Positions 1 to 64,000 of a stretch of 64,000 nucleotides of DNA are shown here, in pieces. Source of the stretch: Dehalococcoidia bacterium (GTDB lineage Bacteria; Chloroflexota; Dehalococcoidia; Plut-88900); NCBI GenBank assembly GCA_965197585.1, contig OZ240215.1, forward strand, positions 64,001 through 128,000, given 5' to 3'. How positions within the stretch are numbered: position 1 is the first letter of the stretch; every line of letters begins with the position of its first letter. Made by a program: the position numbers and the translations under genes. The notes below the pieces were generated by a model. The model was not told where the DNA came from. It worked only from the letters and a program-made list of their open reading frames with translations, and did not search any database.

Positions 1-111
1 GCAGAACAATCATACAGGCACGGATTCAATCAGAAACAACCAAAGCCCCCCATGAGACCTTTCGGCAAACCATGCGCCATGAAGTGGGGCAGAGGTGTAT
101 CAAACCCCCTG

Positions 112-120
112 TGCTATAAT
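112..120 (+). promoter_or_regulatory. Extended -10 promoter element (TGcTATAAT)
   Basis: Consensus TGnTATAAT upstream of the first CDS; GGAGG RBS before GTG at 187. Confidence 0.6.
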
Positions 121-186
121 CCTCACGCCTAAAACCACGTTAAATTCCAGGCGCTTTGCCGCCTTCCTCAAGCCTAGGAGGAGCGA

Positions 187-1032
187 GTGTCCAAGTACTT
201 AAACGTTGTCTCTCTGTCCCCCGGAGACGGTAAGTCCTCCCTGATCGCCGCCCTCGCTCACCGATGGCAGGGAATGGGCAAGACGGTCGAATCCGGTTCG
301 GCCCCAGCAGAGACGGATGCCGACATAGTCCTTATTGAAGGAACGACAGGACAATCCGCCGACCCCTCGGTGCTGATCGTCGCCTTCTCCCGAGACTTGG
401 ACCCCGGCTCCGTCAAATCCGCCGCCGAGTCACTGGGCGACTCCCTCGTAGGTGTGATCGTCAACCGGGTTCCGACGCTTGGCAACCGTGTAGCGGAGCG
501 AGAACTGAAGCCCGCCCTCGAAGCGGCTGGCCTCCGGGTCCTGGGCCTCGTTCCCGAAGGCCGAGCCCTGTACGGCATCACCGTCGACGACCTCGTGGCC
601 CGGCTCGAAGGCCGGTACGCCCTCGAGGCAGAGGGTCGGGACCTGCTGGTCGAGCACGTGATGGTCGGGGCAAACCTCCTGGACGCCGAGGACTTCCCCG
701 CAGGCCCCGAATACTTCGGTCAGCGGGACAAGAAGGCGGTTATCGCCAAAGGTGACCGCCCCGACTTCCAGTGGGCCGCCATGAACACACCGACCCAGTG
801 TCTCATCCTGACCGGTGACTTCGAGCCGATTCCCTACGTCCTGGAGCGGGCCAAGGAGCTGCAAGTAACCATCGCCGTCGTCGAGAAGGATACCCTCGAC
901 ACCCTGGACGCCATCGAGGAGATCCTCTCGGGACCCGGGCTGGACGGTGATGCCAAGCTCCAGCAGTTCACCGCTCTCGTCGAAAGCTCCATCGACACCG
1001 CAGCCCTGGACCAGGCTCTGGGCGTCGGATAG
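187..1032 (+). CDS. DRTGG-domain / BioD-like N-terminal phosphotransacetylase-family protein (no PTA catalytic domain)
   Basis: P-loop-like GDGKS, 'LIEG', 'GDRPD' DRTGG-like segment, 'CLILTG'. Confidence 0.75.
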   Translation: MSKYLNVVSLSPGDGKSSLIAALAHRWQGMGKTVESGSAPAETDADIVLIEGTTGQSADPSVLIVAFSRDLDPGSVKSAAESLGDSLVGVIVNRVPTLGNRVAERELKPALEAAGLRVLGLVPEGRALYGITVDDLVARLEGRYALEAEGRDLLVEHVMVGANLLDAEDFPAGPEYFGQRDKKAVIAKGDRPDFQWAAMNTPTQCLILTGDFEPIPYVLERAKELQVTIAVVEKDTLDTLDAIEEILSGPGLDGDAKLQQFTALVESSIDTAALDQALGVG

Positions 1033-1041
1033 CCTCCACGG

Positions 1042-1070
1042 TTGTCAGAACCCGCCGCGATTTATATAAT
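1042..1070 (+). promoter_or_regulatory. Sigma70-type promoter for speD-speE
   Basis: TTGTCA-N17-TATAAT. Confidence 0.7.
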
Positions 1071-1111
1071 TCGTGGTCTGCGCGAGCAAATCCAAAATGG
1101 GGGGCGGGTGA

Positions 1112-1486
1112 TTGAATGTCCTGGGTAACCACTTACTGCTGGAGTTGAAGAATTGTGACAGCGTCCTCCTGGACGATCTGTCTTTCGTAAGAGAAGCCCT
1201 TATGTCCGCGGCGCAGGAGATGGGGGCCCGAATCCTCGGAGAGTCCTTCCACAAGTTCCATCCCCAGGGCGTGACCGGCGTTGTGCCCATCTCCGAGTCC
1301 CACCTTTGCGTTCACACCTGGCCCGAGCACCGATACGCCGCCGTAGATGTTTTCACCTGCGGCCAGAGTTTCGACCCCAACAGGGTCGCCGAGCTTCTGA
1401 TAGAGAAGTTCAGGTGCGAAGACCCGTCCCTGATGGTAGTCAAGAGGGGCATCCTTACCCGCAGCCCCGTATCTGTCGGCTCCTAG
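1112..1486 (+). CDS. speD: S-adenosylmethionine decarboxylase proenzyme (SpeD/SpeH type)
   Basis: HKF.PQGVTG, ISESH self-cleavage site, HTWPE, DVFTCG. Confidence 0.93.
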   Translation: MNVLGNHLLLELKNCDSVLLDDLSFVREALMSAAQEMGARILGESFHKFHPQGVTGVVPISESHLCVHTWPEHRYAAVDVFTCGQSFDPNRVAELLIEKFRCEDPSLMVVKRGILTRSPVSVGS

Positions 1487-1519
1487 CCGCGTTGACTTCA
1501 GGCTAAGGCGGACGTAATC

Positions 1520-2434
1520 ATGACCCGGGACCCCAGCACCTGGTTCAGGGAGTCGGTCTCCGAGAACCTCTACCAGGAATGCAAAATCTCCGGTGTGGTC
1601 TACTCGGGGCAGAGCGGGTACCAGACCATCGAGATAGTCGACACCCTTGCCTTTGGTCGCGTCCTGGTCCTCGACGGCAAGACCCAGTCCGCCGAGTCGG
1701 ACGAGTTCATTTACCACGAGATGCTCGTCCATCCTGCCATAGTCACACACCCGGCCCCCGAGCGTGTGTTCATCGCCGGCGGCGGCGAAGGCGCCACCCT
1801 CAGGGAAGTCCTGTATCACAAGAGCGTTAAGCAAGCCGTAATGGTCGATATCGACCGTGACGTAATTGAAGCATCTCGCCGCTATCTCCCCGCCTGGCAC
1901 GACGGCGCATTCGATGATCCGCGCACTACCCTCCTCCACCAGGACGCAAAGGACTACCTGGAAAATACCGACGACACGTTCGACGTTATCTTCATCGATC
2001 TCTCCGACCCCGTGGAAGGCAACCCGTCCGCTCTTCTCTTCACCGAGCGCTTCTATAAGGTGGTGCGGGACAGACTGGCTCCCGGTGGCATCATGGCAAT
2101 CCAGGCCGAGACCGTAGACTTTCGCCGGAGCGCAGCATTCACGGCCATCTGCCACACATTGTCCGAGGTATTCGACAAGGTGGTGCCCTACCACGCCGTC
2201 GTACCGAGCTTCAGCGGCGATTGGGGCTTCGCCACCGCCAGCTCTGGCCTCGACCCCTCAACTCTCTCAATAGCCGACGTGGACTCTGCTATTGCCACCC
2301 GCATTTCCAAACCCTGCCGCGCCTACGATGGCCTCACGCACCAGGGCCTCTTCCTCCTCCCCCGCCTCCTCCGCGAAGAACTCGCCGCCGAGACTCACAT
2401 CCTCACCGAAGACAACCTATTGGTCGTGCCCTAG
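1520..2434 (+). CDS. speE: Polyamine aminopropyltransferase
   Basis: LDGKTQSAESDEFIYHEMLVHP, GGGEGATLRE, DLSDP. Confidence 0.93.
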   Translation: MTRDPSTWFRESVSENLYQECKISGVVYSGQSGYQTIEIVDTLAFGRVLVLDGKTQSAESDEFIYHEMLVHPAIVTHPAPERVFIAGGGEGATLREVLYHKSVKQAVMVDIDRDVIEASRRYLPAWHDGAFDDPRTTLLHQDAKDYLENTDDTFDVIFIDLSDPVEGNPSALLFTERFYKVVRDRLAPGGIMAIQAETVDFRRSAAFTAICHTLSEVFDKVVPYHAVVPSFSGDWGFATASSGLDPSTLSIADVDSAIATRISKPCRAYDGLTHQGLFLLPRLLREELAAETHILTEDNLLVVP

Positions 2435-2482
2435 CCAAGTCGCCATACAGTCGCTGTCCTAAAGGGGTGGTGGGAGGGTTCA

Positions 2483-2523
2483 GTCCCCTCTTCCTCGATG
2501 GGAGAGGGCTAGGGTGAGGGTGA
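2483..2523. repeat. BoxC-like intergenic palindromic repeat, copy 1
   Basis: CCCCTCT(C/T)CC-N5-GGGAGAGGG-CTAGGGTGAGGGTG; recurs at ~36431, 44972, 46168, 48473, 53105, 58459. Confidence 0.8.
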
Positions 2524-2575
2524 AAGTGATCCCACAATCACGCAGGGAGGATGTCCTGCTCACGGTAGGCTCCCC

Positions 2576-3358
2576 CTAGATCCCCACCCCAAAATACCGC
2601 TCGCTCCTCGCCCGTATGTACCTCTCACTTAAATGATTGAGAGCGCGCCGAGCCAGCGTGAAGTTCTCCGATAGCGTAGCCATCACATCCCCGAGTTCCG
2701 GCACGTCTAACTCCCTGGCGGCGAGACCGTAGAAGGTGCTGCCCTCCCGTTCGTAATCGGCGAGGGTTCGCCGATGGGCGAAGCGCCGACGCCGCGGGCT
2801 TCGGATGGCTTGGTGAGGATATACCCCGGTCATGAACAGCGCTATGTCCGCAATGCGGCGGTAGTAGTCGGGGCGCTCTGCGGGGTCGGCGTGGCGGGCG
2901 GCGTATATCATGTCGTCCATGTCCATGCTGCTGAAGCGGCGTTTTCTCAGCCGACCACGCTCCAGGGAGTAGACCACGGTGGACTGGGTCTTGGAGAAGG
3001 AAGACATCATGTCCGCGAGATAGTCTCGAGGCGGCTCCTCGTCGAGAAGATCGGCCACTTTGGAAGACTCGAATACGGGTATGACCTCGCCCCGATCGCC
3101 TATCTCGTTGATGTAGGGCTGGTTGTCCAGGTCCCGACGCGTCTGGCGTAGCAGTATTGTGAACAACAGCCGGGGCGAAATATGCACGACCGCCTCCTCG
3201 TCGTCCAGCACCCTCTCAACGAGGCGCGCATCCCCGATCATGGCGTCCAGGATGTCGGGCTTATCGCGTACGGATTCAGATACCCTGGCACGGTCTCGCA
3301 TGTCCGGGTAGAGGGTCTCGACGATGAATTTTAGATCGGCGTCTGAGAGTATGAACAT
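2576..3358 (-). CDS. Hypothetical protein
   Basis: 260-aa ORF with natural composition, immediately downstream of tRNA-Gly. Confidence 0.75.
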   Translation of the reverse strand: MFILSDADLKFIVETLYPDMRDRARVSESVRDKPDILDAMIGDARLVERVLDDEEAVVHISPRLLFTILLRQTRRDLDNQPYINEIGDRGEVIPVFESSKVADLLDEEPPRDYLADMMSSFSKTQSTVVYSLERGRLRKRRFSSMDMDDMIYAARHADPAERPDYYRRIADIALFMTGVYPHQAIRSPRRRRFAHRRTLADYEREGSTFYGLAARELDVPELGDVMATLSENFTLARRALNHLSERYIRARSERYFGVGI

Positions 3359-3370
3359 GGGGGTGGGGGG

Positions 3371-3445
3371 TGGAGCGGGCGAAGGGATTCGAACCCTCGA
3401 CCTCCTGCTTGGGAAGCAGACACTCTACCACTGAGTTACGCCCGC
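3371..3445 (-). tRNA. tRNA-Gly (anticodon CCC)
   Basis: Reverse complement GCGGGCGTAACTCAGTGGTAGAGTGTCTGCTTCCCAAGCAGGAGGTCGAGGGTTCGAATCCCTTCGCCCGCTCCA: cloverleaf, TTCGAA T-loop, encoded CCA. Confidence 0.97.
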
Positions 3446-3499
3446 GCCTGACTTAACTTTACGATGATGGGGCGGAAGGCGTCAAATTGGCCTCTGGTA

Positions 3500-4006
3500 C
3501 TACCGCAACCGCCCGATCGCGTAGAACACCCCCACCCCCAGGAACAGCAGCAGATACACGTCCACCGATATCACATACCGAGCAAAAGTCTGCCCCGATA
3601 GGTCATAGAAGAACGCCGCCTGGATAGCCTTACCGACAAAGCTGCTCGCTATCACACTCACTGCGGCGATAACCTGCAGCCCGAGGCCCCGCTTCCTGTT
3701 CGCAACCCTCGAAATCCCCTCCCCTATCGCCAGCCCCACTACTATCGAGGTGATGATGGAGGCAAACGGCACCCCGCGCAGCAGGGCCCACACGACTCCC
3801 CCGGCCAACGCCAACCCGAGCCCCGCGCCCGCGGCCTTAACGTAGAAGAGGGCGCTAACCTCGTAGATAGGGGAACGGCGGACGTTGGCGCACTCCTTGC
3901 ACCGCGCCCCGACAGGCGTGTGGACCAGACACCTGGGGCATATGGGCTTATCGCACTTGCCGCAGGAAAGAAGTGTCTCCGTATTAGGGTGAGTAGCGCA
4001 CTGCAT
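3500..4006 (-). CDS. B-box-like zinc-finger membrane protein
   Basis: CxxH...CxxC...CxxC...CxxC N-terminus plus ~4 TM helices. Confidence 0.75.
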   Translation of the reverse strand: MQCATHPNTETLLSCGKCDKPICPRCLVHTPVGARCKECANVRRSPIYEVSALFYVKAAGAGLGLALAGGVVWALLRGVPFASIITSIVVGLAIGEGISRVANRKRGLGLQVIAAVSVIASSFVGKAIQAAFFYDLSGQTFARYVISVDVYLLLFLGVGVFYAIGRLR

Positions 4007-4038
4007 GTGAGATTAATGAGCAGGGCCAGGTGTCGAGC

Positions 4039-4482
4039 CTACCCCAAATCGCCGAGAGCAAATGTGAGCTCTCCGGCCGCCACAGTCTTCCCGTCTACCT
4101 CGGCCTTCGCCTTCGCCTTGCCCACCGGCCCCCGCATCCGCTCCAGGGACACCTCCATGCGGAGTACGTCACCGGGCTGTACAGGCTTGCGGAACCGAAA
4201 CGAGTCGATCCCTGCGAAATAGCCAACCTTGCCCCGGTTCTCCTCCAAGCTTAGTAGCGCCACGGACCCGACCTGCGCCAGGGCCTCCACGATGAGGACT
4301 CCGGGCATGATGGGGTAACCGGGAAAGTGGCCCTGGAAGAATGGCTCGTTGATGCTGACGTTCTTCAGTCCCACGGCTCGGGACCCTGGTTCCAGCTCTA
4401 TAATCCGGTCGACCATCAGGAAGGGCCACCGGTGAGGCAGAAGTTCCTGGATCTGTTGGGCCGACAGCACCGTTTCGCTCAT
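4039..4482 (-). CDS. fabZ: 3-hydroxyacyl-ACP dehydratase
   Basis: [36 protein letters not shown]; start set at MSETVL. Confidence 0.95.
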
Positions 4483-4483
4483 G

Positions 4484-5317
4484 CTATCCGCCTTTCGAAT
4501 CCCCGATTCCCAAAAGCCTGACAACCGAGGACTCGGGAACGTCCACGTCTCCCAGGTCTACGTCGGGCCCGAGACCCGGCCCGTGGTAGTCGCTGCCACC
4601 GCAGGGGACTAATTCGTGCATGTCGGCTAGGCGTTTGAGTCGTGCGACCTGGTCGGGTGTATACCTGGCGTAGTACACCTCCATCCCGGCGAGCCCGTCG
4701 GCCTTCATGCTAGGTAGCAGGGACTCGACGTTCCGGGTGAAGCTCGGGTGCGCCAGCACCGCCCGCCCCCCGACTGACTGGATCAGCTTGATCGCGTCGG
4801 CGGGAGTTAACTTCACCCTGCCGACGTACGCGGGCCCGTCTCGGCCTATATACATATCAAAGGCTTCTTGCACCGACTTAACGTGACCCCGTTCAACCAT
4901 AGCTTGGGCAACGTGGGGCCTGCCAATCGCTCCGTCTCCCGCGATCTCCTTGACCCTCTCCCAGTCGATCTCCAGCCCAATCTCACTCAGCTTTTTGACC
5001 ATGCTCTCGGCCCGACCCACGCGTCCCTCACGGAATCTCTCCATCTCGCTCTGAAAGGCCGGGGCCTCGTAAGAATCGAGATAGCCCAGTATGTGGACTT
5101 CGCCCTCGGGCACGTCTGCGCTGAGCTCGACGCCCGGGATGATGGTGAGGGATGGGTGCCTCTCAGCGCGTTCGAAGGCGCGGGCGAGGCCGCCAGTTGT
5201 GTCGTGGTCGGTAATGGCCAGGAAGCGGACACCTTTACTAGCGGCGTGGTCGACAAGCTCTTCCGGAGATAGGACGCCGTCGGAGATAGTGGTGTGAGTG
5301 TGGAGGTCTACGTGCAC
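4484..5317 (-). CDS. PHP-domain phosphoesterase (TrpH/YciV-like)
   Basis: DLHTHT..SDG, ITDHD, GRPH, LAHP, GGSDYHG. Confidence 0.9.
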
Positions 5318-5320
5318 GGG

Positions 5321-6088
5321 TCAGTCCAGAAACCTGTCTACGCGTTGTATGGCCGTGGCCTTCCCGGTGGAGGCGTCGATATCGATTAGCGCCGAGCTGA
5401 AGCGCACAGGGCCCTTGGCCACCGACATTCGGTGGTTCATCTGGGTAAGGAAGCGCTCGATAATTGGCTCGGGATCATCGCCGATAATGGACTGCGACGG
5501 GCCGACCATGCCGAGGTCGGTGACGTAGGCCGTTCCCCCGGGTAGTACCATGGTGTCGATGGTGCCGACGTGGGTGTGAGTCCCAACTACGGCGCTGACC
5601 CGGCCGTTCAAGTACCAGCCCATAGCGCCCTTTTCGGAAGTGGCCTCGCCGTGGAAGTCGACCAAAGTGACCCGGGGCCGGTCTCGAGTGCCTTTCAGCA
5701 GACCGTCCATGGCCCTGAATGGACAATCATAGTCCTTCATGAACACGCGCCCGATGATATTGACTACCAGGACGTCCTGGAAAATGAGGTAGCCGCGGCC
5801 CGGCAGGCCGGGTGGGAAGTTGAGGGGCCGCAGGACGGGAGCCTCCGAGTCCAGATACTCAATGATCTCCTGCTGGTCCCAGACGTGGTTCCCGGTGGTG
5901 ATCACGTCCACTCCCGCATCCAGAAGCTCATCCGATGTGCTGGGAGTAAGCCCGAATCCCCCGGCACTGTTCTCGGCGTTGGCGACAACCAGGTCAACCC
6001 CGAACTCGTTTTTGATGCCCGGAAGAAGGGTGCGCACGGCGCGCCTGCCCGGCTTGCCGACTATGTCGCCGATCATCAGTACTCGCAC
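5321..6088 (-). CDS. ymdB: YmdB-like metallophosphoesterase
   Basis: GDIVG, NAEN, TGNH, DFHGEATSEK, GTHTHV; directly downstream of rny. Confidence 0.9.
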   Translation of the reverse strand: MRVLMIGDIVGKPGRRAVRTLLPGIKNEFGVDLVVANAENSAGGFGLTPSTSDELLDAGVDVITTGNHVWDQQEIIEYLDSEAPVLRPLNFPPGLPGRGYLIFQDVLVVNIIGRVFMKDYDCPFRAMDGLLKGTRDRPRVTLVDFHGEATSEKGAMGWYLNGRVSAVVGTHTHVGTIDTMVLPGGTAYVTDLGMVGPSQSIIGDDPEPIIERFLTQMNHRMSVAKGPVRFSSALIDIDASTGKATAIQRVDRFLD

Positions 6089-6192
6089 TTAGGCGCTCCC
6101 ACAATCGTCCGTGACCGAACGTCCGGCAAGGTTATGCGCCCAAGTTTCCGAGCTGGGCCGGGAAGAGAGATGGGTACGTGCGGTAATGGAAA

Positions 6193-7719
6193 TCAGCGCG
6201 CGGTCCCCAGGGCCCTGGTCTCCCGGATGATGGTTACCTTGATCTCGCCGGGATAGACCAGCTCAGCCTCGATCTTCTTCGAGACCTCTCGGGCCAGCCG
6301 GGATGCCCCGATGTCGTCGATAATTTCGGGCTTGACCATGATGCGGATCTCACGGCCTGCCTGAATGGCGAAGGACTTCTGCACACCGTTGAAGCTGTTT
6401 GCCACCTCTTCAAGGGCGCGAAGGCGTTTGATGTAGTGCTCTACGCTATCGCGCCGGGCCCCGGGCCTGGCGCCACTTATGGCGTCGGCTGCAGCGACTA
6501 TGAAAGCCTCGACGTTGACCCGGTCCTCTTCGTGGTGCTCCTCGACGGCCTTAACAACCTCGGCGCGGATGTGGTACTTGCGAGCAATGTCCGCCCCGAT
6601 CTCGGCGTGGCCGCCCTGCACCTCGTGAGTCAGGGCCTTGCCGATGTCATGGAGGAGACCGGCCTTCTTGGCGATGTCCACGTTGGCGCCGATCTCGGCG
6701 GCTATCATACCCGCCAGATGGGCCACTTCCACAGAGTGTTTCAGGATGTTGTGGCCGTAGCTGTACCTGAACTTGAGCTGGCCGACCAGCTTGACGAGAT
6801 CCGGGTGGAAGCCGGTGATGCCCAGCTCGTACAGGGCTTCCTTGCCTGAGGTCCTCATGCCTTCTTCGACCTCTGCCTGGGTCTTCTGGACTATGTCCTC
6901 GATCCGGGCGGGGTGAATTCGGCCGTCGCCGACAAGCTTGGTCACGGCGACCTTTGCAACCTCGCGGCGCACGGGATCGAATGTGGAGACGGTGACGGCC
7001 TCGGGGGTGTCGTCGATTATGAGGTCGACGCCCGTGGCCCTTTCGAGGGCCCTGATGTTGCGGCCCTCACGCCCGATTAGCCTCCCCTTCATGTCATCGC
7101 TGGGGAGAGGTATGACGGCGGATGTAGTCTCGGAAACTACGTCGGAGGTCAGGCGTTGAATGGAAAGTGCGATGGCCTTGCGGGCCTTCATGTCCGCATC
7201 TTCCTTCATCCGAAGCTCAAGCTCGTATGTGCGGCGGTCAATCTCGCCTTGCGCGGCTTCTATGGCCTCACCAATGACCTTGTCGCGGGCCTCCTCTACG
7301 GTGAGGCTGGAGATGGTCTCCAGCTTCTGGAGCTGGAGCTCCTTCAGTTCTTCTGCTTCGGCTACCTTTCGCTCTAACGCCTCCTCTTTGTCACTAAGGT
7401 TCTGGAGCCTGCGGTCAACGGATTCCACCTTGCGGTCGAGAGTTTCCTCTTTTTGGGTTAAGCGTTTTTCCTGACGTCTGACTTCGTTTCTTCTTTCTTT
7501 GTACTCGTTCTCTGCCGACCTGCGAATCTGGAGCACTTCCTCTCTAGCTTCGAGAAGTAGCGCCTTCTGCTTGCCTTCGGCTTCAGTAAGAAGAGCTGCC
7601 GCTTGTGCCTCTGCCTGTCTCTTTTGCTTGGCCAGTATCAAGTGACGAGAGAAGAAACCTATTAACCCACCTAGAAGAATGCCCCCAACGGCGCACAAGA
7701 TGGCTACTAGAATAGCCAT
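6193..7719 (-). CDS. rny: Ribonuclease Y
   Basis: N-terminal TM, coiled coil, KH domain (KGRLIGREGRNIR), HD domain (LLHDIGK). Confidence 0.97.
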   Translation of the reverse strand: MAILVAILCAVGGILLGGLIGFFSRHLILAKQKRQAEAQAAALLTEAEGKQKALLLEAREEVLQIRRSAENEYKERRNEVRRQEKRLTQKEETLDRKVESVDRRLQNLSDKEEALERKVAEAEELKELQLQKLETISSLTVEEARDKVIGEAIEAAQGEIDRRTYELELRMKEDADMKARKAIALSIQRLTSDVVSETTSAVIPLPSDDMKGRLIGREGRNIRALERATGVDLIIDDTPEAVTVSTFDPVRREVAKVAVTKLVGDGRIHPARIEDIVQKTQAEVEEGMRTSGKEALYELGITGFHPDLVKLVGQLKFRYSYGHNILKHSVEVAHLAGMIAAEIGANVDIAKKAGLLHDIGKALTHEVQGGHAEIGADIARKYHIRAEVVKAVEEHHEEDRVNVEAFIVAAADAISGARPGARRDSVEHYIKRLRALEEVANSFNGVQKSFAIQAGREIRIMVKPEIIDDIGASRLAREVSKKIEAELVYPGEIKVTIIRETRALGTAR

Positions 7720-7787
7720 CCGTACCTCACTTTCATTGTGCTTATGTGTTAAGTGCCCTTAAGAAATGGGGGGCCATTTAACAATTT

Positions 7788-7816
7788 ATGATAGGGAGTC
7801 GGCGCGATGGTGTCAA
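7788..7816 (-). promoter_or_regulatory. Sigma70-type promoter for rny operon
   Basis: TTGACA-N17-TATCAT on minus strand. Confidence 0.75.
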
Positions 7817-7926
7817 GAAAAAGCAGGTTCATGGGACGGCACCCCACCCCACCCACTCCCCCACAAGGGCACGGCATCGAGGTGGTATTAAACGGGTGTC
7901 TAAATTCTGTTTTGGGCTCGAAAGCC

Positions 7927-9168
7927 CTACCCGCAGACGTCCAGCGCGATGAGAGCCATCACCTTGGCGCAGGTCTCCATCTCGCTGATGGAGGTCCAGA
8001 AGTTGTCCTCTCCCTCGGCGGAGTTGAACCCGCCTGAAGGACCGTATTCCAGGCAGGGGATCCCAGCTTTCCAAAGCCATGTGACGTCGCCCGCGGAGTA
8101 AGAGAAGGGATATATGGGGCCCACGGCCTGAGGCGGCGTCCCAGTCACGGTCTCGTGGCTCCGGGTCACGATATCGACGATCTCCTGACCGTCGGGCAGG
8201 TCGAAGGGCTCCATCACGAGCCTCCGCCGTCCCTCGAAAGAGGCGGGCGGTGGCACTTCTATCTCGTATCTCAGTTCCGAGTCTTGCGCGGCCAGGGGGT
8301 CGAGGACGTTGCGGATGTCGGCGATTATCGTGTCCAGGGTCTGGCCTGGGACAAAGTGGACGTCGATGAGAATCGTGCAGAGGTCGGGGACGTAGGGGGG
8401 CTCTATCAGGACGTAGCTCTCACCCCGCCCCCCGATAATGCTCCCCACGTTGATGCGGGGCATTGCCGGCAGCTTCGCGCTCGGGGTGTGGGTGAACTTC
8501 ATGCTCTCCAGCACGTTGATGACCTTGGTCATCTTGCTAACTGCGTTAATCGTATGTTCCTGGACGCTTATGTGGCCCGTGACGCCGTAGGTGTGAATGG
8601 CTAGGTGGGCGATGCCCGCGTGTACCGTGGCTATGTTGCCGACCCCCGTCGGCTCCGGGGAAACGGCCACGTCCGTTCTCAGGCCGCTTTCCATAAGAAA
8701 GTTGGTGCCCTCGCCGCCTTGCGTCTCCCCGACCACGCAGGCAAGTACCAGGTCGCCTCTAAGCTCTACGGACGAGAGTCGCACCGCCTCGGCAGCGGCG
8801 ATCATGCTGGCGAGACCGCCCTTCATGTTCTCGACGCCCTGCCCGTATAACCGGTCTCCCTCAACGATGGGGACCGTCGGGTCCCGTTTCGCGCCTCGGC
8901 GCAGGGAGTTGATGTCGGTGTGGCCGTTGAGCATCAGGCTCTTGCCGCCGCCGCTGCCCTTGAGCGTGGCGATGGCCTGGAGCCGACCCGGCTCAACCTC
9001 CTGAAGCTCGACCTCGTAGCCCCTTTCCCGGAAGTAGTCGTCGAGGAAGCGGGCTACGGGAGTTTCGTTGGGCTTGAAGCTGGGTATGCTGATCAGCCGC
9101 TTGGCCAGGTCGAGCATCGCGGCCCGGTCAACGTGAGCGAGGACTTGGTCCTTCTGAGTATCGTCCAC
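7927..9168 (-). CDS. M20/ArgE-DapE family metallo-amidohydrolase homolog (metal ligands partly altered)
   Basis: LNGHTD, RLYGQGVENMKGG, VVGETQGG. Confidence 0.85.
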   Translation of the reverse strand: MDDTQKDQVLAHVDRAAMLDLAKRLISIPSFKPNETPVARFLDDYFRERGYEVELQEVEPGRLQAIATLKGSGGGKSLMLNGHTDINSLRRGAKRDPTVPIVEGDRLYGQGVENMKGGLASMIAAAEAVRLSSVELRGDLVLACVVGETQGGEGTNFLMESGLRTDVAVSPEPTGVGNIATVHAGIAHLAIHTYGVTGHISVQEHTINAVSKMTKVINVLESMKFTHTPSAKLPAMPRINVGSIIGGRGESYVLIEPPYVPDLCTILIDVHFVPGQTLDTIIADIRNVLDPLAAQDSELRYEIEVPPPASFEGRRRLVMEPFDLPDGQEIVDIVTRSHETVTGTPPQAVGPIYPFSYSAGDVTWLWKAGIPCLEYGPSGGFNSAEGEDNFWTSISEMETCAKVMALIALDVCG

Positions 9169-9190
9169 GGGAGAATGCCTCCTCTAAGGC

Positions 9191-9862
9191 CTAGGGCCCC
9201 GTGAGGTGAGGGGCGGCGACGTCGGGGTTGATGGCCCTGTCCATGAAATCGTTCATCTGCGGTTCATAAAGTCCCCAGAGCCGACGCAGTTCCGTAATGG
9301 GCGCATCATGCCAGTCGACCCTGAGGTCGATGATGGGGAACGGGTACCTATCATGTACGACGAGGGCCGCTGAGTGCTCGTTCTTACCCACCTCTCCACC
9401 CGCGGCCTTGCCGGCCTCCAACGCCCTCACCAGCCGTTCCGCCAGGTGGAGGTCCGGATCGGCCTCAAATCCCTGCCCGATGGCAACCGCGACAGCCTCC
9501 GAGAAAAGCAGGTTCCCGACTGCAACCACGCCGTCCCCCAGGTATTCGTTGTTCTCCATATAGACTTGACTTCCCGTGTGAGCCGCCGTGCCCCCGACGA
9601 TGTCCACAACACCGATCTGCCGGTACTGGGGATAGGCTCCAGCCTTGACCAGCTCGTCCACAACGGCTTTGGCCGAGTAGCCTCGGCGGAGCAGGTCCAG
9701 ACCCAGCTTGCCGAGCCGCGGGTCGGTGAGGTTCTGCGAGGCCACCGCCCCAACTCCCGTCTCAACCCAGACACAGCGTGCCCCGACACAGATGCTGCTG
9801 GTGGATACGGCCATCCCGACCATACCGGTCCTCTTGCAGTGTCCAACCAATGAGAAAGTCAT
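9191..9862 (-). CDS. DUF1028 family protein
   Basis: MTFSLVG start, GAVASQ, RQIGVVD, GNLL, AGGE..SAAL, DLRVDWH. Confidence 0.88.
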   Translation of the reverse strand: MTFSLVGHCKRTGMVGMAVSTSSICVGARCVWVETGVGAVASQNLTDPRLGKLGLDLLRRGYSAKAVVDELVKAGAYPQYRQIGVVDIVGGTAAHTGSQVYMENNEYLGDGVVAVGNLLFSEAVAVAIGQGFEADPDLHLAERLVRALEAGKAAGGEVGKNEHSAALVVHDRYPFPIIDLRVDWHDAPITELRRLWGLYEPQMNDFMDRAINPDVAAPHLTGP

Positions 9863-9896
9863 CGTATTCTCCTTTTGTCGCTGTAAGGGTCCGGGC

Positions 9897-11345
9897 CTAC
9901 TTCTCCTTCATTACCTCATGGGAGAGGTCGGCGGCCTTCCTGACCAGGTTTTTCATAGGCGCAGGATCGAAGTTGAAATACAGGGCCAGGAGGTTGGCAT
10001 AGGGAGGGCTCTGCGCGAACAGCTGGAAGGCCAGCTTGTGCCCCGCCATTGAGGAGTCGACCATGTCACGGGTAAAGTGGAGCAGCTTTATGCGGTCCTC
10101 CATGCTCCAGTCCCCGACAGCATAGTATTTTTCGAGGTATTTGCGGATCTCGGGGTTCTTCCATGCGGCGGTGTCGGGGGTGAGCTCTAGCTGACCTCCT
10201 GCCAGCTCCCTTACTATACCCACCATGGCCGGCAGGTTGCTGGATGCGTAGATACGGCCTGCGTAGATGATGGCCTGGTTGGGCATGGTCAGGCCACCGG
10301 GGCTCGGTTCTGCGCAGTGGACGGCAGCGTGAAGGTGGGCGTTGATGGTCTCCCGGTAGCACATCAGTTGCGTCAGCTTCTCCCGAACCTGTGGCACATT
10401 TTGAAGACCGGTCTGCTCGATGTTGAGAAAGGCTGTTCCCAGCAGGTAGTCGGCCCTGAACAGCGTCCTCAGAACGAAGGGAAAAACAACGTACCGGTGT
10501 AACGTGCCCCGGATGTAGGCAGCGGCCTGGGGTTCCCGGCAAAACAGCACGTTCTCCCAGGGCACGAGAACGTTGTCGAAAATTAGCAGCGTGTCGATCT
10601 CGTCGAAGCGGGTTGCTATCGGATAGTCCTTGGGGTCTTTGCCGACCGCGAACCCCGTACGGCATATCAGCTTGAGCCCCGGGCTGTTCATATCCGTGAT
10701 GAAACCGACAGCGTAGTCCTTCAGCCCTTCCCCCCATTGAGCGATGGTCGGCTTTACAAAACCCTGGTTCGCATAACAGGCAGCGGTCTCGTACTTGGCG
10801 CCCCGGACGATTATCCCCTTGTCGGTCTCATCGACGACGTGCAGGAGCATGTCGGGGTCCTGTTCCTGCGGTGGGCGGCTGCGGTCTCCCTTGGGGTCAG
10901 TGTTGCCGCTCACGTGGAACAGGTCCAGTTCCTGGAGCCGGTTAACGTGCCGCTCAACGTTCTCTGCGAACATGGGGTTGAACTTGCGCAGCGTCTCCCG
11001 GGCATCGTACATCGACCAAAGCTCACCCGCAGTGTCGTCCCCGACTCGCTCGACTATCCCGCCAATCTCGGTGAGGACAGTCTCTACGTAGCGTCTCTGG
11101 GCGGCGAGATCGTCGACGGAAGTGGGTGGTTTCAAGGAACGTGCCGCCGGCTCGCCGTTGAAATCAAAAGTGGTGGCGTCCTGGAAGACCGCCTCGTTCT
11201 GCATGTCGTACATGCGGGATCGGACGTCGATGATTGGCTTGAAGGCGGGGTGCGTGGTGATGTCCTTAACCAGCTCACCGTCGTAGTAAACCTCGCGTCC
11301 GTCCCTAATCGATTCCCGGTATTCTTCACCTGTACGTAGTCCCAT
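9897..11345 (-). CDS. 4-hydroxyphenylacetate 3-monooxygenase (HpaB)-family flavin oxygenase component
   Basis: RTGEEYRESIRDGREVY, TDPKGDRS, GIIVRGAK, RFDEIDTLLIFDNVLVPWENV. Confidence 0.9.
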   Translation of the reverse strand: MGLRTGEEYRESIRDGREVYYDGELVKDITTHPAFKPIIDVRSRMYDMQNEAVFQDATTFDFNGEPAARSLKPPTSVDDLAAQRRYVETVLTEIGGIVERVGDDTAGELWSMYDARETLRKFNPMFAENVERHVNRLQELDLFHVSGNTDPKGDRSRPPQEQDPDMLLHVVDETDKGIIVRGAKYETAACYANQGFVKPTIAQWGEGLKDYAVGFITDMNSPGLKLICRTGFAVGKDPKDYPIATRFDEIDTLLIFDNVLVPWENVLFCREPQAAAYIRGTLHRYVVFPFVLRTLFRADYLLGTAFLNIEQTGLQNVPQVREKLTQLMCYRETINAHLHAAVHCAEPSPGGLTMPNQAIIYAGRIYASSNLPAMVGIVRELAGGQLELTPDTAAWKNPEIRKYLEKYYAVGDWSMEDRIKLLHFTRDMVDSSMAGHKLAFQLFAQSPPYANLLALYFNFDPAPMKNLVRKAADLSHEVMKEK

Positions 11346-11508
11346 TTGCTACCTCGGTTGTGTGGGCCGGATACACCGGGCCCAAGAGTGCGCTTCGGAG
11401 CCCGACGAGTCAAAGAGTGGTCGCCTTATCCCCCAAAGGCAATGATTATCCTAACTTAGCGCTTTCACCTTTGGCAACTTGGCGCGGTTGCCCAGTGGAT
11501 TGAGTCGG

Positions 11509-12213
11509 CTAGCAACCGTACCGCCCGTCAATCGACCCTGCGAATGCCACCGATTGGCCGGGCTCCAGACCTAGTTCGGCGGCCTCGCCGGCGTTGATTT
11601 CCAGCACGTATTGCATGTCGTCTTGAGGGCTTATGCGCGCAAGGTCTGAGTCCTCGGTGCCAGGGGGAGGGGGCGGGACGTCTCGGGTGATTTCACCTAT
11701 CGTGCAATCTGCCCCTATCCACACGAAATCCAGCGGGAATTGCATTCGCTTCATCCAGAATTGCAGTGGCATCGGCGATTCGAAGATGAAGAGCATCCCT
11801 GCGCCCGAGGCAAGGGATGGCCTACCCGAGAGCCCCTGCTGACGCTGCTCAGCAGTCACTGCCACTTCAACCGGGAACGCCACGATACCAATGACCACGG
11901 TAGGACTTGTGTAGAGAGGAGTTGGGGTTGGGGCCGGCTGTGTAGGGGTTGGTTCAGGCGTGACAGTCGGGACTTTGGTGGGCATAGGTGGAGGAGTTGG
12001 GTGAGATGTCGCCGTTAGTATGGGTCTGGCCGTGGCGGGCGGAAGTGTGGGCGCTGGCTGGAGTAGTGCGGTTGGCGTAGGGGAGGCGGGAAGATGTGTG
12101 GGCTCAGGAGTTGGGACCGAGGAAGGCGTCAGTGGTGGGGATGAGGTTGATGTGCAGGCCGACACCGAGGCAAGGAAGACCGCTGCTAGTGTCAGGACAA
12201 CTGCTATCTTCAA
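11509..12213 (-). CDS. DUF192-domain lipoprotein with P/T-rich linker
   Basis: Signal peptide ending VSAC, PT linker, GMLFIF..FWMK.M.FPLD, YVLEINAG. Confidence 0.85.
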   Translation of the reverse strand: MKIAVVLTLAAVFLASVSACTSTSSPPLTPSSVPTPEPTHLPASPTPTALLQPAPTLPPATARPILTATSHPTPPPMPTKVPTVTPEPTPTQPAPTPTPLYTSPTVVIGIVAFPVEVAVTAEQRQQGLSGRPSLASGAGMLFIFESPMPLQFWMKRMQFPLDFVWIGADCTIGEITRDVPPPPPGTEDSDLARISPQDDMQYVLEINAGEAAELGLEPGQSVAFAGSIDGRYGC

Positions 12214-12312
12214 GGGTTGCTCCCGTCAAGTCGGGGCAAATAGTATCCCGAGCTCTTTGCTCGACACAACAGGAGAAGGCTCCCGCTGTGGGAACTTTGA
12301 GCTGTTCGGGGG

Positions 12313-13134
12313 CTAACCTGTAACGTGGGCCCGCCACGCCGAGCCTTCAGTCCGTTCCAGAAACTCGGCATGGATTTGAGCGTTGGTGGCGATGATGCTC
12401 GGCTTATGAAATTCTGCATGCCCACCTGATCCCGAGGTTATGACTCCCCCAGCCTCCCGTACCAGGAGCAGGCCGCACATTACGTCCCAGGGGGCCAGGG
12501 AGTGATGAAAGTACAGGTCCACCCTGCCGCAGGCGGCCCAAGCCAGGCCCAGCGCCGCCGACCCCATGATCCGTATGGTCTGCATACCGGGCCAGAGATT
12601 GGCGAGCAATTCCAGGCCTAGGCGGGCCATCTCCTCGTCGTAGCCCATTTCGGTGGCGAGTACTGAGGCGGCTATGGTCTCCTGTTGAGACACCGATATA
12701 GGCGCCCCGTTAAGGAATGCGCCGGCCCCCTTGATGGCGTGAAAAAGCTCCTTACGCAGTGGATCTAACGTGAGGGCGAGGAGCATGTCACCCTCGTAGG
12801 CCAGGCCGAGATTCACGGCAAAGTGTGGGTTCTCCGAGGCGAAGTTACGGCTGCCGTCCAGCGGATCTATTATCCAGGTGTAGCCTGCAGAGCCCTCGAT
12901 AGCGCCCTTTTCTTCGGATAGGATGGAGAAGTCGGGGAACTCCCGATGGAGGTGGTCTATAACGCGGGCCTCGGCGCGGTAGTCGGTGTCGGTTACCACA
13001 TTGCCGCGACCCTTGAAGTAGACCTGCTTCTGTCTTCGGAATCCCCTGACCAGGGTGCGGCCTGCGAGGGCGACCGCTTCTCGAGCTACCTGTTCGGCGG
13101 TCTTGCCGGTTGCGGATAAGGGGACTTCGCTCAC
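12313..13134 (-). CDS. suhB: Inositol monophosphatase family protein (SuhB-like)
   Basis: SEE, WIIDPLDGSRNF, GSAAL, PWD..G.LLVREAGG. Confidence 0.85.
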   Translation of the reverse strand: MSEVPLSATGKTAEQVAREAVALAGRTLVRGFRRQKQVYFKGRGNVVTDTDYRAEARVIDHLHREFPDFSILSEEKGAIEGSAGYTWIIDPLDGSRNFASENPHFAVNLGLAYEGDMLLALTLDPLRKELFHAIKGAGAFLNGAPISVSQQETIAASVLATEMGYDEEMARLGLELLANLWPGMQTIRIMGSAALGLAWAACGRVDLYFHHSLAPWDVMCGLLLVREAGGVITSGSGGHAEFHKPSIIATNAQIHAEFLERTEGSAWRAHVTG

Positions 13135-14129
13135 CAGTCCTTGGCCTTGAGGCCCATCTTCTCCCTGACCTCTTCCAAGGTCTCGCGGGCAATGACGCTC
13201 GCCCTGCGGGCCCCATCGTCGAGGACCTCTCTGAGGTAGGCGGGCTTCTCAGCGAGCTGACGTCTGCGTTCCCGGAACGGCTCCAGGTCATCGTTGATGC
13301 CATCGGACAGCATACGCTTGCAGTCGACACACCCTCGCTGGGCGGTGCGGCACTGCTCGGCGATATCTTCTATTTTGTCGGGGTTGAACTGCTTGTGCAG
13401 AGAGAAGACGTTGCAGACCTCCGGGCGTCCGGGGTCACTGCGCCGCTGGCGCTGAGGGTCTGTTACCGCTCCCATTACTTTTTTCCGCGTTTCATCCGGC
13501 GAGGCTGCTAGTTCGACGTGGTTGTCGAGGCTCTTGCTCATCTTGTGACTACCGTCCAGCCCGACAATGAGGGGGGCCTCGGTGAACTTTGGCTGGGGTT
13601 CCGGGAAGGTGGGCCCAAAGATATTGTTGAACCGCCTCACTATCTCGCGGGCGAGCTCCAGGTGAGCGACCTGGTCCTCCCCGACGGGCACGGTGTCGGC
13701 CTTGTACATCACGATGTCAGCGGTCATCAGGACGGGATAGCCGACAAGCCCGTAGTTAATGTTGTCCGGCTGATTGCGGGCCATCTCCTTGAAGGTAGGG
13801 ACTCGGGTCAGCCACCCGTGGGGCGTGACCATGCTGAGGAGGGTGTGCAGGGTGAGGACTTCTGGGACATGGGACTGGACGAAGAGGATGGACTTGTCGG
13901 GGTCGAGGCCCGCGGCTAGCCAGTCGAGGAGCATCTCCTTGATATTGTCCTGCATCTGGGAGGTGTTCTCCAGGGTGGTCAGGGCATGAATGTCGACGGC
14001 GCAGTAAATACAGTCGTAGTCGTCCTGAAGGGCGACGTAGTTCTGGATTGCGCCGAGGTAGTTGCCGAGGTGCTGCCGGCCCGTGGGCCGTGCCCCGGAG
14101 AACACCCTGCCTTTTTTGCCGCTGGTCAT
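13131..14129 (-). CDS. trpS: Tryptophan--tRNA ligase
   Basis: HLGN, GYPVLMTADI, VPVGEDQ, KMSKS. Confidence 0.97.
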   Translation of the reverse strand: MTSGKKGRVFSGARPTGRQHLGNYLGAIQNYVALQDDYDCIYCAVDIHALTTLENTSQMQDNIKEMLLDWLAAGLDPDKSILFVQSHVPEVLTLHTLLSMVTPHGWLTRVPTFKEMARNQPDNINYGLVGYPVLMTADIVMYKADTVPVGEDQVAHLELAREIVRRFNNIFGPTFPEPQPKFTEAPLIVGLDGSHKMSKSLDNHVELAASPDETRKKVMGAVTDPQRQRRSDPGRPEVCNVFSLHKQFNPDKIEDIAEQCRTAQRGCVDCKRMLSDGINDDLEPFRERRRQLAEKPAYLREVLDDGARRASVIARETLEEVREKMGLKAKDW

Positions 14130-14255
14130 GCGTTTCGTGGGTGGGGTCGGGGGGGTTGGGATCGGTTGCAGTTTAGCATACCTGTGGTAAATTTCACACG
14201 GTCGTCACCTGGCCGCCAACTCATCCCCGTTCCGCATCTTTAGGAGTGAAACAAG

Positions 14256-14759
14256 ATGTCAATCCGCTCATTCGAGGGCAAGACTCCCCGCATCCACCCC
14301 TCCGCCTACGTTGACCAGGATGCGGTGCTCATTGGGGACGTGGAGGTCGGGGAGGAGTGCATGATCCTGCCCGGAGCAGTCATCCGCGCCGACCACGGCA
14401 CAACCAGGATAGGCAACCGCAGCAACGTGCAGGATAACGTGGTCATCCACACCGGGGGAGTCGATATCGGGGAGGACGTAACCATCGGGCACGCGGCAGT
14501 TGTGGAAGCGAGAAAGATCGGCCACCATTCCCTGATAGGCATCAACGCCACCCTTCTCGCCGACTCCGAGATCGGAGAGTTCTGTCTGGTGGCCGCGGGT
14601 GCGGTAGTGAAAGAAGGCGCCCGTGTCCCGCCCTACTCCTTCGTCGCTGGAGTCCCGGCCCAGGTAAGGCCTCTCAAGAAAGAGCTGGCCGACCACCTAA
14701 AAACCGCCAGCGAACTCTACACCTGCATGATCCCAAGATATAAGGTGGGTTTGGGGTAG
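14256..14759 (+). CDS. Gamma carbonic anhydrase family hexapeptide-repeat protein
   Basis: IGDV, IRAD, SNVQDNVVIH, TIGH, GVPA. Confidence 0.9.
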   Translation: MSIRSFEGKTPRIHPSAYVDQDAVLIGDVEVGEECMILPGAVIRADHGTTRIGNRSNVQDNVVIHTGGVDIGEDVTIGHAAVVEARKIGHHSLIGINATLLADSEIGEFCLVAAGAVVKEGARVPPYSFVAGVPAQVRPLKKELADHLKTASELYTCMIPRYKVGLG

Positions 14760-14781
14760 GGGATTACGGAGAATGCCTGGT

Positions 14782-16287
14782 CTAGCTGTCCGACTGCGCG
14801 GTGCCGGCCGAGGCTAGATCAGAGATAGCCTCCTCGAAGCCTTGCTGGTCTCGGTTGGTGCGTAATAACTCCGCTAACCGGTCTACAATGGTCTCCTCCT
14901 CAGGCCCGACGGAATCCATGAACGGCAACCGTAGTATGCGTATCGCCCCCTCCGGATCTCGATAATGGATGTCTTGTAGATCGAAGAAAATCTGTACGTC
15001 CGGGTTGGTGAGATCATCCAACATCCACGGTTTCCTCGTCAGTTCCAGGAGGAAATCAGGGGCGCGATCGGCAAGGGTGAGCATATCCAGGATGATTGAC
15101 CTCTCGAATTCTTCTGGGTCCGGGTTGATGCTTCCAGAGTTTCGCGGGGGAACATAGGTTAAGCCGTCTTGGACCCAGGCCATCGCATTAATGGCAGCGG
15201 CGATGTCGGGCGCGGTCTCTTCCAGATCGAGAATTAGGACGTAGATGGCCTGCTCGTTTGTTATGCCACCCCCGCCAGAGTGATTGTCCAGGATGTAGTT
15301 AAGGGTGTCGGGGTCGTTCTTGGCGAGATCGAGGAACCGGGTCAGAGTCTGGTGGTCGACCCACTCAATTGTATCCATGAAGGGCATGTCGGCAATTAGG
15401 ATCACGGCATCCTCATTAATGGCAGCAATTTCGACGAGCCGCTCAAGAGCCGAGTCGTCCATGTCCGTCTGCGGCGGCAACCAGGCCCGGTCTGAGTCCA
15501 GGAAGTGTCTGAAAGTTCTCTTGGAAACCCTTGCCAGCTTTTGAAGCAGGGTGAGCCCCTCATGTTCGTGAAGGTATAGGCCGTCTTCTACCCAGTCTAA
15601 GGATGACGGTTCCGCAGCCGCGCCCGGGTCAACCGATTGCAGATAGACGAGGGGAATATGCGTTTCTTGATTAACTCCAGTGACTGATTCATGGCCGAGC
15701 AGGGAGGCAAGGCCTTCGGGATCAGACCAGGTTAGATCAACCATGAACTGTACAATGTCCGAGTCCCCCCACTCTATGGCATCCAGAAACGGCAACTGGA
15801 TGGCTTTGTACGCTGCGGCCTTGTCCCGAAAGGCTAAGGTATTCAGAAATCTCAGGACAAGCGGTTCAACGTGATGCGGATCGTTGTCGGGATCCCTTAG
15901 CCAGGGTTTCTTCACTATCTCGCAATAGACCTCTGGATGAAACTCTGCCAGGCTTCTGAGAGCATCCCCCTTGTACGGGTCGGTCATTGAAGCTTCGTCC
16001 ACGGCGCAGGGGAGGGCAAGGGCAGGGTAAGTGGGAGCAGTGGTCGCCGAGGGCGCTATCACGACGGCAGTAGCCTGGGTCGGCGCTTGCGCAATTTCGA
16101 GTTCCGGCGGCACAGTCGGTATCGGGGTGCCGGTGGGTACGGGCGACAGTCCTACATTGGCTGGCGTTGGGTCAGGAATAGGGGTTACTGGTGCCAGCCC
16201 ACAGGCCCAAACCAAGGATAGAGTTGCCACGGACAAAACGGCTAACCTTAGCCGTCTGCCTACTAGTCTCGGCCCCTCGCTCTCCAA
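14782..16287 (-). CDS. Hypothetical repeat lipoprotein (paralog of the N-terminal half of the upstream gene)
   Basis: VWAC lipobox, PT linker, repeated W(V/L).DG(L/I)...E and (L/M)PF(L/M)D modules. Confidence 0.75.
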   Translation of the reverse strand: MESEGPRLVGRRLRLAVLSVATLSLVWACGLAPVTPIPDPTPANVGLSPVPTGTPIPTVPPELEIAQAPTQATAVVIAPSATTAPTYPALALPCAVDEASMTDPYKGDALRSLAEFHPEVYCEIVKKPWLRDPDNDPHHVEPLVLRFLNTLAFRDKAAAYKAIQLPFLDAIEWGDSDIVQFMVDLTWSDPEGLASLLGHESVTGVNQETHIPLVYLQSVDPGAAAEPSSLDWVEDGLYLHEHEGLTLLQKLARVSKRTFRHFLDSDRAWLPPQTDMDDSALERLVEIAAINEDAVILIADMPFMDTIEWVDHQTLTRFLDLAKNDPDTLNYILDNHSGGGGITNEQAIYVLILDLEETAPDIAAAINAMAWVQDGLTYVPPRNSGSINPDPEEFERSIILDMLTLADRAPDFLLELTRKPWMLDDLTNPDVQIFFDLQDIHYRDPEGAIRILRLPFMDSVGPEEETIVDRLAELLRTNRDQQGFEEAISDLASAGTAQSDS

Positions 16288-16408
16288 CGACCAACCTTTC
16301 CGGTAATTGCCTATCGCCTAAGTTTCTATTCAATTCTTCGTAAATGCCAACTAGCCAAAGGTCGCAGAGACGGAGAGAGAACACAAGTGTTTGGGTATGG
16401 GGATGGGG

Positions 16409-19216
16409 TCATTGCGACTCCCCGTAGTACCACCGGTCTATAATCCCTCCGGCGGTATCGGCAAACCCGGGTGAGGCATCCTCAACGAAGGCCTTTCGCG
16501 CATAGCAAAGACCTCTTTCGACTCCGAAGCACTCATCATTGTGTTCTTCATTCCGCATCTTTAGGTACAGCCCGCCGAATCCTCTCCGGAACTCTTCGCC
16601 GCCCAGGCTGTTGTACAAGTCCGCATACAACCCCAGTCCCATCGTGTAACTGCACCGCGACCACCAAACCGTATCTTCATCAAGGCCTGGTCCGTACGTT
16701 AATTGGTCTAGTTCTCCCAGAGTCTTGGCCAGGCTACATCCCGTCTCACTCAGCGAATTCGCTGCTTGGTCAAGCTCGCCAATCACTATTTTAGCCATCA
16801 GCTCGGCTGCACCTTCTCGAATCCATGGAGGATAAAAGTTCCAATAGGTATGGCCAGCCTCATGGGCGATAAGCTCCGTGTCCTCCACGTATTCAGGATG
16901 GACATAGATGATCCCGCTGGGACCTCCCCCTCCCCTCGGCCCCTGCCCTTCTATCGCAACTATGGCTGCCACGTTACTGGGGTAGGCCACTTTCATAAAG
17001 GTCTCGTATTGGCGGACGACATCCTCCAGTATGGCTAGGGTGCGGAAAGTACCGGGCATACTGCGGAGTGTCGCTACCGTCATTTCACCGGCAAGCGGGA
17101 GCGTTATATTGCGTTCTTCCCGGTAAATTTGTTCTGGGTCCAGCAGTGAAGTCAACTTTTCTGGTGCCTTTTCTGCCACCGTAGCCAGTACCGCAATGAC
17201 TAGGGCGTCCTCATCAACAATGCCTTCGCTCAGAGATGGGTGGTTCAATACCTGTTGCAAGTGACCCCCGTCTCCGTCATGGTGCAGACTCGCCAACGCG
17301 GATACTGCTGCTGCATCCAGTGGATCAAACGCATCCAAAAACGGCATAGCCACTATTCTCAAAGTTGTGTCTACGTCCCGCTGGCTCCATGACTGTCCGG
17401 ATATGGATATCAGTCTGGAAATCGCATGTGCTTCTCCTTGGGTAATTCCATCCCATACCCAACGCTTTTCTATTATTGCCATAAAGACGGCATCGGTTTC
17501 TAAGGCCAGTTCAGTCAATGCCCAAACGGCATTGCCCTCAGATGCACCAAGCCCATCCTGGATCCAGGGCAGGGCCTCTATCGCTTTGTATTCTTCAGGT
17601 TGTCGTACCTTTACCTCCAGTAGTTGCACTGCTGAAATATTGTCATTTGAAATTCCTCCCGCCAGTGCCGGATCTGACAAAAATTCACGAAGCGATACTC
17701 CACTGTATTGTTCCAACTCGGCCAGTGTCCAAAGAACTTCTGAGTCATATGGGTCAATCTTGTCCAGGAACGGCATGTTCAGAAGTTGGACAGTCACTTG
17801 CGGATAGCTGCTGGTGAGGTTAAATAATGGGCCCATTGCGCTCAATTCCACGCTGCTCACGCCGTCTCGTACCCAGGACTTGGCTGTTAGTGCCAAAATA
17901 ACCTCCGGGGCCCGAGTGCCCATTTCGATCAAGCTATCCACAATGCTTGTCTCATGTTCTGTCGGGTCTGGATTGGCGCTTCCCCAATCCCTTGGTGGCA
18001 CGTAAGTAATCCCGTCCTGTACCCATGGCAGGCCGCTAATGGCAGTGCCTATCTCAGGGTTGGTCTGCTCAAGCTATAGAAGCGATACCTGGATAACAAG
18101 TTGATCTGTGATCCCATCCGCTAGAGTCGGGTGTGAGAGGACTTTTTGTAAGCTCTCTGGATTGTTTTGGGCCAATTCCTGTAAACGGCGCACGGTCTCC
18201 AGGTCTCCAAATTCAATGGTCTCCATGAATGGCATCGAGACCAAACAAATGACCGTGTTTTCATCGGACTTACTCCAGTCGACCAATCTCTCAAGCGTTG
18301 CGTTGTCGGCCCCTGTCTGCAAAGGTATCCAGGCGAGTTCACTGTCCATTAGGTGCCTGAATAATCCGTTTGAAGCAATGGCTGCTTGTACAAGAAGCCG
18401 CACGGTACCGTGCTCAAACTGATGGAGCCCATCCATGACCCAAGCTTGGGCAGCAATTTCGCTGGCCGCAGCTGGATTATTGAGTTCAAGGTAGATCAGT
18501 GGTATCGGCTTACTGTCTCCGGATTGCACCGAATCGTGAGTGAGGAATTCCACGAAACTCACCGGGTCCGACTGGGATAAGCCCGCCATGAATTGCATAG
18601 CGTCCTGGTCACTCCACTCAATGGTATCCAGGAACGGCAGACTCACCACTTTAATCGCTGCTGCCTCGTCCGGGATAATCATCCGATCCAGGTAAAGCAA
18701 TACTACGGGCTCAATGCCGCCTCGGTCGTCCCCTCCTTCCGTTATCCATGGCCGCTTCACCAGTTCACAATATGCCCAGGGGAACCGATGCCATAGCGTA
18801 GCGAGGACGCCCTCTTTATAGGGATGCGGGTCTGCTATTGCTACCTGTGCCGGGTTGCAAGGTGGGACAGGTGTAGGTATGGCGGTTGGTGTAGGTATTT
18901 GCGTCGGAGTAGCTGTCGGGGCAGGAATAGGTGTTGAAGTAGGAACAGCGGTGCTTGTGGGAATCGGCACAGGCGTAACCTCCGACACCGGAGATGCCTC
19001 AGGTGTCAGGCCGGCTTCCAATGTCGGCGTTGGGTCTTCGGTCGATGGCACTCTCTCAGTAGGTGACGGTGCTGTCGTAGTCGCTGTCGTAGTCGAGTCC
19101 GGGGTTGGAGTGCCTCGCGATGGAGCGCAAGCCCATATCAAAGCCAAGACAAGCAAAACTACCGATCCACTCCACACAATGCGGGGCCAGAATCCCGCCC
19201 TTCCACTCCCCTTCAT
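16409..19216 (-). pseudogene. Repeat lipoprotein with C-terminal HExxH zinc metallopeptidase domain, interrupted by in-frame TAG at 18074-18076
   Basis: ORFs 18074..19216 and 16409..18001 are in the same frame; the gap translates as LEQTNPEIGTAISGLPWVQDGITYV, aligning with paralog LEETAPDIAAAINAMAWVQDGLTYV; AHEAGH...WIREG motif. Confidence 0.7.
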
Positions 19217-19308
19217 CTCGTCTCCCCGGCAATCGCCTGCCTGCCTACGCGTCTATCCAAATCTTGCCACCAATCCCTAACCATCCAAAGCCCCCAACCC
19301 CCCCTGCC

Positions 19309-20970
19309 TTACATCTGCTCGGGCGCCGACATGCCCATCAGCCTCAGGCACCGAGCCAGGACGGTTCGGGAGGCGGAGACCAGCTTGAGCCGAGCCTTGG
19401 AAAGCGGCAGGTCATCGCTGAGGACGCGGCACTTTTCGTAGAAGGAATGGAACAGGGCGGCCAGCTCCTGGGAATAGTGGGGCAGGTGCTGGGGCTCCAG
19501 TGTCTTGGCTATTAACTCCACCGTTTCGGGGAGCTTGAGCATCTGCCTGATTAGCATCATCTCCGACTCTTCGCCCAGCAAAGTGACATCCGCTTCCGAG
19601 AAGTCGATGCCCCGCTCATCGGCAATGCGTAGAATGCTGCACATGCGGGCGTGGGCGTACTGAAGGTAGTAGGCAGGATTATCGAGCGACTGGCTTTTCG
19701 CAAGCTCCAGGTCGAACTCCATCTGGCTGTCGGGGGAGCGTGAGAGGAAGAAGAAGCGGCACGGGTCTGCACCGACCTCCTCCACCACCTCTCGCAGCGT
19801 TACGATTGTCCCCCCGCGCTTGGACACCTTGTCGACTTGGCCGCCCCGTTTGAGGGAGACCATCTGGGATAGGAGGATGTCCAGATGGGAAGGATCGACA
19901 CCCAGGGCCCCGACCGCCGCCTTCATCCGGGAGACGTGACCCTGGTGGTCGGCGCCCCAGATGTTTATCACCCGGTCGAAACCCCTGGTGACGAACTTGT
20001 CGTAGTGATAGGCGATGTCGGAGGCGAAATAGGTCGGGTTGCCGCTTCCCCGGACGAGAACGTTGTCCTTGTCCTCGCCGAGAGCGGTGGAGACGAACCA
20101 CGTTGCGCCATCCTTGTCCCGGGTGTGGCCCTCGGAGGCGAGTCTTGCCATCGTCTCTCCGTACCGGCCTGAGTCGAAGAGGCTCTGCTCGCTGAACCAG
20201 ACGTCGTGGTGTACACCCACCTCTTCAAGATCCGTCCGTATGGAGTCCAGCATCTTTCGCAGGCCCAGGGCTCCCAACTCCCGTAAGGCGTCCTCCTCGA
20301 CCATGTCCCGGAACTTGTCGCCTTCTTCGGAAATCAATTCCTTGGCGAGATCTATGACGTATGCACCCACGTATCCGCCCGAGGGCATTTCGGCTTCTAT
20401 GCCGAACTCCTGGAGGTAGCGGGCATAGAGGGAGCGGTAGAAGAGGGTCATCTGGGTGCCGGCGTCGTTGATGTAGTATTCTTGCTCGACAGAGCTGCCG
20501 GCGGCCTGCAGTATTCGGGCAAGCGCACTTCCGAGCACCGCCCCCCGCCCGTGCCCCACGTGGAGCGGTCCGGTGGGATTGACGCTGACGTACTCCACCT
20601 GCACCCGGGCCCCTCGCCCCGCGTCAATGTTCCCGTATGAGTCCCCAGCTTCGACTATGGCGTTGATCTGGGCCTTTAGCCAGTCTGCTTTCAGCAGAAA
20701 GTTGATGAATCCCGGCCGGGCCAGGGTCACGCTCTCTATCTCCTCCGAGGAATCGAGATTGTCGAGGAGGTGCTGTGCGATAACCAGGGGACTCATGCCC
20801 GCACCCCGTGCCAGCTTCAGTGGAGCGGTGACGGCATAGTCGCCGTGCTCTGGCTTTTGGGGTCTTTCAACGACAGTTTCCGGGAGTGTGATCTGGGGCA
20901 GGACACCCTTGTCCTGGGCCTTCTGGGAGGCCTCTCTGATCATCGCGTCTATTTTGTCTCTGATAGTCAT
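19309..20970 (-). CDS. argS: Arginine--tRNA ligase
   Basis: HGDYA, EYVSVNPTGPLHVGHGR, WGADHQG, YLQYAHAR; start set at MTIRDK. Confidence 0.96.
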   Translation of the reverse strand: MTIRDKIDAMIREASQKAQDKGVLPQITLPETVVERPQKPEHGDYAVTAPLKLARGAGMSPLVIAQHLLDNLDSSEEIESVTLARPGFINFLLKADWLKAQINAIVEAGDSYGNIDAGRGARVQVEYVSVNPTGPLHVGHGRGAVLGSALARILQAAGSSVEQEYYINDAGTQMTLFYRSLYARYLQEFGIEAEMPSGGYVGAYVIDLAKELISEEGDKFRDMVEEDALRELGALGLRKMLDSIRTDLEEVGVHHDVWFSEQSLFDSGRYGETMARLASEGHTRDKDGATWFVSTALGEDKDNVLVRGSGNPTYFASDIAYHYDKFVTRGFDRVINIWGADHQGHVSRMKAAVGALGVDPSHLDILLSQMVSLKRGGQVDKVSKRGGTIVTLREVVEEVGADPCRFFFLSRSPDSQMEFDLELAKSQSLDNPAYYLQYAHARMCSILRIADERGIDFSEADVTLLGEESEMMLIRQMLKLPETVELIAKTLEPQHLPHYSQELAALFHSFYEKCRVLSDDLPLSKARLKLVSASRTVLARCLRLMGMSAPEQM

Positions 20971-21008
20971 TCGAGCCGCCTCTGCTGCTAGGAAACCGAG
21001 ATTATACC

Positions 21009-23444
21009 CTAAGCCTCGGTTCCGCCAATTGCCCACGTGGGCCCGAGCCGCTCCAGTTCGGCCGCCAATGTCTTGTGCTCGGGCAGTTCCAGGTACGGGT
21101 CCCGACCCATAGCCTGCTCGGCTTCCAGCCTCGCCATTTCCAGTAGAGCGGTGTCGCTCAGTCGAGCCATGCGGAGGTCGGGGAGGCCGCTCTGACGCGT
21201 GCCGAAGAACTCGCCGGGGCCCCGCAGCCGAAGGTCCTCCTCGGCAAGCACGAAGCCATCCAGGGTTCGGGTCATAAGATCGAGACGCTCCCGGGCCTCT
21301 TCTGAAGGCTGATCGGACAGGAGCAGGCAATAGCTCTGGTCGGGGCCCCGACCTACGCGGCCCCGGAACTGGTGCAACTGGGACAATCCGAAACGTTCAG
21401 CGCCCTCTATCATCATCACCGAGGCATTCGGCACGTCGATCCCGACCTCTACAACGGCAGTCGAGACAAGTATGTCCAGTTCGCCCCGGCGAAAGGAGTC
21501 CATTACCTCGTCCTTGTCGGCTGGGTTCATGCGGCCGTGAAGCAATCCAAGGCGAAGTTCCCGAAATACGTCCTCGGACAGCCACTCGTACTCCTTGGTA
21601 GCGGCCCGGGTCTGGAGCGCCTCCGACTCCTCGACCAATGGACAAATGACAAACGCCTGCCGTTCCTTCTGCACCTGCTGTCTAACAAAATCGTAAGCTA
21701 GGTTCCTCTGGTGGGGCTTGACCCACTTGGTCTCTATCGGGAGCCTGCCGGGGGGCATCTCGTCTAGGATAGTCAGGTCAAGATCGCCATACAGGGTGAG
21801 AGCGAGTGTACGAGGGATGGGGGTGGCTGTCATGACCAGGAGGTGAGGGCTCGCTCCCTTCTGTCGGAGGGCGGCGCGCTGCATTACGCCGAAGCGGTGC
21901 TGCTCGTCTACGACGATGAGGGCCAGGTCCCTAAACTCGACCCCCTTCTGGATCAGGGCCTGAGTCCCGACCACTATGTCTATGTGGCCCTCCTCTATCA
22001 TCCTGTGCACTTCCCGCTTGGCCCCCTGCCGGATGTCCCCGATGAGAAGCCCAACCCTGATTGGCCTATCGAAAAACGAGTCGAAGGACTGGACCACTTC
22101 GTTTCCCCAGCCGAGACCTGGCTCCTTGCCCAGCAGCCCGCAAATGGTGCGGAAGTGCTGTTCGGCGAGTATCTCCGTGGGGACCATGATCGCACCCTGG
22201 GCCCCGTTAGCAACGGCCTGGAGTAATGCGCCCGTAGCTACAACGGTTTTCCCACTCCCAACATCTCCCTGGAGAAGGCGCGCCATTGGCCGAGGGCCTT
22301 GCATGTCCCCGGTGACCTGCTCCAGGGCGCTTGACTGGGCGTTGGTCAGGGGAAATGGTAAGGAATCGACGAAGCTTTGCGTGAGGGCGGAGTCTATAGG
22401 AATGGGTCTGGCCTCTTGGCCGAGTTGCCAATCTCGCTTTTTTGTGAGTACGCGCAGCTGAATGAGGAAGAGCTCGTCGAAGGCGAGGCGCGTACGCGCT
22501 CTCTCCTTTGACTCTTCGTCGTCCGGGTAGTGGGCCTGGGTGAGCGCCTCTCGGATGCCGAGTAAGTCTCGGCGGCGCATGAGGTCCTCATGCAGGACTT
22601 CGGACACCTTGCTCAGGGATAGATCGAGGGCTCGGCGGACAAGGCTTCGGACGGACCTCTGGTAAAGGCCGTCGGAGAGCGGGTAGATGGGTACCATGCG
22701 GCCCGTATGAGTGCGGTTATTCTCCGAAATTATTTCATGCTCAGGGTTCTCGAAGACCTTCCGGCCTCGGAATACCTTCACCTTGCCCCCGACTGCGATG
22801 CGCTGGTTCGGCTTAAGGGATCGGGCTAACCAGGTGTTGTTGAACCAGACGGCCTTGATGTTGCCGGTGTCGTCCCCGATGATCACCTCGGTTCCCTGCG
22901 CCCGGGGCCCGAGCCTGACCAGAGAAGCCTCCCAAATGAATCCCGTGGCCGTCTGGTCTTCGCCCGGGACCAGGTTGGCAATGGGGCTGGTGGTACGGAA
23001 GTCGAGGTGCCGGTTGGGGAAGTGATAGATAAGGTCCCTCACCGTCGTCACTCCCAGCTTCGCGAACCTCTTGGCGGTCGCGTCCTGGACTCCCTTGAGG
23101 ACGGTTATCGGAGAGCCGAGTTGCGGAGTCTCCTCTTTGGGAGCGGGCTTTGGTTGACTGGACTTCGCTTTGGCTGCAGGAGTTCTAGCCCTAGCCTTGC
23201 TTGGTGGCCGTTCCGGGGACGGTGTGGGCGACCCCGATAATTTTGCCAGGGTGGCCTCAATCCAACGCTTACGCTCCGACTGTTCCAAGCCTTCGTAGCT
23301 GTCGGGTAGAGAGAACTCACACGGACCGTCTCCGCGCCATTTGTCCAGGAAGGCGTCTAGCCCACCGACAACGGCTTTATCGGTGAAGCCGCGTTGGCGC
23401 TCCAATGCCAATACCTTCTTCAGGGTCTCCAGTCCCTGCTGCAT
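21009..23444 (-). CDS. recG: ATP-dependent DNA helicase RecG
   Basis: LQGDVGSGKT, DEQHRFG, MTATPIPRTL, QLHQFRGRVGRG, DLRLRGPGE. Confidence 0.97.
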   Translation of the reverse strand: MQQGLETLKKVLALERQRGFTDKAVVGGLDAFLDKWRGDGPCEFSLPDSYEGLEQSERKRWIEATLAKLSGSPTPSPERPPSKARARTPAAKAKSSQPKPAPKEETPQLGSPITVLKGVQDATAKRFAKLGVTTVRDLIYHFPNRHLDFRTTSPIANLVPGEDQTATGFIWEASLVRLGPRAQGTEVIIGDDTGNIKAVWFNNTWLARSLKPNQRIAVGGKVKVFRGRKVFENPEHEIISENNRTHTGRMVPIYPLSDGLYQRSVRSLVRRALDLSLSKVSEVLHEDLMRRRDLLGIREALTQAHYPDDEESKERARTRLAFDELFLIQLRVLTKKRDWQLGQEARPIPIDSALTQSFVDSLPFPLTNAQSSALEQVTGDMQGPRPMARLLQGDVGSGKTVVATGALLQAVANGAQGAIMVPTEILAEQHFRTICGLLGKEPGLGWGNEVVQSFDSFFDRPIRVGLLIGDIRQGAKREVHRMIEEGHIDIVVGTQALIQKGVEFRDLALIVVDEQHRFGVMQRAALRQKGASPHLLVMTATPIPRTLALTLYGDLDLTILDEMPPGRLPIETKWVKPHQRNLAYDFVRQQVQKERQAFVICPLVEESEALQTRAATKEYEWLSEDVFRELRLGLLHGRMNPADKDEVMDSFRRGELDILVSTAVVEVGIDVPNASVMMIEGAERFGLSQLHQFRGRVGRGPDQSYCLLLSDQPSEEARERLDLMTRTLDGFVLAEEDLRLRGPGEFFGTRQSGLPDLRMARLSDTALLEMARLEAEQAMGRDPYLELPEHKTLAAELERLGPTWAIGGTEA

Positions 23445-23474
23445 GGTCCGGCTATTGCGCCGTCAAGGACCTCT

Positions 23475-24329
23475 CTAGCCCGTGGTGAATACCAGGCCCA
23501 GCGCACCGGGCCCAATGTGAGTGCCGAGGACCGGGCCGAATCGGGAGAGAACGAGGTTGTCGGGGCTTACGAGAGGTCGCAGGCTCTCCAATACGGACTC
23601 GGCTTCCTGGCGGTTGGTGCTGTAGGCAACTCCCGCCATTGTAATGTCGGACGCACTACTGGCTTCAGTGATGAGCCGGTCGAGCCCCTTTTGCCGGGTG
23701 CGGACGCGGGTGAGTGGGTGGACCTCTCCGCCTCTGACCTCTACGATGGGAATGACTTTGAAGATGGCGAGGGGTCGGAGAGAGTTTCCGAGATAAGCCT
23801 GTACCTTGCCGATCCTGCCACCCTTCGCCAAGTACTCTAAAGTCTCAAGAAGGGCGAAGGTACGGGTCTCCGGCATCATCTTGGACACCAGTTGCTGCAG
23901 GTCTTCCATGGAAGCGCCGTCCCTCGCGGCCCGGGCGGCTGCCATGGCTATGCATCCCAGGCCCATGGACACCTGTAGAGAGTCCACAACCTGAATATTG
24001 CAACTCCCATCCATCTCAGACGCAGCCAACCGGGCCGAGTTGTAGGTCTGGCTCAGCTTGCCTGAGATATGGATCGAGAGTATCTCATCGGTGTCTTTCG
24101 CCACTTCCTTGTAGGCCTCGGCGAAAGCGCCTGCGGAGGGCTGGGAAGTAGTTGGCAGCTTGTCTGATGCTATGAGCTTTTTGTAGAACTCGTCAGTGCT
24201 CAGGTCGACTCCGTCCCTGTACCCCGTATCGCCGAAATTAACGGTCAGGGGCACGACGGTGATGTCCAAATCCCGGCAGATCTCAGGCGGGAGGTCGGAG
24301 GTGCTGTCGGTAACGATTCTTACGCTCAT
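23475..24329 (-). CDS. DegV/FakB fatty acid-binding protein
   Basis: VTDSTSDL, PTTSQPS, ISGKLSQTY, GGRIG, GTHIGPG. Confidence 0.92.
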   Translation of the reverse strand: MSVRIVTDSTSDLPPEICRDLDITVVPLTVNFGDTGYRDGVDLSTDEFYKKLIASDKLPTTSQPSAGAFAEAYKEVAKDTDEILSIHISGKLSQTYNSARLAASEMDGSCNIQVVDSLQVSMGLGCIAMAAARAARDGASMEDLQQLVSKMMPETRTFALLETLEYLAKGGRIGKVQAYLGNSLRPLAIFKVIPIVEVRGGEVHPLTRVRTRQKGLDRLITEASSASDITMAGVAYSTNRQEAESVLESLRPLVSPDNLVLSRFGPVLGTHIGPGALGLVFTTG

Positions 24330-24382
24330 TTTCTACCCTGCCCTTGATTTATTGGAACCAAGGGAAAGCCTCGCTTCCCCTG

Positions 24383-26032
24383 CTATTCCAGCGAAACAAT
24401 GAACTGGTAGTGGGGTTGTCCCCCATACATCATGTCCACTTCCAGGAAAGATGCGGCCTCTTCGAAGGCCATTACTAGCCGGGCCTGCTGGTCTTCCGTA
24501 ACGCCTTCACCGCAGTATACGGTGGCCAGGGAGAGGTCCATCGACTCTAACCTCGTCGCAAGCATGCGGACCACGTCTTCCGGCTCGGGGCACGCTACAG
24601 TCAGTTCCCCGTCAAGAATGCCGATTGCGTCTCCCTTGCGGACGGGGATGCCGTCGACGGAGGTGGACCTTACGGCACGGGAAATCTCCAGCGAGTATAC
24701 ACCGTCCAGCGCCTGCTGCATCGACTCCACGTTGTCATCCAAAGGCTCGGTGACGTTAAACGCGAGGACCCCCGCGACCCCCTGAGGGACGTTGGTTGTG
24801 GGTACTACCTCAACTTGCTTGGAAGACACCTCTGCGGCTTTGCGTGCGGTCAGCACTACATTCTTGTTGTTAGGCAGCACTATGACTGACTCCGCATGTA
24901 GAGACTCGACTGCCTCAAGTATCTGCCCGACACTCGGGTTCATCGATTGCCCACCCGGCACAAAGGCCCCAACGCCCAGGCTGGAAAATACTTCCTCAAT
25001 CCCGGGCCCAGGTACTACGGCAACAATTCCAATGTCCGGTGCTATCTCCTTTGAAGGGGCCCGAAGCCAATCGGCGTGCTGCTCGTCCATGTCCTGAACG
25101 CTTACCTGGGACACCTCCCCGAAGGCCATGCACAGCTCTACCACCTCATCTGGGGCGAAGCTGTGTGTGTGGACGCGGACCAGTTCTCGTTCTCCCACCA
25201 CCACGGTCGACTGGCCTACCCTGCCGACCGCCGCCCTGATTTGCGCCGAGTCCAGCCCCTGACCCCGAATAATGAACTGTGTGCAGTTGCCGTAGACCTG
25301 CTCCGTGGGTGCACTGCTCGCCACTACAGACACCCTGGCTATTGCATCCCCATTCAGGGCGGCGGGCGCTTCCCCCAGGGGTTGGTTGGTGAGGCCTTTC
25401 AATGCTCCTTCCAGGATAAGGAACACTCCCTGGCCGCCGGCATCGACGACACCGGCCTCCTTGAGTACGGGAAGTAGGTCGGGGGTGCGCAGAACGGAAG
25501 CCTCGGCCTCCCGGACTGCGTCGCCGAGCACGTCTTCGAGATTGCTGCCCGCGTTGGCAGCGGTCTCCGCTGCCCGCGCCGTATCCTTGATAACCGTCAA
25601 CATAGTCCCCTCGACCGGGCTCTCGACGCCCTTGTACGCGGACTCGGTTGCCAACGCAAGGCTGCGGGCAAGAGTCTGCCCGTCCAGCTCGCCGGCCCCG
25701 TCGATCCCATCGGCGAAGCCTCGGAGAATCTGGGACAATATAACCCCGCTGTTGCCCCGGGCCTCCATAAGGGCGCCCCAGGCGAGGGCGCGGGCCTGGG
25801 GGCCGAGGGTGGGGTCGGGGCACTCCTCGGCGGCCTTGTAGGCTGCCCGAAGGGTAAAGAGCATGTTAGTGCCTGTGTCGCCGTCGGGGACTGGAAAGAC
25901 GTTCAGAGAGTCGACGTAAGGTGCGTTAGCCGCAAGCCAGCGCGTTGCGGCATCAAACATCCTGAGGAGAGGGGATGCGTCGTCCACGCCTGAGTCTCGG
26001 CGGGCGCTTTTGGTCTTATTGGAGGAGGTCAT
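24383..26032 (-). CDS. DAK2-domain fatty acid kinase subunit (FakA/YloV-like)
   Basis: LNVFPVPDGDTGTNM, ARGNSGVILSQ, VVDAGG, GGQSMNPS; start uncertain (26032 or 26074). Confidence 0.92.
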   Translation of the reverse strand: MTSSNKTKSARRDSGVDDASPLLRMFDAATRWLAANAPYVDSLNVFPVPDGDTGTNMLFTLRAAYKAAEECPDPTLGPQARALAWGALMEARGNSGVILSQILRGFADGIDGAGELDGQTLARSLALATESAYKGVESPVEGTMLTVIKDTARAAETAANAGSNLEDVLGDAVREAEASVLRTPDLLPVLKEAGVVDAGGQGVFLILEGALKGLTNQPLGEAPAALNGDAIARVSVVASSAPTEQVYGNCTQFIIRGQGLDSAQIRAAVGRVGQSTVVVGERELVRVHTHSFAPDEVVELCMAFGEVSQVSVQDMDEQHADWLRAPSKEIAPDIGIVAVVPGPGIEEVFSSLGVGAFVPGGQSMNPSVGQILEAVESLHAESVIVLPNNKNVVLTARKAAEVSSKQVEVVPTTNVPQGVAGVLAFNVTEPLDDNVESMQQALDGVYSLEISRAVRSTSVDGIPVRKGDAIGILDGELTVACPEPEDVVRMLATRLESMDLSLATVYCGEGVTEDQQARLVMAFEEAASFLEVDMMYGGQPHYQFIVSLE

Positions 26033-26120
26033 CTGCGCTTGGGCAAGGGCTTTCAGATTGAAAATCTGGGACATTTATGCTAACGTGATGGGTACTGATT
26101 CTACACTAAAGGCGATTAAA

Positions 26121-26306
26121 TTGGCGAAGTGCGAAATATGTAACAAGATTCCCCGCTTCGGCAGGAACGTAAGCCACTCCAAAAGGCACACGCCCCGGAT
26201 GTACAGGCCGAACGTTCACCCCGTGCGGCTGATGATAAATGGCAAGCGGCAGCGGATGAAGGTCTGCACCCGTTGCCTCAGGACCCAGTACAAGCAAGCA
26301 TCTTGA
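26121..26306 (+). CDS. rpmB: 50S ribosomal protein L28 (zinc-binding CxxC/CxxC form)
   Basis: AKCEICNK..FGRNVSHSKRHTPR...PN...VCTRCLR; TTG start; divergent from DAK2 gene as usual. Confidence 0.93.
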   Translation: MAKCEICNKIPRFGRNVSHSKRHTPRMYRPNVHPVRLMINGKRQRMKVCTRCLRTQYKQAS

Positions 26307-27061
26307 CTTTGTCTGCCCTCCTCCGCCGACGCACGGTTGCGCCTGCTGTGGCGTTGTTCTTCTGCGCGCTTGTCGTTGGAGCTGCTTGGGCCTGCGGCGG
26401 ATCAACCGATTCTCCCGACCCCACTGCCACCCAGGCCCCGTCTGCCACCACCGCGCCGGATGCCGACCCTGACCCCACATCCGAGCCCGCTGCCACACCG
26501 ACTGCCTTATCGGTGATCACTCTTGACCCTGATGGCAGGGGATGGAATGTCCTCGGCTCGGCGGACGCGTCAGTCACCGTCCTGGACTATAGTGACTTCC
26601 AATGACCCGGCTGTAGGCGCTGGGCCCTTGGAACGGCCCAGGAGATCAAATCGACCTACGTGGACGACGGCAGGGTCAAGGTGGAATACCGCCATTACGC
26701 CGTCCTGGGTCCCGAATCGCGCCTGATGGCTCAAGGCACCGAGTGTGCGGGTGAGCAGGGTGAATTCTGGAAATATCACGACGCGATATTCCAGGAGCGG
26801 ACCAGGGAGATAGGCGTCCAGGGGCAAATAGCTCGTGCCAATACCATCGGCTTGGACATTCCCAAGTTCACCGCCTGCATGGAAAACGAGACCTATGAGC
26901 ACATTGTCGACGGGGACTTGGCTCAGGCTCGAGAGGATGGCGTAACCACCCAGCCCACCATCTTCATCCTGAGCGGCGACCAGATGACGAAGTTCGTCGG
27001 GGCACGCGCCTTCGACGTGGTTTCCGCAGTCATAGACGAATACCTGGGCTCCGCGTACTAG
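26303..27061 (+). CDS. DsbA/BdbD-like thioredoxin-fold lipoprotein, putative selenoprotein (UPGC; TGA at 26603-26605)
   Basis: AWAC lipobox, PT linker, LGSADASVTVLDYSDFQ-TGA-PGC continues in frame into ECAGEQGEFWKYHDAIF...GVTTQPTIF; downstream hairpin; TTG start overlapping rpmB stop is inferred. Confidence 0.85.
26620..26641 (+). promoter_or_regulatory. Putative SECIS hairpin 1
   Basis: CTGGGCC-CTTGGAAC-GGCCCAG, loop starts 22 nt after TGA. Confidence 0.7.
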
Positions 27062-27099
27062 TGACCCGAGCGCCAATGCTGGGACACGGGTCTTCTCAA

Positions 27100-28629
27100 A
27101 TGTCCATTCTCCCCCGACGCCTGACATTCACCCGACTTGGCATCCTCCTATTTTGTGTAACCGTCCTTGCTATGGTTTCATGGGCCTGCTCGTCGAGCCC
27201 TGAGATAGTTGATCCTACATCTACCGGCGCGCCGGTCCCCACTAACACCCTCGTCCCTCCATCGACTTCAGCTCCCTCCGACGCTCCTCCCACCGACACC
27301 CCTCCACCCGATTCTACGCCGGGCGCACCTCCAACGACCCGGGACTGGAATGTCCTCGGGTCGCCGGACGCCTCCGTGTCCATCGCCGATTTCGGCGACT
27401 TCCTCTGACCCGGTTGCAAGCATTGGGCCCGTGGTGCGGCCCTCGAAGTGAAGAAAGCCTACATCGAGACTGGGTTGGTGAACCTGAACTACTTCCATTT
27501 CCCTCATATCAACGATGATTCTTACTTGGCGGCCCACGCCACCGAGTGTGCGGGAGAACAGGGCTCTTTCTGGCAGTACCATGACACTCTTTACGAAAAA
27601 CAGGGCGAGGGCGGCAGAGGGGTGGAAAGACTCGAAGGGTTCGCCGAAGACCTTGGCCTCGACACGGGACGCTTCTCGGCTTGCATGGAAGCCAGAACCT
27701 ACGACGGCGTTATTCAAAGAGACATAAATCTGGCCCTGCGGAACGAAGTCTCGGTCACCCCCACCATCTTCGTCCTGTCCACCGACCCCAACCAAACTGG
27801 AACAAAATTCGACGGTTCGCCTTCCTTCGAAACCATTTCCGCAGTAATTGATGAGTTGCTGATGACGCAGCAACCGGCCCCTGCCCCAACACCCACCGTA
27901 ACCCTAGTCCCGACATCCACTTCCGCCCCTGCTCCCGTTGCAAGTTCCACGCCTGCTCCGACGCCTACGGCGGCATCTTTGGCGCCATCCCCAACACCAA
28001 TAGTCAGTCCCGTCCCTACACCTGCCCCGACTCCCTCTCCCACCCCCGTCCCAACTGCAGTCCCGACACCCTCTCCAACTCCCAATCCAACCGCCACGTC
28101 TGTGCCGGAACCCGTCGGCAGAGTATGGAATGTTCTAGGTTCCCTGGATGCGCCCGTCACATTGGAGGAATTCAGCGACTTTCAATGAGGCGTTTGCAGG
28201 AATTGGGCCCTTGGACCGGCCCAGGAGATAAAGCGACAATACATAGACCAAGGTCAGGTAAAGCTGGTGCTCCGCCACCGGACCACTTTCGGTCCCGCCT
28301 CGAGAATCATGTCCTTGGGAACGGAGTGCGCCGGTGAGCAAGATAAGTTTTGGGAGTTTCATGACGCCCGAATTCGAAGCGGCTCCGGGAGCGTCCAAGG
28401 CCAGATCAGCTTGGCACAGACTCTGGGTCTGAACGTGCCCCAATTTACCGCTTGCATGGAAGAGCAGAGGTACCAGAAATTCTTGGAAGAAGACCGAGCC
28501 GCCGCTCAAGCCAACGGCATCTTCACTCAGCCCGCCTTCATCATTAGTAGTGGTGGACAGTCAATCAAGCGGATTGGATCGCTGACCGCTGGACAGCTCG
28601 GGCCGATAATCGACGAATTGCTAAACTAG
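27100..28629 (+). CDS. Tandem two-domain DsbA/BdbD-like lipoprotein with two putative selenocysteines (UPGC at 27406-27408, UGVC at 28186-28188)
   Basis: ORFs 27061..27408, 27448..28188 and 28267..28629 share one frame; both TGAs occupy the first Cys position of CxxC; SWAC lipobox; PT linkers; start 27061 or 27100. Confidence 0.85.
27425..27442 (+). promoter_or_regulatory. Putative SECIS hairpin 2
   Basis: GGGCC-CGTGGTGC-GGCCC, loop starts 22 nt after TGA. Confidence 0.65.
28204..28223 (+). promoter_or_regulatory. Putative SECIS hairpin 3
   Basis: TGGGCC-CTTGGACC-GGCCCA, loop starts 22 nt after TGA. Confidence 0.7.
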
Positions 28630-28634
28630 GCAGT

Positions 28635-29312
28635 CTAAGCCTGCCCGAGGCTCTCCCGAATTCTGGCAATTGACCCGGCCACCGTGTCCCGATCGTTAAA
28701 CACCGCCGACCCAGCCACAAGCACCCTCGCCCCGGCCTCCACAGCCTTCGACGCCGTCTCTGCATTGATGCCACCGTCCACCTCCAACTCCGCCCCCGAC
28801 CCCGCCTCATCCAGCATCTGCCGCACCTTTGCTATCTTGCTCGTCACGCTGTGAATGTACTTCTGCCCCCCGAAACCCGGATTCACCGTCATCACCAGTA
28901 CTAGGTCAACATCCCCTATCACTGGCTCGAGCGCGGAAGCAGGAGTCCCGGGGTTGAGCGATATCCCTGCTTTCACGCCCAGGTCCTTGATCTGATAGAT
29001 CACCCTGTGCAGATGGCGGCAAGCCTCCGGGTGGACGGTGAGTATGTTTGCGCCCGCCTTGGCGAAGTCGGGGATCAACCTATCCGGCTCTTCTATCATC
29101 AGGTGAACGTCCAGGGGCAGTTCGGTCCATGGCCGAATCCCCGATACGATGATCGGCCCGATCGTGAGATTGGGCACGAAGTGGCCGTCCATGATGTCGA
29201 CGTGAATGTAGTCGGCCCCCGACTCCGACGCCTCGGCAACCTGCTCGCCTAGGCGCCCAAAGTCTGCAGATAGAATAGAAGGTGAGATTTTTATCTCGGG
29301 GGAATCAGGCAT
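28635..29312 (-). CDS. rpe: Ribulose-phosphate 3-epimerase
   Basis: SPSILSADF, HVDIMDGHFVPN, DVHLM, MTVNPGFGGQ, VDGGI. Confidence 0.97.
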   Translation of the reverse strand: MPDSPEIKISPSILSADFGRLGEQVAEASESGADYIHVDIMDGHFVPNLTIGPIIVSGIRPWTELPLDVHLMIEEPDRLIPDFAKAGANILTVHPEACRHLHRVIYQIKDLGVKAGISLNPGTPASALEPVIGDVDLVLVMTVNPGFGGQKYIHSVTSKIAKVRQMLDEAGSGAELEVDGGINAETASKAVEAGARVLVAGSAVFNDRDTVAGSIARIRESLGQA

Positions 29313-29313
29313 G

Positions 29314-30663
29314 TTAAGACCTCAGTGCCTCGCGGGCCTGCAATAGCGCTTCTTTCACCCTATCGGGTGCCGTGCCACCCTGGCTGGCCCGAGCCGCTAG
29401 GGACGATTCCACGGTAATTGCGAAGGCATCCTCATCGAATAGAGAAGAAAAGCGCCGGTATTCCTCCAGGCTCAGCTCGTTGAGGGCCGTGCTCTTCTCG
29501 GCGGCATAGATGACAAGAGATTTGGTAGCTCCGTGTGCCTCCCGGAAAGGCAGCCCCTTCGCCACGAGGTAGTCCGCGAGGTCCGTGGCTAGTATTCCTG
29601 AATAAACACCGGCCTCCGCAGCCCTCCGCGTCCTCTCTCGGTTGATGGTCATGGTCTCGACCATCCCCGCAAATGCATCCAGTGTCGAGTTCAGGGTGTC
29701 CACGGTGTCGAACAGGCCCTCCTTGTCCTCTTGCATGTCCTTATTGTAGGCGAGTGGCAGGGCCTTTAGGGTAGTGAGCAGGGCCATCAGGTTCCCGTAG
29801 ACCCGACCCGTCTTTCCCCGGCCTAGCTCGGCCACGTCCGGGTTTCGCTTCTGGGGCATTATGCTGCTTCCCGTCGTGTATTCGGGGGTGAGGGAGGCGA
29901 ACCCGAACTCCTCGGAGGTCCAGAGTATCATCTCCTCGGCCAGGCGGGAGAGGTGCATCATGACGATAGCCGCCGCTGCATGGAACTCCACGAGGAAGTC
30001 CCGGTCGGAGACGGCATCCATACTGTTTCGAGCCACGCCATCGAACCCCAGTTCCCTTGCCACGAACTCCCGGTCAATCGGGTAGGTGACGCCCGCCAGC
30101 GCCCCCGCCCCTAGGGGTAATACGTTCACGCGTCGGCGGCAGTCCTTGAATCGTGCAATGTCCCGCTGCGCCATCTCAAAGTAGGCGAGCAGGTGATGTG
30201 CGACAAGAACGGGCTGGGCGCGTTGCAGGTGCGTGTAGCCGGGCATGATCGCGTCGGCGTTGGCCTCGGCTTGCGAGAGAAGAGCGTTCTGAAACGAGCG
30301 AATCCCCGCTATGGCGTCGTCGATGGCTTCCCTCAGGAACAGACGTACATCCAGGGCTACTTGGTCGTTACGGGAACGGGCGGTGTGAAGCCTGCCTGCC
30401 GGTTCCCCGATGAGCTCGGCCAGCCGGGTCTCGACGTTCATGTGAATGTCTTCCAGCTCTTCCCGAAAGGGGAAGAGCCCTGACTCTATCTCGACCTGTA
30501 TCGCATCGAGGCCCTCACAAATAGCCTCGACTTCCGACTCAGGCACAATCCCCTGCCGCCCGAGCATCCGCGCATGCGCCTTTGACCCGGCGATATCGTG
30601 CTTATAAAGCCTCTGATCGAAGGCTATGGATGTGGTGTAGGGGTGGGGGATGGGAGAGGACAT
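29314..30663 (-). CDS. argH: Argininosuccinate lyase
   Basis: EDIH, HTARSRNDQVA, MPGYTHLQRAQP, GSSIMPQKRNPD; start uncertain. Confidence 0.96.
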   Translation of the reverse strand: MSSPIPHPYTTSIAFDQRLYKHDIAGSKAHARMLGRQGIVPESEVEAICEGLDAIQVEIESGLFPFREELEDIHMNVETRLAELIGEPAGRLHTARSRNDQVALDVRLFLREAIDDAIAGIRSFQNALLSQAEANADAIMPGYTHLQRAQPVLVAHHLLAYFEMAQRDIARFKDCRRRVNVLPLGAGALAGVTYPIDREFVARELGFDGVARNSMDAVSDRDFLVEFHAAAAIVMMHLSRLAEEMILWTSEEFGFASLTPEYTTGSSIMPQKRNPDVAELGRGKTGRVYGNLMALLTTLKALPLAYNKDMQEDKEGLFDTVDTLNSTLDAFAGMVETMTINRERTRRAAEAGVYSGILATDLADYLVAKGLPFREAHGATKSLVIYAAEKSTALNELSLEEYRRFSSLFDEDAFAITVESSLAARASQGGTAPDRVKEALLQAREALRS

Positions 30664-30793
30664 GCCTATCTGCAAAGGTTTGGAAGGTATGTCATTTTCG
30701 TTGTCATCCTACAAATTTTGGGTAGTTTATCCAGACTTTAGGGACTTATATATCTGTGAGCACAAGAAAAGTCTCTAGAGCACGAAAGAATGA

Positions 30794-32044
30794 TTACTCA
30801 CAAGGTGCTTCAGCTAGAAGGTCTAGTAACTGAACGGAAGTCATTTCTAAGTTAGTCAAACTCGGAGTCTCTGCTACAGTCTCAGAATCGAACTTCCTAT
30901 ACTCTCTCACATAGTCTTTCGCTTCGATTAGCTGGTCTGTCCATGAGCTTTTATTAGCACAGATAGCACCAGCTTCGATACCGACTATCTGGCCGTCAGC
31001 TAAAAACCCACCAAGTTCTTTGGCAATCCAATCTACGTGTTCCCAATATTCCCATTGCTGTATCCACATTTGATGCTCAATTTCATTTATCGCTGTAGCT
31101 GTTGGTCTAGGTCTTGCTGTAGCTGTAGCTCTTGTGCGTTGTACAGGTCTCGATGTAGCGGTAGCCATAATACGTTGTGTAGGCGTTGATGTTGAGGTTA
31201 CTGTTGGTCGTCGTGTAGGCTTTTCTTCATCATCCACAACAGCCACACAAACACTTACAACAATAAGCAACGGAATGCCGACTATGATGCCTCTTATAAT
31301 CCACTTACACCAATTATTCCCTTGAGGAACAGTAGGTATATTAGATTGTAGTTGTGGCCTGCCTACTTTTCCATATAACTGTGAGTATTGCTCACTTTCC
31401 GCAACTTGCTTTGTCTCACTTGATGAAAAGTCAGTAGGCTCCGATTTGTGCGTTGTCCTTTTACCCCCACCTTTCTTGCTTTCTGGCACAAACTCAAAAG
31501 GTCCTTTTTTGCATACAAGCTGGGGACTAGGTGTACGAGATGGATACCATGCGTGTCCACAATTCTTGCATCGAACGCGATCACTAGCCGAAGGCGGTGA
31601 GCTCATCACTCCTTCAGATCCACATCGTTGGCACTTTAAGGTGTAAGACTCTTCAGGTATTTAGCTGGGTGTTTCAAAACTCTTTCTTAGGTCGTGTCCA
31701 CATCCCGAGCAAAAGGCGGCCCCTTCAGCAACTTTGCGACCACAATGAGAGCAAAACACTATTGACTTATCGCGATAAACTTTCGAGGCCTGACTCTTTT
31801 TGGAATCTGGTAAAGCTCGGTCCCACTCCTGTCCACAACTACTGCATCGAATACGAGTAATGCCTAATCCGAGGAACCCGAACCCAATTTTGCCTTCATG
31901 TCCACAGCGCTTACATTTGTATGTAGCCGGTGGTGGACGCATTAGAGATGGACGCATTAATGGTATGTCCCGTCCACAATCAGAACAAAGTCCGGCCCCT
32001 TCTGCTACGGGTGACCGACAATGCGGACATCTCAATGCTGACAA
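30794..32044 (-). pseudogene. Low-GC multi-zinc-ribbon membrane protein interrupted by in-frame TAA at 31661-31663
   Basis: ORFs 31661..32044 and 30794..31609 are in the same frame; the gap encodes IPEESYTLKCQRCGSEG, the CxxC partner of downstream RVRCKNCGHAW; TM helix and T/P/R linker follow. Confidence 0.65.
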
Positions 32045-32110
32045 ACCCTGGCAGATACCTTTCCGCTATGCGAGATTAATGCTCAACTTAACTTTAACCT
32101 CGTAAGCCCG

Positions 32111-32590
32111 CTATCCCGTCCCGTTACCCCGCTTAGGTATCATCACCCGACGCCGCAGCGTGAGAATAGTCTCATCTCTTTGATTCCACGCCCGGGTCTC
32201 GACGTAGAGGATGCCGCGATCGTTCTTGCTCTTGGACTCGCGCTTCTCCAGGATTTCCGTCTCGGCGTAGATGGTGTCGCCGTGGAAGGTCGGGCTGAGG
32301 TGCTTGATGGTCTCGTATTCCAGGTTGGCGATGGCCTTGCCGCTGATCTCCCTGACCGTCATGCCAACGACCAGGCTGATGACGAATAGTCCGTTCACCA
32401 GCCTCTGCCCGAACTGGCTCCCACTCATGTAGTGCTCGTCGATGTGAAGGGGAGCATGGTTCATGGTGATCATGCTGAAAAGGGTGTCGTCGTACTCGTT
32501 GACGGTGCGGCCGGGCCAGTGCTTGTAGATGTCACCGACCGTGTAGTCGTCGTACCAGCTCCCGAAGGCTTCTCGTCCGTCGTGGTCCAT
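32111..32590 (-). CDS. MaoC-family dehydratase
   Basis: HWPGRTV, TMNHAPLHID, QRLVNG, IANL, PTFHGDT; start set at MDHDGR. Confidence 0.9.
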   Translation of the reverse strand: MDHDGREAFGSWYDDYTVGDIYKHWPGRTVNEYDDTLFSMITMNHAPLHIDEHYMSGSQFGQRLVNGLFVISLVVGMTVREISGKAIANLEYETIKHLSPTFHGDTIYAETEILEKRESKSKNDRGILYVETRAWNQRDETILTLRRRVMIPKRGNGTG

Positions 32591-32621
32591 AATGCGCTCC
32601 TGTTGGTAGGGTCTCGTCCTG

Positions 32622-33779
32622 TTAAATCTGGTGCTTCTTGAGCAGGTTACGGGCAATTACGAGCTTCTGGATTTCGTTCGTGCCCTCGCCGATCATCATG
32701 AGGGGCGCGTCACGGAAGTAGCGCTCGACGGGGAACTCCTCTGTGTAGCCGTAGCCGCCGTGGATGCGCATGGCCTCCATCGTGACCTCGTGGGCGGTCT
32801 CGCTGGCAAACAGCTTGGCCATGCCGGCCTCAAGGTCCGACCTTTCGCCCCGGTCCTTCTTGGCTGCGGCGGACAGGGTCAGGAGCCGGGCTGCCTCTAT
32901 CTTTGTAGCCATATCGGCGAGTTTTAGCTGGATGGCTTGGTGCTCGGCGATGGGCTTCCCAAAAGTCACCCTCTGCTGTGCGTAGGTTATGGCGGCGTCG
33001 AACGCGGCTTGGGAGACACCCACGGCACGGGCCGCGATGTTCACCCTGCCACCCTCCAACCCCGACATGATGTGCTTGAACCCCTGCCCCTCGACCCCCC
33101 CCAAGAGGTTGGTTATCGGCACCCGGAAGTCGTCGAAGGCGAACTCCGTGGTGTCGATGCCCCGGTACCCGAGCTTCTTGATCTTCTTGCCGACGGTGAA
33201 GCCTTCACCGCCTTTTTCGATTATGAATAGACTTATGCCTCGGTAGCCCGGCTTGGCGTTCGGGTCCGTCTTGGTCAAGAGTGCAAAGGTGTTGCCCTGG
33301 ATGCCGTTTGTGACGAACATCTTGGAGCCGTTAATAACGTAGTCGTCGCCATCCTTCACGGCCATGGTCTGGATGGACTGGAGGTCGCTGCCGCCGCCCG
33401 GCTCCGTGAGCCCGATGCCTCCGCGCTTTTCGCCCGTTACGATTTTGGGCAGAAAGCGGTGCTTCTGCTCCTCCGTGCCGAACTTGACGATGGCGTAGGT
33501 CATGATCGAATGGCTGCCGATGGTTCCGCTGAGGCTCATCCAACCCTTGCAAAGCTCTTCGATGATGAGTGCGAAGGTCACGTTGTCGAGCCCCAGGCCC
33601 CCGTACTCCTTCGGGACGACGGCCCCGAACAGGCCCATCTCCTTCATCTTCTCCACCATCTCGTGGGGATATTCGTCGGCGTGCTCAAGCTCTGAGACGT
33701 AGGGCTTCACGTCCCGGTTGACGAACTCCCGGATGGTGGAAACCATCTGCTTCTGCTCTTCCGTCAGGACAATGCTCAT
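32622..33779 (-). CDS. Acyl-CoA dehydrogenase
   Basis: GLTEPGGGSD, INGSKMFVTNG, QRVTFGKPI, IHGGYGY, IGEGTNEIQ; start set at MSIVLT. Confidence 0.93.
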   Translation of the reverse strand: MSIVLTEEQKQMVSTIREFVNRDVKPYVSELEHADEYPHEMVEKMKEMGLFGAVVPKEYGGLGLDNVTFALIIEELCKGWMSLSGTIGSHSIMTYAIVKFGTEEQKHRFLPKIVTGEKRGGIGLTEPGGGSDLQSIQTMAVKDGDDYVINGSKMFVTNGIQGNTFALLTKTDPNAKPGYRGISLFIIEKGGEGFTVGKKIKKLGYRGIDTTEFAFDDFRVPITNLLGGVEGQGFKHIMSGLEGGRVNIAARAVGVSQAAFDAAITYAQQRVTFGKPIAEHQAIQLKLADMATKIEAARLLTLSAAAKKDRGERSDLEAGMAKLFASETAHEVTMEAMRIHGGYGYTEEFPVERYFRDAPLMMIGEGTNEIQKLVIARNLLKKHQI

Positions 33780-33826
33780 CCGGTCCTCCCTAAGGGCTAT
33801 ATAATCGTGGCTTGGATGATCGGCTA

Positions 33827-35062
33827 CTAAGTGGTGGGCCCCGTGATCCCGAGGGCCCCGCCCGGCTGCTCCAGCAGCTGGATTCGGGCCTGGGTCCTGA
33901 CCGGCAGCCCAAAGATGTCTATGAATCCCTTCGACGCACTCTGGTCGAAGGTGTCTCCCTGGTCGTAAGTCGCGAGCTCGAACTGGTAGAGTGCCTGCGG
34001 GGCCTTGCGCCCGACCACCGTGCACTGGCCCTTGTGCAGTTTGACTCGAATTGTGCCGGTGACGTGCCGCTGGGTGCTCTGCACGTAGGAGGCCAGGTCC
34101 TGGTGCAGGGCCGTGAACCAGAGGCCGTTATAGATCAGGTCGGCGTACTCCTGGGCTACCCTATCCTTGAATCGGGCCTGTTCCTTGCTGAGGGTCATGT
34201 CTTCCAGGGCCCGGTGGGCGGTGGTGAGGACAATGCCTGCTGGAGCTTCATATATCTCCCGGGACTTGATCCCGACCAGCCGGTTCTCAACGTGGTCGAT
34301 TCTCCCCACCCCGTGCGCCCCTGCTGCCTTGTTCAGCATGTCGATCAGCTCCACACCGCTGACGTCCCGACCATCCAGCCGAATTGGAATACCCGTCTCG
34401 AATTCGATCTCGTGGTATGCCGGTTCGTCGGGTGCGTTAGCCGAGGATACGGTCCACTGGTAAACGTCCTCCGGAGGCTCGACCCACGGGTCTTCCAGCA
34501 CCCCTGTCTCTATGCTCCGGCCCCATAAGTTCTCATCGATGGAGTAGGGGTTGGCCTTGGTCAGCGGCACGGGGATGCTGTGCTCCTTGGCGTAGTCGAT
34601 CTCCTGCTCCCGGGTCATACCCCACTCGCGGGCCGGGGCGATGATCTCGAGGCTGGGGGCAAGGGCCCCGACGCTCACGTCGAACCGGACCTGGTCGTTC
34701 CCTTTGCCGGTGCAGCCGTGGGCAACGGCATAGGCGCCCGTCTCCAGGGCCACGTCCACGAGGAGTTTGGCCATGAGAGGTCGGGCGAGGGCAGTGGCCA
34801 GGGGGTATTTTCCTTCGTATACGGCGCCCGCTTGCAGGGCGGGCCAAACGAAGAACTTTACGAAGTCTTCACGGGCGTTGAGCACCTCGGCCTGAACGGC
34901 TCCCGTGCCCAGGGCCCGCTGCCGCACCTTTTCCAAGTCTATCTCGCCGCCCACGTCTACGGTAAGAGTCACGATCTCGGCGTTGTAGCGGTCGGAAAGC
35001 CATTTGATGGCTACGGAGGTGTCGAGCCCCCCGCTATATGCAAGGACGATCTTTTGGGTCAC
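33827..35062 (-). CDS. argG: Argininosuccinate synthase
   Basis: LAYSGGLDTS, AHGCTGKGNDQVRF, SIDENLWG, ENRLVGIKSREIYE. Confidence 0.97.
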   Translation of the reverse strand: MTQKIVLAYSGGLDTSVAIKWLSDRYNAEIVTLTVDVGGEIDLEKVRQRALGTGAVQAEVLNAREDFVKFFVWPALQAGAVYEGKYPLATALARPLMAKLLVDVALETGAYAVAHGCTGKGNDQVRFDVSVGALAPSLEIIAPAREWGMTREQEIDYAKEHSIPVPLTKANPYSIDENLWGRSIETGVLEDPWVEPPEDVYQWTVSSANAPDEPAYHEIEFETGIPIRLDGRDVSGVELIDMLNKAAGAHGVGRIDHVENRLVGIKSREIYEAPAGIVLTTAHRALEDMTLSKEQARFKDRVAQEYADLIYNGLWFTALHQDLASYVQSTQRHVTGTIRVKLHKGQCTVVGRKAPQALYQFELATYDQGDTFDQSASKGFIDIFGLPVRTQARIQLLEQPGGALGITGPTT

Positions 35063-35079
35063 GGTATTCCTCTGTAAGT

Positions 35080-36270
35080 CTAGCCTTGGGCCACGGCCCC
35101 GAGGGCCGCATCCAGTATTTCGATTGCCTTGTCCGCCTCATCATCGGAAAGAATCAGGGGTGGGATGAGTCGGAGGGCATTGGGCTTTACGGGGTTTACG
35201 AGCAGGCCGCGCTCGCGGCACTCGTTGACGAGGGCGCCCGAGACATTCTCGCTGAGGGCCAGGGCAAGGAGCAGCCCGACTCCCCGCACTCCCACGGCCA
35301 GGTCGTGCTTGCCGGTCAGCCCTTCAAGGCCGGCCCGTAGCCGCTCCCCGACCCTTCGGGCATTACCAACAACGTCGTTCTCAAGGATGTAGCGCATGTT
35401 GGCTGCGCCGACCGCGGTGCCCAAGGGGTTTCCGCTGAAGGTGGAGCCGTGGTCGCCGGGTTCAAATACGGACGCCGCCTTCTTGGCCATGACTGCGCCT
35501 ATGGGGAACCCCCCACCTAGGGCCTTGGCCAGGGTAATCACGTCGGGCTCCACCCCGAAATGCTGGTAGGCGAACAGGTTGCCCGTCCTCCCGATGCCCG
35601 TCTGGACCTCGTCGAAGATAAGGAGCAGGTTCTGCTGGTCGCACCAGTCCCGGACCTGCTGGAGATACTCGCGGGAGGGGACATTGACGCCGCCCTCGCC
35701 CTGGATGGGTTCCAGCATCACTGCGCAGGTGCTCTCAGATGTGGCTGATATAACGGCTTCGATGTCGTCGAAGGGGACGTTGGTGAAGCCTTGGGGGAGG
35801 GGGGTGAAGGTGGCCTGGTGGTCGGGCTGGCCCGTGGCTGCGACCATTGCGAACGTGCGCCCGTGGAATGAGTTCATCGCCGAGATGACCTCGTAAGCTC
35901 CATTCAGGTTGACCTTGCCGTGCTTTCGGGCGATTTTTATGGCCGCTTCGTTGGCTTCCGCTCCGCTGTTTTGGAAGAACACCTCATCACAGCAGGAGTT
36001 TTCGACCAGGAGCTGGGCCAACTCTACCTGGGGAATCGTGTAGTAAAGATTGGAGACATGCCAGAGAGTCTGGCTCTGTTTCTGTAGCGCCTCGACCAAG
36101 ACAGGGTGGCAGTGCCCCAGCCCCGTGACCGCGATCCCGCCCACGAAGTCCAGGTACTCCTTCCCGTCTTCATCCCAGACCCTGACGCCCTCGCCCCTGA
36201 CCAGGGTCAAGGGCTGGCGGCGGCCCGTCTTCATAAAATACTTGGCTTCCAGCTCCTGCCAATTCACCAT
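35080..36270 (-). CDS. argD: Acetylornithine aminotransferase
   Basis: NSGAEANE, SFHGRT, EPIQGEGG, DEVQTG, AKALGGG, HGSTF; arg cluster context. Confidence 0.93.
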   Translation of the reverse strand: MVNWQELEAKYFMKTGRRQPLTLVRGEGVRVWDEDGKEYLDFVGGIAVTGLGHCHPVLVEALQKQSQTLWHVSNLYYTIPQVELAQLLVENSCCDEVFFQNSGAEANEAAIKIARKHGKVNLNGAYEVISAMNSFHGRTFAMVAATGQPDHQATFTPLPQGFTNVPFDDIEAVISATSESTCAVMLEPIQGEGGVNVPSREYLQQVRDWCDQQNLLLIFDEVQTGIGRTGNLFAYQHFGVEPDVITLAKALGGGFPIGAVMAKKAASVFEPGDHGSTFSGNPLGTAVGAANMRYILENDVVGNARRVGERLRAGLEGLTGKHDLAVGVRGVGLLLALALSENVSGALVNECRERGLLVNPVKPNALRLIPPLILSDDEADKAIEILDAALGAVAQG

Positions 36271-36325
36271 ATCTTTTTCCTTTCTAAAGACCCGATAACA
36301 TTGTCATCTCGATGCCCCATATTTC

Positions 36326-36354
36326 TGTCATCCCGAGGCCCCGCGAGGGATCTA
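36326..36354. repeat. REP-like GTCAT-family repeat
   Basis: TGTCATCCCGAGGCCCCGCGAGGGATCTA, near-identical to 61735-61763 and to the IS481 empty site. Confidence 0.75.
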
Positions 36355-36430
36355 AGGCGCATGCAGGCGGCCCGCTTATGATTCGCTTTCCACGATATTG
36401 CCAATGGGGCCCGTGGGTTGAGGTTTCCAA

Positions 36431-36490
36431 TCCCCTCTCCCATCTAGGGAGAGGGCTAGGGTTGAAGACTCGCTGAGGCGAGTGAGGGTG
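36431..36490. repeat. BoxC-like repeat copy
   Basis: CCCCTCTCC...GGGAGAGGGCTAGGGT...GTGAGGGTG with inserted GACTCGCTGAGGCGAGT (similar insert at ~53284). Confidence 0.7.
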
Positions 36491-36518
36491 TTTCTTTTTC
36501 CTTACTAATGTCAGCTAA

Positions 36519-37310
36519 CTATTCTCCCCCGAACCACGTCCCAGGCCCCTTGCCCTCGACCGCATCCAGCAAGGCGTGCGGCCGACGCCCGTCAGTTATC
36601 ACGGCCCTTACCGACGCCTCTGAGGCTTTTAGGCAAGCCTCGACCTTGGGAATCATACCCGAGTTGATAACTCCGGATTCGATCATGTTCTGCACGTCGT
36701 CTCTCGAAAGGGAGGATGCACAGGTGCCGGTCTCGTCCAAAATCCCTTCCACGTCGGTGAGAAAAACAAGGGTTGAGACATGAATCTCGGAGGCCAGGGC
36801 GCCGGCCACGGTGTCGGCGTTGACGTTCAGGATGCCCCTCCAGTCTGCGCTGCCGTTTCGCCGTTGGGAGGCTATGGGCGACAGGACGGGGAGAAAACCG
36901 CTCTTAACAAGGGCCTCTAAAGGCGTGGGGTCCACCCCCGTGACCCGACCCACATACCCCAGCTCCGAGTCCCGCACCTCCGCCTGGATAATTCCTCCGT
37001 CCACACCGCTCAGACCGACGGCTCGACCCCCGCACCCGGCTATCGAGGCAACCAGTTCCTTATTTACGAGACCTGCCAGGACGGCCGTGGCGACTTCAAG
37101 TGCTGGACCGTCGGTGACTCGCAGCCCGCGGACGAATCGCGCCTCGACCCCGTGACGCCGCTGCCAGTCCGACACAACATTGCCGCCGCCGTGAACGACG
37201 ATAATCTCGACTCCGTCGCGCTGGAGGGCAGCCAGGTCTGAGAATAGGGTGTCGGACGCGCCGAGGGCCCCTCCCCCAATCTTGACTACTGCCTGACGCA
37301 TCCCCTTCAC
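36519..37310 (-). CDS. argB: Acetylglutamate kinase
   Basis: VVKIGG, VHGGG, GLRVTD, NVNADT, LTDVEG, GMIPKV. Confidence 0.95.
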   Translation of the reverse strand: MKGMRQAVVKIGGGALGASDTLFSDLAALQRDGVEIIVVHGGGNVVSDWQRRHGVEARFVRGLRVTDGPALEVATAVLAGLVNKELVASIAGCGGRAVGLSGVDGGIIQAEVRDSELGYVGRVTGVDPTPLEALVKSGFLPVLSPIASQRRNGSADWRGILNVNADTVAGALASEIHVSTLVFLTDVEGILDETGTCASSLSRDDVQNMIESGVINSGMIPKVEACLKASEASVRAVITDGRRPHALLDAVEGKGPGTWFGGE

Positions 37311-37322
37311 CTTGACCCGGGC

Positions 37323-38543
37323 CTAGGTAGTGTACTCGCTGTTGAAGGTGACGTACTCCTCGGAGAGGTCACACGTCCAGGCCGTCGCCGACGCTTCTCC
37401 AACATTCAAGACCAGCTTGATCGAGACCTCTTCCTGGTCCAGTGAACGAGAGACCGCGTCTTCGTAATAGGGGACGGGGGTGCCGTTGTTGAGCATGAAG
37501 ATATCGTTGATGAAGAGGTCGGTCTTCGACTCCTCGATATACGCGCCCGTCCGACCCAACGCAGCCATGAGGCGTCCCCAGTTGGGGTCGTTCCCGTGTA
37601 TCGCGCTCTTGACCAGCATAGAGGTCGATATGATTCGAGCGGCGTTACGGGCCTCATCCAGGGAGAGGGCCTTTTCGATGATGATTTCGATTATCTTGGT
37701 AGCGCCCTCACCGTCCCGTGCTATCTGCTTGGCCAGGAAGGTGCAGACCTGTTTCAGCGCCTCCGTAAAGGTCTCCCCCTCGGCCCCGTCTCCCGAGATC
37801 GGCGCATTCCCTGCCAGCCCGTTGGCCAGCACGGTGACTGTATCGCTGGTACTGGTGTCTCCATCGATGCTGATCATGTTGAAAGAGTCACCCACGGCAT
37901 TCTCAAGAGCAGTCTGTAGAAAAGCAGGATCGACCGCCGCGTCCGTAGCGATAAACGAGAGCATAGTAGCCATGTCCGGGTGTACCATTCCCGCGCCCTT
38001 GGCTATCCCCCCGACCACCGCCTGGGTCCCGCCACCCGTGTCAAAAGAGACCGCGATCTCCTTGGGGTGGGTGTCGGTGGTCATGATGGCCCGTGCCATG
38101 AACGGCCCTCCATCATCAGTGACCTCAATTTCCTCTATCCCCGCCCGTATTCGGGCCATCGGCAGCTCGACGCCTATGACGCCGGTACTGGCGATCAGCA
38201 CGTCCTCTGCCGCAACTCCGAGCTTATTCCCCGCCAACACTGACATCTCTACCGCATCGATCCGCCCCTGCTCCCCGACCGACACGTTGGCGATGCCGCT
38301 GTTTACTACAACGGCTTGAGCATATGGGTCTTTCAGGTAGTCCCTGTTGACCAGAATCGCGGGTGCCGTTACCCGGTTCTTGGTGAAGACGGCTGCAGCA
38401 GCGGCGCGGGCCTCCGAGTAGATAAGCCCGAGGTCCAGTTTGTCGACGCCGTAGGGTTTGACTCCGCAGTAAACACCGCCGGCGCTGAACCCTTTGGGGC
38501 TGGTAACGGTGCCGCCTTCAATCCGTTCTATAGAGCCTTTCAT
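37323..38543 (-). CDS. argJ: Bifunctional ornithine acetyltransferase
   Basis: ASTGVIG, AIMTTDT, AKGAGMVHPDMATML, DGDTSTSD, DGEGATK; start set at MKGSIE. Confidence 0.95.
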   Translation of the reverse strand: MKGSIERIEGGTVTSPKGFSAGGVYCGVKPYGVDKLDLGLIYSEARAAAAAVFTKNRVTAPAILVNRDYLKDPYAQAVVVNSGIANVSVGEQGRIDAVEMSVLAGNKLGVAAEDVLIASTGVIGVELPMARIRAGIEEIEVTDDGGPFMARAIMTTDTHPKEIAVSFDTGGGTQAVVGGIAKGAGMVHPDMATMLSFIATDAAVDPAFLQTALENAVGDSFNMISIDGDTSTSDTVTVLANGLAGNAPISGDGAEGETFTEALKQVCTFLAKQIARDGEGATKIIEIIIEKALSLDEARNAARIISTSMLVKSAIHGNDPNWGRLMAALGRTGAYIEESKTDLFINDIFMLNNGTPVPYYEDAVSRSLDQEEVSIKLVLNVGEASATAWTCDLSEEYVTFNSEYTT

Positions 38544-38638
38544 TGCTGCCTTTCCGTGCCTCGATCCTCCCTGGACAGGCGTCGTGAAGTATATCACTTT
38601 TGGTCTTGGAGGCATGAGACTCGGTGTTCATTGAAACG

Positions 38639-38673
38639 GGAAAAGCCGACGGGAGTATCCCGTCGGCTTTTCC
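38639..38673 (-). terminator. Intrinsic terminator-like hairpin downstream of UGSC gene 1
   Basis: GGAAAAGCCGACGGGA-GTA-TCCCGTCGGCTTTTCC perfect 16-bp inverted repeat. Confidence 0.7.
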
Positions 38674-38715
38674 ACCGAGCCTGGTTTCTTATGAAATCGT
38701 CTAGCTCGGCAGGAG

Positions 38716-39273
38716 TTAGGACATCCTGCCGTTCGTGAGGATGTCCACAATCTGGGGCAGGGCGTCCTTGGCCCGTGCCTTCAGGTCGTCATCCGCTAGG
38801 CTGCCGATGGGGTGCTTGACCACCACAAAGGGGTAGTCAGGGAGGCCGCGGGTGCGGGCGATGGCCTGCACTCCGGGTATGAACTGGTCGCTGATTATGA
38901 CAGCGGTGGGTACGCCCCGGTCTTCGAGGGAGATCGCGTCGTGCATACAGCACGTACTGCAGGAGCCTCAGTCCCCGATCGCAATCAGGGTGGCATCCGC
39001 CTTCTCCGCTAGCTCGTCGAGTAGCTCGGGGGGTGATACGTCGGAGACGTTTGGCCTGGCGACGAACGTGACGTCGGAGATCTCATACTCCGACTTGATG
39101 AGATCGGTGACCATCCAGAGGAGCTTGTCCCCGTTGAGCCTCCGGTCATGCAAGAGCCCGATGCGCTTGCCGTTGAGGCTGTCGATCTTGGGGGCCATAT
39201 CGATGTGCTCTTCGAGCATCTCGTCGCCCCTCGGGTCTAGGGCGATCATAGTTTTCAGCATGTCGCTGACCAT
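38716..39273 (-). CDS. UGSC-motif (seleno)protein, copy 1 (TGA at 38968-38970)
   Basis: IAIGD-TGA-GSCSTCCMHD joins ORFs 38968..39273 and 38716..38946 in frame; hairpin CGTGC-TGTAT-GCACG follows (38940-38954). Confidence 0.88.
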
Positions 39274-39483
39274 GGGTGCCTCCTTTGCTGACGTTAGTGG
39301 AACCAGTATACCACGCAGTGTGTCAATTCAGGCTGTCATTCCAAACGAAACTTCTAGGCGCTTGATTTAGCGTACCTTAAACTAAAGGTTGAGAGTGGTC
39401 TGAGGCATCGATGTTCAGAGTTGGCTTCCAGCCACCTTCCCGGCGACTGCCCCAAGTGTAGGCGAGGAAAGCAGGGTATGTAA

Positions 39484-40206
39484 TTGAGAGCGGTTACATG
39501 GAATGTCGAGTGGGCGACCGCTAGATCACGGCGTACCCCTGAAATACTGAGACGTATTGACGGTCACGCCCCCGAAATCGTCTGTCTCACCGAGACGGAT
39601 GTAAGGTTGCTGTCTCAACGCGGGTACACCATCTGCTCAGAGCCCGACGCCGGTTACGGAATCAAGATGAGCCGGCGTAAGGTCATACTCTGGTCGCGAG
39701 AGCCTTGGGACGAAGTAGATGACGTGGGGCTCGATTCGATGCCACCGGGCCGTTTTGTGGCTGGAGTCACGCAGACTTCCTTGGGCGAAGGCACAGTCGT
39801 TGGAGTCTGCATTCCCTGGTTCGGATCCCGGACCGAGGCTAGGCGCAAGGCGGAACGCAAGGAGCGGTGGGCAGACTATGAGCAGTATCTGGTCGGTCTC
39901 ACTGAAATTCTCGGACGAGCGACTGCGAAGCGTCTGATAGTGATGGGGGACTTCAATCAAGTTATAGGAACAGGTAGCCGAGCACCTGTCGACCTGCGGT
40001 TGGCGCTTAAAGAGGCCTTCCTGCCGAGCATGAAAATCGCTACATCAGATCTTGCCTTCCAGGGCCGCAAAAGCATCGACCACATTGCTCTGAGTAATGA
40101 TTGCGCAATTGGATCCCTGGAAGTAATCAGCAACATCCACGAAGAGAGAAAACTCTCAGACCATTTCGGAATAGTCGCCGACCTGACTGCCCAGCAATTG
40201 CCTTAG
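39484..40206 (+). CDS. Endonuclease/exonuclease/phosphatase family protein
   Basis: VTWNV, CLTE, MGDFN, IDHI, LSDH. Confidence 0.88.
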   Translation: MRAVTWNVEWATARSRRTPEILRRIDGHAPEIVCLTETDVRLLSQRGYTICSEPDAGYGIKMSRRKVILWSREPWDEVDDVGLDSMPPGRFVAGVTQTSLGEGTVVGVCIPWFGSRTEARRKAERKERWADYEQYLVGLTEILGRATAKRLIVMGDFNQVIGTGSRAPVDLRLALKEAFLPSMKIATSDLAFQGRKSIDHIALSNDCAIGSLEVISNIHEERKLSDHFGIVADLTAQQLP

Positions 40207-40294
40207 CATATGGCTGTTCTTGTGAGGGTGGACCACTCGGAAGGAAGCGTGGCTCCACGCAGATCACTTCGTGCTTAGAAGAGGTTGGGCGGGC

Positions 40295-41110
40295 CTACTT
40301 CCAATTCTGCTGCAACAACGGCTGATAAGTAATCCCCGTGGTCACACTCAGACCCGCGTCCACGGGTAGGGTAACTCCCGTGACCCACCGAGCCTCGTCG
40401 CTCGCAAGGAACACCGCCGCCCACCCCACATCCCATCCCGTCCCCTCCGTCCCGAGAGGCGCCGCCGCCATCCGCCTCTCCCGCATCCCCTCTTCCATCC
40501 GGGGCGCGACCATCGGCGTGTAGACCAGGCCCGGCGCTATGGCGTTGACACGTATGTTGTCCGGGCCGTGGTCTGCAGCCATGGAGAACGTCAGACCAAT
40601 AACCGCCGCCTTGGAAGTGGTGTAGGGAGTGCTGTGATGTGCCCTGAGCCCCGCTGTCGAAGCAATATTGATTATCGACCCACCGCCGTCCTCTTTCATC
40701 CGTGGCACGATGTGACGGCTGCACAGCATCATGCTCTTCACGTTGACGGCCATTACCCGGTCCCACTCCTCAGGCGTCACATCCAGCACCGACCCTCGCT
40801 TGGATATGCCCACGTTGTTCACCAGCACGTCGATGCGGCCGTAGCGTTCGATGGCCGTCTCAGCGAGACGGCTGGCGTCCTCTTCGACAGTGACGTCAAC
40901 CTCGATGGTGGATGCCACTCCTCCCTCCGCCTCTATCGTGGCGAGGGTCTCGCGGGCACGGTCCTCGTGCAGGTCCGCAAGCAATACCCTCGCTCCCTCC
41001 TGAGCGAAAAGAATAGCCGTGGCCTTCCCATTCCCCATGCCCGGCCCGCTGGACCCGGCCCCCGTAATTATGGCTGTCTTTCCCGCTAGTCTTCCTTCGG
41101 TGTTGGGCAT
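40295..41110 (-). CDS. Short-chain dehydrogenase/reductase
   Basis: ITGAGS..GNG, NNVG, YTTSK, IRVNAIAPG. Confidence 0.93.
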   Translation of the reverse strand: MPNTEGRLAGKTAIITGAGSSGPGMGNGKATAILFAQEGARVLLADLHEDRARETLATIEAEGGVASTIEVDVTVEEDASRLAETAIERYGRIDVLVNNVGISKRGSVLDVTPEEWDRVMAVNVKSMMLCSRHIVPRMKEDGGGSIINIASTAGLRAHHSTPYTTSKAAVIGLTFSMAADHGPDNIRVNAIAPGLVYTPMVAPRMEEGMRERRMAAAPLGTEGTGWDVGWAAVFLASDEARWVTGVTLPVDAGLSVTTGITYQPLLQQNWK

Positions 41111-41394
41111 TACTACCCCTTCCTATCTGACCCGCTGAAAGCAATCAGTGGGCTGGATTGCCCTTTCCCCTGTGCTTTTCTCAATCTACCTATGTTTGCC
41201 GTCTCGAATAAACGCGACCTTGGGATTCCCAGAATCCCTCCCACCGCCAGCAGGACGAGTCCCCACCGATGAACCCTTCGGTTGCCCTGAAATAGCCTAG
41301 CACCTAATCATAGCTATGATATTTGCAGCTTATCCCTTGAATGTCTGTTAGTCTAATCAGCGCGTATTACAAACATAAGGAGGGAATCTTTAGC

Positions 41395-41709
41395 ATGCCA
41401 ATCCAGAGCGCTCTACCACCAAAACCAGCGATAACTGAAGACAATACACGATACACCCACGAATATTTGCGTGCGTGCGCCATCAAAGAGGAAAGGAGCA
41501 TGTTAGGGATGGGCGCACCCAAAGAGCATGCCAGCAATTACCCCTCCCGGGAGATTCAGGCGCACCTAAACAGGCGAGCCTCAGAAGGCTTGAGGTTGGC
41601 ATTCATGGAGCCACATTGGTACTACGGGCGGGAATATATCAGCGCGGCTATGTCTATCACGAGGCCACTTGCGATCATTGGGTGGTATCTGACTTTTGAG
41701 AGGGCCTAA
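41395..41709 (+). CDS. Small hypothetical protein
   Basis: AAGGAGG RBS before ATG 41395; 104 aa. Confidence 0.55.
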   Translation: MPIQSALPPKPAITEDNTRYTHEYLRACAIKEERSMLGMGAPKEHASNYPSREIQAHLNRRASEGLRLAFMEPHWYYGREYISAAMSITRPLAIIGWYLTFERA

Positions 41710-41722
41710 TGAGGTCTGCTCG

Positions 41723-42730
41723 TTATTCTATTTCGCCGGTCTCGAAGATATGCGGCCCGAGGATTCCCAGCAATCCACTCGCAGCCAAATGCACCGTCCG
41801 ACCCGTCGGGTCTAGAGGCGGGGCCACTTCACAAATGTCTATTGCCTTGATGATGTCGTAGCTGGAAAGGGCTTCCATCATTTCCAGGAACTCCACGCCG
41901 GTGATTCCCGTGAATATCGGTGCCCCCGTCCCTGGTGACTCCGACCCATCCACCACGTCGATGTCTATCGTCACGTAGACAGCGTCCACACTGTGCCCCA
42001 CCACTTCCATCGCACTCCTCACAATTTCCGCCGGTCCCTGCTCCCGGATCATCTTGGCCGTGGTGACCTGCATGCCCCCCGACCTGAATATTCGGTGCTG
42101 CGCCGGATCGATTACCGATCCGTTTAGCCCGACCCACGCCATGTTGGTATAGGAGATGTGGGTGTCCTCGCTGAGCCGCCGGGCCTGCGTCCCGTGAGTG
42201 TACTTCCCCCCGACGCCGTGAACGTCCCGGAAGTCAGGGTGACTGTCGATATGCAGATACCCGAGCCTCGGGGACCCGCCCCGCTCCGACATCCCTTTCG
42301 AGAAGCCTGCAAATCCCGGGTAGGCCACGTAATGGTCGCCGCCAAGGAGTACTGGTACACCCCCTCTCTTCACAACATCGGCGACGCCCTTGATAACGAT
42401 TTCGGTCGTGTCCCGCATGTCCGTGGGGTTGATGTCGAAATCACCAATGTCGATGAGGGGTGGAGAGGCTACGGGCTTTCGCCAGATGCCGGTTTCCACG
42501 TCCATAAGGGTGTTCTCTGCTGAAACCTCGTAAGCCCCCCGATGCTGCATGGAGGCCTCACGGATGCCGCGGGGGCCGTACCGAGCCCCGGGCCGCCCTG
42601 TGACTACCCCCTGGTCTATCGGCACTCCCGCCACGACCAATGTTCCTTCCTCAACGTCCTCCACGCCCGCGATCTTGCCGCTGAAGAAAGAGGGGAAACC
42701 TGTGTATGACGTGTACAGCTTGCCTGCCAT
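41723..42730 (-). CDS. Agmatinase/ureohydrolase family protein
   Basis: RPGARYGPRGIR, GGDH, HIDSHPD, TIDIDVVD..SPGTG, EVAP. Confidence 0.9.
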   Translation of the reverse strand: MAGKLYTSYTGFPSFFSGKIAGVEDVEEGTLVVAGVPIDQGVVTGRPGARYGPRGIREASMQHRGAYEVSAENTLMDVETGIWRKPVASPPLIDIGDFDINPTDMRDTTEIVIKGVADVVKRGGVPVLLGGDHYVAYPGFAGFSKGMSERGGSPRLGYLHIDSHPDFRDVHGVGGKYTHGTQARRLSEDTHISYTNMAWVGLNGSVIDPAQHRIFRSGGMQVTTAKMIREQGPAEIVRSAMEVVGHSVDAVYVTIDIDVVDGSESPGTGAPIFTGITGVEFLEMMEALSSYDIIKAIDICEVAPPLDPTGRTVHLAASGLLGILGPHIFETGEIE

Positions 42731-42782
42731 CGGTTGACCTCCGGGACTGGGTTAGTTTTGGTTGTGGTCTTTCGAATAGGAC

Positions 42783-43823
42783 CTAGGGCTCTACAATCGA
42801 CTCGATAACCGACGTACTCGAATGTCCATGAGAGAATATAGGCACCATCGCCGAGACCGCACCTCCCGTACCCCCCGCCACGTACAGGTGCAATTGCTCG
42901 GGTAACGTGGGAACGGATCGCTCCTCACTGACCGGGTCTTCGAACGGTGTGACGCCGCCCAGCTCATATGCCCGCTCGGCGTCGAATACCAGCCCCGGGC
43001 TCATTTCGTTCACGCGCTCTGCTATATATTCCTTGATCTCGGCCTTTGTCATGCCCGCGGGCGCTATATTGAAAAGATGCTCGCCGCTGATGATTAACAC
43101 CAACTCGCCGTGGCAATTGATGTTCGCGGCTATGGCATGGCTGATCGTGTCCAGGATCGCCTTGGGCGAGTTGTCGGCGTAGTTGAACACCGGGATTGGG
43201 GGCAGAGCGGGGAAAAGGCTTACTGTACTCGTCGATGGATCGAAACCCTTCTCGACATGATACGGTTCCCAGATGCTGCTCTCCTCATCCTCCGCGATGC
43301 AGCAGGTGTAACGCGCCGGGCTCCCGAACGCCGACTTGTCCGTCACGCCCGGTATCTCCCCGCAAACGTTCATCAATATCAGCCGCAGCGTCCGCCCGAT
43401 AGTTGAGTTCGCCCGCCACCCGGGCCCGAACAGGTTCCACCCGGAGTTGATGTCCAGCTTCTTCCGGATGGGCCCATTCACCACGATCATCGGCGCCGAC
43501 ATTCCGGATGTCGTCTCGCTTATGCCTGAGAGGTTGAACTCCGGCTTTAGCATCGCCCTCACAGCGGCCGCAACTACCGGAGCGTACTCAGCCTTGCAGC
43601 CGGCCATTATGGCGTTGACGGCAACCTTCTGAGCGGTGACGATCCAGTTCCGGCTCTCCCGTGTCCCGAGCACCTCATCAGGCGAGAGCCCCCCGGCTTC
43701 GAGGAATGCCTGCACGGCCTCCGCGGTGGGGGGCACGACGGGCAGGCCATCAGTCAAGCCCTGTTCGAAGAAATACTCGATTGCCTGGATAGTATCGGGA
43801 AGCTCTGTGCCCTTGGTCGTCAT
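42783..43823 (-). CDS. Uncharacterised 'TDGLPVVPPT' protein, paralog 1
   Basis: TDGLPVVPPT, NAIMAGC, VNGP, RANSTIGR, CIAEDEE. Confidence 0.85.
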   Translation of the reverse strand: MTTKGTELPDTIQAIEYFFEQGLTDGLPVVPPTAEAVQAFLEAGGLSPDEVLGTRESRNWIVTAQKVAVNAIMAGCKAEYAPVVAAAVRAMLKPEFNLSGISETTSGMSAPMIVVNGPIRKKLDINSGWNLFGPGWRANSTIGRTLRLILMNVCGEIPGVTDKSAFGSPARYTCCIAEDEESSIWEPYHVEKGFDPSTSTVSLFPALPPIPVFNYADNSPKAILDTISHAIAANINCHGELVLIISGEHLFNIAPAGMTKAEIKEYIAERVNEMSPGLVFDAERAYELGGVTPFEDPVSEERSVPTLPEQLHLYVAGGTGGAVSAMVPIFSHGHSSTSVIESIVEP

Positions 43824-43832
43824 GATCTCTTT

Positions 43833-44873
43833 CTAGGCCGCGGATACGGGTTCAAGTACGCTTTTACTCAGAACGCCCTGTCCCCACAACGGAATAATCG
43901 TGGAATGTCCGCCGCCCTCTCCACCTGCGACCAGCAGGGTAATGCCTTCAGGAGTGGTGGAAATGCCCGAGTCGTCCGGGTCATCGGTGCCCGGGTACCA
44001 GGTCCCGCCCAGCGCCCCGATCCGCTCCCGTTCGTAGGCGAACTGAGGCTGAAACTCGTTGGCTCGCTTGGCCAGGTATTCCTTGACGTCCTGCTTGCTC
44101 CATCCCGCCGGCCCGATGTTCTGCGCGTGCTCGGGGCTCATTATGAGCATTACTGGCCCGTGGCAGACCAGGTTGGCGGCGATGGTGTGGCTCAGCGTGT
44201 CGAGAATCTGCTCCGGGATCGGGTCCGACTGGTTGAACACCTCCATTGGATGACAGACAGGGAAAAGGCCCACCGCACTCGACTCAAGCGCCATCCCCCG
44301 CTCGACGTGATACGGCTCCCATGGGCTCGCTTCTTCGTTCTCAGCTATGCAGAAGGTGTACCGCCCCGGGTGCCCGAACGTCGACTTATCTGTCACACCC
44401 GGAATTTCCCTGCATACGTTCATCAGCACGAGCCTGAGAGTACGGCCGATGGTAGCGTTGGCCCGCCACCCGGGCCCGAACAGGTTCCATCCCCCGTTGA
44501 CGTTTAGTTCCTTGCGGATTGGGCCGTTCACTACGATAAGTGGCGCCGAGGTCCCTGCCGTCTCCGCGATGGCGGATGCGTTGAACTCGGGCTTCAGTAG
44601 AGCCCGTATGGACGCAAGCACAACTGGTGCGTATTCGGCCTTGCAGCCCGCCATCACAGCGTTGACCGCCACTTTCTGAGCGGTCACGACCCAGTTACGG
44701 CTCGCCCGAGTCCCTATCACCTCCCCGGGCTCCGTACCCCCAGCCTCCAAAAACGCGCCCACGGTTTCCGCCGTAGGAGGCACGACAGGGAGGCCGTCTG
44801 TCATTCCCTGCTCGTAGAAATACTCAATCGCCTCGACGGTATCCGGTAATTGAATTCCGGCGGATTCGCTCAA
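43833..44873 (-). CDS. Uncharacterised 'TDGLPVVPPT' protein, paralog 2
   Basis: Tandem paralog of 42783..43823, same length and motifs. Confidence 0.85.
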   Translation of the reverse strand: MSESAGIQLPDTVEAIEYFYEQGMTDGLPVVPPTAETVGAFLEAGGTEPGEVIGTRASRNWVVTAQKVAVNAVMAGCKAEYAPVVLASIRALLKPEFNASAIAETAGTSAPLIVVNGPIRKELNVNGGWNLFGPGWRANATIGRTLRLVLMNVCREIPGVTDKSTFGHPGRYTFCIAENEEASPWEPYHVERGMALESSAVGLFPVCHPMEVFNQSDPIPEQILDTLSHTIAANLVCHGPVMLIMSPEHAQNIGPAGWSKQDVKEYLAKRANEFQPQFAYERERIGALGGTWYPGTDDPDDSGISTTPEGITLLVAGGEGGGHSTIIPLWGQGVLSKSVLEPVSAA

Positions 44874-44907
44874 GATGACCTCCCGGTCTCCGTGTGTGTT
44901 GTCCGAT

Positions 44908-45009
44908 CCCCTCTCCCTGGATGAGACCTTTGCGTAACCTCGATGGGAAGGGTAAGGGTCGGTGTCCTATACCCTCTCCCTTGATGGGAGAGGGCTAGGG
45001 TGAGGGTGA
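44908..45009. repeat. Two BoxC-like copies, the first carrying a single MITE-end remnant
   Basis: GAGACCTTTGCGTAACC at 44923-44939 in the loop; intact copy at ~44972-45009. Confidence 0.7.
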
Positions 45010-45067
45010 AAGAACATTCTCCCAGAACAACCTTGCATACGTATTCACGCCTCAGGCGTGGCAACCC

Positions 45068-46102
45068 CTAATTCCGGAAATGAGGCATGATCTCTTCACT
45101 GAACTTACGCATCATGCCTATCTTGTCGAAGATCGTGAAGAGGACGGTGGAGATGGTGGTAACGCCCATGTTGCCCAATTCCTCGATCTGCTGCCTGATC
45201 CCCTCCGACGGACCTGTGAGGTGGTAGGTGTCGATCATCCTTTGGGTGACGAGCTTGGCATGAGGCGCGTCAACGTGTTCATGGAAATACTCGTTGTAGG
45301 CCTTGGCCGCGTTCGCCGAGTCACTCATCAGCTCTTCCACTATCCCCGGCTCCCGATGCTCCATCCGCCTCCGAAGATCATGAATCTCCGGTACGTCCCG
45401 GCTGAAGAACTGGTGCATTTTGATGTACATCGTCGGGTACGACGAAACCTCTTTACGCGCCTCCTCCTTGGTATCGGAAATGTAGGTCATGTTGCGGCAC
45501 CAGATGTCTATCTCCCCCGGGTCCCGACCCGCCTCTTCCGCTCCCTGGTGTATCAACTCCACCCGCCACTTCGCCATCTCCGGATGCACCCCAATGAAAA
45601 TGGCCCCGTCGGCTATCTTTCCCGCCAGCTTGCACAGCTTCGGCCCGTCCACTGCCAGGTAAATGGGAACCTTGGACTTTGACCACTCCGAGTGCATCTT
45701 GGCCCCCTGCCACTCCACCTCTTCCCCGGCCATGTAACCCCGCAGAAAATTAATAGCCTTTTCTACCTCCTTGGTGGTACGGGGCCGCATCGATTTACCG
45801 AACCGCCCCCCCGCCCCCAGCCCCAGAATCGCCCTCCCCCCCGACACTTCGTTCAGGGTGGCATGGCCCGTCGCAGTGACCGACGGGTGGTAGGTTATCG
45901 GGTCCGTGACCGCGGACATCAACCCGATACGTTTAGTGCTCAGCGCCGCTATGGTCAGGCTGGAATACATGTCCCGGGACAGGTTCGGCTGGTCTACCCA
46001 CCCCATCATGGAAAAACCACACTCCTCGGCTGCCCTGGCGTGGGCCGGGATGTCGTAGGCAGGTATATTCCGCCCCATCCCGACAGTGAAATTCATCTTC
46101 AT
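45068..46102 (-). CDS. LLM (luciferase-like) class flavin/F420-dependent oxidoreductase
   Basis: AEECGF, TLNEVSGGRAILGLGAG, PIYLAVDGPK...AGKIADG. Confidence 0.9.
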   Translation of the reverse strand: MKMNFTVGMGRNIPAYDIPAHARAAEECGFSMMGWVDQPNLSRDMYSSLTIAALSTKRIGLMSAVTDPITYHPSVTATGHATLNEVSGGRAILGLGAGGRFGKSMRPRTTKEVEKAINFLRGYMAGEEVEWQGAKMHSEWSKSKVPIYLAVDGPKLCKLAGKIADGAIFIGVHPEMAKWRVELIHQGAEEAGRDPGEIDIWCRNMTYISDTKEEARKEVSSYPTMYIKMHQFFSRDVPEIHDLRRRMEHREPGIVEELMSDSANAAKAYNEYFHEHVDAPHAKLVTQRMIDTYHLTGPSEGIRQQIEELGNMGVTTISTVLFTIFDKIGMMRKFSEEIMPHFRN

Positions 46103-46167
46103 GCTTGGCGTATCTCCTTAATTGATCTCTGCATAATCCCAACAAATCGTGCTGTGGGTGGTGTCCA

Positions 46168-46208
46168 GTCCCCTCTCCCTTGATGAGAGAGGGCTAGGGT
46201 GAGGGTGA
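46168..46208. repeat. BoxC-like repeat copy
   Basis: GTCCCCTCTCCCTTGATGAGAGAGGGCTAGGGTGAGGGTGA. Confidence 0.8.
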
Positions 46209-46289
46209 TTTAAGTATTGCAACACCAGCTACTCAGATGTCTGGTGGGCATTATAGGCTTTGTCGGTTTCGGTCCGTAGACACATTGGC

Positions 46290-46979
46290 CTAGTGCGGCA
46301 TCTTCCTCGCGGCTGCCCGGTACCGGCAGAACTCGCACCTGCGGGCCGAGGGCGGAGGCTCGGGGAGGTCAAGCAAGGTGACAACTTCGCTGAGAAAGGC
46401 ATCGAACGCGGCATCGTCACGGGGCATCTCCTTCCACTCCACATTGCCGCTATAGGATATCCGGCCTTGGGCGTCCCTAACAAGCGCGTCGGGTTCCACG
46501 CAGACGAGACCAAGCCGGGTGATGGGAGAGAGGGCCAAATTGCCGGGCGCGGCGCGCTCCAGCGCATAGGCGTAGGCGTGGAGCTGCCGTGTGTAGAGAG
46601 GCAGGTGACCGCTCTGTGTAGACGTGGTCTTGAAGTCGATAATTCCGTAGCTGCCGTCCTCAAACTCCAGCACCGAGTCAAAACGCCCGCGGATAAAACA
46701 CGTGGACGCCCGGCCTGGCAGTGCAATGGGCCTGGACTCGACCCAACTCTCTCCGTACTTCACCAACCCCGGCGGCAGTGTGTCCGAAATCTCCGCATTC
46801 GGCCTGTCGTTGAAGTATTCGTTCATCAGCCGGTCGATGACGCTGAAGATACCGGGGAAAGGAGTTCGGGGTCGGTAGAAGCCTCGAGCGACCTTAAGAT
46901 AGAAGCAACGCTTGCACTCCTCCCAGAGAAAAGCGAAGTCCGAGGGGCTGAGTTTCCAACTTTTTGTCGAAGTGGTCAT
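46290..46979 (-). CDS. PD-(D/E)XK nuclease family protein (RecB/AddB/Cas4-like, standalone)
   Basis: LSPS, CKRC, GRFD, IIDFKT, QLHAY, CEFC; start set at MTTSTK. Confidence 0.85.
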   Translation of the reverse strand: MTTSTKSWKLSPSDFAFLWEECKRCFYLKVARGFYRPRTPFPGIFSVIDRLMNEYFNDRPNAEISDTLPPGLVKYGESWVESRPIALPGRASTCFIRGRFDSVLEFEDGSYGIIDFKTTSTQSGHLPLYTRQLHAYAYALERAAPGNLALSPITRLGLVCVEPDALVRDAQGRISYSGNVEWKEMPRDDAAFDAFLSEVVTLLDLPEPPPSARRCEFCRYRAAARKMPH

Positions 46980-47344
46980 AAAGTGGGAGTGGCGAACAGG
47001 GGCGCGACACCCCAATGCTCGGCAATCTTGCCCTGCTCCACGCGGATGGTGTGTACTCCGGCCGAGACGGGACTCGGGCCTCCGCCGCACTCCTCCAGAA
47101 TCAAGGCTACAATACCTTCCCGGGCCCGTAACTCCGATATAGCGTAGTCCGATCCGCTCCCAAACAGACGTCGGGAGGCCAGAGACTGCTTCAACACCTC
47201 TCGGTCGGAGGGAAGCCCCGGAGGGCCCGCGTGTTCTCTAAAATCGGCGGACACCAGATCGTCAATGAGAATCATGCAGCTTTGGTTGGCAACTTCCTCC
47301 ACCAACCGCCGCACTACCTCGCAGTCCGCCGAGGCCTTCATCAT
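46976..47344 (-). CDS. SnoaL/NTF2-like protein (possibly degenerate)
   Basis: VVRRLVEEVAN...IDDLVSADFREH...RVEQGKIAEHWG; C-terminal part of ORF 46976..48436. Confidence 0.6.
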   Translation of the reverse strand: MMKASADCEVVRRLVEEVANQSCMILIDDLVSADFREHAGPPGLPSDREVLKQSLASRRLFGSGSDYAISELRAREGIVALILEECGGGPSPVSAGVHTIRVEQGKIAEHWGVAPLFATPTL

Positions 47345-47379
47345 TTCCCTCGACAGAACCCTTTGAAGTATGTCATTCC

Positions 47380-48435
47380 TGTAAGTGTTAGGTAATTCGT
47401 TGACAGATTGGTATAAGAGGCCAACACCAATCTGGAGGCGAGAATGCGAGACAATAGCAAGGACCTCACCCTTGAACGTAACTACATTCAGAAGTGGCGG
47501 TTCCTCATCCATGAGTATCAACTGGTCAAGGCAGGGAAGCATCCCCGTTTCCGCTTCGCCCAGGACTTCTACTCCTTCCACGGCACTAGCCGTCAGACCT
47601 TTGCCAAGTACTACAACCGGTTCCTCCTCTCCCCCTCCGACAACGCCTTCCTCCCCCGTAAGCGGGGTCCCGGGTGGAAGTCCCGCCGCACCCTGCCCTA
47701 CATTGAGCAGAAGGTCATCAACGAGCGCCTTAACGGTACCAACCGTTACGAGATCTATGCCATACTCAAACCCATCCTTAAACACAACACCCCTAAGCCC
47801 TCCACCATCTACGCCATCACCAGACGCCACGGTTTCAATAGGCTCACAAAGCCGATGCAGCAGTCGAAGCGCAAGATCATCAAGACCCGGGCAGGAGAGC
47901 TGGGCCACCTGGACAGCCACTACCTCAGCCGGGATACCATCGTGGGCACCAAGCACCGCTACTACCTGGTGGGCCTCATCGACGCCTACACCCGTCTGGC
48001 CTGGGCCGAAGTGGTCGGAGACATCAAGAGTCTCTCCGTTATGTTTGCTACTCTGAAGTCCATCAATTTCCTTAACGTGGAGTACGGCATCCAATTCGAG
48101 GCCATCCTCACCGACAACGGCCCCGAGATGGCCTCCCCAAGGAACACCGAGGGCCACCCCATGGAACGGATGCTCAATGAGCTGGGCATAAAGCACCGCT
48201 ACACCCGCCCTTATAGGCCCCAGACCAACGGGAAGATAGAGCGGTTCTGGAGAACCTTGAACGAGGACCTGCTGGAGGGGACAACCTTCGAATCGGTCTC
48301 GGAACTGAAGGACGAGCTTCAGCAATACCTGATCTACTACAATACTCAGAGACCCCACCAGGCAATGGACGGAAAGACCCCTTTGGAGACCCTTAAATCC
48401 ACCTAATTCTGTCAACGAATTACCTGACATCCACA
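47380..48435 (+). mobile_element. IS481-family insertion sequence, 1056 bp, apparently intact
   Basis: 28-bp imperfect terminal inverted repeats with TGT ends (24/28 match), 5-bp direct repeat ATTCC at 47375-47379 and 48436-48440. Confidence 0.92.
47444..48406 (+). CDS. IS481-family DDE transposase (integrase core)
   Basis: GELGHLD, LTDNGPE, TRPYRPQTNGKIERFWRTL, YN..RPH. Confidence 0.95.
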   Translation: MRDNSKDLTLERNYIQKWRFLIHEYQLVKAGKHPRFRFAQDFYSFHGTSRQTFAKYYNRFLLSPSDNAFLPRKRGPGWKSRRTLPYIEQKVINERLNGTNRYEIYAILKPILKHNTPKPSTIYAITRRHGFNRLTKPMQQSKRKIIKTRAGELGHLDSHYLSRDTIVGTKHRYYLVGLIDAYTRLAWAEVVGDIKSLSVMFATLKSINFLNVEYGIQFEAILTDNGPEMASPRNTEGHPMERMLNELGIKHRYTRPYRPQTNGKIERFWRTLNEDLLEGTTFESVSELKDELQQYLIYYNTQRPHQAMDGKTPLETLKST

Positions 48436-48472
48436 ATTCCGATGCCCCGCGAGGAACCTGGGGCGGGGTCCT

Positions 48473-48513
48473 GTCCCCTCTCCCTTGACGGGAGAGGGCT
48501 AGGGTGAGGGTGA
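48473..48513. repeat. BoxC-like repeat copy
   Basis: GTCCCCTCTCCCTTGACGGGAGAGGGCTAGGGTGAGGGTGA. Confidence 0.8.
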
Positions 48514-48552
48514 TGTCCCGAAATTCACCCCGACACGGCCACCGCAGACGGC

Positions 48553-49104
48553 TTACCCTTCCACTTCCAGAATCTTTAGAATCTGGGGAACGGCCGCCTG
48601 CGCCCGAGCCTTCAGATCCGTCGGGGTCAGCCGTCCGATCGGGTGATGAATTATGACGAATGGATAATCGGGGATGCCCTGTATCTCGGCGATGGCCTTA
48701 GCCTGGTTTACAAACTCGTCCGTGATGAGCACCGCAGAGGGTACGCCCAGTTTTTCGAGCTCAATTCCGTCGTGCAAACTGCACTGAGAGCAGGAGCCTC
48801 AGTCCCCGATCGCTACTACGGCGAAATCGCTCTCCTTTGCCAGCTCGGCCACCGTGTTAACCGGCGCCGGTCGAGACGCGTCAGCCTTGCTGGAAGCCTT
48901 CACGTTCTTCAACTCGAACTGCTCACCCAGCAGGTCTCCGACCATTTCCAGAAGCTCGGTGGCGTTATGCTTGCTGTTGGATAGCAGCCCGAGAACCTTT
49001 CCTTCAAGCTTGCCGGGCCTCGGGGCCATCTCCGCCTCGGCGTGGAGGGACTGGGCCCTGGGGTCCATCACAGTGATGCCCCCGTTCTTGGTCTCGGTTG
49101 TCAT
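48553..49104 (-). CDS. UGSC-motif (seleno)protein, copy 2 (TGA at 48799-48801)
   Basis: VAIGD-TGA-GSCSQCSLHD joins ORFs 48799..49104 and 48553..48777 in frame; hairpin GTGC-AGTTT-GCAC (48772-48784). Confidence 0.88.
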
Positions 49105-49133
49105 GGCGCGCTCCTTTCCCGTGTGTTGGGACT

Positions 49134-50177
49134 CTACATACCGGGTATTTGCTTGGTTACCGACTTGGTTCCCTTGCCGCCGCCCCAGGGCATAATCGTG
49201 CAGAAAAACCCTCCCGCCGTGCCCCCGGCCACGAGCACCATCAGGTTGTCGGGGCTTTCGACGGCAGCAACGACTTCAGAATCGTCGTGCGATCCTTCCT
49301 CGGGGTCCCAGCCCCGGTCCATGCCGCTCCAGAAGGAATAAGGGCGTTTCGTCGCTTCGAAAAGATAGTTCTTTACGTAGTCCTTGGACAACCCTTCCTC
49401 ACGAATGTGGAGCAGTACCTCAGGGCTGATTACTACCATGAGTTCCCCACCGTTCGGCATCCCGTTGGCCAGGATTCCCCCGGCCAGGGAGTTGAGAATG
49501 CCCTCGGCGGTGTGGCTGCCGTGGTCGCTGCCTTGGATGGGAGCATTCCCCGCGTAGACCGTTACCGCGCTCGATTCCAGCGCCAGCCCGCGCTCCACGT
49601 GGAGCGGAGCCCAGGGGCTGAGCTCTTCGTTTTCGGCGAAGCAGTAGCTGTACTTACCCGGGTGCCCGAACGTCGACTTGTCCAGTATCCCCGGCACCGA
49701 GCCACACACGTTCATAATGATGAGCCGGATCGCCCTGCCTATTGTGGCGTTGGACCTCTTGGTAGGGCCGAACAGGTTGTTGGCGTAGTTGATGTCCAGT
49801 TCCTTCACGATTGGCCCATGTACCAGGACCATGTGGCCCGTGCCCGCCGTGCTCGCCGAGGTTCCGTGAAGGTTGAACTTCTCTTCGCACATCGCCGAGA
49901 TGGCGGTGGCGACGACGGGCATGTATTCGGGTTTGCACCCGGCCATGATGGCGTTGATGGCCACCTTCCCGGCGGTGATCTCCCGCTTGCGGGTCGGTAT
50001 CGTGCCGAGCACGTCCCCAGGAGCCTTGCCGATTGCGTCCAGGAATCGCGTCACCATATCGGGCGTAGGAGGCACGACGGGCAGGCCGTCGGTCAACCCC
50101 TGCTCGAAATAGAACTCGATAGCCTCAACGGTATCCGGTACTTGGAAAGTCTGAGAAACTGACTCGCTTTGCGCCAT
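49134..50177 (-). CDS. Uncharacterised 'TDGLPVVPPT' protein, paralog 3, co-oriented 29 bp upstream of UGSC copy 2
   Basis: Same motifs as paralogs 1 and 2. Confidence 0.85.
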   Translation of the reverse strand: MAQSESVSQTFQVPDTVEAIEFYFEQGLTDGLPVVPPTPDMVTRFLDAIGKAPGDVLGTIPTRKREITAGKVAINAIMAGCKPEYMPVVATAISAMCEEKFNLHGTSASTAGTGHMVLVHGPIVKELDINYANNLFGPTKRSNATIGRAIRLIIMNVCGSVPGILDKSTFGHPGKYSYCFAENEELSPWAPLHVERGLALESSAVTVYAGNAPIQGSDHGSHTAEGILNSLAGGILANGMPNGGELMVVISPEVLLHIREEGLSKDYVKNYLFEATKRPYSFWSGMDRGWDPEEGSHDDSEVVAAVESPDNLMVLVAGGTAGGFFCTIMPWGGGKGTKSVTKQIPGM

Positions 50178-50317
50178 ATGGGAGAACCCCCGAAAAATCA
50201 GATGAGAAGCGATGGAATCTTATCACAACCTCACTCCCTAGGGGGGAGCCTGCCCGCCTTCGGCGAATCATTCCCGCACCCTATCGGGAATCCATCCCAC
50301 TCCCCCCAGTACTGAAT

Positions 50318-50358
50318 TAGAGGCCCATGTGCGTGCCTTGCACGCACATGGGCCTCTA
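50318..50358. repeat. Perfect 19-bp inverted repeat
   Basis: TAGAGGCCCATGTGCGTGC-CTT-GCACGCACATGGGCCTCTA. Confidence 0.85.
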
Positions 50359-50467
50359 TTCTTATCTCCCCCTCTCCCTTAATGGCCCTAAGGGAGAGGG
50401 GGACCAAGGGGGTGAGGGTTCCCCGGTGAGGCCGGGGCGATGTCCCCCTAAAAGTGACACGAACCCC

Positions 50468-50497
50468 TTGACTCGAGCCGTACACATGTACTATATT
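50468..50497 (+). promoter_or_regulatory. Sigma70-type promoter with LexA-like operator in the spacer
   Basis: TTGACT-N18-TATATT with GTAC-ACAT-GTAC at 50480-50491. Confidence 0.5.
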
Positions 50498-50711
50498 CAC
50501 CCCCGATTGGCCCATCACTCACCCTAAACCCAAGGAGGAACCACAACCCAGGGGGGAACCCCAGCCCCGGCCCCGAGGACTCAACGTCCCAGCCCATCCC
50601 AAAGGGCGGCCCACACGCCGCCCCACGGCTCAAGCGAAAGCGGAACGTCCGCCTACGGAGGACCGCCATCTCCTCATACCAAAGGCCCCGGCTCTCCCTT
50701 CCCCCGCAACC

Positions 50712-51111
50712 CAGGCGATGGAAGGTCCCACAGACTTGTTCGGCAGGCCCCGTCCAACGACGCCCCTGCCGATTCAACGCTTACCGTCATTGGAAGCCGT
50801 TTACCCCGGCCCATTGCGTGCCGGTTTCCCCGGCAGGTCAACCGACCCCCGGTTTAGCAAGGCCCTCGTGCCTTGTTTGTCCCGCCGTCCCTGCCACCCG
50901 TCTACCCGGCGGATGGACCGGGACGCCGGTTATGAAAGTCCGCCTCAGGCGGCATCTTCCCCGTCAGCGGTCCGGTCAAGTGCCGCTGACGGTGGGATCG
51001 GCCCCACACAACCCTGACCGCAGCCGACAACATGTGGGGATAATCCAGCCCGGCGCCGACGGCACGGCAACCCCCGGCCTGGTTTCTAGTCACCGGACCC
51101 TCCATCGCCTG
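50712..51111. ncRNA. Candidate large structured non-coding RNA, family unassigned
   Basis: 17-bp closing stem (50712-50728 / 51095-51111) enclosing about nine hairpins and a 6-bp loop-loop complementarity; no credible ORF. Confidence 0.5.
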
Positions 51112-51281
51112 CCCCTCCAAAACACACATAAACCCACAAACCCCACCCACAATCGAAGATGGAACATCCGCCTCTGGAGGATCCGCCTCAGGAGGACTCA
51201 ATGTCCCCGGACGCTGGCAGACATGCCCCCCCGCTTGCGTGATACACTTCTCGTGACCCAGTCCCCCACCCCGAGGCCCTG

Positions 51282-52136
51282 ATGGAAGACTCGCAACCCG
51301 GCGCACCCAAAAGCGCTTTCGCCCAACTGATGGCCCCTCCTCACCGGGACATCGATCTGTCTCGTGCGGCCCTCCTGATTGCCCAGGGGGAATACCCTGA
51401 CCTGGACATACCCTACTATCTGCATATTCTGGAGCGCCTCGGGCGGAGAGTTCGGTCCCGCTCCAAGGATGCATCGCCCAAGGCCGCCATTGAAGCCCTA
51501 AACCGCGTATTGTTTGAAGAGGAGGACTTCCGGGGCAACGAGGAAGAGTACTACGACCCCCGCAACAGCTATCTCAACGAAGTGATCGATAGGCGAATCG
51601 GCATCCCCATCACCCTCTCGGTCGTATATATCGAGGTCGCCCGGCACGCGGGCATCGAGATAAAAGGGGTCGGGTTTCCGGGCCACTTCATCGTCAAGCA
51701 CGAAAGTGAGGACGGCCCGATCTACATCGACCCCTTCTATAAGGGCCTGATACTCGATACGGAACACCTTGCCCAGAGGCTCCGCCTCACGGGTGGCGGA
51801 TTCATGCCCTTCCGGGAGCATCACTTGGCCGCATGTACAGAGGCCCAGCTCGTCACCCGGATGCTGAACAACCTCAAGGGCATACACGCCTCCCGACGCG
51901 ACTACGGAAAAGCCCTCACGGTCATCGAAATGATGATCGATGTATCGCCCTGGGACCTCGACGAGGTTAGAGACCGGGGCAAAGTGCGTCTCCAGCTGAA
52001 GGACTATTCCATGGCCCTAGTAGACCTGGAGACTTACCTCAACTTCCGCCCAGATGCCGAAGACGCCGAGGTCATAGGAAGAAGCGTGCAATATCTAAAG
52101 GGCCTGGCTCCCAGGGGCCCCGCCAAGGAGTTTTGA
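51282..52136 (+). CDS. SirB1/YchA-like transglutaminase-core plus TPR protein
   Basis: FRGN...YYDPRNSYLNEV, GIPITLS, GFPGHF, IDPF, RMLNNLK, RDRG. Confidence 0.9.
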   Translation: MEDSQPGAPKSAFAQLMAPPHRDIDLSRAALLIAQGEYPDLDIPYYLHILERLGRRVRSRSKDASPKAAIEALNRVLFEEEDFRGNEEEYYDPRNSYLNEVIDRRIGIPITLSVVYIEVARHAGIEIKGVGFPGHFIVKHESEDGPIYIDPFYKGLILDTEHLAQRLRLTGGGFMPFREHHLAACTEAQLVTRMLNNLKGIHASRRDYGKALTVIEMMIDVSPWDLDEVRDRGKVRLQLKDYSMALVDLETYLNFRPDAEDAEVIGRSVQYLKGLAPRGPAKEF

Positions 52137-53098
52137 GCGTGACCCTGATCATCCGCGAAGAAGAGGTAATGCAACTCCTGACAATGGAGGAGACCCTTGA
52201 CGCGGTCGAAGGCGCGTTTCGCAGTCAGGGTGAAGGGACGTCCTTAAATCGTGCCCGACGCCGCTTCCACGTTCCCGGCAGGGGCAGCATGCAACTCATG
52301 TCCGGCGTCTGCTACTACCGCAAGGCTATGGGCCTGAAGGTGTATACCTCCTACCGCACCGGCACCCGATTCATGGTCCTCCTCTTCAGCGCCGAGACCG
52401 GAGACCTTCTCGCCATCGTCCAGGCCGACCATCTTGGCAGGATGCGCACGGGAGCGGCTTCCGGTGTCGGCGCCAAATATCTCGCAAAAGAAGGGGCGAA
52501 GGTTGTGGGGATGATCGGCTCCGGGGGCCAGGCCGTAACGCAGCTTGAGGCTGTATGCGCGGTTCGAAATATTGAGACCGCCAAGGTCTACAGCCGCCGC
52601 CCCGAACCCCTCGCCGCGTTCTGTGACAGCATGTCCCAAAAGCTCGGCATCGACGTATCCCCCGCCCCCACCCCCGAGGACGCTATCACCGGAGCGGATG
52701 TGGTAGTGACGATCACCAACGCCCGTGACCCGGTGGTCAAGGGAGAATGGATCGCCGAAGGTGCCCACATCAACGCTGCGGGCAGCAACTCACTGATACG
52801 CAAGGAGATTGACGGTGAAGCCGTCCGTAAATGTGGCCTCATCACCGTCGACTCCCGGGAGCAGGCCCAACTCGAATGCGGCGACCTCCTCGTTCCCGCC
52901 GAGCGCGGCGTGGTTAAATGGGAGACCCTGACAGAACTCGGCGACGTGGTGTCGGGCAAAGCGCCAGGCAGAACATCGGACTCACAAATCACCCTCTTCG
53001 AGTCCCAGGGCCTCGCAATCCAGGACATTGCAACAGCCATGAGAATCTACGAATTGGCCCGCAAGCAAAACCTAGGCCAGGAAATCGACATTTTCTAA
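52133..53098 (+). CDS. Ornithine cyclodeaminase/mu-crystallin family protein
   Basis: GLK, RMRTGAASG, IGSGGQA, HINAAGS, FESQGLAIQD. Confidence 0.92.
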   Translation: MSVTLIIREEEVMQLLTMEETLDAVEGAFRSQGEGTSLNRARRRFHVPGRGSMQLMSGVCYYRKAMGLKVYTSYRTGTRFMVLLFSAETGDLLAIVQADHLGRMRTGAASGVGAKYLAKEGAKVVGMIGSGGQAVTQLEAVCAVRNIETAKVYSRRPEPLAAFCDSMSQKLGIDVSPAPTPEDAITGADVVVTITNARDPVVKGEWIAEGAHINAAGSNSLIRKEIDGEAVRKCGLITVDSREQAQLECGDLLVPAERGVVKWETLTELGDVVSGKAPGRTSDSQITLFESQGLAIQDIATAMRIYELARKQNLGQEIDIF

Positions 53099-53126
53099 AG
53101 AACAGTCCCCTCCCATATCCCTTGAC

Positions 53127-53259
53127 GTGACCTTTGCATAACCCATGTCGGAGGGGCCGGGGCCGCTCGTGCTGAGCCCCGTCGAAGTATGAGCGGTGGG
53201 AGGGGAATGGCGATTAGAATAGCAAAGAATGGCTTGCCTTGCGGTTACACAAAGGTCTC
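53127..53259. mobile_element. 133-bp MITE inserted in the loop of a BoxC-like repeat
   Basis: TIRs GTGACCTTTGCATAACC / GGTTACACAAAGGTCTC; TTGAC duplicated on both flanks. Confidence 0.7.
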
Positions 53260-53366
53260 TTGACGGGAGGGGGCTAGGGTCGGAGACTCGCTGAGGAGAG
53301 TGAGGGTGTTGTCCCGAAATACTGCAAGATTAGTTGTGTAAGACTCAGGATCAATAGGAGGAAATC

Positions 53367-54284
53367 ATGGAATACCAAGTCTGGCTAAACGGCGAGTTCA
53401 TGCCTAGAAGCGAGGCCAAGCTCGGCCTGACCGACAGGGGCCTGAGGCTCGGTGACGTGGTCTTCGATACCTCTCGCACCTTCAATGGCAAGGTCTTTCG
53501 CCTCGAAGACCACATCGACCGCCTCTACCGCTCCCTCACCTACGTCCGCATCGACCCCGGCATGACCAAGGATGAGATGATCGACATCACCCTCGACGTC
53601 GTTCAGCGCAACGAGTCCATCCGCGAGACCGGGGACGACTACATGGTCACCCAGTTCATCACCCGCGGCGAGGGCGGACGCTCTGCCTTGGCTCTGAAGC
53701 CCAACATTGCCATCTGGATAGATCCGTTGGACCACGCCCGAATGGCGCCCCACTACAGCGACGGTGCCCACGTAGTCATTCCCAAGATCAGGAGCTATCC
53801 CTCAGACGCCCTTGACCCGAAGATCAAGCACTACAGCCGGCTCAACTTCGTACTTGCTGAATTGGAGGCCACGGACATCGATCCCGAGGCCTTCCCCGTC
53901 CTCACTGATGCCCGTGGCAACCTCACCGAAAGCATAGGCTCTAACTTCTTCATCGTCACCGACGGCAAGATAAGGACCGCCGGGGACTCGGCCATACTCC
54001 AGGGCGTCACCCGGAAGGTCATCGGCGAGTTGGCGGAGCAGTTGGGCATCCCCTTCATCGAAGAGGAAATCCAGCCCTACGACGCCTACACCGCCGACGA
54101 GGCATTCCTCGCCACCACTCCCTACTGCGTCGTGCCTGTAGGAAGAGTCGACACCCGCACCGTCGGCCAAGAGGTTCCGGGCCCTATCACCCAGCAACTA
54201 ATGGCTGCCTTCTCAGAGCTGGCCGGGTTCGATATCGTCGAGCAGTCCATCAACCGGGCTCGCGCCGTAACTGCTGCCCGTTGA
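53367..54284 (+). CDS. Class IV PLP aminotransferase (IlvE/Dat family)
   Basis: LEDHIDRL, KIKHYSRL, ESIGSNFF, ILQGVTR, ADEAF; AGGAGG RBS. Confidence 0.92.
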   Translation: MEYQVWLNGEFMPRSEAKLGLTDRGLRLGDVVFDTSRTFNGKVFRLEDHIDRLYRSLTYVRIDPGMTKDEMIDITLDVVQRNESIRETGDDYMVTQFITRGEGGRSALALKPNIAIWIDPLDHARMAPHYSDGAHVVIPKIRSYPSDALDPKIKHYSRLNFVLAELEATDIDPEAFPVLTDARGNLTESIGSNFFIVTDGKIRTAGDSAILQGVTRKVIGELAEQLGIPFIEEEIQPYDAYTADEAFLATTPYCVVPVGRVDTRTVGQEVPGPITQQLMAAFSELAGFDIVEQSINRARAVTAAR

Positions 54285-54650
54285 CTCCGCCATTCCTGTC
54301 GAAGGTCCGCCCCTGGCGGGAGGTCCTCAAAGTATGAACGATGGGCGTCTTGTCCCCTTTCCCCGTCAAGGGAGAAGACTGGAGCCAGCCCTGTGCAGAC
54401 TAAAGGTGTGCGGTAGGGCTCTGGATCCCTTGTCCCATTCAAATAACCCCGTATGACCGTCTTTCCTGCGGAGGCAGGCCGAAGGTGCGCCATAGCGTGA
54501 ATCCAGGGGTAATGCGAGGTAGGGGTACTCCCTGTAGGGTTAAATCTCGGTGGCTCCTCTGGGTGGGGTCGCTCGTGCTGAGGCTCTCGAAGTATGAGCG
54601 AGGGGCGGCCCACGGCGGAGCAAACGGCAGGATGGTCCCAGGCTGGACTC

Positions 54651-55859
54651 CTACGCGCGAGTCCTCACCTTGGCCCCGAACAACCCCGGGTCCAGGTCCG
54701 AGTCCCACGTCGCCTCGAGCAGCGTCAGCGCGCCCAGCCTCCCGATCTCGTCCCCCGACTTTGCCGCAAGTCCGTTGCCGCCTGTTGCCACGCCTATGCG
54801 CTCGTCCACCATATCTATGTAGGGCAATTCCGTAGGCGTCTTGCTCACGGCGCACGTGCCCAGGGTCACGCGTTCGTCCGGGAGAGCTTGCAGGTAGGGA
54901 ATCGTGGCCCGGATCTTGGCCCATAGGCGGGCTCGCTCCGCCGGGGTGCCCGACCCCCTGAACCACGCCTTGATCGCCTCCATGCTCCCCAGGCTCCCGT
55001 GCCCTTCTGACCCCCCGATCTTCATCCGGTACTTACCGTCCCTGTACTGCACGGGTGGGACGATGTAGCTGCTATCGTTGGGTCGGCCGGTCATGTAGAT
55101 CATGCTGGGCAGGTCCGACAGGTCTCCCGCCTCCGACTCCGTAAGCTCGATGTAGACCACGTTGACTGCCAGCACGTCTACGTCCAGCGTCCGTGGCACC
55201 AGCCCCGAGTCCCTCGTGAATCCCCCCGCTGCCACCAAAACCCTGTCCGACCGGTATACCCCGCCCCCCGACGTCCTCACCTCAACCCCGCCCGCCCCAC
55301 TCTCCGCCGAGACCGCCTCCTCGCTGATAACGTCGGCGCCGTGCCCCTTGGCCAGGGCCGTCTCCGCCTCCACGATGCCGCGGGCACTTATGTGTCCGGC
55401 ATCGGATGACTGGTACAACCCCGAGCATTGTGACTCGAAACAGAGCTTCGGAAACCGTGACTCTAGGGTCTCCGGCCCCAGTTTCTCAAACCCTTCGTTA
55501 AGGTCGAGCATTACCTGCTCGGAATTGGGCACGTATTCGGAGACTGCCCGGTCAAGCGGCCCCACGGACATCTGCCCGACCTCGTGGTAGAACGGTATGC
55601 CAGATCGAGATTCCATGTCTCGATACCGCCTGATCGACTCCCGGGCCAGCTTTGCCCAAACAAGATGCGGATCTAGAATCCGTGTTATCCGACCCTCGTC
55701 GTAGTGGTCCCCGAACACACCGTCGTGACTTGACGGGTCCCGAGGCTCGTCGGGGCCTATCAGCGCCACCCCTTCCGTCCGCTCCGCCAGGTGCCGCGCC
55801 GCCGCCGACCCGATCATCCCTTTTCCTATGACTATGTATTTGTAGCTAGCGTCTGCCAT
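54651..55859 (-). CDS. FAD-dependent oxidoreductase (monomeric sarcosine oxidase/DAO-like)
   Basis: VIGKGMIGSAAA, RITR, VAAGG, GGNG.AAK. Confidence 0.88.
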   Translation of the reverse strand: MADASYKYIVIGKGMIGSAAARHLAERTEGVALIGPDEPRDPSSHDGVFGDHYDEGRITRILDPHLVWAKLARESIRRYRDMESRSGIPFYHEVGQMSVGPLDRAVSEYVPNSEQVMLDLNEGFEKLGPETLESRFPKLCFESQCSGLYQSSDAGHISARGIVEAETALAKGHGADVISEEAVSAESGAGGVEVRTSGGGVYRSDRVLVAAGGFTRDSGLVPRTLDVDVLAVNVVYIELTESEAGDLSDLPSMIYMTGRPNDSSYIVPPVQYRDGKYRMKIGGSEGHGSLGSMEAIKAWFRGSGTPAERARLWAKIRATIPYLQALPDERVTLGTCAVSKTPTELPYIDMVDERIGVATGGNGLAAKSGDEIGRLGALTLLEATWDSDLDPGLFGAKVRTRA

Positions 55860-56510
55860 TCAACCCAATGCCTCGAATACCCATATCTGAAAATCTACGT
55901 CAGGCTCCCGCAAAGGGATGGCCGCAAAAGGCTCAGTCACCTCCACAAACCGCCATCGTCCCGCCTGCTCTAACTCGGCATGCTTCTGCGGGAAGTCCGA
56001 GCCCCGGTAGTAGTCGGGCCGCAGGGTGTACATTAAATGGCCCCCGGGCCTCGTGACCCGGACCAGTTCGTCCAGGGAGTCGGCTGAGGCGTGGCTAATG
56101 GTCAATGCGCCCACACTGACTACGGCGTCGAACGCCCCATCTTCGAAGGCCAGCGGAGCCCCTAGCTTCATCTTGTAAAGGCCGCTGTAAGCAGACTTGC
56201 CCTTCGCCACTTCCAGCATCCCCGACGACAGGTCTATCCCAACGATGTTCTGAAATCCCGCCCGGCGAAGCGCTGAACCCGTAAGTCCGGTCCCCGCGCC
56301 CGCATCCAGGAGCAGAGAATCACGGGTTGCATAGCGGCTGCAGACATCGGCCATGTGGCCCGGGGCCGGCCATCCGTAATCCCCCGTGATGTCGTTATCG
56401 TAGTCCTCTGCCCACGCGTCGTACTTCCGCCCCACCTCCCCGATGTCCCGAGACGCGTACACGTCATACAGACGCATGTTGGGCTCGTTGCCGCCGCCCT
56501 CGCTACTCAA
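55860..56510 (-). CDS. Class I SAM-dependent methyltransferase
   Basis: YDAWAEDYD, LLDAGAGTG, GIDLS..ML, RVTRPGG; start uncertain (56510 TTG or 56477 ATG). Confidence 0.88.
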   Translation of the reverse strand: MSSEGGGNEPNMRLYDVYASRDIGEVGRKYDAWAEDYDNDITGDYGWPAPGHMADVCSRYATRDSLLLDAGAGTGLTGSALRRAGFQNIVGIDLSSGMLEVAKGKSAYSGLYKMKLGAPLAFEDGAFDAVVSVGALTISHASADSLDELVRVTRPGGHLMYTLRPDYYRGSDFPQKHAELEQAGRWRFVEVTEPFAAIPLREPDVDFQIWVFEALG

Positions 56511-56524
56511 AACGCCACCCGACC

Positions 56525-57727
56525 CTAAATGACCTGCTTGTCCTTCAGGCCGATTACCTCGTCCCACGAGTAGTCCAGTAGCTCCGTCAGCAGCTCCTCG
56601 GTGTGCTGTCCCAGCTCCGGAGCGCCACTCCTCACTTTGCCGGGAGTCTCGCTGAATTGAATGGGCAGACCCAGCATTTTCACCTTGCCGGCGTTCGGGT
56701 GGTCTATCTCCACGACGTATTCATTGGCGATTGCCTGTTCGTCCGAAAGGGCCTCCATGTAGTCCTGTACCGGGGCCCAGAGGACGTCGGTGGCGTCCAG
56801 GATTTCCCGCCACTCTTCCCGGGTCTTCTTGGCGAAGGTCTCTTCCAGTATGCCTATTAACGTATCGCTGTGGGCAAAGACCCTGTCCTGCCCCGATATA
56901 AACCGCGGGTCCTCCATCATCCATTCCAGGTCCAGGGCCCGACACGTGGCTTCCCAGTCCCGCTCCATGTCCAGCACGGAGAGGCACAGCCATTTTTCAT
57001 CCTTCGTCTTGTAGACGTTCCAGAATGGGCTCAGCGCCCGACGTCTGTATTCCCCGGGCACATTCCCTGAGAATAGCGTTCCCTGGGCCATCAATGCCCC
57101 CACTGCCAGCTGCGTCCCGAACAACGACTCCTCTACCTTCTGCCCGATGCCCGTTCGTTCCCGGGTAAGCAGACCCATAGTAGTGCCCAGGCACAGCATG
57201 AATGCCCCGGTCTGGTCTGCCATCCCGCCCCATACCTGCATCGGCGCCGAGGTCTGGATCTGGCTCATGATTCCGCCCCGGGCCTGCGCCGCCAGGTCCG
57301 CCGACGGCCTCGCCGAGTCCGGTCCCTTTGGCCCGAATCCGTACCCCGCCGAGTACACCAGCTTCGGATTGATCGCATGCACCGACTCGTAATCGAATCC
57401 CAACCTCTTTAGAGAGGGCTCTCGGAAGTTGGACACGAATGCATCGGCCTTCTTGATCAGCCGGATCATCACCTCTTTGCCTTCGGGGGTCTTCAGGTCG
57501 ATGGCCAGGCTCTTTTTATTCCGGTTGTTGTTCTCGAAGTAGTAATTCAGATCAGCCCCCGAGTTTTTCCCGAAATTCCAGGTCGACAGATACCGCCCCG
57601 GGTCCCCCGACACCCGCTCCTCCACCTTTATAACCTCGGCACCCATGTCCGCCAGCATCGCCGTGGACACCGGCCCGTGCTGCCATATGGTCATGTCGAT
57701 TATTAGTAGGCCTTCTAATGCCATCAT
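56525..57727 (-). CDS. CoA-transferase family III (CaiB/BaiF)
   Basis: GP....LADMGAEVIKVE, NRNKKS..IDLK, SNFR, APELGQHT. Confidence 0.93.
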   Translation of the reverse strand: MMALEGLLIIDMTIWQHGPVSTAMLADMGAEVIKVEERVSGDPGRYLSTWNFGKNSGADLNYYFENNNRNKKSLAIDLKTPEGKEVMIRLIKKADAFVSNFREPSLKRLGFDYESVHAINPKLVYSAGYGFGPKGPDSARPSADLAAQARGGIMSQIQTSAPMQVWGGMADQTGAFMLCLGTTMGLLTRERTGIGQKVEESLFGTQLAVGALMAQGTLFSGNVPGEYRRRALSPFWNVYKTKDEKWLCLSVLDMERDWEATCRALDLEWMMEDPRFISGQDRVFAHSDTLIGILEETFAKKTREEWREILDATDVLWAPVQDYMEALSDEQAIANEYVVEIDHPNAGKVKMLGLPIQFSETPGKVRSGAPELGQHTEELLTELLDYSWDEVIGLKDKQVI

Positions 57728-57796
57728 GGGCCGTTTACCTCCTGAAAAAGCCGCAGTACAGGAACGCGGCTAACATAGGCTTGCACTTATAGGTTG

Positions 57797-58438
57797 TCAA
57801 GCAGACTCGATCCTACTGAACTCCGCCTCCCTCCCCAACGCCCTTTCGTACTCCTCCGGCGTGTTCATGTCCAGGTAGATGAGCGATGACGACACCTCCA
57901 CGTTCCCCACCCGACCCCCATCCTGCCTCACTACCTGCTTTAGCCCTAACCCTTCCTCCGTGATCGCCAGCATCTCGTCCCTTAAGCTGCCGTCAAAGAC
58001 CGTCGGGTGACCCCTGCACCCCTTGTGGACGGGTATAGTGATCTGTGATCCTCCGAGAAGGTGCACGTTAACTACCTCATCAATTAACCACGAGGGACGA
58101 GGCTGGTCCACGTTCAGTAACAGTAGCGCCTTGGAGTTGATCGCGGCTTCCCTCACCCCAGCCATCACCGACGATGCCCGCCCCTGCTGATAGTCATGGT
58201 TCTCCACAACCTTCACGCCCTTCCTCTCCACCACCCGCGCCCTGATAGCCTCCGCCTCATGCCCGACAACCAGTATCACCCCGGACACTCGGCTCGCCGC
58301 CATCTGCTCCAGCTGATATTCGACTAACGTCGTCCCCATCCAAGGGAGCAGCGCCTTGGGCTGACCCATTCGCGTGGAAAGCCCCGCGGCAAGCAATATC
58401 GCTGAGACACCGGTGCCAGTTGGTGAGTTTGTGGACAT
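57797..58438 (-). CDS. MocA-like molybdenum cofactor nucleotidyltransferase
   Basis: LLAAGLSTRMGQPKALL, DQP, GHP, DMNTPEEY; next to XdhC. Confidence 0.88.
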   Translation of the reverse strand: MSTNSPTGTGVSAILLAAGLSTRMGQPKALLPWMGTTLVEYQLEQMAASRVSGVILVVGHEAEAIRARVVERKGVKVVENHDYQQGRASSVMAGVREAAINSKALLLLNVDQPRPSWLIDEVVNVHLLGGSQITIPVHKGCRGHPTVFDGSLRDEMLAITEEGLGLKQVVRQDGGRVGNVEVSSSLIYLDMNTPEEYERALGREAEFSRIESA

Positions 58439-58475
58439 TAGCCCGTGCCTAGAGACTTGTCCCCTCTCCCTTGAT

Positions 58476-58608
58476 GAGACCTTTGCATAACCAGTGTTGG
58501 AGGGGCGTGGGGCCGCTCGTGCTGAGGCTCTCGAAGTATGAGCGGGGGGCGGAGGTTAAGTGATCTGGATGGTACAAGGGGAATCACCTCTAGTCATGCA
58601 AGGGTCTC
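58476..58608. mobile_element. 133-bp MITE, second copy, in a BoxC-like repeat
   Basis: GAGACCTTTGCATAACC ... AGTCATGCAAGGGTCTC; same length and similar 5' half as 53127-53259. Confidence 0.7.
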
Positions 58609-58752
58609 TCGACAGGTTGCGGATATGCCTCTGACGTTAGAGGGCTAGGGCCTGCCCTCAGATTGTCGAAGAGGTGAGGGTGAAGTTAATCCTGCACGGT
58701 CAGCTACGAAAGAGTCGCGTAAGGCTTGACCTACGCGGCCCCGGCAAGCGGT

Positions 58753-59874
58753 CTAAGCCGGGACTCCGGCCTTCTCCCGCGCCTTGAGCACCAGCTTCTC
58801 CTCCATCTTCATCGAAGAGCCGTCCCCGCCGTGCCTCACCATCTCGATCTCCGCCATGACGCTCAGGGCTATCGACTCCGGCGTCCGCCCCCCGAGGTTC
58901 AGGCCCACGGGAGTTCGGATTTCGCTCACCCTCTCCAGCGGCACGCCGGATGAGAGCAAAGTCGGGAAAATCAGGAGCGCCTTTCGCCTGCTGCCCAGCA
59001 GCCCGATGAACTTGGCCTGAGACCTAGCCGCCTCCAGCAGGGCCATGTCGTCGTACTTGTGCCCCCGAGTCGCCACGACCACGAAGGAGTTGGCCGTTAT
59101 GCCGATGCGTCGAATCCCGGCGTCATAGTCGTCTACGACGAGGGCGTCGGCGTCCGGGAACCGTTCGGGATTGGCGAACTCTTGCCGGTCGTCGACTACT
59201 CGGGTCCGATACCCGAGGAACGTCGCCAGTTTGTAGATGGAGTTGGAGACGTGACCACCCCCGACCAGCACTACGGTGGCAGGGCTGGTGAAAGCTTCCA
59301 CGTATATCTCCGTCCCGTCCTTCGACGAGATGAAGTCCTGCCGGCCGAAGTCCATGGCCTTGTGGCCGACTTCCGACGCTGCATCGTCCAGCGAGGTGTC
59401 TCCCAGGGACCCTACCCTGGCCCCGTCCTCCCGGATGAGCAGCTTCGTCCCCACCGGCCCCGAGAGCGCGCCCTTCTGCGTGACGGTCGCCAGTGCGACC
59501 CCACCCTCGCCCCGATACGCTGCGTTTATCTCACGCGTGTAGGTGTCGAACAAAGGGTTCTTCTGGGGCTGGTCGATCATGATGTACATGGTGCCGCCGC
59601 AGACTAGGCCGTCCTGTGCCGCGAGGTCATCGTTCAGCGTGAAACCCTGAACATCTGCGGGGGTGTTCTCGACAATGGCCAACTTGGATGCGGTGTATGC
59701 GTCCGCCTCTATGCAGCCGCCCCCGAGGGTCCCCGCGAAGGACCCGTCCTCCCGCACCAGCATCTTGGCCCCGGGCTTCTGGGGCGTGGACCCCTTGGTT
59801 CTGACTACCGTGGCCAGCGCAAAGGGCTTGCTCTTCTTAATCAGGCCGCCGACTTCCTCGAATATCTCTCGCAT
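58753..59874 (-). CDS. XdhC/CoxI-family molybdo-hydroxylase maturation factor
   Basis: GSTPQKPGAKM, GTLGGGCIE, GLVCGG, GGGHV, TRGH..D, GSRRK, PVGL.LGG.TP. Confidence 0.92.
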   Translation of the reverse strand: MREIFEEVGGLIKKSKPFALATVVRTKGSTPQKPGAKMLVREDGSFAGTLGGGCIEADAYTASKLAIVENTPADVQGFTLNDDLAAQDGLVCGGTMYIMIDQPQKNPLFDTYTREINAAYRGEGGVALATVTQKGALSGPVGTKLLIREDGARVGSLGDTSLDDAASEVGHKAMDFGRQDFISSKDGTEIYVEAFTSPATVVLVGGGHVSNSIYKLATFLGYRTRVVDDRQEFANPERFPDADALVVDDYDAGIRRIGITANSFVVVATRGHKYDDMALLEAARSQAKFIGLLGSRRKALLIFPTLLSSGVPLERVSEIRTPVGLNLGGRTPESIALSVMAEIEMVRHGGDGSSMKMEEKLVLKAREKAGVPA

Positions 59875-59962
59875 GATAGTGCTCCCTGCCGGCTTCGGCT
59901 GCTTCTCGTGACTAGCCGATTATACATCGAAAGCCCGTGGCTTTACGAGAATCTACCTCCCG

Positions 59963-61477
59963 TTAGGACGTAGGCGAGGCCGACGCCGACGGCGCTGGCG
60001 AAGGCGTAAGCACCCTCGCATGGGGCCTCGTCTTGTGGAATGAGGCGACTACTGCTCCGAAGAAGAGGACGCCCATTACCATGAGGGTGGCGACCCGGAA
60101 GCCGTCGAAATAGTGGGCCTGGGCCTGAGCCTCGGTGAGGTCGTTGACCAGGGCGGGTATGAACATCGACAGGGCAGTCGCAGACGCTGTCGCCCCAAGG
60201 GCGTGGCCGATCTCGCGTGTGGTCTCCAGCAGGCCGGATGCTACACCTCTGTGCTCCAGGGGCAGCGCACTCATAACTGTCGCATTGTTGATCGGGTTGA
60301 ATATGGCTGTGCCCATGGTGATTGGCAGCATGAGGAAGGGCACGATCCACCAGCTGATGTTGGGGGCCAACAGTCCCAATGCAAGGAACCCTAAGGCTAT
60401 GGTTGCCATGGCCGCTGGGCGGAAGAGTCGGGACCCGTGCTTATCGTAGAGCCAGCCGGCGACCATGGGCATGAACAGCCCGACCCCCTGGTTCGGTATG
60501 AGGACGATCATGACGAAGATGGGTGAGAGGCCGAAGCCCTGCTCCATGAGTATCGGGACGAGGGTCATGGCCGCGAGCATCGAGAAGTGGAAAGCAGTGT
60601 TGGAGACCAGGGAAAGTGTGAAATACTTTTGCTGGAAGTGGCGGAAATCAACGATTGGGTTTCTGACCTTGTGCTCGACGAAGGCAAAGATGACAACGAG
60701 ACCCAGGAACAGGAATTGCATGGGGAGGTGGTAGGTGAGAGCCTCGGAGGAAGTGAAGGACTCCTCGCCCCCGTGCAGGTGGTTCGTGGAGAGGATCAGG
60801 ACGGAGGCGCTGGCAACGATAAAGCCCGCGCCTATGAAGTCGATAGGGCCCGTGTCGCGCTTCTCTTTGTCTTCGACTTCGGTCTGGGAACCCCGGATGA
60901 GGCCCAGTGAGGCGATAACGGCCAGGATGCCGATGGGTAGGAAAGTGGCGAAGGCGATGCGCCATGTGGCGAATTGCAGGGAGAGGCCGAAGCTGGCGAG
61001 GCCCAGCAGTGTGCCCAGGCGGGAGCCCATGATTGGCACCGCAAAGGCGCGGCCTCGCTCGTTGATCGGAAAGGCTGAGGCGAGTATGGCATTGGCGTTG
61101 CCGATCATCAGCGCCGCCCCCACGCCCGACACCGCCCTGAACGCCATGACCTCCCAAAGGCTTTGCGCGACGACTATAAGTCCCGCACCAAGGGTCGAGG
61201 AGATGACGCCAAGGACGTAAACGCGACTATGTCCGTACCTGTCACCAAGCCGGGCCCCGAGGAGTGCGCCACTGCCGAGTGCGAGGAGGTAGACGATGAC
61301 AATCCAGGCCGCCTCGTCGATGCCTACGGAGAATTCCTTGGCCAGGGTGCCGACGGAGAGGGCCACGGGAAGGCTGGACATCTGGGTCAGAATGTGGCCG
61401 GCGGCAAGCGCGAGCAACACCTGACGGCGTCGTTTCGTTGCCAGCAGAACGGAGAGGGACGCCGGGAGTCTCACCAT
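59963..61477 (-). CDS. MFS transporter (14-TM DHA2-like)
   Basis: ARLGDRYG motif A, ERGRA, many TM helices. Confidence 0.9.
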   Translation of the reverse strand: MVRLPASLSVLLATKRRRQVLLALAAGHILTQMSSLPVALSVGTLAKEFSVGIDEAAWIVIVYLLALGSGALLGARLGDRYGHSRVYVLGVISSTLGAGLIVVAQSLWEVMAFRAVSGVGAALMIGNANAILASAFPINERGRAFAVPIMGSRLGTLLGLASFGLSLQFATWRIAFATFLPIGILAVIASLGLIRGSQTEVEDKEKRDTGPIDFIGAGFIVASASVLILSTNHLHGGEESFTSSEALTYHLPMQFLFLGLVVIFAFVEHKVRNPIVDFRHFQQKYFTLSLVSNTAFHFSMLAAMTLVPILMEQGFGLSPIFVMIVLIPNQGVGLFMPMVAGWLYDKHGSRLFRPAAMATIALGFLALGLLAPNISWWIVPFLMLPITMGTAIFNPINNATVMSALPLEHRGVASGLLETTREIGHALGATASATALSMFIPALVNDLTEAQAQAHYFDGFRVATLMVMGVLFFGAVVASFHKTRPHARVLTPSPAPSASASPTS

Positions 61478-61572
61478 TCACCTGCTACGGGCGAATGGCG
61501 TCGAGCCTTATGTGCGCGGGTACATATGGTCTCCACCAAGGAACAATATATCACAACCCTTCCCATCCCTTC

Positions 61573-61853
61573 CGTCATTCTCGTGCCCAGACACGGGAAT
61601 CCAGACTCCCAACCCACGGTCCTGCCCCGCTCATCCTGAGCGCCGTCGAAGGGTCGAGCGGATACGCACGCCAGACTCCCACGATTCCTCCGCAGGAGCG
61701 CCTACTGTGCTCGCCCCCCATCCCACCCCTGGCATGTCATCCCGAGGCTCCGCGAGGGATCTAGGATTTGCCCACTCACACTCCATACCCTCGTCATCCC
61801 CAAGCACCCACGCCCCGCCTCGCTCATGCTGAGCTTATCTAAGGGTCGAGCGG
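61573..61853. repeat. Cluster of REP-like repeats
   Basis: GTCAT-family copies (61573, 61735) and GCTCAT(C/G)CTGAGC..GAAGGGTCGAGCGG copies (~61628, ~61821); related copies at ~53165, 54570, 58514, 63967. Confidence 0.75.
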
Positions 61854-62076
61854 ATGCAAACATCTGCCCCTCTCTATGGCACGCATCCTTGTCTTATGAG
61901 AAACGATTAATGAAGAAGCGTCTCCCAAGCACAAGCTCAACCAGAAAATCAAAAGCTAGGGGCAAAGAAGCATGAGTTTCCTCCTACCGTCGGCAAGGCT
62001 AACTTTGCCCCTCACTCATTGGGGGTTGTTTGCTCGTCTGCGCCCGAGCCGGTCAAATGCACCAAGTTTTAGCTCA

Positions 62077-62105
62077 TTGACACTGCCGAGGCCCTTTTGC
62101 ACAAT
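62077..62105 (+). promoter_or_regulatory. Sigma70-type promoter upstream of antiporter
   Basis: TTGACA-N17-CACAAT. Confidence 0.55.
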
Positions 62106-62274
62106 ACCCCTAACACAATCACGTTATGTGCCGACCGCAGAATGAACCCTCGTGCCGCGGGACCTCAAAAACAAGATGCTATTCTTCAGCGGCTTTACCC
62201 TAAGGTTCACTATTCCCATTTTCGCTTTAGCTGCTACCACCAAGAGGAATAGCTACTAGAAAGGGCTCTTCAAT

Positions 62275-63906
62275 TTGGATCTCCAGAATGCCGTCTTGTC
62301 AGTTGGGCTCCTCATTGTAGCTGCCAAGCTGCTCGAGGGCTTATTCAAACGGTTCAACCTGAATTCAATCATCGCCTATGCAACTACTGGAGTTGTCCTT
62401 GGTCCCCTAAGCGGAGTCGTTAAAACCAGCCCAGGCCTCGAAGTTTTTTTGGGCATCGGTATATTTGTCTTCTTTTTCCTAATAGGCTTGGAGGAGCTGG
62501 ACATTAGGGGATTTTTTGCGGCCATTCGTGGCCGTCTCTTCCTTGCCTCCGTATTGTCTGTGACCATATCGCTATTGGTGTCCCTGGCAGTCACCAGCGA
62601 TCACCTTTTTGATCTCCATCTAGGGCTAGACTTTACCGGAGCTTTGGGATTGGCTGGAGTGCTGTCCCTGTCCAGCCTTGGCCTCGTGGCCAGGGTGCTG
62701 ATTGATGAAGGCCGACTGAGAGAGCCTGTGGGAGTCCAAATCTTCACCGCTGCAATAATCGCCGAGCTAATCGCTTTGTTTGTTGTGGGATTCACCATAA
62801 GCGAACACTTTGACCCTGTGGGACGTGGCCACAGCCTGGACTGGATCAGCGTGCTGACCCTGGTGGGGCAAATTCTCGGATTTGCAGTTGCTACATGGTT
62901 CGTCTCCACCAAGTTGCTGCCCAGGGTGATCGTTCTGTTGCATCGATTCTTAAGAGTGCCGCAACTTTCTTTTGGGCTGTTGCTGGGCGGGCTTTTCTTG
63001 GTAGTGGCCTTGGCCGAGCAGGTTGGACTTCACGGGTCCCTTGGTGCTCTGCTTTTTGGTGCCGCTCTCTCCACGTTGCCGTACCAGGTTCGGCGCGACA
63101 TCATGCCGGGTATGAAAGGCACCGCCGAAGGGTTGTTCGTTCCCCTGTTCTTCGCCTCCGCAGGACTACATTTGAGCCTGGAGTTCCTACAGCTGCCCTT
63201 GGAGACTGTACTCGCGCTAACGCTTGTGCCTCTAGCCGGCAAATTCGTTGCAGCGTTTATCAGCGTATACATTACCCGCCTTCATGCTCCCTTCGCCACT
63301 GCCATGGGCCTGATGGCCAAGGGAGTGGCCGAAATCGCCCTTCTTCTCTTGCTCCTACAGACCGGTACCATTGACAAGGGAGTCTTTTCTTTGCTGGTTC
63401 TAGTCATGTTCGGATATATCCTTCTGACCCCCATGGGAATCAGTTTTGCAATTGGAAGACTTAAACATTCCGAAACTGTTATCCCCCGGGGACAAATGCC
63501 TCCCTCGTTGGATCGCTTTGCCCTGGAGGGCATCACGATAAAGGATATCCTGGACCGTTCTCGAAGCTACCCAGAGCAATCACTTACGTTAAAAGCGTTC
63601 GTTGACAGTTGGATTCTGCCGCAACAGAACGACTACGTGGTTGTAGATAAGGGGAAATTCGCTGGCATAGTGTCGTTGAGCATGTTGCGCTACCTTCCGC
63701 GCAGCGAGTGGGGGCACACTCACCTTGGCCGAGTGCTGCGCCGACATACGCCCAATGCTAATTCGGAGGAATTGGTGGAAGATGCTCTCCAGCGAATGAC
63801 TGAAAATTCGCTAACAGTGCTACCGGTACTGGACAAAAATACAGGTGAGTTCATCGGCACTGTTGCAAGCCATGAAATACTGGAATTGGTGATGTTTACG
63901 GTTTGA
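62275..63906 (+). CDS. Cation:proton antiporter (CPA2/Kef-like) with C-terminal CBS pair
   Basis: G.VLGP, FLIGLE, LGALLFG, FVPLFFASAGL, CBS-like C-terminus. Confidence 0.88.
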   Translation: MDLQNAVLSVGLLIVAAKLLEGLFKRFNLNSIIAYATTGVVLGPLSGVVKTSPGLEVFLGIGIFVFFFLIGLEELDIRGFFAAIRGRLFLASVLSVTISLLVSLAVTSDHLFDLHLGLDFTGALGLAGVLSLSSLGLVARVLIDEGRLREPVGVQIFTAAIIAELIALFVVGFTISEHFDPVGRGHSLDWISVLTLVGQILGFAVATWFVSTKLLPRVIVLLHRFLRVPQLSFGLLLGGLFLVVALAEQVGLHGSLGALLFGAALSTLPYQVRRDIMPGMKGTAEGLFVPLFFASAGLHLSLEFLQLPLETVLALTLVPLAGKFVAAFISVYITRLHAPFATAMGLMAKGVAEIALLLLLLQTGTIDKGVFSLLVLVMFGYILLTPMGISFAIGRLKHSETVIPRGQMPPSLDRFALEGITIKDILDRSRSYPEQSLTLKAFVDSWILPQQNDYVVVDKGKFAGIVSLSMLRYLPRSEWGHTHLGRVLRRHTPNANSEELVEDALQRMTENSLTVLPVLDKNTGEFIGTVASHEILELVMFTV

Positions 63907-64000
63907 GGTCACGATAACTGAGGCATCCTGCTTTGACGCTAGATTCTATGACTATCCCCCCACTCCCGCTCATCCTGAGCCCTGTCGAAGAGTCGAGTGG

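Follow-up and report, generated by a model that had tools for sequence, protein, structure and literature searches.

Putative two-gene locus for exported UxxC selenoproteins in a Dehalococcoidia bacterium

Gene organisation at the rpmB-rpe locus

The locus lies on the forward (+) strand of a 64,000-nucleotide stretch of DNA, here called the window, and all coordinates refer to it. Translation with table 11 splits the region into fragments, which had been predicted to form two reading frames interrupted by TGA alone. Reading through TGA restored two such frames, gene 1 and gene 2. Gene 1 (26303..27061, +) is predicted to encode a one-domain UxxC selenoprotein of 252 aa, counted from TTG 26303 and ending at a TAG stop, with an in-frame TTG at 26273 (+) as an alternative start. 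Directly 5' of gene 1 lies rpmB (26088..26306, +), which encodes ribosomal protein L28 (Pfam Ribosomal_L28, 71.3 bits) and whose TGA stop overlaps the start TTG 26303 of gene 1 (TTGA). Gene 2 (27100..28629, +) would encode two domains with two selenocysteine (Sec) residues in 509 aa, from ATG 27100 to a TAG stop; GTG 27061 and ATG 27076 (+) are alternative starts. When started at the signal peptides, neither gene contained any further in-frame TGA. The UGA and frame coordinates were verified on the raw sequence.

Gene 1 begins with what reads as a signal peptide (26303..26395, +), consisting of RRR and a hydrophobic stretch and ending in A-W-A-C, where Cys31 is the presumed lipidated residue. 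The stalk that follows (26396..26539, +) is rich in Pro, Thr and Asp and is predicted to be disordered, both from its sequence and from a pLDDT of 48-65 for residues 31-80. UGA 1 (26603..26605, +) stands in the motif SDFQ-U-PGC, and SECIS-like hairpin 1 (26620..26641, +), a 7-bp stem CUGGGCC/GGCCCAG with the 8-nt loop CUUGGAAC, begins 17 nt past the U of this codon. A signal peptide (27100..27189, +) ending in S-W-A-C (Cys30) and a P/T-rich first stalk (27190..27336, +) were also recognised in the sequence of gene 2. UGA 2 (27406..27408, +) is placed in GDFL-U-PGC and is followed by hairpin 2 (27425..27442, +; 5-bp stem GGGCC/GGCCC, loop CGUGGUGC). An interdomain linker of about 80 aa (27874..28113, +), rich in Pro, Thr, Ala and Ser and differing in length between congeners (in L042 it has about 25 aa), leads to the second domain with UGA 3 (28186..28188, +) in SDFQ-U-GVC and hairpin 3 (28204..28223, +; 6-bp stem UGGGCC/GGCCCA, loop CUUGGACC). 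The cis-Pro stretches of the three domains are, in order, TTQPTI, SVTPTI and FTQPAF.

The gene order fakA, rpmB, Sec gene or genes, rpe was shared by all 10 relatives examined, and the two-domain fusion of gene 2 by all eight congeners. Two sister genera carry one Sec domain at the locus and the present genus carries three, two of them fused; the array has expanded from a single domain to three at this conserved rpmB-rpe position. In the relative L059/G203, gene 1 carries Cys, gene 2 survives only as a broken remnant and SelA is retained, and neither Sec nor gene 2 is therefore indispensable. The relative in which gene 1 has gone back to Cys retains a relic hairpin.

Public protein collections carry gene 1 and gene 2 as fragments only (P0059, P0060). 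No full-length two-Sec homolog was found in protein database searches, the nearest full-length two-domain proteins being Cys forms that match about 80% of the query at 25-27% identity. Gene callers routinely fragment such selenoproteins, and the missing full-length two-Sec entries show miscalling, not absence. Since only fragments are present in the public collections, the three catalytic domains are missed by annotation and by metaproteomic searches, and the lineage from which these fragmented domains come is abundant and uncultured.

UGA codons, hairpins and the Sec machinery

When gene 1 was aligned by phmmer with BdbD of B. subtilis (3eu3), its TGA was matched to the leading Cys of CPSC, and QPT to the TPT of BdbD. 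All three TGA codons fall on the first Cys of a CxxC motif, and the original prediction was accurate as regards the three motifs, the catalytic position of the codons and the continuation of the domains to the cis-Pro stretch. It had also held that chance nonsense mutations at one and the same codon are implausible. This argument gained strength from the congeners, as TGA occupies this codon in every one of the 27 domain copies from nine congeneric genomes (that of the window and eight others). The protein is conserved among congeners on both sides of the TGA (62-97% identity, in alignments over residues 1-262). Orthologs of gene 1 were found in 8/8 congeners at 62-97% identity, and all nine genus orthologs have the TGA. 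Homologs with either TGA or Cys were looked for, and both forms were found at the catalytic codon: five of five Cys paralogs in the congeners have TGC or TGT, and the gene 1 ortholog of L059 has TGC. The catalytic column of alignment A1 is invariably C or U. One TGA was counted by hand in about 64 of the 150 class-wide matches listed, and none in the others; L052 (G013:C210), reported with one TGA, gave no match to the motif regex and was excluded from the 36 copies counted.

Sequencing error was checked as a source of the TGAs, which are kept in independent assemblies and, among the differences listed, in DNA runs. A DNA-run contig (X2, record 18) covers the first TGA, and none of the differences listed (40 of 128) in the comparison of read contigs falls on this codon. 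Many read contigs terminate close to the TGAs. Contigs from RNA libraries, possibly of DNA origin, cover gene 1 in part and leave most of gene 2 uncovered.

The genome was searched for the Sec machinery, and selA, selB, selD and tRNA-Sec were all present. Profile searches gave 449.7 bits for SelA, 71.9 bits for the SelB wing domain and 385.4 bits for SelD, whose gene has an in-frame TGA of its own and is a Sec-containing selD. A tRNA-SeC with anticodon tca was identified. TGA is otherwise a normal stop in this genome, terminating 615 of the 2096 open frames of at least 300 codons, and nothing indicates that the codon has been reassigned across the genome. The same genome also encodes another DsbA-like selenoprotein, which is cytoplasmic and has a motif of its own.

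A hairpin begins inside the coding sequence 17-19 nt past each UGA. The core GGGCC-N8-GGCCC was found in 27/27 copies of the genus and UGG in the loop of 26/27, and 153 of 162 stem cells were paired compared to 22-67% with a slid partner as control; the congeneric sequences are kin and hence not independent in these counts. Among codons which are at least fourfold degenerate and encode a conserved residue, 12 of 15 were invariant inside the hairpin, compared to 2 of 11 immediately 3' of it and 13 of 144 at other positions. Synonymous sites are partly frozen upstream of the TGA as well (6/15), for which the hairpin does not account. The hairpin is absent from the Cys paralogs. Conserved hairpins had been looked for as a check on the recoding, and one was found 3' of every TGA together with suppressed synonymous change. 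Stem covariation within the genus amounted to two G-U wobble changes and zero compensatory pairs, so that the case for the hairpins in the window rests on the suppressed synonymous change and on the control with Cys paralogs. Folding energy was dropped as SECIS evidence since two tests were non-significant: dinucleotide shuffles gave Z-scores of -0.88, +0.41 and -1.30 for the three hairpins of the window, and with synonymous recodings 1 of 36 hairpin regions fell in the 5% tail, those of the window at 0.18, 0.59 and 0.61. A different hairpin, with an 8-bp stem and a 3-nt loop, occupies the same place in 31 TGA copies of a sister lineage; 93.5% of its cells were paired compared to 27-37% when slid, and compensatory changes were seen in three pairs. 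One consensus hairpin for the whole family was rejected. This form and that of the genus (5-7 bp stem, 8-nt loop) were counted separately because the columns they share are limited to the 3' arm. The hairpins are regarded as SECIS-like, that is as putative SECIS elements, one per UGA.

By their pattern of conservation, all three UGAs are identified as selenocysteine codons of intact selenoprotein genes. Termination at the TGAs would instead make the genes pseudogenes, products of sequencing errors or sources of short N-terminal lipopeptides. Broken frames under table 11, the fragments in the public collections (P0059, P0060) and the common use of TGA as a stop in the genome would agree with this, but the position of the TGA exactly at the catalytic codon in 27/27 copies from nine independently assembled genomes, with a conserved protein downstream, does not. 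The full Sec machinery, the frozen synonymous sites in the hairpin and the DNA-run contig X2 (record 18), which spans the first TGA with no difference there among those listed, also argue against termination; the conservation pattern refutes it for practical purposes, and its probability is close to nil. If UGA were read as a different residue, such as Cys or Trp inserted by a near-cognate or misacylated tRNA, the products would be plain CxxC or WxxC enzymes, and Cys does work at this position in the paralogs and in L059. Such decoding is highly improbable in a genome that encodes tRNA-Sec, SelA, SelB and SelD and has no sign of genome-wide TGA reassignment, the more so with a dedicated hairpin at each UGA and none in the Cys paralogs. 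Under Sec decoding, each of the three UGAs would be read by SelB and tRNA-Sec and guided by its own hairpin 17-19 nt downstream.

Fold, export and redox function

The predicted likeness to DsbA and BdbD was supported by Pfam, by a sequence search of the PDB and by the predicted fold. Thioredoxin_4 (PF13462, cut-off 23.2) scored 89.8 bits for gene 1 and 161.4 bits in two stretches for gene 2, and DSBA (PF01323, cut-off 25.6) scored 32.4 and 52 bits. The sequence match to BdbD had an E-value of 1.1e-13 (phmmer). In the AF2 model of gene 1, the core has a pLDDT above 95, with a strand at residues 91-97, U at 101 and a helix from residue 102, as in a thioredoxin fold that has a helical insertion and its active site at the start of helix 1. 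The best Foldseek match of this model was BdbD (TM 0.81), further top matches were DsbA and alpha-DsbA, and structures of ScsC and DsbG were also among the fold matches. The cis-Pro residue P218 is at least 90% conserved in alignment A1. A second Cys pair co-varies in the same alignment, where 16 sequences have both residues and four have neither, and may form a structural disulfide.

The best curated match of all three domains was NCBIfam NF041057, the Rcas_1661 family thioredoxin-like (seleno)lipoprotein. The domains scored 138.9, 113.5 and 132.9 bits, all under the equivalog cut-off of 190; whole-protein scores were 146.6 for gene 1 and 258.8 for gene 2, the latter reached only by summing two domains. 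The profile was covered from position 5 (gene 2) or 32 (gene 1) to 246. Among 201 sampled Dehalococcoidia genomes the highest score was 172.8, again short of the cut-off. A literature search on the name Rcas_1661 found no paper. The family is listed as "DsbG-like protein", UxxC, in a table of a 2026 review (PMC13188914), with a "1" in the column taken as Sec residues per protein. A Sargasso Sea study (PMC1088965) describes DsbA-like selenoproteins form 1, UxxC, assigned to COG2761/PF01323. The assumption that DsbA-like UxxC selenoproteins are a known family agrees with these two entries; this kind of protein is already catalogued, and the locus does not represent a novel type.

The products had further been predicted to be an exported, lipid-anchored selenium system on long P/T stalks. 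Export was upheld, as were the stalks, which are plain in the sequence. The word "system" was an overstatement, because no redox partner was found near the locus and neither DsbB nor VKOR in the genome. Lipid anchoring of both products is probable. A signal peptide followed by Cys is present in both genes; the Cys of gene 1 is conserved in all orthologs, and the lipobox S/A-W-A-C of gene 2 in all nine. Compared to the canonical [LVI][ASTVI][GAS]C, the lipoboxes A-W-A-C (gene 1) and S-W-A-C (gene 2) fit at positions -1 and +1 but carry an atypical Trp at -2, which speaks against lipidation. A rough census of the genome found Trp at -2 in 1 of 113 lipoprotein-like N-termini and Ala at -3 in 31 of 113. 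Ile, Val or Ala occupies -2 in the gene 1 orthologs L042, L044, L045 and L046 and in the distant homologs L047-L049. The genome contains genes for Lgt and signal peptidase II (LGT, 169.2 bits; Peptidase_A8, lspA, 123 bits). Tat export, considered for the RRR and PRR stretches, was rejected since the twin arginines are missing in the orthologs L042-L046.

Profile searches for DsbB (PF02600) and VKOR (PF07884) gave no match in the genome (G000, 3.43 Mb in one contig, completeness 92%), nor in the 12 family genomes searched. The genome has one DsbD_TM/CcdA-like gene (891159-891974 in genome coordinates), which adjoins lgt and is unlinked to the Sec locus. Overall, the locus very probably holds two intact genes with Sec-decoded UGAs, whose products are exported UxxC oxidoreductases, probably lipid-anchored on stalks. 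The products would present BdbD/DsbA-like domains, each combining a U-x-x-C site with a cis-Pro loop and a further Cys pair of structural role, one domain on the gene 1 product and two in series on that of gene 2. A probable lipid anchor would tether them to the cytoplasmic membrane on its outer side, with the flexible P/T-rich stalks holding the domains away from it. The selenolate could serve as both attacking and leaving group, and the site would cycle between selenol/thiol and an intramolecular selenenylsulfide during disulfide exchange with exported proteins.

An oxidising or isomerising role independent of DsbB/VKOR is tentatively favoured for these domains. The next candidate, possible but held with some doubt, is a mainly reducing or repair role in which the CcdA-like membrane protein keeps the domains reduced, for repair or protection of exported cysteines (DsbG-, ScsC- or TlpA-like) or for detoxification of peroxide or metals at the surface. 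With Sec instead of Cys, thioredoxin-fold proteins have a lower redox potential, and this property speaks for reduction, as do the missing DsbB and VKOR in 12/12 family genomes, the DsbD_TM/CcdA-like gene beside lgt, the presence of ScsC and DsbG among the fold matches and the name "DsbG-like" given to the curated family in the table of the review (PMC13188914). However, the best sequence and structure matches are oxidases (BdbD, C. diphtheriae DsbA and Wolbachia alpha-DsbA1), an N-terminal oligomerisation domain of the DsbG/DsbC/ScsC type was found neither by Pfam nor in the model, and the CcdA-like gene is unlinked to the locus. A more far-reaching and unlikely explanation could be that selenium chemistry has replaced the DsbB/VKOR-quinone route altogether. 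O2 or H2O2 would then act directly on the surface selenolate and turn it into a selenenic acid, as happens in glutathione peroxidase; capture by the adjacent Cys would give the selenenylsulfide, and a disulfide would be passed to exported proteins by a folding catalyst that is driven by peroxide and needs no partner. If this were true, the one-to-three expansion and the two-Sec fusion would raise the surface density of the catalyst.

Comparison with known systems

Distinctive features of the locus are the two-Sec fusion in gene 2, the growth from one to three domains at rpmB-rpe and the lack of detected DsbB/VKOR in 12 family genomes. The locus offers a clean natural series of one Sec domain, three with a fusion, and a Cys reversion with a relic hairpin. 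This series is suited for asking what selenium brings to an extracytoplasmic disulfide catalyst in genomes without detected DsbB/VKOR, and gene 2 for asking how one message handles two SECIS-guided UGAs.

The present proteins resemble NF041057 in having UxxC at the same place, a signal peptide with Cys and a thioredoxin-like domain. They differ in domain scores below the cut-off and in the two Sec residues of gene 2, compared to the "1" in the review table (PMC13188914). With form 1, as described in the Sargasso Sea study (PMC1088965), they share the DsbA fold, a SECIS hairpin 3' of the UGA and Sec at the position of the first CxxC cysteine, but the stronger model here is Thioredoxin_4 (PF13462) and not the PF01323 of that study.

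The closest solved structures, in both sequence and fold, are BdbD (3eu3/3eu4) and C. diphtheriae DsbA/TsdA (4pwo, 7unn). The active-site and cis-Pro positions coincide with those of BdbD, with a TM of 0.81 normalised to BdbD, but these enzymes have Cys instead of Sec and an identity of only 23-25%. The partner of BdbD is the DsbB-like BdbC, whereas DsbB/VKOR was not found in the present genome. DsbA of Staphylococcus aureus (3bci) and Wolbachia alpha-DsbA1 (3f4r) have the same fold (TM 0.77 and 0.75). S. aureus DsbA is a lipoprotein and functions without DsbB. alpha-DsbA1 carries a second disulfide, in keeping with the PDB title of a C97A/C146A mutant, which matches the co-varying second Cys pair of the present domains. 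Unlike the present proteins, both are one-domain Cys enzymes without a P/T stalk.

Other Dehalococcoidia arrays (e.g. G032, G069, G110, G127, G175 and G190) similarly have TGA-bearing paralogs side by side. In G032 the array is made up of three distinct genes that all encode a signal peptide of their own, whereas two domains are fused here into a two-Sec polypeptide. The hairpin of the other arrays has an 8-bp stem and a 3-nt loop, in contrast to the GGGCC-N8-GGCCC form at the present locus.

Two reading frames joined across UGA codons

Under the standard bacterial code the region 26273-28629 is split into five or so fragments. When TGA was read through, these joined into two frames, as proposed in the original prediction, and the positions were checked on the raw sequence. 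Gene 1 (+ strand) starts at TTG 26303 (alternative TTG 26273), ends with TAG 27059-27061 and contains a single TGA, at 26603-26605; gene 2 (+ strand) starts at ATG 27100 (alternative GTG 27061), ends with TAG 28627-28629 and contains two, at 27406-27408 and 28186-28188. The active-site motifs are, in order, SDFQ-U-PGC, GDFL-U-PGC and SDFQ-U-GVC; these and the later QPT, TPT and QPA are as first described. All 18 orthologous Sec genes of the window and eight congeners (loci L039-L046) end at TAG or TAA, never at TGA, a mere hint since kin are not independent.

Two DNA runs span the whole stretch. A contig from sequencing run X2 (26426-27117) crosses the first TGA; it differs at two positions, both outside the TGA, and among the 40 of 128 differences listed none falls on a TGA. 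Contigs from two RNA libraries cross the first TGA as well (X15, labelled sponge metagenome, 26552-26756; X18, 26567-26700), which is only a weak hint of expression because RNA libraries can contain DNA.

The genome is a single contig of 3.43 Mb with 59% G+C. A search for selA, selB, selD and tRNA-Sec recovered all four, with SelA at 449.7 bits, the wing domain of SelB at 71.9 bits, SelD at 385.4 bits and a tRNA-SeC of 99 nt with anticodon tca. selD (L006, G000:C1:3357253-3358176, - strand) has its own in-frame TGA (CAG-U-ASK), so the Sec machinery of the organism itself depends on selenium. A second DsbA-like selenoprotein gene (L016, G000:C1:1420665-1420925, - strand; in-frame TGA in FYDYL-U-PYV) is apparently cytoplasmic. 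TGA is also an ordinary stop in this genome, ending 615 of 2096 (29%) open frames of at least 300 codons and the L28 gene directly upstream of gene 1.

Matches were found in 22 of 41 genomes of relatives. The same two genes were present in 8/8 congeneric genomes, encoding proteins 62-97% identical over their full length, and the catalytic codon was TGA in 27/27 domain copies (window plus eight congeners). Nine more TGA copies were found among more distant relatives; locus L052 gave no match to the motif search. Homologs with Cys at the catalytic codon occurred alongside those with TGA: five congeners carry an unlinked paralog, FGDFQ-C-PAC, with TGC or TGT, and a 69%-identical relative (locus L059) has a gene-1 ortholog with TGC at exactly this codon. 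In a sample of the class, 77 of 201 genomes had a relative, and about 64 of the 150 class-wide matches listed have one TGA by hand count, the others none. The Sec machinery, the uniform TGA, the Cys forms and the hairpins described below all support the predicted selenocysteine.

Hairpins downstream of the UGA codons

A GGGCC/GGCCC stem of 5-7 bp closing an 8-nt loop begins 17-19 nt after each TGA (hairpins 1-3 at 26620-26641, 27425-27442 and 28204-28223, + strand). Folding energy gave no support, with Z scores against shuffles of -0.88, +0.41 and -1.30 for the three hairpins of the window. Nor did hairpin regions fold better than synonymous recodings (0.18, 0.59 and 0.61 for the window copies), just 1/36 regions being at 0.05 or below.

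A selected RNA element after each TGA is supported by pairing, frozen synonymous codons and the Cys-paralog control. Across the 27 copies, 153/162 stem cells are paired, against 22-67% with a slid partner, and two G-U wobbles are all that has changed in the stem. The loop is variable, yet UGG is kept in 26/27 copies. Among at least four-fold degenerate codons for conserved residues in nine orthologs, counts that come from kin and not from independent sequences, 12/15 were invariant at +5 to +12 (the hairpin) compared to 13/144 elsewhere, and 2/11 at +13 to +30. The hairpin was absent from 5/5 same-genus Cys paralogs. The TGC ortholog in L059 retains the GGGCC-N8-GGCCC hairpin, and gene 1 there looks like a recent Sec-to-Cys change because the hairpin is still present beside TGC.

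Synonymous sites were also partly frozen in the 12 codons upstream of each TGA (26567-26602, 27370-27405 and 28150-28185), where 6/15 codons were invariant compared to the same 13/144; the downstream hairpin does not account for this.

A different hairpin of 8 bp with a 3-nt loop, 21 nt past the UGA, is shared by 31 TGA copies of a sister lineage. Its cells are 93.5% paired compared to 27-37% when slid, and 3/8 pairs have changed on both sides, a result reached by 6/500 shuffles. selD and the second DsbA-like selenoprotein gene have hairpins at similar spacing, about 22 nt and 16 nt downstream of their TGAs.

Fold, export and genomic setting

Both proteins have the predicted DsbA/BdbD-like fold. 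Pfam Thioredoxin_4 scored above cut-off in gene 1 (89.8 bits) and, over two stretches, in gene 2 (161.4 bits), as did Pfam DSBA in both. By sequence, B. subtilis BdbD is the nearest solved protein (E 1.1e-13), and in the alignment the first TGA falls on the first Cys of CPSC and QPT on TPT. An AlphaFold2 model of gene 1 (20-row alignment) had a mean pLDDT of 83.5, with 85-98 for domain residues 81-250 and 48-65 for the N-terminal 80 residues. Foldseek ranked BdbD first (TM 0.81 on target), followed by C. diphtheriae DsbA/TsdA and Wolbachia alpha-DsbA1/2, with ScsC, DsbG and S. aureus DsbA lower. Two extra Cys (ECAGEQ, ACME) are jointly present in 16 rows and jointly absent from 4 rows of alignment A1, a pattern that fits a structural disulfide in the helical insert and hence a site outside the cytoplasm.

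Both proteins have signal peptides, beginning with a basic stretch and about 20 hydrophobic residues followed by Cys (A-W-A-C-GGS in gene 1, S-W-A-C-SSS in gene 2). Export was thus borne out, while the proposed lipid anchor is graded probable: the Cys follows a signal peptide and lgt and lspA were found in the genome, but Trp at -2 is unusual (1/113 lipoprotein-like N-termini in a rough census of the genome). Ala at -3 is common (31/113 in the same census). The -2 residue is I, V or A in the gene-1 orthologs of L042, L044, L045 and L046 and likewise in L047-L049, which are more distant homologs. Tat export was rejected because the twin arginines vary among orthologs. The P/T-rich stalks were found as low-complexity stretches of about 48 aa in gene 1 and 49 aa in gene 2, with 80 aa more between the domains of gene 2.

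Housekeeping genes flank the pair: recG, degV and a fakA-like gene on the minus strand, rpmB on the plus strand directly upstream of gene 1, and then rpe and argH, which converge. At TTGA (26303-26306) the rpmB stop codon TGA and the gene-1 start codon TTG overlap, suggestive of coupled translation of a ribosomal protein gene and a selenoprotein gene. In the gene-1 frame, residues preceding TTG 26303 are also kept among congeners, but they share their DNA with the end of rpmB.

In 8/8 congeners and two other genera of the family the genes stand in the order fakA / rpmB, Sec gene(s) / rpe. As the slot holds a single one-domain, one-TGA gene in those two genera, the genus has grown one domain to three in place and has fused two of them. 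All eight congeners (8/8) keep the gene-2 fusion, the linker varying from about 25 to about 100 aa. The relative carrying L059 (G203, about nt 2974-3768 and downstream) still encodes SelA; its gene 1 codes for Cys, and of gene 2 only 55 residues remain, containing two TAG stops.

Redox role and known relatives

Recoding, fold and signal peptides are established; beyond them, the selenolate would act as attacking and leaving group in thiol-disulfide exchange, and the enzyme would cycle via an intramolecular selenenylsulfide. Neither DsbB nor VKOR turned up in the genome itself or across 12 family genomes, seven of them single contigs. DsbB-independent oxidation or isomerisation is favoured, given that the closest relatives are oxidases and an oligomerisation domain is absent. 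A serious alternative is a reductive or repair function that draws on CcdA: the sole DsbD_TM/CcdA-like gene of the genome directly follows lgt on the same strand (L078; the two genes span G000:C1:890238-891974, + strand), and its product might pass reductant to thiol-disulfide lipoproteins at the surface. Early termination at one or the other UGA of gene 2 would yield a 115-aa or 375-aa product, so that selenium supply could, we infer, set the isoform mix.

The original observation was confirmed and its interpretation supported overall. Among curated families NCBIfam NF041057 ('Rcas_1661 family thioredoxin-like (seleno)lipoprotein') matches best; a 2026 review (PMC13188914) gives it as a UxxC 'DsbG-like protein'. 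The three domains are relatives outside this equivalog and not strict members, because each scores 113-139 bits, below the cut-off of 190, which was reached in 0 of 201 sampled genomes of the class. Public protein collections hold the genes of the window as fragments only, plus a Cys ortholog. The BSepDB paper (PMC13326102) includes Dehalococcoidia MAGs that have 46-49 selenoproteins, and its database or supplements may contain these genes already.

Modest novelty is limited to the two-Sec fusion, the in-place expansion and the lack of a detected DsbB or VKOR. Two-domain Cys fusions without TGA, counterparts of the two-Sec architecture, occur in the same protein family in another family of the class (G100:C1:1010897-1012018 and G167:C58:22611-23732, open frames of 517-518 aa), and Myxococcota DsbA family proteins (648 aa, 25% identity) have a two-domain Cys form. 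DsbA-like and DsbG-like UxxC selenoproteins date back to PMC1088965 and PMC1794560; the kind of protein is already known, and these genes are further members.

Follow-up and report, generated by a model that had tools for sequence, protein, structure and literature searches.

The 27100-28629 segment on the + strand of the 64,000-nt stretch of DNA analysed here (the window) is best explained as one exported, probably lipid-anchored protein with two selenocysteine (Sec)-active DsbA/BdbD-like domains, made through two SelB-type recodings; we put the likelihood of this reading at about three in four. In the proposed mechanism, the nucleophilic N-terminal residue of the CXXC motif would be selenocysteine in both domains (UPGC and UGVC), and synthesis of the full-length product would require two independent SelB-type recoding events, each steered by its own hairpin located inside the coding sequence approximately 20 nt after the UGA. 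The two predicted DsbA/BdbD-like thiol-disulfide oxidoreductase domains would be carried on Pro/Thr-rich spacers, and the upstream gene would constitute a third, single-domain Sec paralogue. A sequence-only reading had already proposed a single polypeptide with two UGA recodings and two DsbA-like domains, and this proposal is now supported by three related genomes and a set of database fragments.

Reading frame and neighbouring genes

With TGA read as U, the fused gene (27100..28629, +) is translated into 509 residues from 509 codons; exactly two of these codons are TGA, and no further stop occurs before the terminating TAG at 28627-28629. UGA1 (27406..27408, +) corresponds to Sec103 in FLUPGC, with the active site UPGC, and UGA2 (28186..28188, +) to Sec363 in FQUGVC, with the active site UGVC. 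For comparison we used three Dehalococcoidia loci, L001, L002 and L003, which are 88, 84 and 77% identical, respectively. Each of the two UGA codons is kept in 4/4 genomes (the window and these loci), and all three loci also preserve the single fused frame and the gene order. Translation table 11 splits the frame into three ORFs (27061-27408, 27448-28188 and 28267-28629). Two alternative in-frame starts (+) lie before position 27100, a GTG at 27061, which overlaps the TAG of the upstream gene, and an ATG at 27076; all three candidate starts are kept in the L002 and L003 translations.

The conserved + strand row to which the gene belongs has the same order in L001-L003 and begins with rpmB (ribosomal protein L28; 26121..26306, +; Pfam Ribosomal_L28, 1.5e-19). 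The TTG with which the upstream single-domain Sec paralogue starts overlaps the TGA that ends rpmB (26304-26306). This paralogue (26303..27061, +) matches Pfam Thioredoxin_4 (2.7e-25) and NCBIfam NF041057 (146.7 bits) and consists of a signal/lipobox AAWAC, a Pro/Thr/Asp linker and a DsbA-like domain with UPGC, a layout conserved in L001-L003. Its UGA (26603..26605, +) was assigned to Sec101 (UPGC) from the translation and the four-genome comparison.

Elsewhere in the window TGA is an ordinary stop; it ends 9 of the 41 family-supported genes, so there is no general reassignment of UGA. Inspection of a list of the 101 TGA-holding ORFs that reach 150 codons or more in the window brought up no other obvious selenoprotein gene. 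Among the 53 window ORFs scanned with NCBIfam and Pfam, several of which are without a family match, we found neither selA, selB or selD nor a DsbB/VKOR/CcdA partner gene. A search for tRNA-Sec in the 64-kb window was negative: ARAGORN gave only a tRNA-Gly and Rfam only that tRNA, and the Rfam scan at the gathering threshold gave neither SECIS nor tRNA-Sec. Because selA, selB, selD and tRNA-Sec were not detected within these 64 kb, the Sec-decoding trait of the organism is one that we infer.

Protein architecture and predicted fold

The layout that had been described from the letters alone, namely a signal, a Pro/Thr linker, a UPGC domain, a second Pro/Thr linker of about 85 aa and a UGVC domain, matches the sequence, with the qualification that the SWAC lipobox is non-canonical. 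The signal peptide (27100..27189, +) has RR in the n-region, a hydrophobic core and SWAC, with Cys30, as a putative lipobox. The lipobox consensus at the end of a signal peptide is [LVI][ASTVI][GAS]C. The signal of the fused protein ends in V-S-W-A-C, which agrees with the lipobox at position -1 and departs from it at -2 (W) and -3 (S). The SWAC motif is kept in 4/4 genomes, and Cys relatives carry IVAC, TLAC or LAAC at the same place. The mature product is predicted to be lipidated and located outside the cytoplasm.

Linker 1 (27190..27339, +; residues 31-80, ~50 aa) is Pro/Thr/Ser-rich and precedes DsbA-like domain 1 (27340..27861, +; residues 81-254; active site UPGC), which was delimited by Pfam and alignment and contains a second Cys pair (ECAGEQ/SACME) and TP at the cis-Pro position. 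It is followed by linker 2 (27862..28119, +; residues 255-340, ~85 aa), rich in Pro/Thr/Ser/Ala, and by DsbA-like domain 2 (28120..28626, +; residues 341-509; active site UGVC), identified with Pfam, AlphaFold2 (AF2) and Foldseek, which also has a second Cys pair, with QP at the cis-Pro position. Two stretches of the fused protein are matched by Pfam Thioredoxin_4 (PF13462; E 2.5e-47, 161.6 bits against a cut-off of 23.2) and two by DSBA (PF01323; 52.1 bits), and each family exceeds its gathering threshold in domain 1 as well as in domain 2.

Examination of the fold (thioredoxin core with a helical insert, C/UxxC at helix 1, cis-Pro) was confined to domain 2. Its AF2 model has a pLDDT of 96.1, and a helix begins at residue 26 of the model, directly after U25. 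Foldseek aligned this model with a TMq of 0.85 to 3f4r, 7unn and 4pwp, and of 0.84-0.85 to alpha-DsbA1, TsdA, DsbA and BdbD. Matches were also obtained at the sequence level, to BdbD 3eu3 (E 5e-15) and to the C. diphtheriae DsbA 4pwo/4pwp. A full-length AlphaFold2 model built from a 4-row alignment was discarded (mean pLDDT 42). The product is best read as a BdbD/MdbA/alpha-DsbA-like thiol-disulfide oxidoreductase, tethered to the membrane on its extracytoplasmic side, which would oxidise or isomerise cysteines of secreted proteins, as BdbD and MdbA do.

Conservation of the TGA codons and of the linker

The features by which selenoprotein genes were judged were taken from sections 5-6 of PMC13188914. 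All 12 TGA sites, three in each of the four genomes, are kept. In the 48-row domain alignment, composed of 18 TGA rows and 30 Cys-codon rows, the TGA column is invariant if read as Cys, and each TGA occupies the place of the first Cys of CXXC in the 30 relatives; C28, C72, C114 and P140 are each at least 90% conserved. TGA-bearing homologues comprise L001-L003 (three sites each), L005-L008, L013 and L020, and the close Cys forms are P0004, P0006 and P0007, with FGDFQCSTC/CPAC. Sec is presumably the residue inserted at these codons. Across the four genomes, domain 1 has 36 columns with synonymous-only change and 17 in which the residue changes; for domain 2 the counts are 59 and 33. These counts indicate purifying selection on both domains, on either side of each TGA.

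The DNA alignment of the four genes contains 11 gap runs, all of which are multiples of 3 and lie inside linker 2. This linker is hypervariable in length and sequence, yet in frame in 4/4 genomes, and it stays P/T/S/A-rich though 42 of the 72 ungapped codon columns change residue. The claim that domain 2 has no start or signal peptide of its own was borne out, as no conserved start codon with a signal peptide was found ahead of domain 2 in the four genomes. The only in-frame ATG/GTG/TTG kept in all of them is a TTG in ..DELL (residue 253), followed by a Pro/Thr run, and neither a promoter-like nor a terminator-like site was found in 27862-28119. Eleven of 18 database fragments begin within domain 1, continue through a linker that is 19-88 aa long and stop exactly at ..DFQ, immediately ahead of the second TGA, and such in-frame fragments reach down to 54% identity. 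The other seven lose the frame within linker 2 or shortly before UGA2, for which either misassembly of C-rich runs or genuinely frameshifted alleles could account.

Hairpins downstream of the UGA codons

As the sequence-only reading had it, one hairpin follows each UGA of the fused gene. Hairpin 1 (UGA1; 27425..27442, +) has a 5-bp stem GGGCC/GGCCC, the loop CGUGGUGC and a folding energy of -10.3 kcal/mol, and hairpin 2 (UGA2; 28203..28224, +) a 7-bp stem UUGGGCC/GGCCCAG, the loop CUUGGACC and -12.4 kcal/mol. The hairpin of the upstream gene (26620..26641, +) also has a 7-bp stem, CUGGGCC/GGCCCAG, with the loop CUUGGAAC and -14.5 kcal/mol; all energies were calculated from 40-nt windows. The bSECIS model sets an apical loop of 3-9 nt, an upper stem of 4-16 bp, a UGA-to-loop distance of 16-37 nt, a G at loop position 1 or 2 and an MFE of -7.5 kcal/mol or lower, and some bSECIS elements depart from it (PMC13188914, the sections used here). 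The loops found here, all of 8 nt, and the stems of 5 bp (UGA1) or 7 bp (UGA2 and upstream) are within these limits, as is the distance from UGA to apical loop, 21 nt at all three sites, and all three energies lie below the limit. The UGA1 loop has a G at position 2, and those of UGA2 and the upstream gene, as folded, have GG at positions 4-5 and no G in the first two.

Third codon positions vary less often in the hairpins (2/24) than elsewhere (158/503; one-sided Fisher p 0.0095). In the four genomes, none of the eight third positions varies in the upstream-gene hairpin, which encodes W-A-L-G-T-A-Q, and one of eight varies in hairpin 1, where it is located in the loop. For hairpin 2, which encodes W-A-L-G-P-A-Q, the sole stem change (G to A in L002) turns a U-G pair into U-A. 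A GC-rich hairpin is present at a common offset in 17 of the 18 Sec sites, and the L005/L008 group has another stem sequence (UCGCCCU/AGGGCGA) at the identical place. Folding energies of 65-nt windows were no outliers relative to shuffles (z 0.12, -1.27 and -0.98); hairpin position and synonymous-site variation proved more informative. Hairpin energies of Sec vs. Cys forms were -12.2 vs. -7.1 kcal/mol, a difference confounded by the higher G+C of the Sec loci.

Alternative explanations

Inefficient recoding at UGA2 could give selenium-gated isoforms: the main product would be a lipoprotein with one domain that terminates at residue 362, and the two-domain form would appear only if selenium is plentiful, so that product length would report selenium supply. 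Such a selenium-dependent isoform had been put forward in the sequence-only reading, along with the idea that the differing XX dipeptides (PG and GV) may tune two redox potentials. In bacterial Sec insertion two serial recodings multiply their efficiencies, which counts for this explanation, as do the difference in hairpin strength (5 bp vs. 7 bp) and the fact that a stop at UGA2 would leave domain 1 intact. Yet the UGA2-ended product would bear a useless 85-aa tail and the first strand of domain 2, and regulated termination looks no different in sequence from termination that is merely leaky. Moreover, the purifying selection on domain 2 (59 vs. 33 columns), together with its retention in 4/4 genomes, suggests that this domain is made often enough to matter, and we regard the isoforms as unlikely. 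We would call distinctly unlikely a selenium-metered switch, in which hairpins of unequal strength would set unequal read-through at UGA1 and UGA2, with a one-domain UPGC enzyme displayed near the membrane under selenium scarcity and the distal UGVC domain added only when selenium is plentiful. If true, this switch and the upstream paralogue would together form a graded three-site extracellular selenoenzyme system, with a UGVC domain of different redox potential.

It is very unlikely that the TGAs are true stops and that internal starts give two or three separate products. The resulting pieces would be without the second-Cys context of the motif, the whole fold or a signal peptide; the stretches from each TGA to the next start (27409-27447 and 28189-28266), which contain the active-site xxC, show conservation of a coding kind; and the linker offers no conserved start with a signal peptide and has all its indels in frame. 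These observations stand against the three table-11 ORFs with their GTG starts at 27448 and 28267, the presence of nothing but such fragments in public protein sets, and the adjacent yet separate DsbA-like genes in L016, L017 and L019. Read-through with another residue (Cys, Trp or Gly, by a near-cognate or suppressor tRNA), or loss of Sec followed by decay of the genes, would agree with the Sec machinery not being seen within the 64-kb window and with the 7/18 frameshifted fragments. Such scenarios are hard to reconcile with 12/12 TGAs kept over four genomes while nearby third positions vary freely, with hairpins whose synonymous sites are constrained at the SECIS position, with TGA as the stop of 9/41 ordinary genes, and with purifying selection on both domains; we hold them to be highly improbable. 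Although frame errors do occur in the linker of some related contigs, both TGAs and the fusion are found alike in four independent assemblies, and 11 further fragments stop at the identical ..DFQ, so that sequencing or assembly errors that made the TGAs or joined two genes are barely credible.

Relation to known proteins

NF041057, the 'Rcas_1661 family thioredoxin-like (seleno)lipoprotein' of NCBIfam, is the best-matching model for both halves and for the upstream gene. It is an equivalog model of 247 positions and one domain, with a curated cut-off of 190 bits, and is listed in PMC13188914 as 'DsbG-like protein, UxxC, 1 Sec', credited to Kryukov & Gladyshev 2004. As in this family, a Thioredoxin_4/DsbA-like domain stands behind a lipoprotein signal and a spacer, with Sec first in UxxC; unlike its one-domain, one-Sec members, the fused gene joins two such domains with two Sec. 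Taken singly, neither the halves (122.2 and 142.3 bits) nor the upstream gene (146.7 bits) reach 190; the fused protein exceeds it with 258.9 bits, but only as the sum of two stretches. By sequence, the fused and upstream genes appear to be close kin of NF041057, perhaps a sister subfamily, and not demonstrated equivalogs.

Extracytoplasmic DsbA-like oxidoreductases of solved structure, namely the B. subtilis BdbD (3eu3), the C. diphtheriae DsbA/TsdA (4pwo/4pwp, 7unn) and the Wolbachia alpha-DsbA1 (3f4r), have in common with the domain studied here a thioredoxin core with a helical insert, a CXXC opening helix 1 and a Pro at the cis-Pro position. The second Cys pair found here is also present in alpha-DsbA1, according to the entry name of 3f4t (C97A/C146A). 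These proteins use Cys, have one domain, share 20-27% identity and have experimentally established roles, whereas the role proposed here is a predicted one. All-Cys tandem DsbA-like lipoproteins resemble the fused protein in that one chain carries more than one Thioredoxin_4 domain behind its lipoprotein signal: for example, P0003, P0005 and P0008 contain three CPFC domains each and P0009 two domains, and among the best 150 relatives in a library of 1.84 billion proteins most have 2-6 matched stretches. The all-Cys tandems show 26-38% identity, need no recoding and have short spacers, in contrast to the 85-aa Pro/Thr run of the fused protein.

That one Sec is the usual number in a bacterial selenoprotein, as the sequence-only reading stated, agrees with the sections of the 2026 review PMC13188914 used here. 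Bacterial proteins with 2-3 Sec are represented there by the 'double' or fusion selenoproteins of Haft & Tolstoy 2025 and by UxxU Prx-like forms (PMC13188914). These likewise have more than one UGA recoded per ORF, and some fuse two Sec-bearing domains, but the 2-3-Sec rows in those sections include no homotypic tandem of one redox domain. Eukaryotic selenoprotein P is similar in having many Sec in one chain; it belongs to an unrelated family, and its 3'UTR SECIS serve all UGAs, whereas here there is one in-ORF hairpin per UGA. For selenoprotein P, truncated isoforms arising by termination at later UGAs have been discussed. In the portion of the literature covered by our search no tandem di-Sec DsbA/DsbG-like protein was described, and an earlier description is possible.

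Origin of the three domains

The suggestion that domain 2 resembles the upstream gene more than it does domain 1 was supported in part. Identity to domain 2 is 51.5% for the upstream gene vs. 38.0% for domain 1, and the preferred tree groups domain 2 with the upstream gene (support 84/84, the bootstrap being not fully settled), but the AU test does not reject a clade of domains 1 and 2 (p 0.099). The motif WALGxAQE, on which the sequence-only reading had relied, is encoded by the hairpin, so that this resemblance between domain 2 and the upstream gene is partly at the RNA level. The tree unites the 12 domains in one clade (98/95), with the other Dehalococcoidia Sec group as its sister (88/83). 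Domain 1, domain 2 and the upstream paralogue thus probably all derive from one Sec-bearing ancestor. Because bacterial SECIS lie within the ORF, each duplicated domain would have brought its own UGA and hairpin.

Significance

The domain family is an already-listed selenoprotein family, and there are known examples of all-Cys tandems as well as of bacterial proteins that contain 2-3 Sec; the two-Sec layout is rare, not unprecedented. Our analysis extends the short list of bacterial 2-3-Sec proteins by a homotypic tandem and places three Sec active sites within a two-gene row of one Dehalococcoidia clade. The closest records in two large protein collections are pieces 121-256 aa long that break off at the TGAs, so annotation pipelines overlook the gene and thereby underestimate how much selenium these organisms require. 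With SECIS inside the ORF, duplication and fusion can yield a multi-Sec protein without new machinery, and the gene would represent a natural example of the spread of Sec sites in bacteria, in which a duplicated domain carries along its UGA and hairpin.

Frame, layout and neighbourhood of the fused gene

Translation with TGA read as U gave a 509-residue product on the + strand, from ATG 27100 to TAG 28627-28629. Its frame contains exactly two TGA codons, U103 (UGA1, 27406-27408) and U363 (UGA2, 28186-28188), and the standard table splits it into three ORFs (27061-27408, 27448-28188 and 28267-28629). The protein starts with a signal peptide (residues 1-30, ending V-S-W-A-C30), followed by a Pro/Thr/Ser spacer (linker 1, residues 31-80), DsbA-like domain 1 with F-L-U-P-G-C (residues 81-254), a Pro/Thr/Ser/Ala spacer of about 85 residues (linker 2, residues 255-340) and DsbA-like domain 2 with F-Q-U-G-V-C (residues 341-509). 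Pfam Thioredoxin_4 (E 2.5e-47) and DSBA matched two stretches each; together with the translation this bears out the sequence-only reading of one frame with two UGAs and two DsbA-like domains. Two additional in-frame starts (GTG 27061 and ATG 27076) are also conserved, which makes ATG 27100 a candidate start.

Upstream lies a single-domain relative on the + strand, running from TTG 26303 to TAG 27059-27061 with U101 (26603-26605, UPGC). Its start shares two bases with the TGA stop of rpmB (L28) (cTTGAc, 26303-26306), and the related loci L001-L003 also have rpmB, the Sec gene and the di-Sec gene in this order. From this layout, the three genes look translationally coupled. The TAG stop of the upstream gene also overlaps the possible GTG start of the fused gene (TAGTG, 27059-27063). 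Both signal peptides carry Arg-Arg(-Arg) in the n-region (27115-27120, LPRRLTF; 26321-26329, LLRRRTVAP), faintly resembling a twin-arginine export motif.

Elsewhere in the window, two adjacent 346-aa ORFs on the - strand (42783-43823 and 43833-44873) are paralogues, 63% identical, and adjoin an F420-dependent LLM-class oxidoreductase gene (45068-46102); neither had an NCBIfam/Pfam match at thresholds of 1e-10 and 1e-5. A row of three large - strand ORFs of 501, 530 and 380 aa (14782-19216) likewise gave no NCBIfam/Pfam match at the thresholds used.

Evidence for the fusion from relatives

One scan of a species-representative genome collection yielded 36 loci. Because retrieval was by peptide patterns including EQDKFWEF from domain 2, the locus sample is biased and EQDKFWEF is over-represented in the outgroups. 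Three Dehalococcoidia MAG loci, L001-L003 (88, 84 and 77% identity), have the gene order of the window (yloV-like, rpmB, single-domain gene, fused gene, convergent rpe and argH), keep all three TGAs and encode both domains in one frame. In the DNA alignment, length differences among the four fused genes were confined to linker 2, and 11 of 11 gap runs were multiples of three. Across the four genomes linker 2 is hypervariable, with a residue changed in 42 of 72 ungapped codon columns and 16 columns gapped, yet it retains its Pro/Thr/Ser/Ala make-up in the fused frame. Both domains show the column pattern of purifying selection: synonymous-only columns outnumber residue-changing ones by 36 to 17 in domain 1 and by 59 to 33 in domain 2.

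From the end of domain 1 to UGA2, all four genomes share just one in-frame ATG/GTG/TTG, a TTG at residue 253 in the last helix of domain 1. A Pro/Thr run with no signal peptide lies downstream of it, in agreement with the earlier remark that domain 2 is preceded by no start context or signal peptide. A consensus scan of linker 2 found no promoter-like or terminator-like sites.

Using the middle table-11 ORF, we searched a 5.8-billion-protein collection and examined the 18 closest matches. Eleven fragments, with identities down to 54%, begin in domain 1, pass through a linker 19-88 residues long and stop exactly at "..DFQ", immediately before UGA2. The remaining seven (P0052, P0054, P0055, P0060 and P0062-P0064) go out of frame within linker 2 or just before UGA2 and are then open in another frame; they reflect either misassembly of C-rich runs or genuine decay or frameshifted alleles, and they count against an always-intact fused frame. 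When every ORF in the window and the 36 loci was searched with a profile, ORFs carrying two domains turned up in the window and L001-L003 alone. At L016, L017 and L019 (Anaerolineae, Aggregatilineales), two different Cys DsbA-like genes stand next to each other in separate ORFs. These adjacent pairs are the unfused counterpart of the window's arrangement. Comparative sequence evidence thus supports the fusion and its two-Sec reading.

UGA codons as probable selenocysteine codons

We aligned 48 domain rows taken from the window and the loci; in the 30 rows lacking TGA, the TGA column invariably holds the leading Cys of CXXC. The 18 TGA rows comprise 12 of the window/L001-L003 clade together with L005-L008, L013 and L020. 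Close Cys relatives (P0004, P0006 and P0007; 38-49% identity) are single-domain lipoproteins with long Pro/Thr spacers. TGA is the stop of 9 of 41 family-supported genes in the window and so has undergone no general reassignment. No selA, selB, selD or tRNA-Sec was found within the 64-kb window. We infer that UGA1 and UGA2 are decoded as selenocysteine and that the full-length product is made.

A single-domain Sec form (UPHC/UPYC) is present in L005-L008 and L013 (Dehalococcoidia/SAR202), at about 4058-4121 of each locus; its hairpin has an unchanged offset and another stem sequence. Another, UPYC at L020:1745 on a Chloroflexota contig, falls elsewhere in the tree, is without the hairpin and may represent an independent Cys-to-Sec change.

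Hairpins downstream of the UGA codons

As noted earlier, each UGA of the fused gene has its own downstream hairpin. GC-rich hairpins on the + strand follow UGA1 (27425-27442, 5 bp), UGA2 (28203-28224, 7 bp) and the UGA of the upstream gene (26620-26641, 7 bp), all three with the loop starting 21 nt past the TGA. A GC-rich hairpin occurs at equal offset in 17 of 18 Sec sites, in the L005/L008 group with a different stem sequence. The bSECIS model given in a 2026 review (PMC13188914) has a loop of 3-9 nt, a stem of 4-16 bp, a spacing of 16-37 nt, an MFE of at most -7.5 kcal/mol and a G among the first two loop positions. Loop size, stem length, spacing and MFE are within these limits for all three hairpins. 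The loop G is present at UGA1 but not, as folded, at UGA2 or in the upstream gene, which have GG at loop positions 4-5.

Within the three hairpins, 2 of 24 third codon positions differed among the four genomes, compared with 158 of 503 in the rest of the domains (one-sided Fisher p 0.0095), and the sole stem change preserves the pair; both argue for selection on the RNA. In 65-nt windows, folding was no better than in shuffles. Mean hairpin energy was -12.2 kcal/mol at Sec sites vs -7.1 kcal/mol at 21 Cys sites, a difference confounded by G+C content.

Origin of the three domains

A maximum-likelihood tree built from 49 domains unites the 12 window/L001-L003 domains in one clade (98/95), within which the four copies of every paralogue, one per genome, cluster with each other. 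Sister to this clade stands the other Dehalococcoidia/SAR202 Sec group (88/83). The upstream gene is placed with domain 2 (84/84), to which it is 51.5% identical; it shares 45.5% identity with domain 1, and the two domains share 38.0%. By tree and identity, domain 2 is nearer to the upstream gene than to domain 1, as proposed, but an AU test does not reject a domain 1 + domain 2 clade (log-likelihood difference 10.9, p 0.099). The peptide WALGxAQE, earlier taken as a sign of this kinship, is the translation of the hairpin. The simplest history would be that a Sec-bearing ancestor duplicated twice before the species split and that one copy fused behind another, every copy taking its in-ORF hairpin along.

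Relation to known families

The best NCBIfam match was NF041057, 'Rcas_1661 family thioredoxin-like (seleno)lipoprotein'. The fused protein scored 258.9 bits against a cut-off of 190 as a sum of stretches only; singly, its halves scored 122.2 and 142.3 and the upstream gene 146.7, so both proteins are close kin of NF041057 and not proven members. The family table of the review (PMC13188914) lists NF041057 as 'DsbG-like protein, UxxC, 1 Sec', whereas the fused protein has two. For 119 prokaryotic selenoprotein families, the same source gives one Sec for the 'vast majority', as the sequence-only reading had it, and 2-3 for a 'small subset', and it tabulates several double and fusion selenoproteins, credited to Haft & Tolstoy 2025.

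Cys tandem arrays of the DsbA-like domain are common: P0003, P0005 and P0008 have three CPFC domains each, and of the 32,889 relatives in a 1.84-billion-protein library, the 150 best mostly show 2-6 matched stretches. The domain family as a selenoprotein, multi-Sec bacterial proteins and tandem DsbA-like proteins are thus not new. A homotypic tandem with two Sec sites and a third in a neighbouring gene was not found in the literature searched. The closest records in two protein collections are fragments; the closest matches of 279-891 aa reach at most 49% identity, and every match of at least 60% identity is a piece of 121-256 aa.

Fold and probable role

Among solved structures, B. subtilis BdbD (E 5e-15) and C. 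diphtheriae DsbA come nearest by sequence. A domain-2 model from the 48-row alignment (mean pLDDT 96.1) gave TM-scores of 0.84-0.85 to Wolbachia alpha-DsbA1, C. diphtheriae TsdA and DsbA, and BdbD. U25 (model numbering) is located directly before helix 1, as is the nucleophilic Cys in the DsbA-like fold. Conservation in the alignment is at least 90% for the cis-Pro-position Pro and for a second pair of Cys (ECAGEQ...ACME). The scanned window ORFs included no DsbB, VKOR or CcdA partner.

By analogy with known family roles, we infer that the fused protein is a membrane-tethered extracytoplasmic thiol-disulfide oxidoreductase, probably lipidated, with SWAC as a putative, non-canonical lipobox. 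On the extended Pro/Thr spacers, one of its two catalytic heads would stand farther from the membrane than the other. The XX dipeptides, PG vs GV/GI, are conserved and could set different redox potentials, and termination at UGA2 might yield a useful one-domain isoform.

Follow-up and report, generated by a model that had tools for sequence, protein, structure and literature searches.

A UGSC-family selenoprotein and its 'TDGLPVVPPT' partner as a candidate two-part selenium enzyme in a Dehalococcoidia bacterium

A 64,000-nucleotide stretch of a Dehalococcoidia bacterium genome (C1:64001-128000, hereafter the window) carries two UGSC-family genes, each with an in-frame TGA codon, and three genes for partner proteins that share the motif TDGLPVVPPT. 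The question raised by this locus is whether the two families form one selenium-dependent enzyme, and what such an enzyme would do. The first-pass annotation had put forward an undescribed reductase resembling the GrdB/PrdB catalytic domain. Catalogues have listed UGSC itself, the 'UGSC-containing protein' of Zhang and Gladyshev, since 2007/2008, and the available portions of PMC1976440 and PMC13188914 describe it as a selenoprotein of unknown function; the available portion of PMC2398784 notes its fusion, in some aquatic organisms, to a conserved but functionally uncharacterised domain with at least one conserved Cys, 'Unknown_1' (Figure S1A of that paper). The word undescribed is therefore only partly apt; an obligate partner and a homology to GrdB/PrdB are both absent from those portions of the published UGSC accounts (PMC1976440, PMC13188914).

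The UGSC genes and their relation to GrdB and PrdB

Both UGSC genes lie on the minus strand. UGSC1 (38716-39273) encodes a UGSC-family selenoprotein of 185 aa with U102 in the motif AIGD-U-GSCSTCC, and UGSC2 (48553-49104) one of 183 aa with U102 in AIGD-U-GSCSQCS; the in-frame TGA codons corresponding to Sec102 are at 38968-38970 (-) and 48799-48801 (-), respectively. The two products are 44% identical, and by their scores against Pfam PF24696 (183.1 and 187.2 bits, cut-off 25) and NCBIfam NF041046 (142.1 and 149 bits, cut-off 125) both are plain members of the UGSC family. In an alignment of 62 UGSC sequences U102, G103 and C105 were the only invariant residues and S104 was nearly so; the third Cys of the U-G-S-C-S-x-C pattern first read from the two copies is not conserved. 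The AF2 model of UGSC2 (pLDDT 89) has a Rossmann/flavodoxin-like fold with a five-stranded sandwich, and the Sec is placed at the N-terminus of helix 103-118. No partner gene adjoins UGSC1, which lies directly upstream of argJ-argB-argD, where ArgJ (37323-38615) was confirmed by domain scan and argB and argD were assigned from translations read by eye. The genome has three UGSC copies, compared with five partner paralogues.

The resemblance to GrdB/PrdB was borne out for the C-terminal ~100 residues. When the 62 UGSC sequences were searched against family models, 18 matched the GrdB model TIGR01917 (best E 1.9e-6), 13 GrdF, 11 TIGR01918, 11 PrdB and 9 GrdH, while no unrelated family was matched by more than three of the 62. 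With hhalign, the UGSC profile aligned to that of 13 Dehalococcoidia GrdB-family proteins at 92.4% (E 5.1e-7, 96 columns), with Sec on Sec and HP(I/L)G on HPLG, and at 51.6% to one single GrdB; UGSC 80-183 aligns with GrdB 334-433, again Sec on Sec. GrdB/GrdF/GrdH (TIGR01917, TIGR01918), PrdB (TIGR04483) and UGSC have in common a beta-strand followed by U-G-(S/T)-x-(S/T) and …E..G(V/L)P(S/T)A…F…HP(I/L)G, and in GrdB-type selenoproteins as in UGSC a larger second subunit is encoded next door. The sequence comparison thus shows remote homology between residues ~80-183 of UGSC and the C-terminal region of GrdB/GrdF/GrdH/PrdB that carries the Sec.

The likeness does not extend to family membership, which was ruled out by scores of 16-17 bits against cut-offs of 65-602. 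Unlike GrdB, UGSC has only 183-185 aa and lacks the N-terminal ~330-residue part, and PF07355, which covers that part, was not matched in UGSC at E<=0.1. UGSC also differs from GrdB/PrdB in having no linked grdA, grdC or grdD and in the nature of its partner, which shows no relationship to the pyruvoyl proenzymes GrdE and PrdA (hhalign 0.1%); the Schiff-base step of the Grd/Prd enzymes therefore has no counterpart here. A canonical Grd set is present elsewhere in the genome (GrdA, two GrdB-type and six or seven GrdE-type genes); all of its GrdA, GrdB and GrdE-family genes lie outside the window, in which no Grd/Prd genes were found, in agreement with the first-pass annotation.

The partner family and its linkage to UGSC

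The two UGSC genes, the three partner genes and the 29-bp gap between one such pair were all located where the first-pass annotation had placed them. Partner P0005 (49134-50177, minus strand, 347 aa) ends 29 bp upstream of the UGSC2 start, and the paralogues P0004 (43833-44873, minus strand, 346 aa, TTG start) and P0003 (42783-43823, minus strand, 346 aa) form a tandem; all three contain TDGLPVVPPT. More than 7000 homologues of P0005 were found, and all 120 among the matches listed are named 'hypothetical protein'. P0005 itself had no Pfam or NCBIfam match, and the family has no PDB relative by sequence. The AF2 model of P0005 has pLDDT 92.4 and pTM 0.92, and among solved structures the partner found no clear fold match, the best Z being 5.5. 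The polar residues R141, N143, R148, N156 and E182 are invariant.

The pairing of UGSC and partner is real. In 80 related loci from several phyla, 68 of which have a UGSC gene, UGSC lies directly downstream of 62 of the 93 partner genes (within 400 nt, same strand) and directly upstream of 8; 16, including P0003 and P0004, have no adjoining UGSC despite room for one, and 7 are at a contig edge. No third gene family recurs as a neighbour in more than 10 of these loci. A third partner-UGSC pair is found elsewhere in the genome, at C1:1522162-1523747. Among 61 Dehalococcoidia genomes, UGSC was found in 23, the partner in 23 and neither in 38, and the two sets of 23 are the same genomes with similar numbers of matches (compared by eye between tables). 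This operon pairing is not reported in the available portion of PMC2398784.

Most genomes encode the two by separate genes side by side, whereas others have them fused. Among 16 long partner homologues, the 7 that carry PF24696 are natural fusions, and the partner domain is carried by 11 of the best 150 UGSC representatives. Such fusions occur in Cys form and in Sec form, the latter including a tandem of three genes at one locus (L118), which encode fusions of 559-600 aa with in-frame Sec. The 'UGSC/Unknown_1 fusion' of PMC2398784, as far as its available portion describes it, fits these proteins, making the partner a candidate identity for Unknown_1.

A complex was modeled from the natural Cys-form fusion P0291, split at its linker and run with a custom-built alignment, instead of from the window pair. 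The ipSAE was 0.79 (runs 0.79, 0.78 and 0.80) compared with at best 0.00 in three controls; in the benchmark, 58 of 80 solved complexes attained that mark, as did 2 of 110 mismatched pairs, counts that are a rough guide here since a custom-built alignment was used. The runs share at least 86% of contacts, with a scored chain pLDDT of at least 80, and a score owed to memorised structures is unlikely because neither family has a solved relative by sequence. A confident complex, as the first-pass annotation had asked for, is thus predicted for a homologue. On the UGSC side the modeled interface consists of the U/C-G-S-C loop and the N-terminal arm, which is conserved (…LDP…, with P15 invariant), and on the partner side of the PPT of TDGLPVVPPT, K71/N75/M78 before MAGC, and N156; these partner segments are among the most conserved motifs of the family. 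P0004, which has no UGSC gene beside it, retains this predicted docking surface (P36-T38, K71, N75, M78 and N156). C81 and C179 of the partner, the MAGC and CxAE cysteines near which the first-pass annotation had looked for the Sec, were absent among the confidently touching residues, a list in which the partner contacts of the Sec-equivalent Cys were not given.

Profile similarity, complex and linkage had been set beforehand as the points on which a GrdB/PrdB-like two-part system could fail; all three were examined and none spoke against it.

The other neighbours named in the first-pass annotation were confirmed by domain scan. A luciferase-like monooxygenase (45068-46102, minus strand; PF00296, 162.5 bits) lies between the pair P0005-UGSC2 and the tandem P0004-P0003, an arginase-family ureohydrolase (41723-42730, minus strand; PF00491, 204.8 bits) directly downstream of the tandem, and an SDR at 40295-41110. 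Luciferase-like monooxygenases are neighbours in just 7 of the 80 related loci, and the one here and the ureohydrolase are regarded as context only for the UGSC-partner module.

A candidate enzyme module and its alternatives

Adjacency, co-occurrence and fusion tie the two families together, and UGSC and its ~346-aa partner may be two parts of one enzyme module, separate or fused, in which the Sec attacks the substrate; we put the chance of this at about even. The likeliest character of the module is that of a thiol/selenol-dependent reductase diversified into many paralogues, with a chemistry and substrate that we infer by analogy with PrdB and GrdB. The pairing points to a selenium enzyme of two parts, a distant relation of glycine and proline reductase, with a function that is now testable. 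For PrdB, the proposed mechanism has the Sec attacking the substrate and a Cys resolving the resulting adduct. By this analogy, the partner would bind a small, probably carboxylate-bearing substrate through its conserved R141, N143, R148, N156 and E182, the U102 selenolate at the subunit interface would attack the substrate or a bound intermediate, C105 would resolve the adduct with formation of a Se-S bond, and that bond would then be reduced again by a thiol system, for example thioredoxin with its reductase. The three partner paralogues of the window might differ in substrate specificity and draw on common UGSC subunits. As a reaction, the reductive C-N or C-S cleavage raised in the first-pass annotation is speculative.

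Alternatively, UGSC could be a dedicated thioredoxin-like reductant that recycles a Cys-based partner (through C81 of MAGC, or C179) and never touches the substrate, which we consider rather doubtful. A U-x-x-C after a beta-strand and at a helix N-terminus is the usual spot for redox dithiol motifs, and NrdH with RNR, or Trx with Msr or ArsC, likewise pair a small U/CxxC protein with a larger enzyme. C81 is retained in 61 of 64 partners, and M78, beside MAGC, is in the predicted interface. Single fusions known from one cluster each also recall redoxin-dependent Cys enzymes, with the partner joined in P0007 to an AhpC/Redoxin CxxC domain standing where UGSC would be and in P0008 to a Pyr_redox_2 module, and in the secreted fusions P0011-P0013 U102, C105, C81 and C179 were all lost together. 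However, three UGSC-paired partners have Ala at position 81 although their UGSC retains Sec and C105, the fusion P0292 lacks C81 and C179 but keeps the CxxC in its UGSC domain, and Rokubacteria-type partners lack C179, so some paired or fused forms can do without the partner cysteines, unlike redoxin-dependent Cys enzymes. The AF2 model of UGSC has no thioredoxin fold, and the Sec region is most closely related to GrdB and PrdB rather than to thioredoxins; the position of C81 and C179 outside the confidently touching residues also argues against a reductant role, although this is uncertain either way. The C81-less paired partners, P0292 and the joint loss in P0011-P0013 suggest that the Sec acts independently of the partner cysteines.

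It is improbable that the pair is no small-molecule enzyme at all but a redox sensor, chaperone or protein-modifying/repair system with the partner as scaffold or client. Such a role would suit the partner, which showed no recognisable cofactor, metal site or known catalytic fold, and the persistence of secreted forms that have lost their redox residues. Against it stand the dozens of paralogues (47 UGSC matches in G033 and 46 in G035) and the tandem arrays, both typical of substrate-diversified catabolic enzymes, together with the transporters, SDRs, hydrolases and luciferase-like monooxygenases that neighbour related loci and the resemblance of the five invariant polar residues to a small-molecule site.

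Selenocysteine decoding

Decoding of the UGSC TGA codons as Sec is credible. The genome contains selA (542.7 bits) and selB (369.6 bits), both exceeding the cut-offs, as well as a tRNA-SeC gene. In related loci, all 74 UGSC matches covering the Sec codon have TGA at the aligned position, and the protein sequence is conserved on either side, indicating more than chance. A hairpin 3' of the UGA (alignment columns 16-32, numbered from the T of TGA) covaries among 70 homologues, with 96.1% of cells paired compared with 84.6% in shuffles, and 4 of its 7 pairs have changes on both sides (43 such cells). The SECIS-like hairpins of UGSC2 (48770-48786, minus strand) and UGSC1 (38939-38955, minus strand) each form 5 of the 7 family pairs; both are just 5 bp long and had no Rfam match.

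That TGA is an ordinary stop, leaving broken genes or two short ORFs and no selenium-dependent product, is very hard to credit: public gene calls do end the protein at 101 aa (P0143, P0155, P0165 and P0262) and the 65-nt folds at both window copies score no better than shuffled sequences (z -0.67 and -0.89), but besides the conserved TGA codons, the covarying hairpin and the decoding genes, C occupies this position in 142 of 146 aligned representatives among the best 150, some of which may be annotated Sec since U is displayed as C, and RNA-library contigs cross the TGA codon. These contigs, from four sponge metatranscriptome runs, span 48559-49131, across the TGA of UGSC2.

Two UGSC genes, their neighbourhood and the decoding of the TGA codon

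Two paralogous genes of the UGSC family, UGSC1 (38716-39273, 185 aa) and UGSC2 (48553-49104, 183 aa), lie on the (-) strand of the window, and both are open only when one TGA at codon 102 (U102) is read through, the motif around it being AIGD-U-GSCS(T/Q)C in both translations. Three paralogues of about 346 aa with the TDGLPVVPPT motif, here called the partner, are encoded on the same strand (49134-50177, 43833-44873 and 42783-43823), and 29 bp separate the end of the first of them (P0005) from UGSC2. All of these genes and motifs had been reported in the first-pass annotation, and every coordinate was found to be correct. UGSC1 and UGSC2 are clear members of the UGSC family, scoring 183.1 and 187.2 bits against PF24696 (curated cut-off 25) and 142.1 and 149 bits against NF041046 (curated cut-off 125), and U102, G103 and C105 are invariant in the family (62 sequences aligned).

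Other neighbours of the module in the window are genes for a luciferase-like monooxygenase, an arginase-family protein, an SDR and a PD-(D/E)XK protein. Between UGSC2 and the remaining same-strand cluster lies an rve-type (IS481-like) transposase gene (47444-48406, (+) strand). A recent insertion at this place is suggested by a 94%-identical relative (L034), which has about 1.3 kb less between UGSC and the next partner gene. UGSC1, in the (-) cluster at 35080-39273, has no adjoining partner and is located about 100 nt upstream of argJ (Pfam-confirmed), after which genes resembling acetylglutamate kinase and acetylornithine aminotransferase were read from their translations. The intergenic spacers of the UGSC/partner cluster are occupied by a 42-nt repeat forming a G+C-rich hairpin (CCCCTCTCCC…GGGAGAGGG), which is present at 48472-48513 and also at about 2482, 44968 and 46167, the genome having 43 copies, 27 of them forward and 16 reverse, when up to 4 mismatches are allowed; in sponge RNA-library contigs its summed depth exceeds 1000, with many different flanks.

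The genome, a single contig of 3.43 Mb in which the window occupies C1:64001-128000, contains selA (542.7 bits) and selB (369.6 bits) by profile search and a tRNA-SeC gene at C1:3198932-3199030 (contig coordinates). Among 80 related loci of public genomes, a TGA stands at the Sec position in all 74 UGSC matches that cover it, and protein conservation in the UGSC alignment persists on both sides of this codon. In the family alignment, a 7-bp hairpin with a G-U-rich triloop begins 13 nt past the UGA; among 70 sequences its pairing holds in 96.1% of cells, versus 84.6% in shuffles and 16-59% with the opposing columns slid, and two-sided (compensatory) changes were found in 4 of the 7 pairs (43 cells). 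This covariation count was used to judge the SECIS in place of single-sequence folding or Rfam, where a search at the hairpin region matched no family. Only 5 of the 7 pairs form in UGSC1 and UGSC2, and the 65-nt folds of both copies are no better in energy than shuffles (z not significant), so the support for a SECIS is at the level of the family and not of the single sequence. On these genomic signatures, the TGA codons very probably encode selenocysteine.

In four sponge metatranscriptome libraries of one study, contigs of about 98% identity span 48559-49131 of UGSC2 and cross the TGA unchanged, although contigs of this kind are no proof of transcription. The P0005 gene is mostly without a covering contig in the four runs, which has no bearing on its expression, and no contig bridges the junction between P0005 and UGSC2 by 31 letters on each side. 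The summed contig depth reaches 110-240 at 48720-48847, which includes the Sec codon and the SECIS, and is 6-8 in the rest of UGSC2, a peak that fits many related UGSC genes in the sponge samples sharing this conserved stretch.

Linkage of UGSC to a partner family

The genome encodes three UGSC genes and five partner genes, and the third UGSC gene is also directly downstream of a partner; a fourth match, to a DNA pattern for Sec-UGSC genes, was rejected as a chance match in the frame of another gene. The fifth partner paralogue (L008 1-4024, C1:1892009-1896034) has no UGSC neighbour; as read from translations, its stop lies 7 nt before a gene of 495 aa resembling phytoene-desaturase-type FAD oxidoreductases, and it faces a gene resembling luciferase-like monooxygenases.

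Scanning for the partner in one genome per species gave at least 592 confirmed loci, and the best 80 were analysed, which come from Dehalococcoidia, Ktedonobacteria, Methylomirabilota/Rokubacteria, Binatia, Poribacteria, Nitrospinota, Burkholderiales and others. A UGSC gene is present in 68 of these 80 loci, where 62 of the 93 partner genes are directly followed by it on their own strand (median gap 52.5 nt between hit ends) and 8 have it directly upstream, while 16 have none despite room and 7 are at a contig edge. Any other gene family neighbours the partner in at most 10 of the 80 loci, the neighbours seen being ABC transporters, SDRs, TctC, luciferase-like monooxygenases, peptide-binding proteins and alpha/beta hydrolases. 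Partner homologues of Poribacteria (L041, L045, L048, L050 and L064) match only residues 1-332/344 of the query, keep C81 and the invariant residues, and have no UGSC within 6 kb.

In a sample of 61 Dehalococcoidia genomes, UGSC was found in 23, the partner in 23 and neither in 38; comparison of the two tables gave the same 23 genomes with close match numbers, a co-occurrence that is a description and not a test because kin are not independent. Fusions were also observed: PF24696 is carried by 7 of 16 long partner homologues, a partner domain follows behind a linker of about 40 residues in 11 of the 150 best UGSC representatives, and three tandem UGSC-partner fusion genes (559-600 aa), each with an in-frame Sec codon, occupy 1346-6797 of a Dehalococcoidia contig (L118). 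The available part of the 2008 GOS paper (PMC2398784) mentions UGSC fused with a conserved domain named 'Unknown_1', and this domain is probably the TDGLPVVPPT partner family. Conserved linkage in other genomes, which the first-pass annotation had set as a check, is borne out by adjacency, co-occurrence and fusions, and UGSC and the partner very probably form one functional unit.

The partner family comprises more than 7000 homologues at 90% clustering, and for the 120 listed neither a Pfam domain nor a name other than 'hypothetical protein' is given. The partner has no match in Pfam, NCBIfam or a PDB sequence search, a search of the ESM Atlas returned its own family only, and in a Pfam scan of 64 members no family was matched by more than 6 (best E 0.017). 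Its AF2 model (pLDDT 92.4, pTM 0.92) gave no solved chain at Z of at least 6 in a VIA search that barely covered residues 1-130, the best rows (Z 5.2-5.5) being an 80-residue chorismate-mutase/YjgF-like subdomain at residues 210-330. Foldseek gave nothing at E<=1e-3, its weak rows over the whole length (TM<=0.29) being class I fumarate hydratase and the Toblerone-fold cyanuric acid hydrolase.

Among 64 partner sequences, D30, G31, P33, A73, A76, A79, G80, G121, R141, N143, G147, R148, N156, E182, W189, G318 and G322 are invariant, and C81 (of the MAGC motif) is kept in 61. An Fe-S cluster on C81, C158 and C179 was rejected since C158 and C179 vary. For a pyruvoyl-forming cleavage at G80-C81, by analogy with GrdE/PrdA, no evidence was found, and three paired partners have Ala81.

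Relation to selenoprotein B and the predicted complex

GrdB and PrdB, the selenoprotein subunits of glycine/sarcosine/betaine and D-proline reductases, work with pyruvoyl proenzymes of the GrdE/PrdA family, whereas the UGSC partner is not of this family: its profile against the six GrdE-family proteins of the genome (PF09338) gave an hhalign probability of 0.1% (E 0.52), and by this comparison it is unrelated to the pyruvoyl subunits.

The UGSC protein itself had been described as resembling the catalytic domain of GrdB/PrdB, and this holds for the Sec-bearing C-terminal region only. Single UGSC proteins match PrdB (E 0.0025) and GrdB (E 0.0047) marginally, and at full length the scores are 15.9 bits against TIGR01917 (cut-off 602) and 17.3 bits against TIGR04483 (cut-off 300). 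Over 62 UGSC sequences, the selenoprotein B families were the only recurrent secondary matches, with GrdB (TIGR01917) in 18, GrdF in 13, TIGR01918 (cut-off 65.45) in 11 at E<=0.05, PrdB in 11 and GrdH in 9 (best E 1.9e-6, TIGR01917), and no unrelated family was matched by more than 3 of them. Aligned by hhalign with a profile of 13 GrdB-type proteins of Dehalococcoidia, UGSC residues 80-183 gave a probability of 92.4% (E 5.1e-7, 96 columns), in a register where the two Sec residues coincide, E..G(V/L)P(S/T)A meets its equivalent and HP(I/L)G is matched to HPLG. We conclude from these profiles that the Sec-bearing half of UGSC is likely related by remote homology to the C-terminal part of selenoprotein B. 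Since UGSC is without the N-terminal GRDB domain (PF07355, no match at E<=0.1) and scores far below the cut-offs, it is not a member of the GrdB, GrdF, GrdH or PrdB families. The motifs also differ, the GrdB-type proteins of this genome having U-G-T-G-T-R-S with no Cys at +3, in contrast to the UxxC of UGSC.

The first-pass annotation had noted no grdA, grdE or prdA homologue in the window, and no Grd or Prd genes are present there; the canonical glycine/sarcosine/betaine-reductase set (one GrdA and two GrdB-type selenoproteins, plus six or seven genes of GrdE type) is all elsewhere in the genome, at C1:2153003-2154292, C1:1578968-1580260, C1:2155888-2156328 and six or seven PF09338 places (loci L093, L096-L102, L108 and L116). 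No PDB sequence relative was found for the GrdB-type protein of this genome.

The AF2 model of UGSC (pLDDT 89) is a five-stranded Rossmann/flavodoxin-like sandwich of (beta-alpha)x5 order with Sec at the N-terminus of a helix. Its PDB neighbours are generic flavodoxin/Rossmann-like proteins (Foldseek TM <=0.49; best VIA Z 11.8, a de novo design), and no thioredoxin is among those listed, an absence that is no exclusion. A thioredoxin-like fold around UxxC was suggested for UGSC in the part of PMC2398784 available (2008), and the predicted model does not fit it.

The complex was modelled on P0291, a naturally occurring fusion of the Cys form that was split into its two domains and supplied with a custom alignment of homologues. 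The two domains gave an ipSAE of 0.79 (0.78-0.80 between runs), compared with a best value of 0.00 among three controls; among solved complexes 58 of 80 attain the mark used, and among mismatched pairs 2 of 110, counts that hold only roughly because of the custom alignment. The runs agreed in at least 86% of contacts, with a pLDDT of the scored chain of at least 80. Since no solved sequence relative of UGSC or the partner was found in the PDB, this result is unlikely to reflect memorised structures. The subunit pairing of the first-pass annotation has a confident model for a fused homologue, and the model is of that homologue and not of the window's own pair.

In window numbering, the modelled interface comprises, on the UGSC side, the V12-M13-D14-P15-R16 arm (P15 is invariant), the K45 region, the whole U102-G-S-C105-S-x-C108 loop and H111, and on the partner side P36-P37-T38 of TDGLPVVPPT, K71, I74, N75 and M78 just before MAGC, N102-A111, L152, N156, V157, C158 and K167. 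In the model, the best conserved motifs of the two families therefore lie opposite each other, and Sec would be located at the interface. C81 and C179 of the partner are absent from the residues named as touching. The tandem partners without a UGSC neighbour, P0003 (42783-43823) and P0004 (43833-44873), keep the interface residues, so that binding of UGSC to them in trans would fit.

Candidate mechanism and paralogue expansion

A PrdB-like reading, in which a selenol attacks a substrate held by a two-part module, is the likeliest and stands at about even odds in our judgement, and it draws by analogy on the modelled position of Sec and on the probable descent of the Sec region of UGSC from the GrdB/PrdB lineage. 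The partner would bind a small substrate, perhaps a carboxylate as suggested by its Arg/Asn/Glu set, U102 would attack the bound substrate, C105 would resolve the adduct with formation of an Se-S bond, and a thiol system would re-reduce this bond. The main rival, to which we give roughly half that credence, is that UGSC acts only as a redoxin, re-reducing a partner Cys that has become oxidised; single partner fusions do carry a Redoxin or Pyr_redox_2 domain, and in a secreted subfamily Sec, C105, C81 and C179 have been lost jointly, but three paired partners have Ala at position 81, and the fusion P0292 is without C81 and C179 and yet keeps its CxxC.

The fusions of this secreted subfamily (P0011, P0012 and P0013) have Ser at the Sec position and Gly at C105, with Ala at C81 and Val at C179 of the partner domain. 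Their sequences show an N-terminal hydrophobic stretch, likely a signal peptide, and they are redox-dead versions in which the fused architecture and the remaining conserved residues are kept.

UGSC is a selenoprotein of unknown function in the available parts of PMC2398784, PMC13188914, PMC9312934 and PMC1976440, and the 2026 review among them (PMC13188914) still lists it without function. Beyond the 'Unknown_1' fusion, those parts contain no link of UGSC to GrdB/PrdB or to a partner gene, although the curators' notes of PF24696 and NF041046 may say more, and the literature searched gave no paper naming both selenoprotein and SAR202. What is new here is a selenoprotein-B-like redox subunit that would work with a new kind of partner. 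UGSC thereby gains an experimental handle, namely an almost obligate partner with more than 7000 unnamed homologues, natural fusions, a modelled Sec loop at the interface and a probable GrdB/PrdB ancestry, and a large dark partner family, which lacks a Pfam or NCBIfam model and a clear match among solved folds, gains an entry point.

Tentatively, UGSC and the partner could represent, as its founding pair, a large class of two-component selenoenzymes that has gone unrecognised, with a catalytic-subunit fold that has no solved relative and dozens of substrate-specific paralogues per genome, some as tandem Sec fusions, acting in the selenium-dependent reductive breakdown of diverse small organics in sponge-associated, marine and soil bacteria. 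If true, this would explain both the place of UGSC among the most abundant selenoproteins of the environment and the very large selenoproteomes of some Dehalococcoidia.

The available part of the BSepDB paper (PMC13326102) reports Dehalococcoidia with 49 and 46 selenoprotein genes, and the name 'UGSC' is absent from its main text; expansion of the module's paralogues may account for some of these very large selenoproteomes. Counting Sec-UGSC genes by DNA pattern undercounts them. Two Dehalococcoidia genomes, G033 (at least 47 UGSC matches, only 47 of its 208 first-look candidates having been scored) and the 2.7-Mb G035 (46 UGSC matches), were scored by matches, which are not copy numbers, and every listed match has one TGA. 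The expansion, which includes the three tandem Sec-containing fusions of L118, fits a substrate-diversified enzyme family when taken together with the catabolic neighbours.
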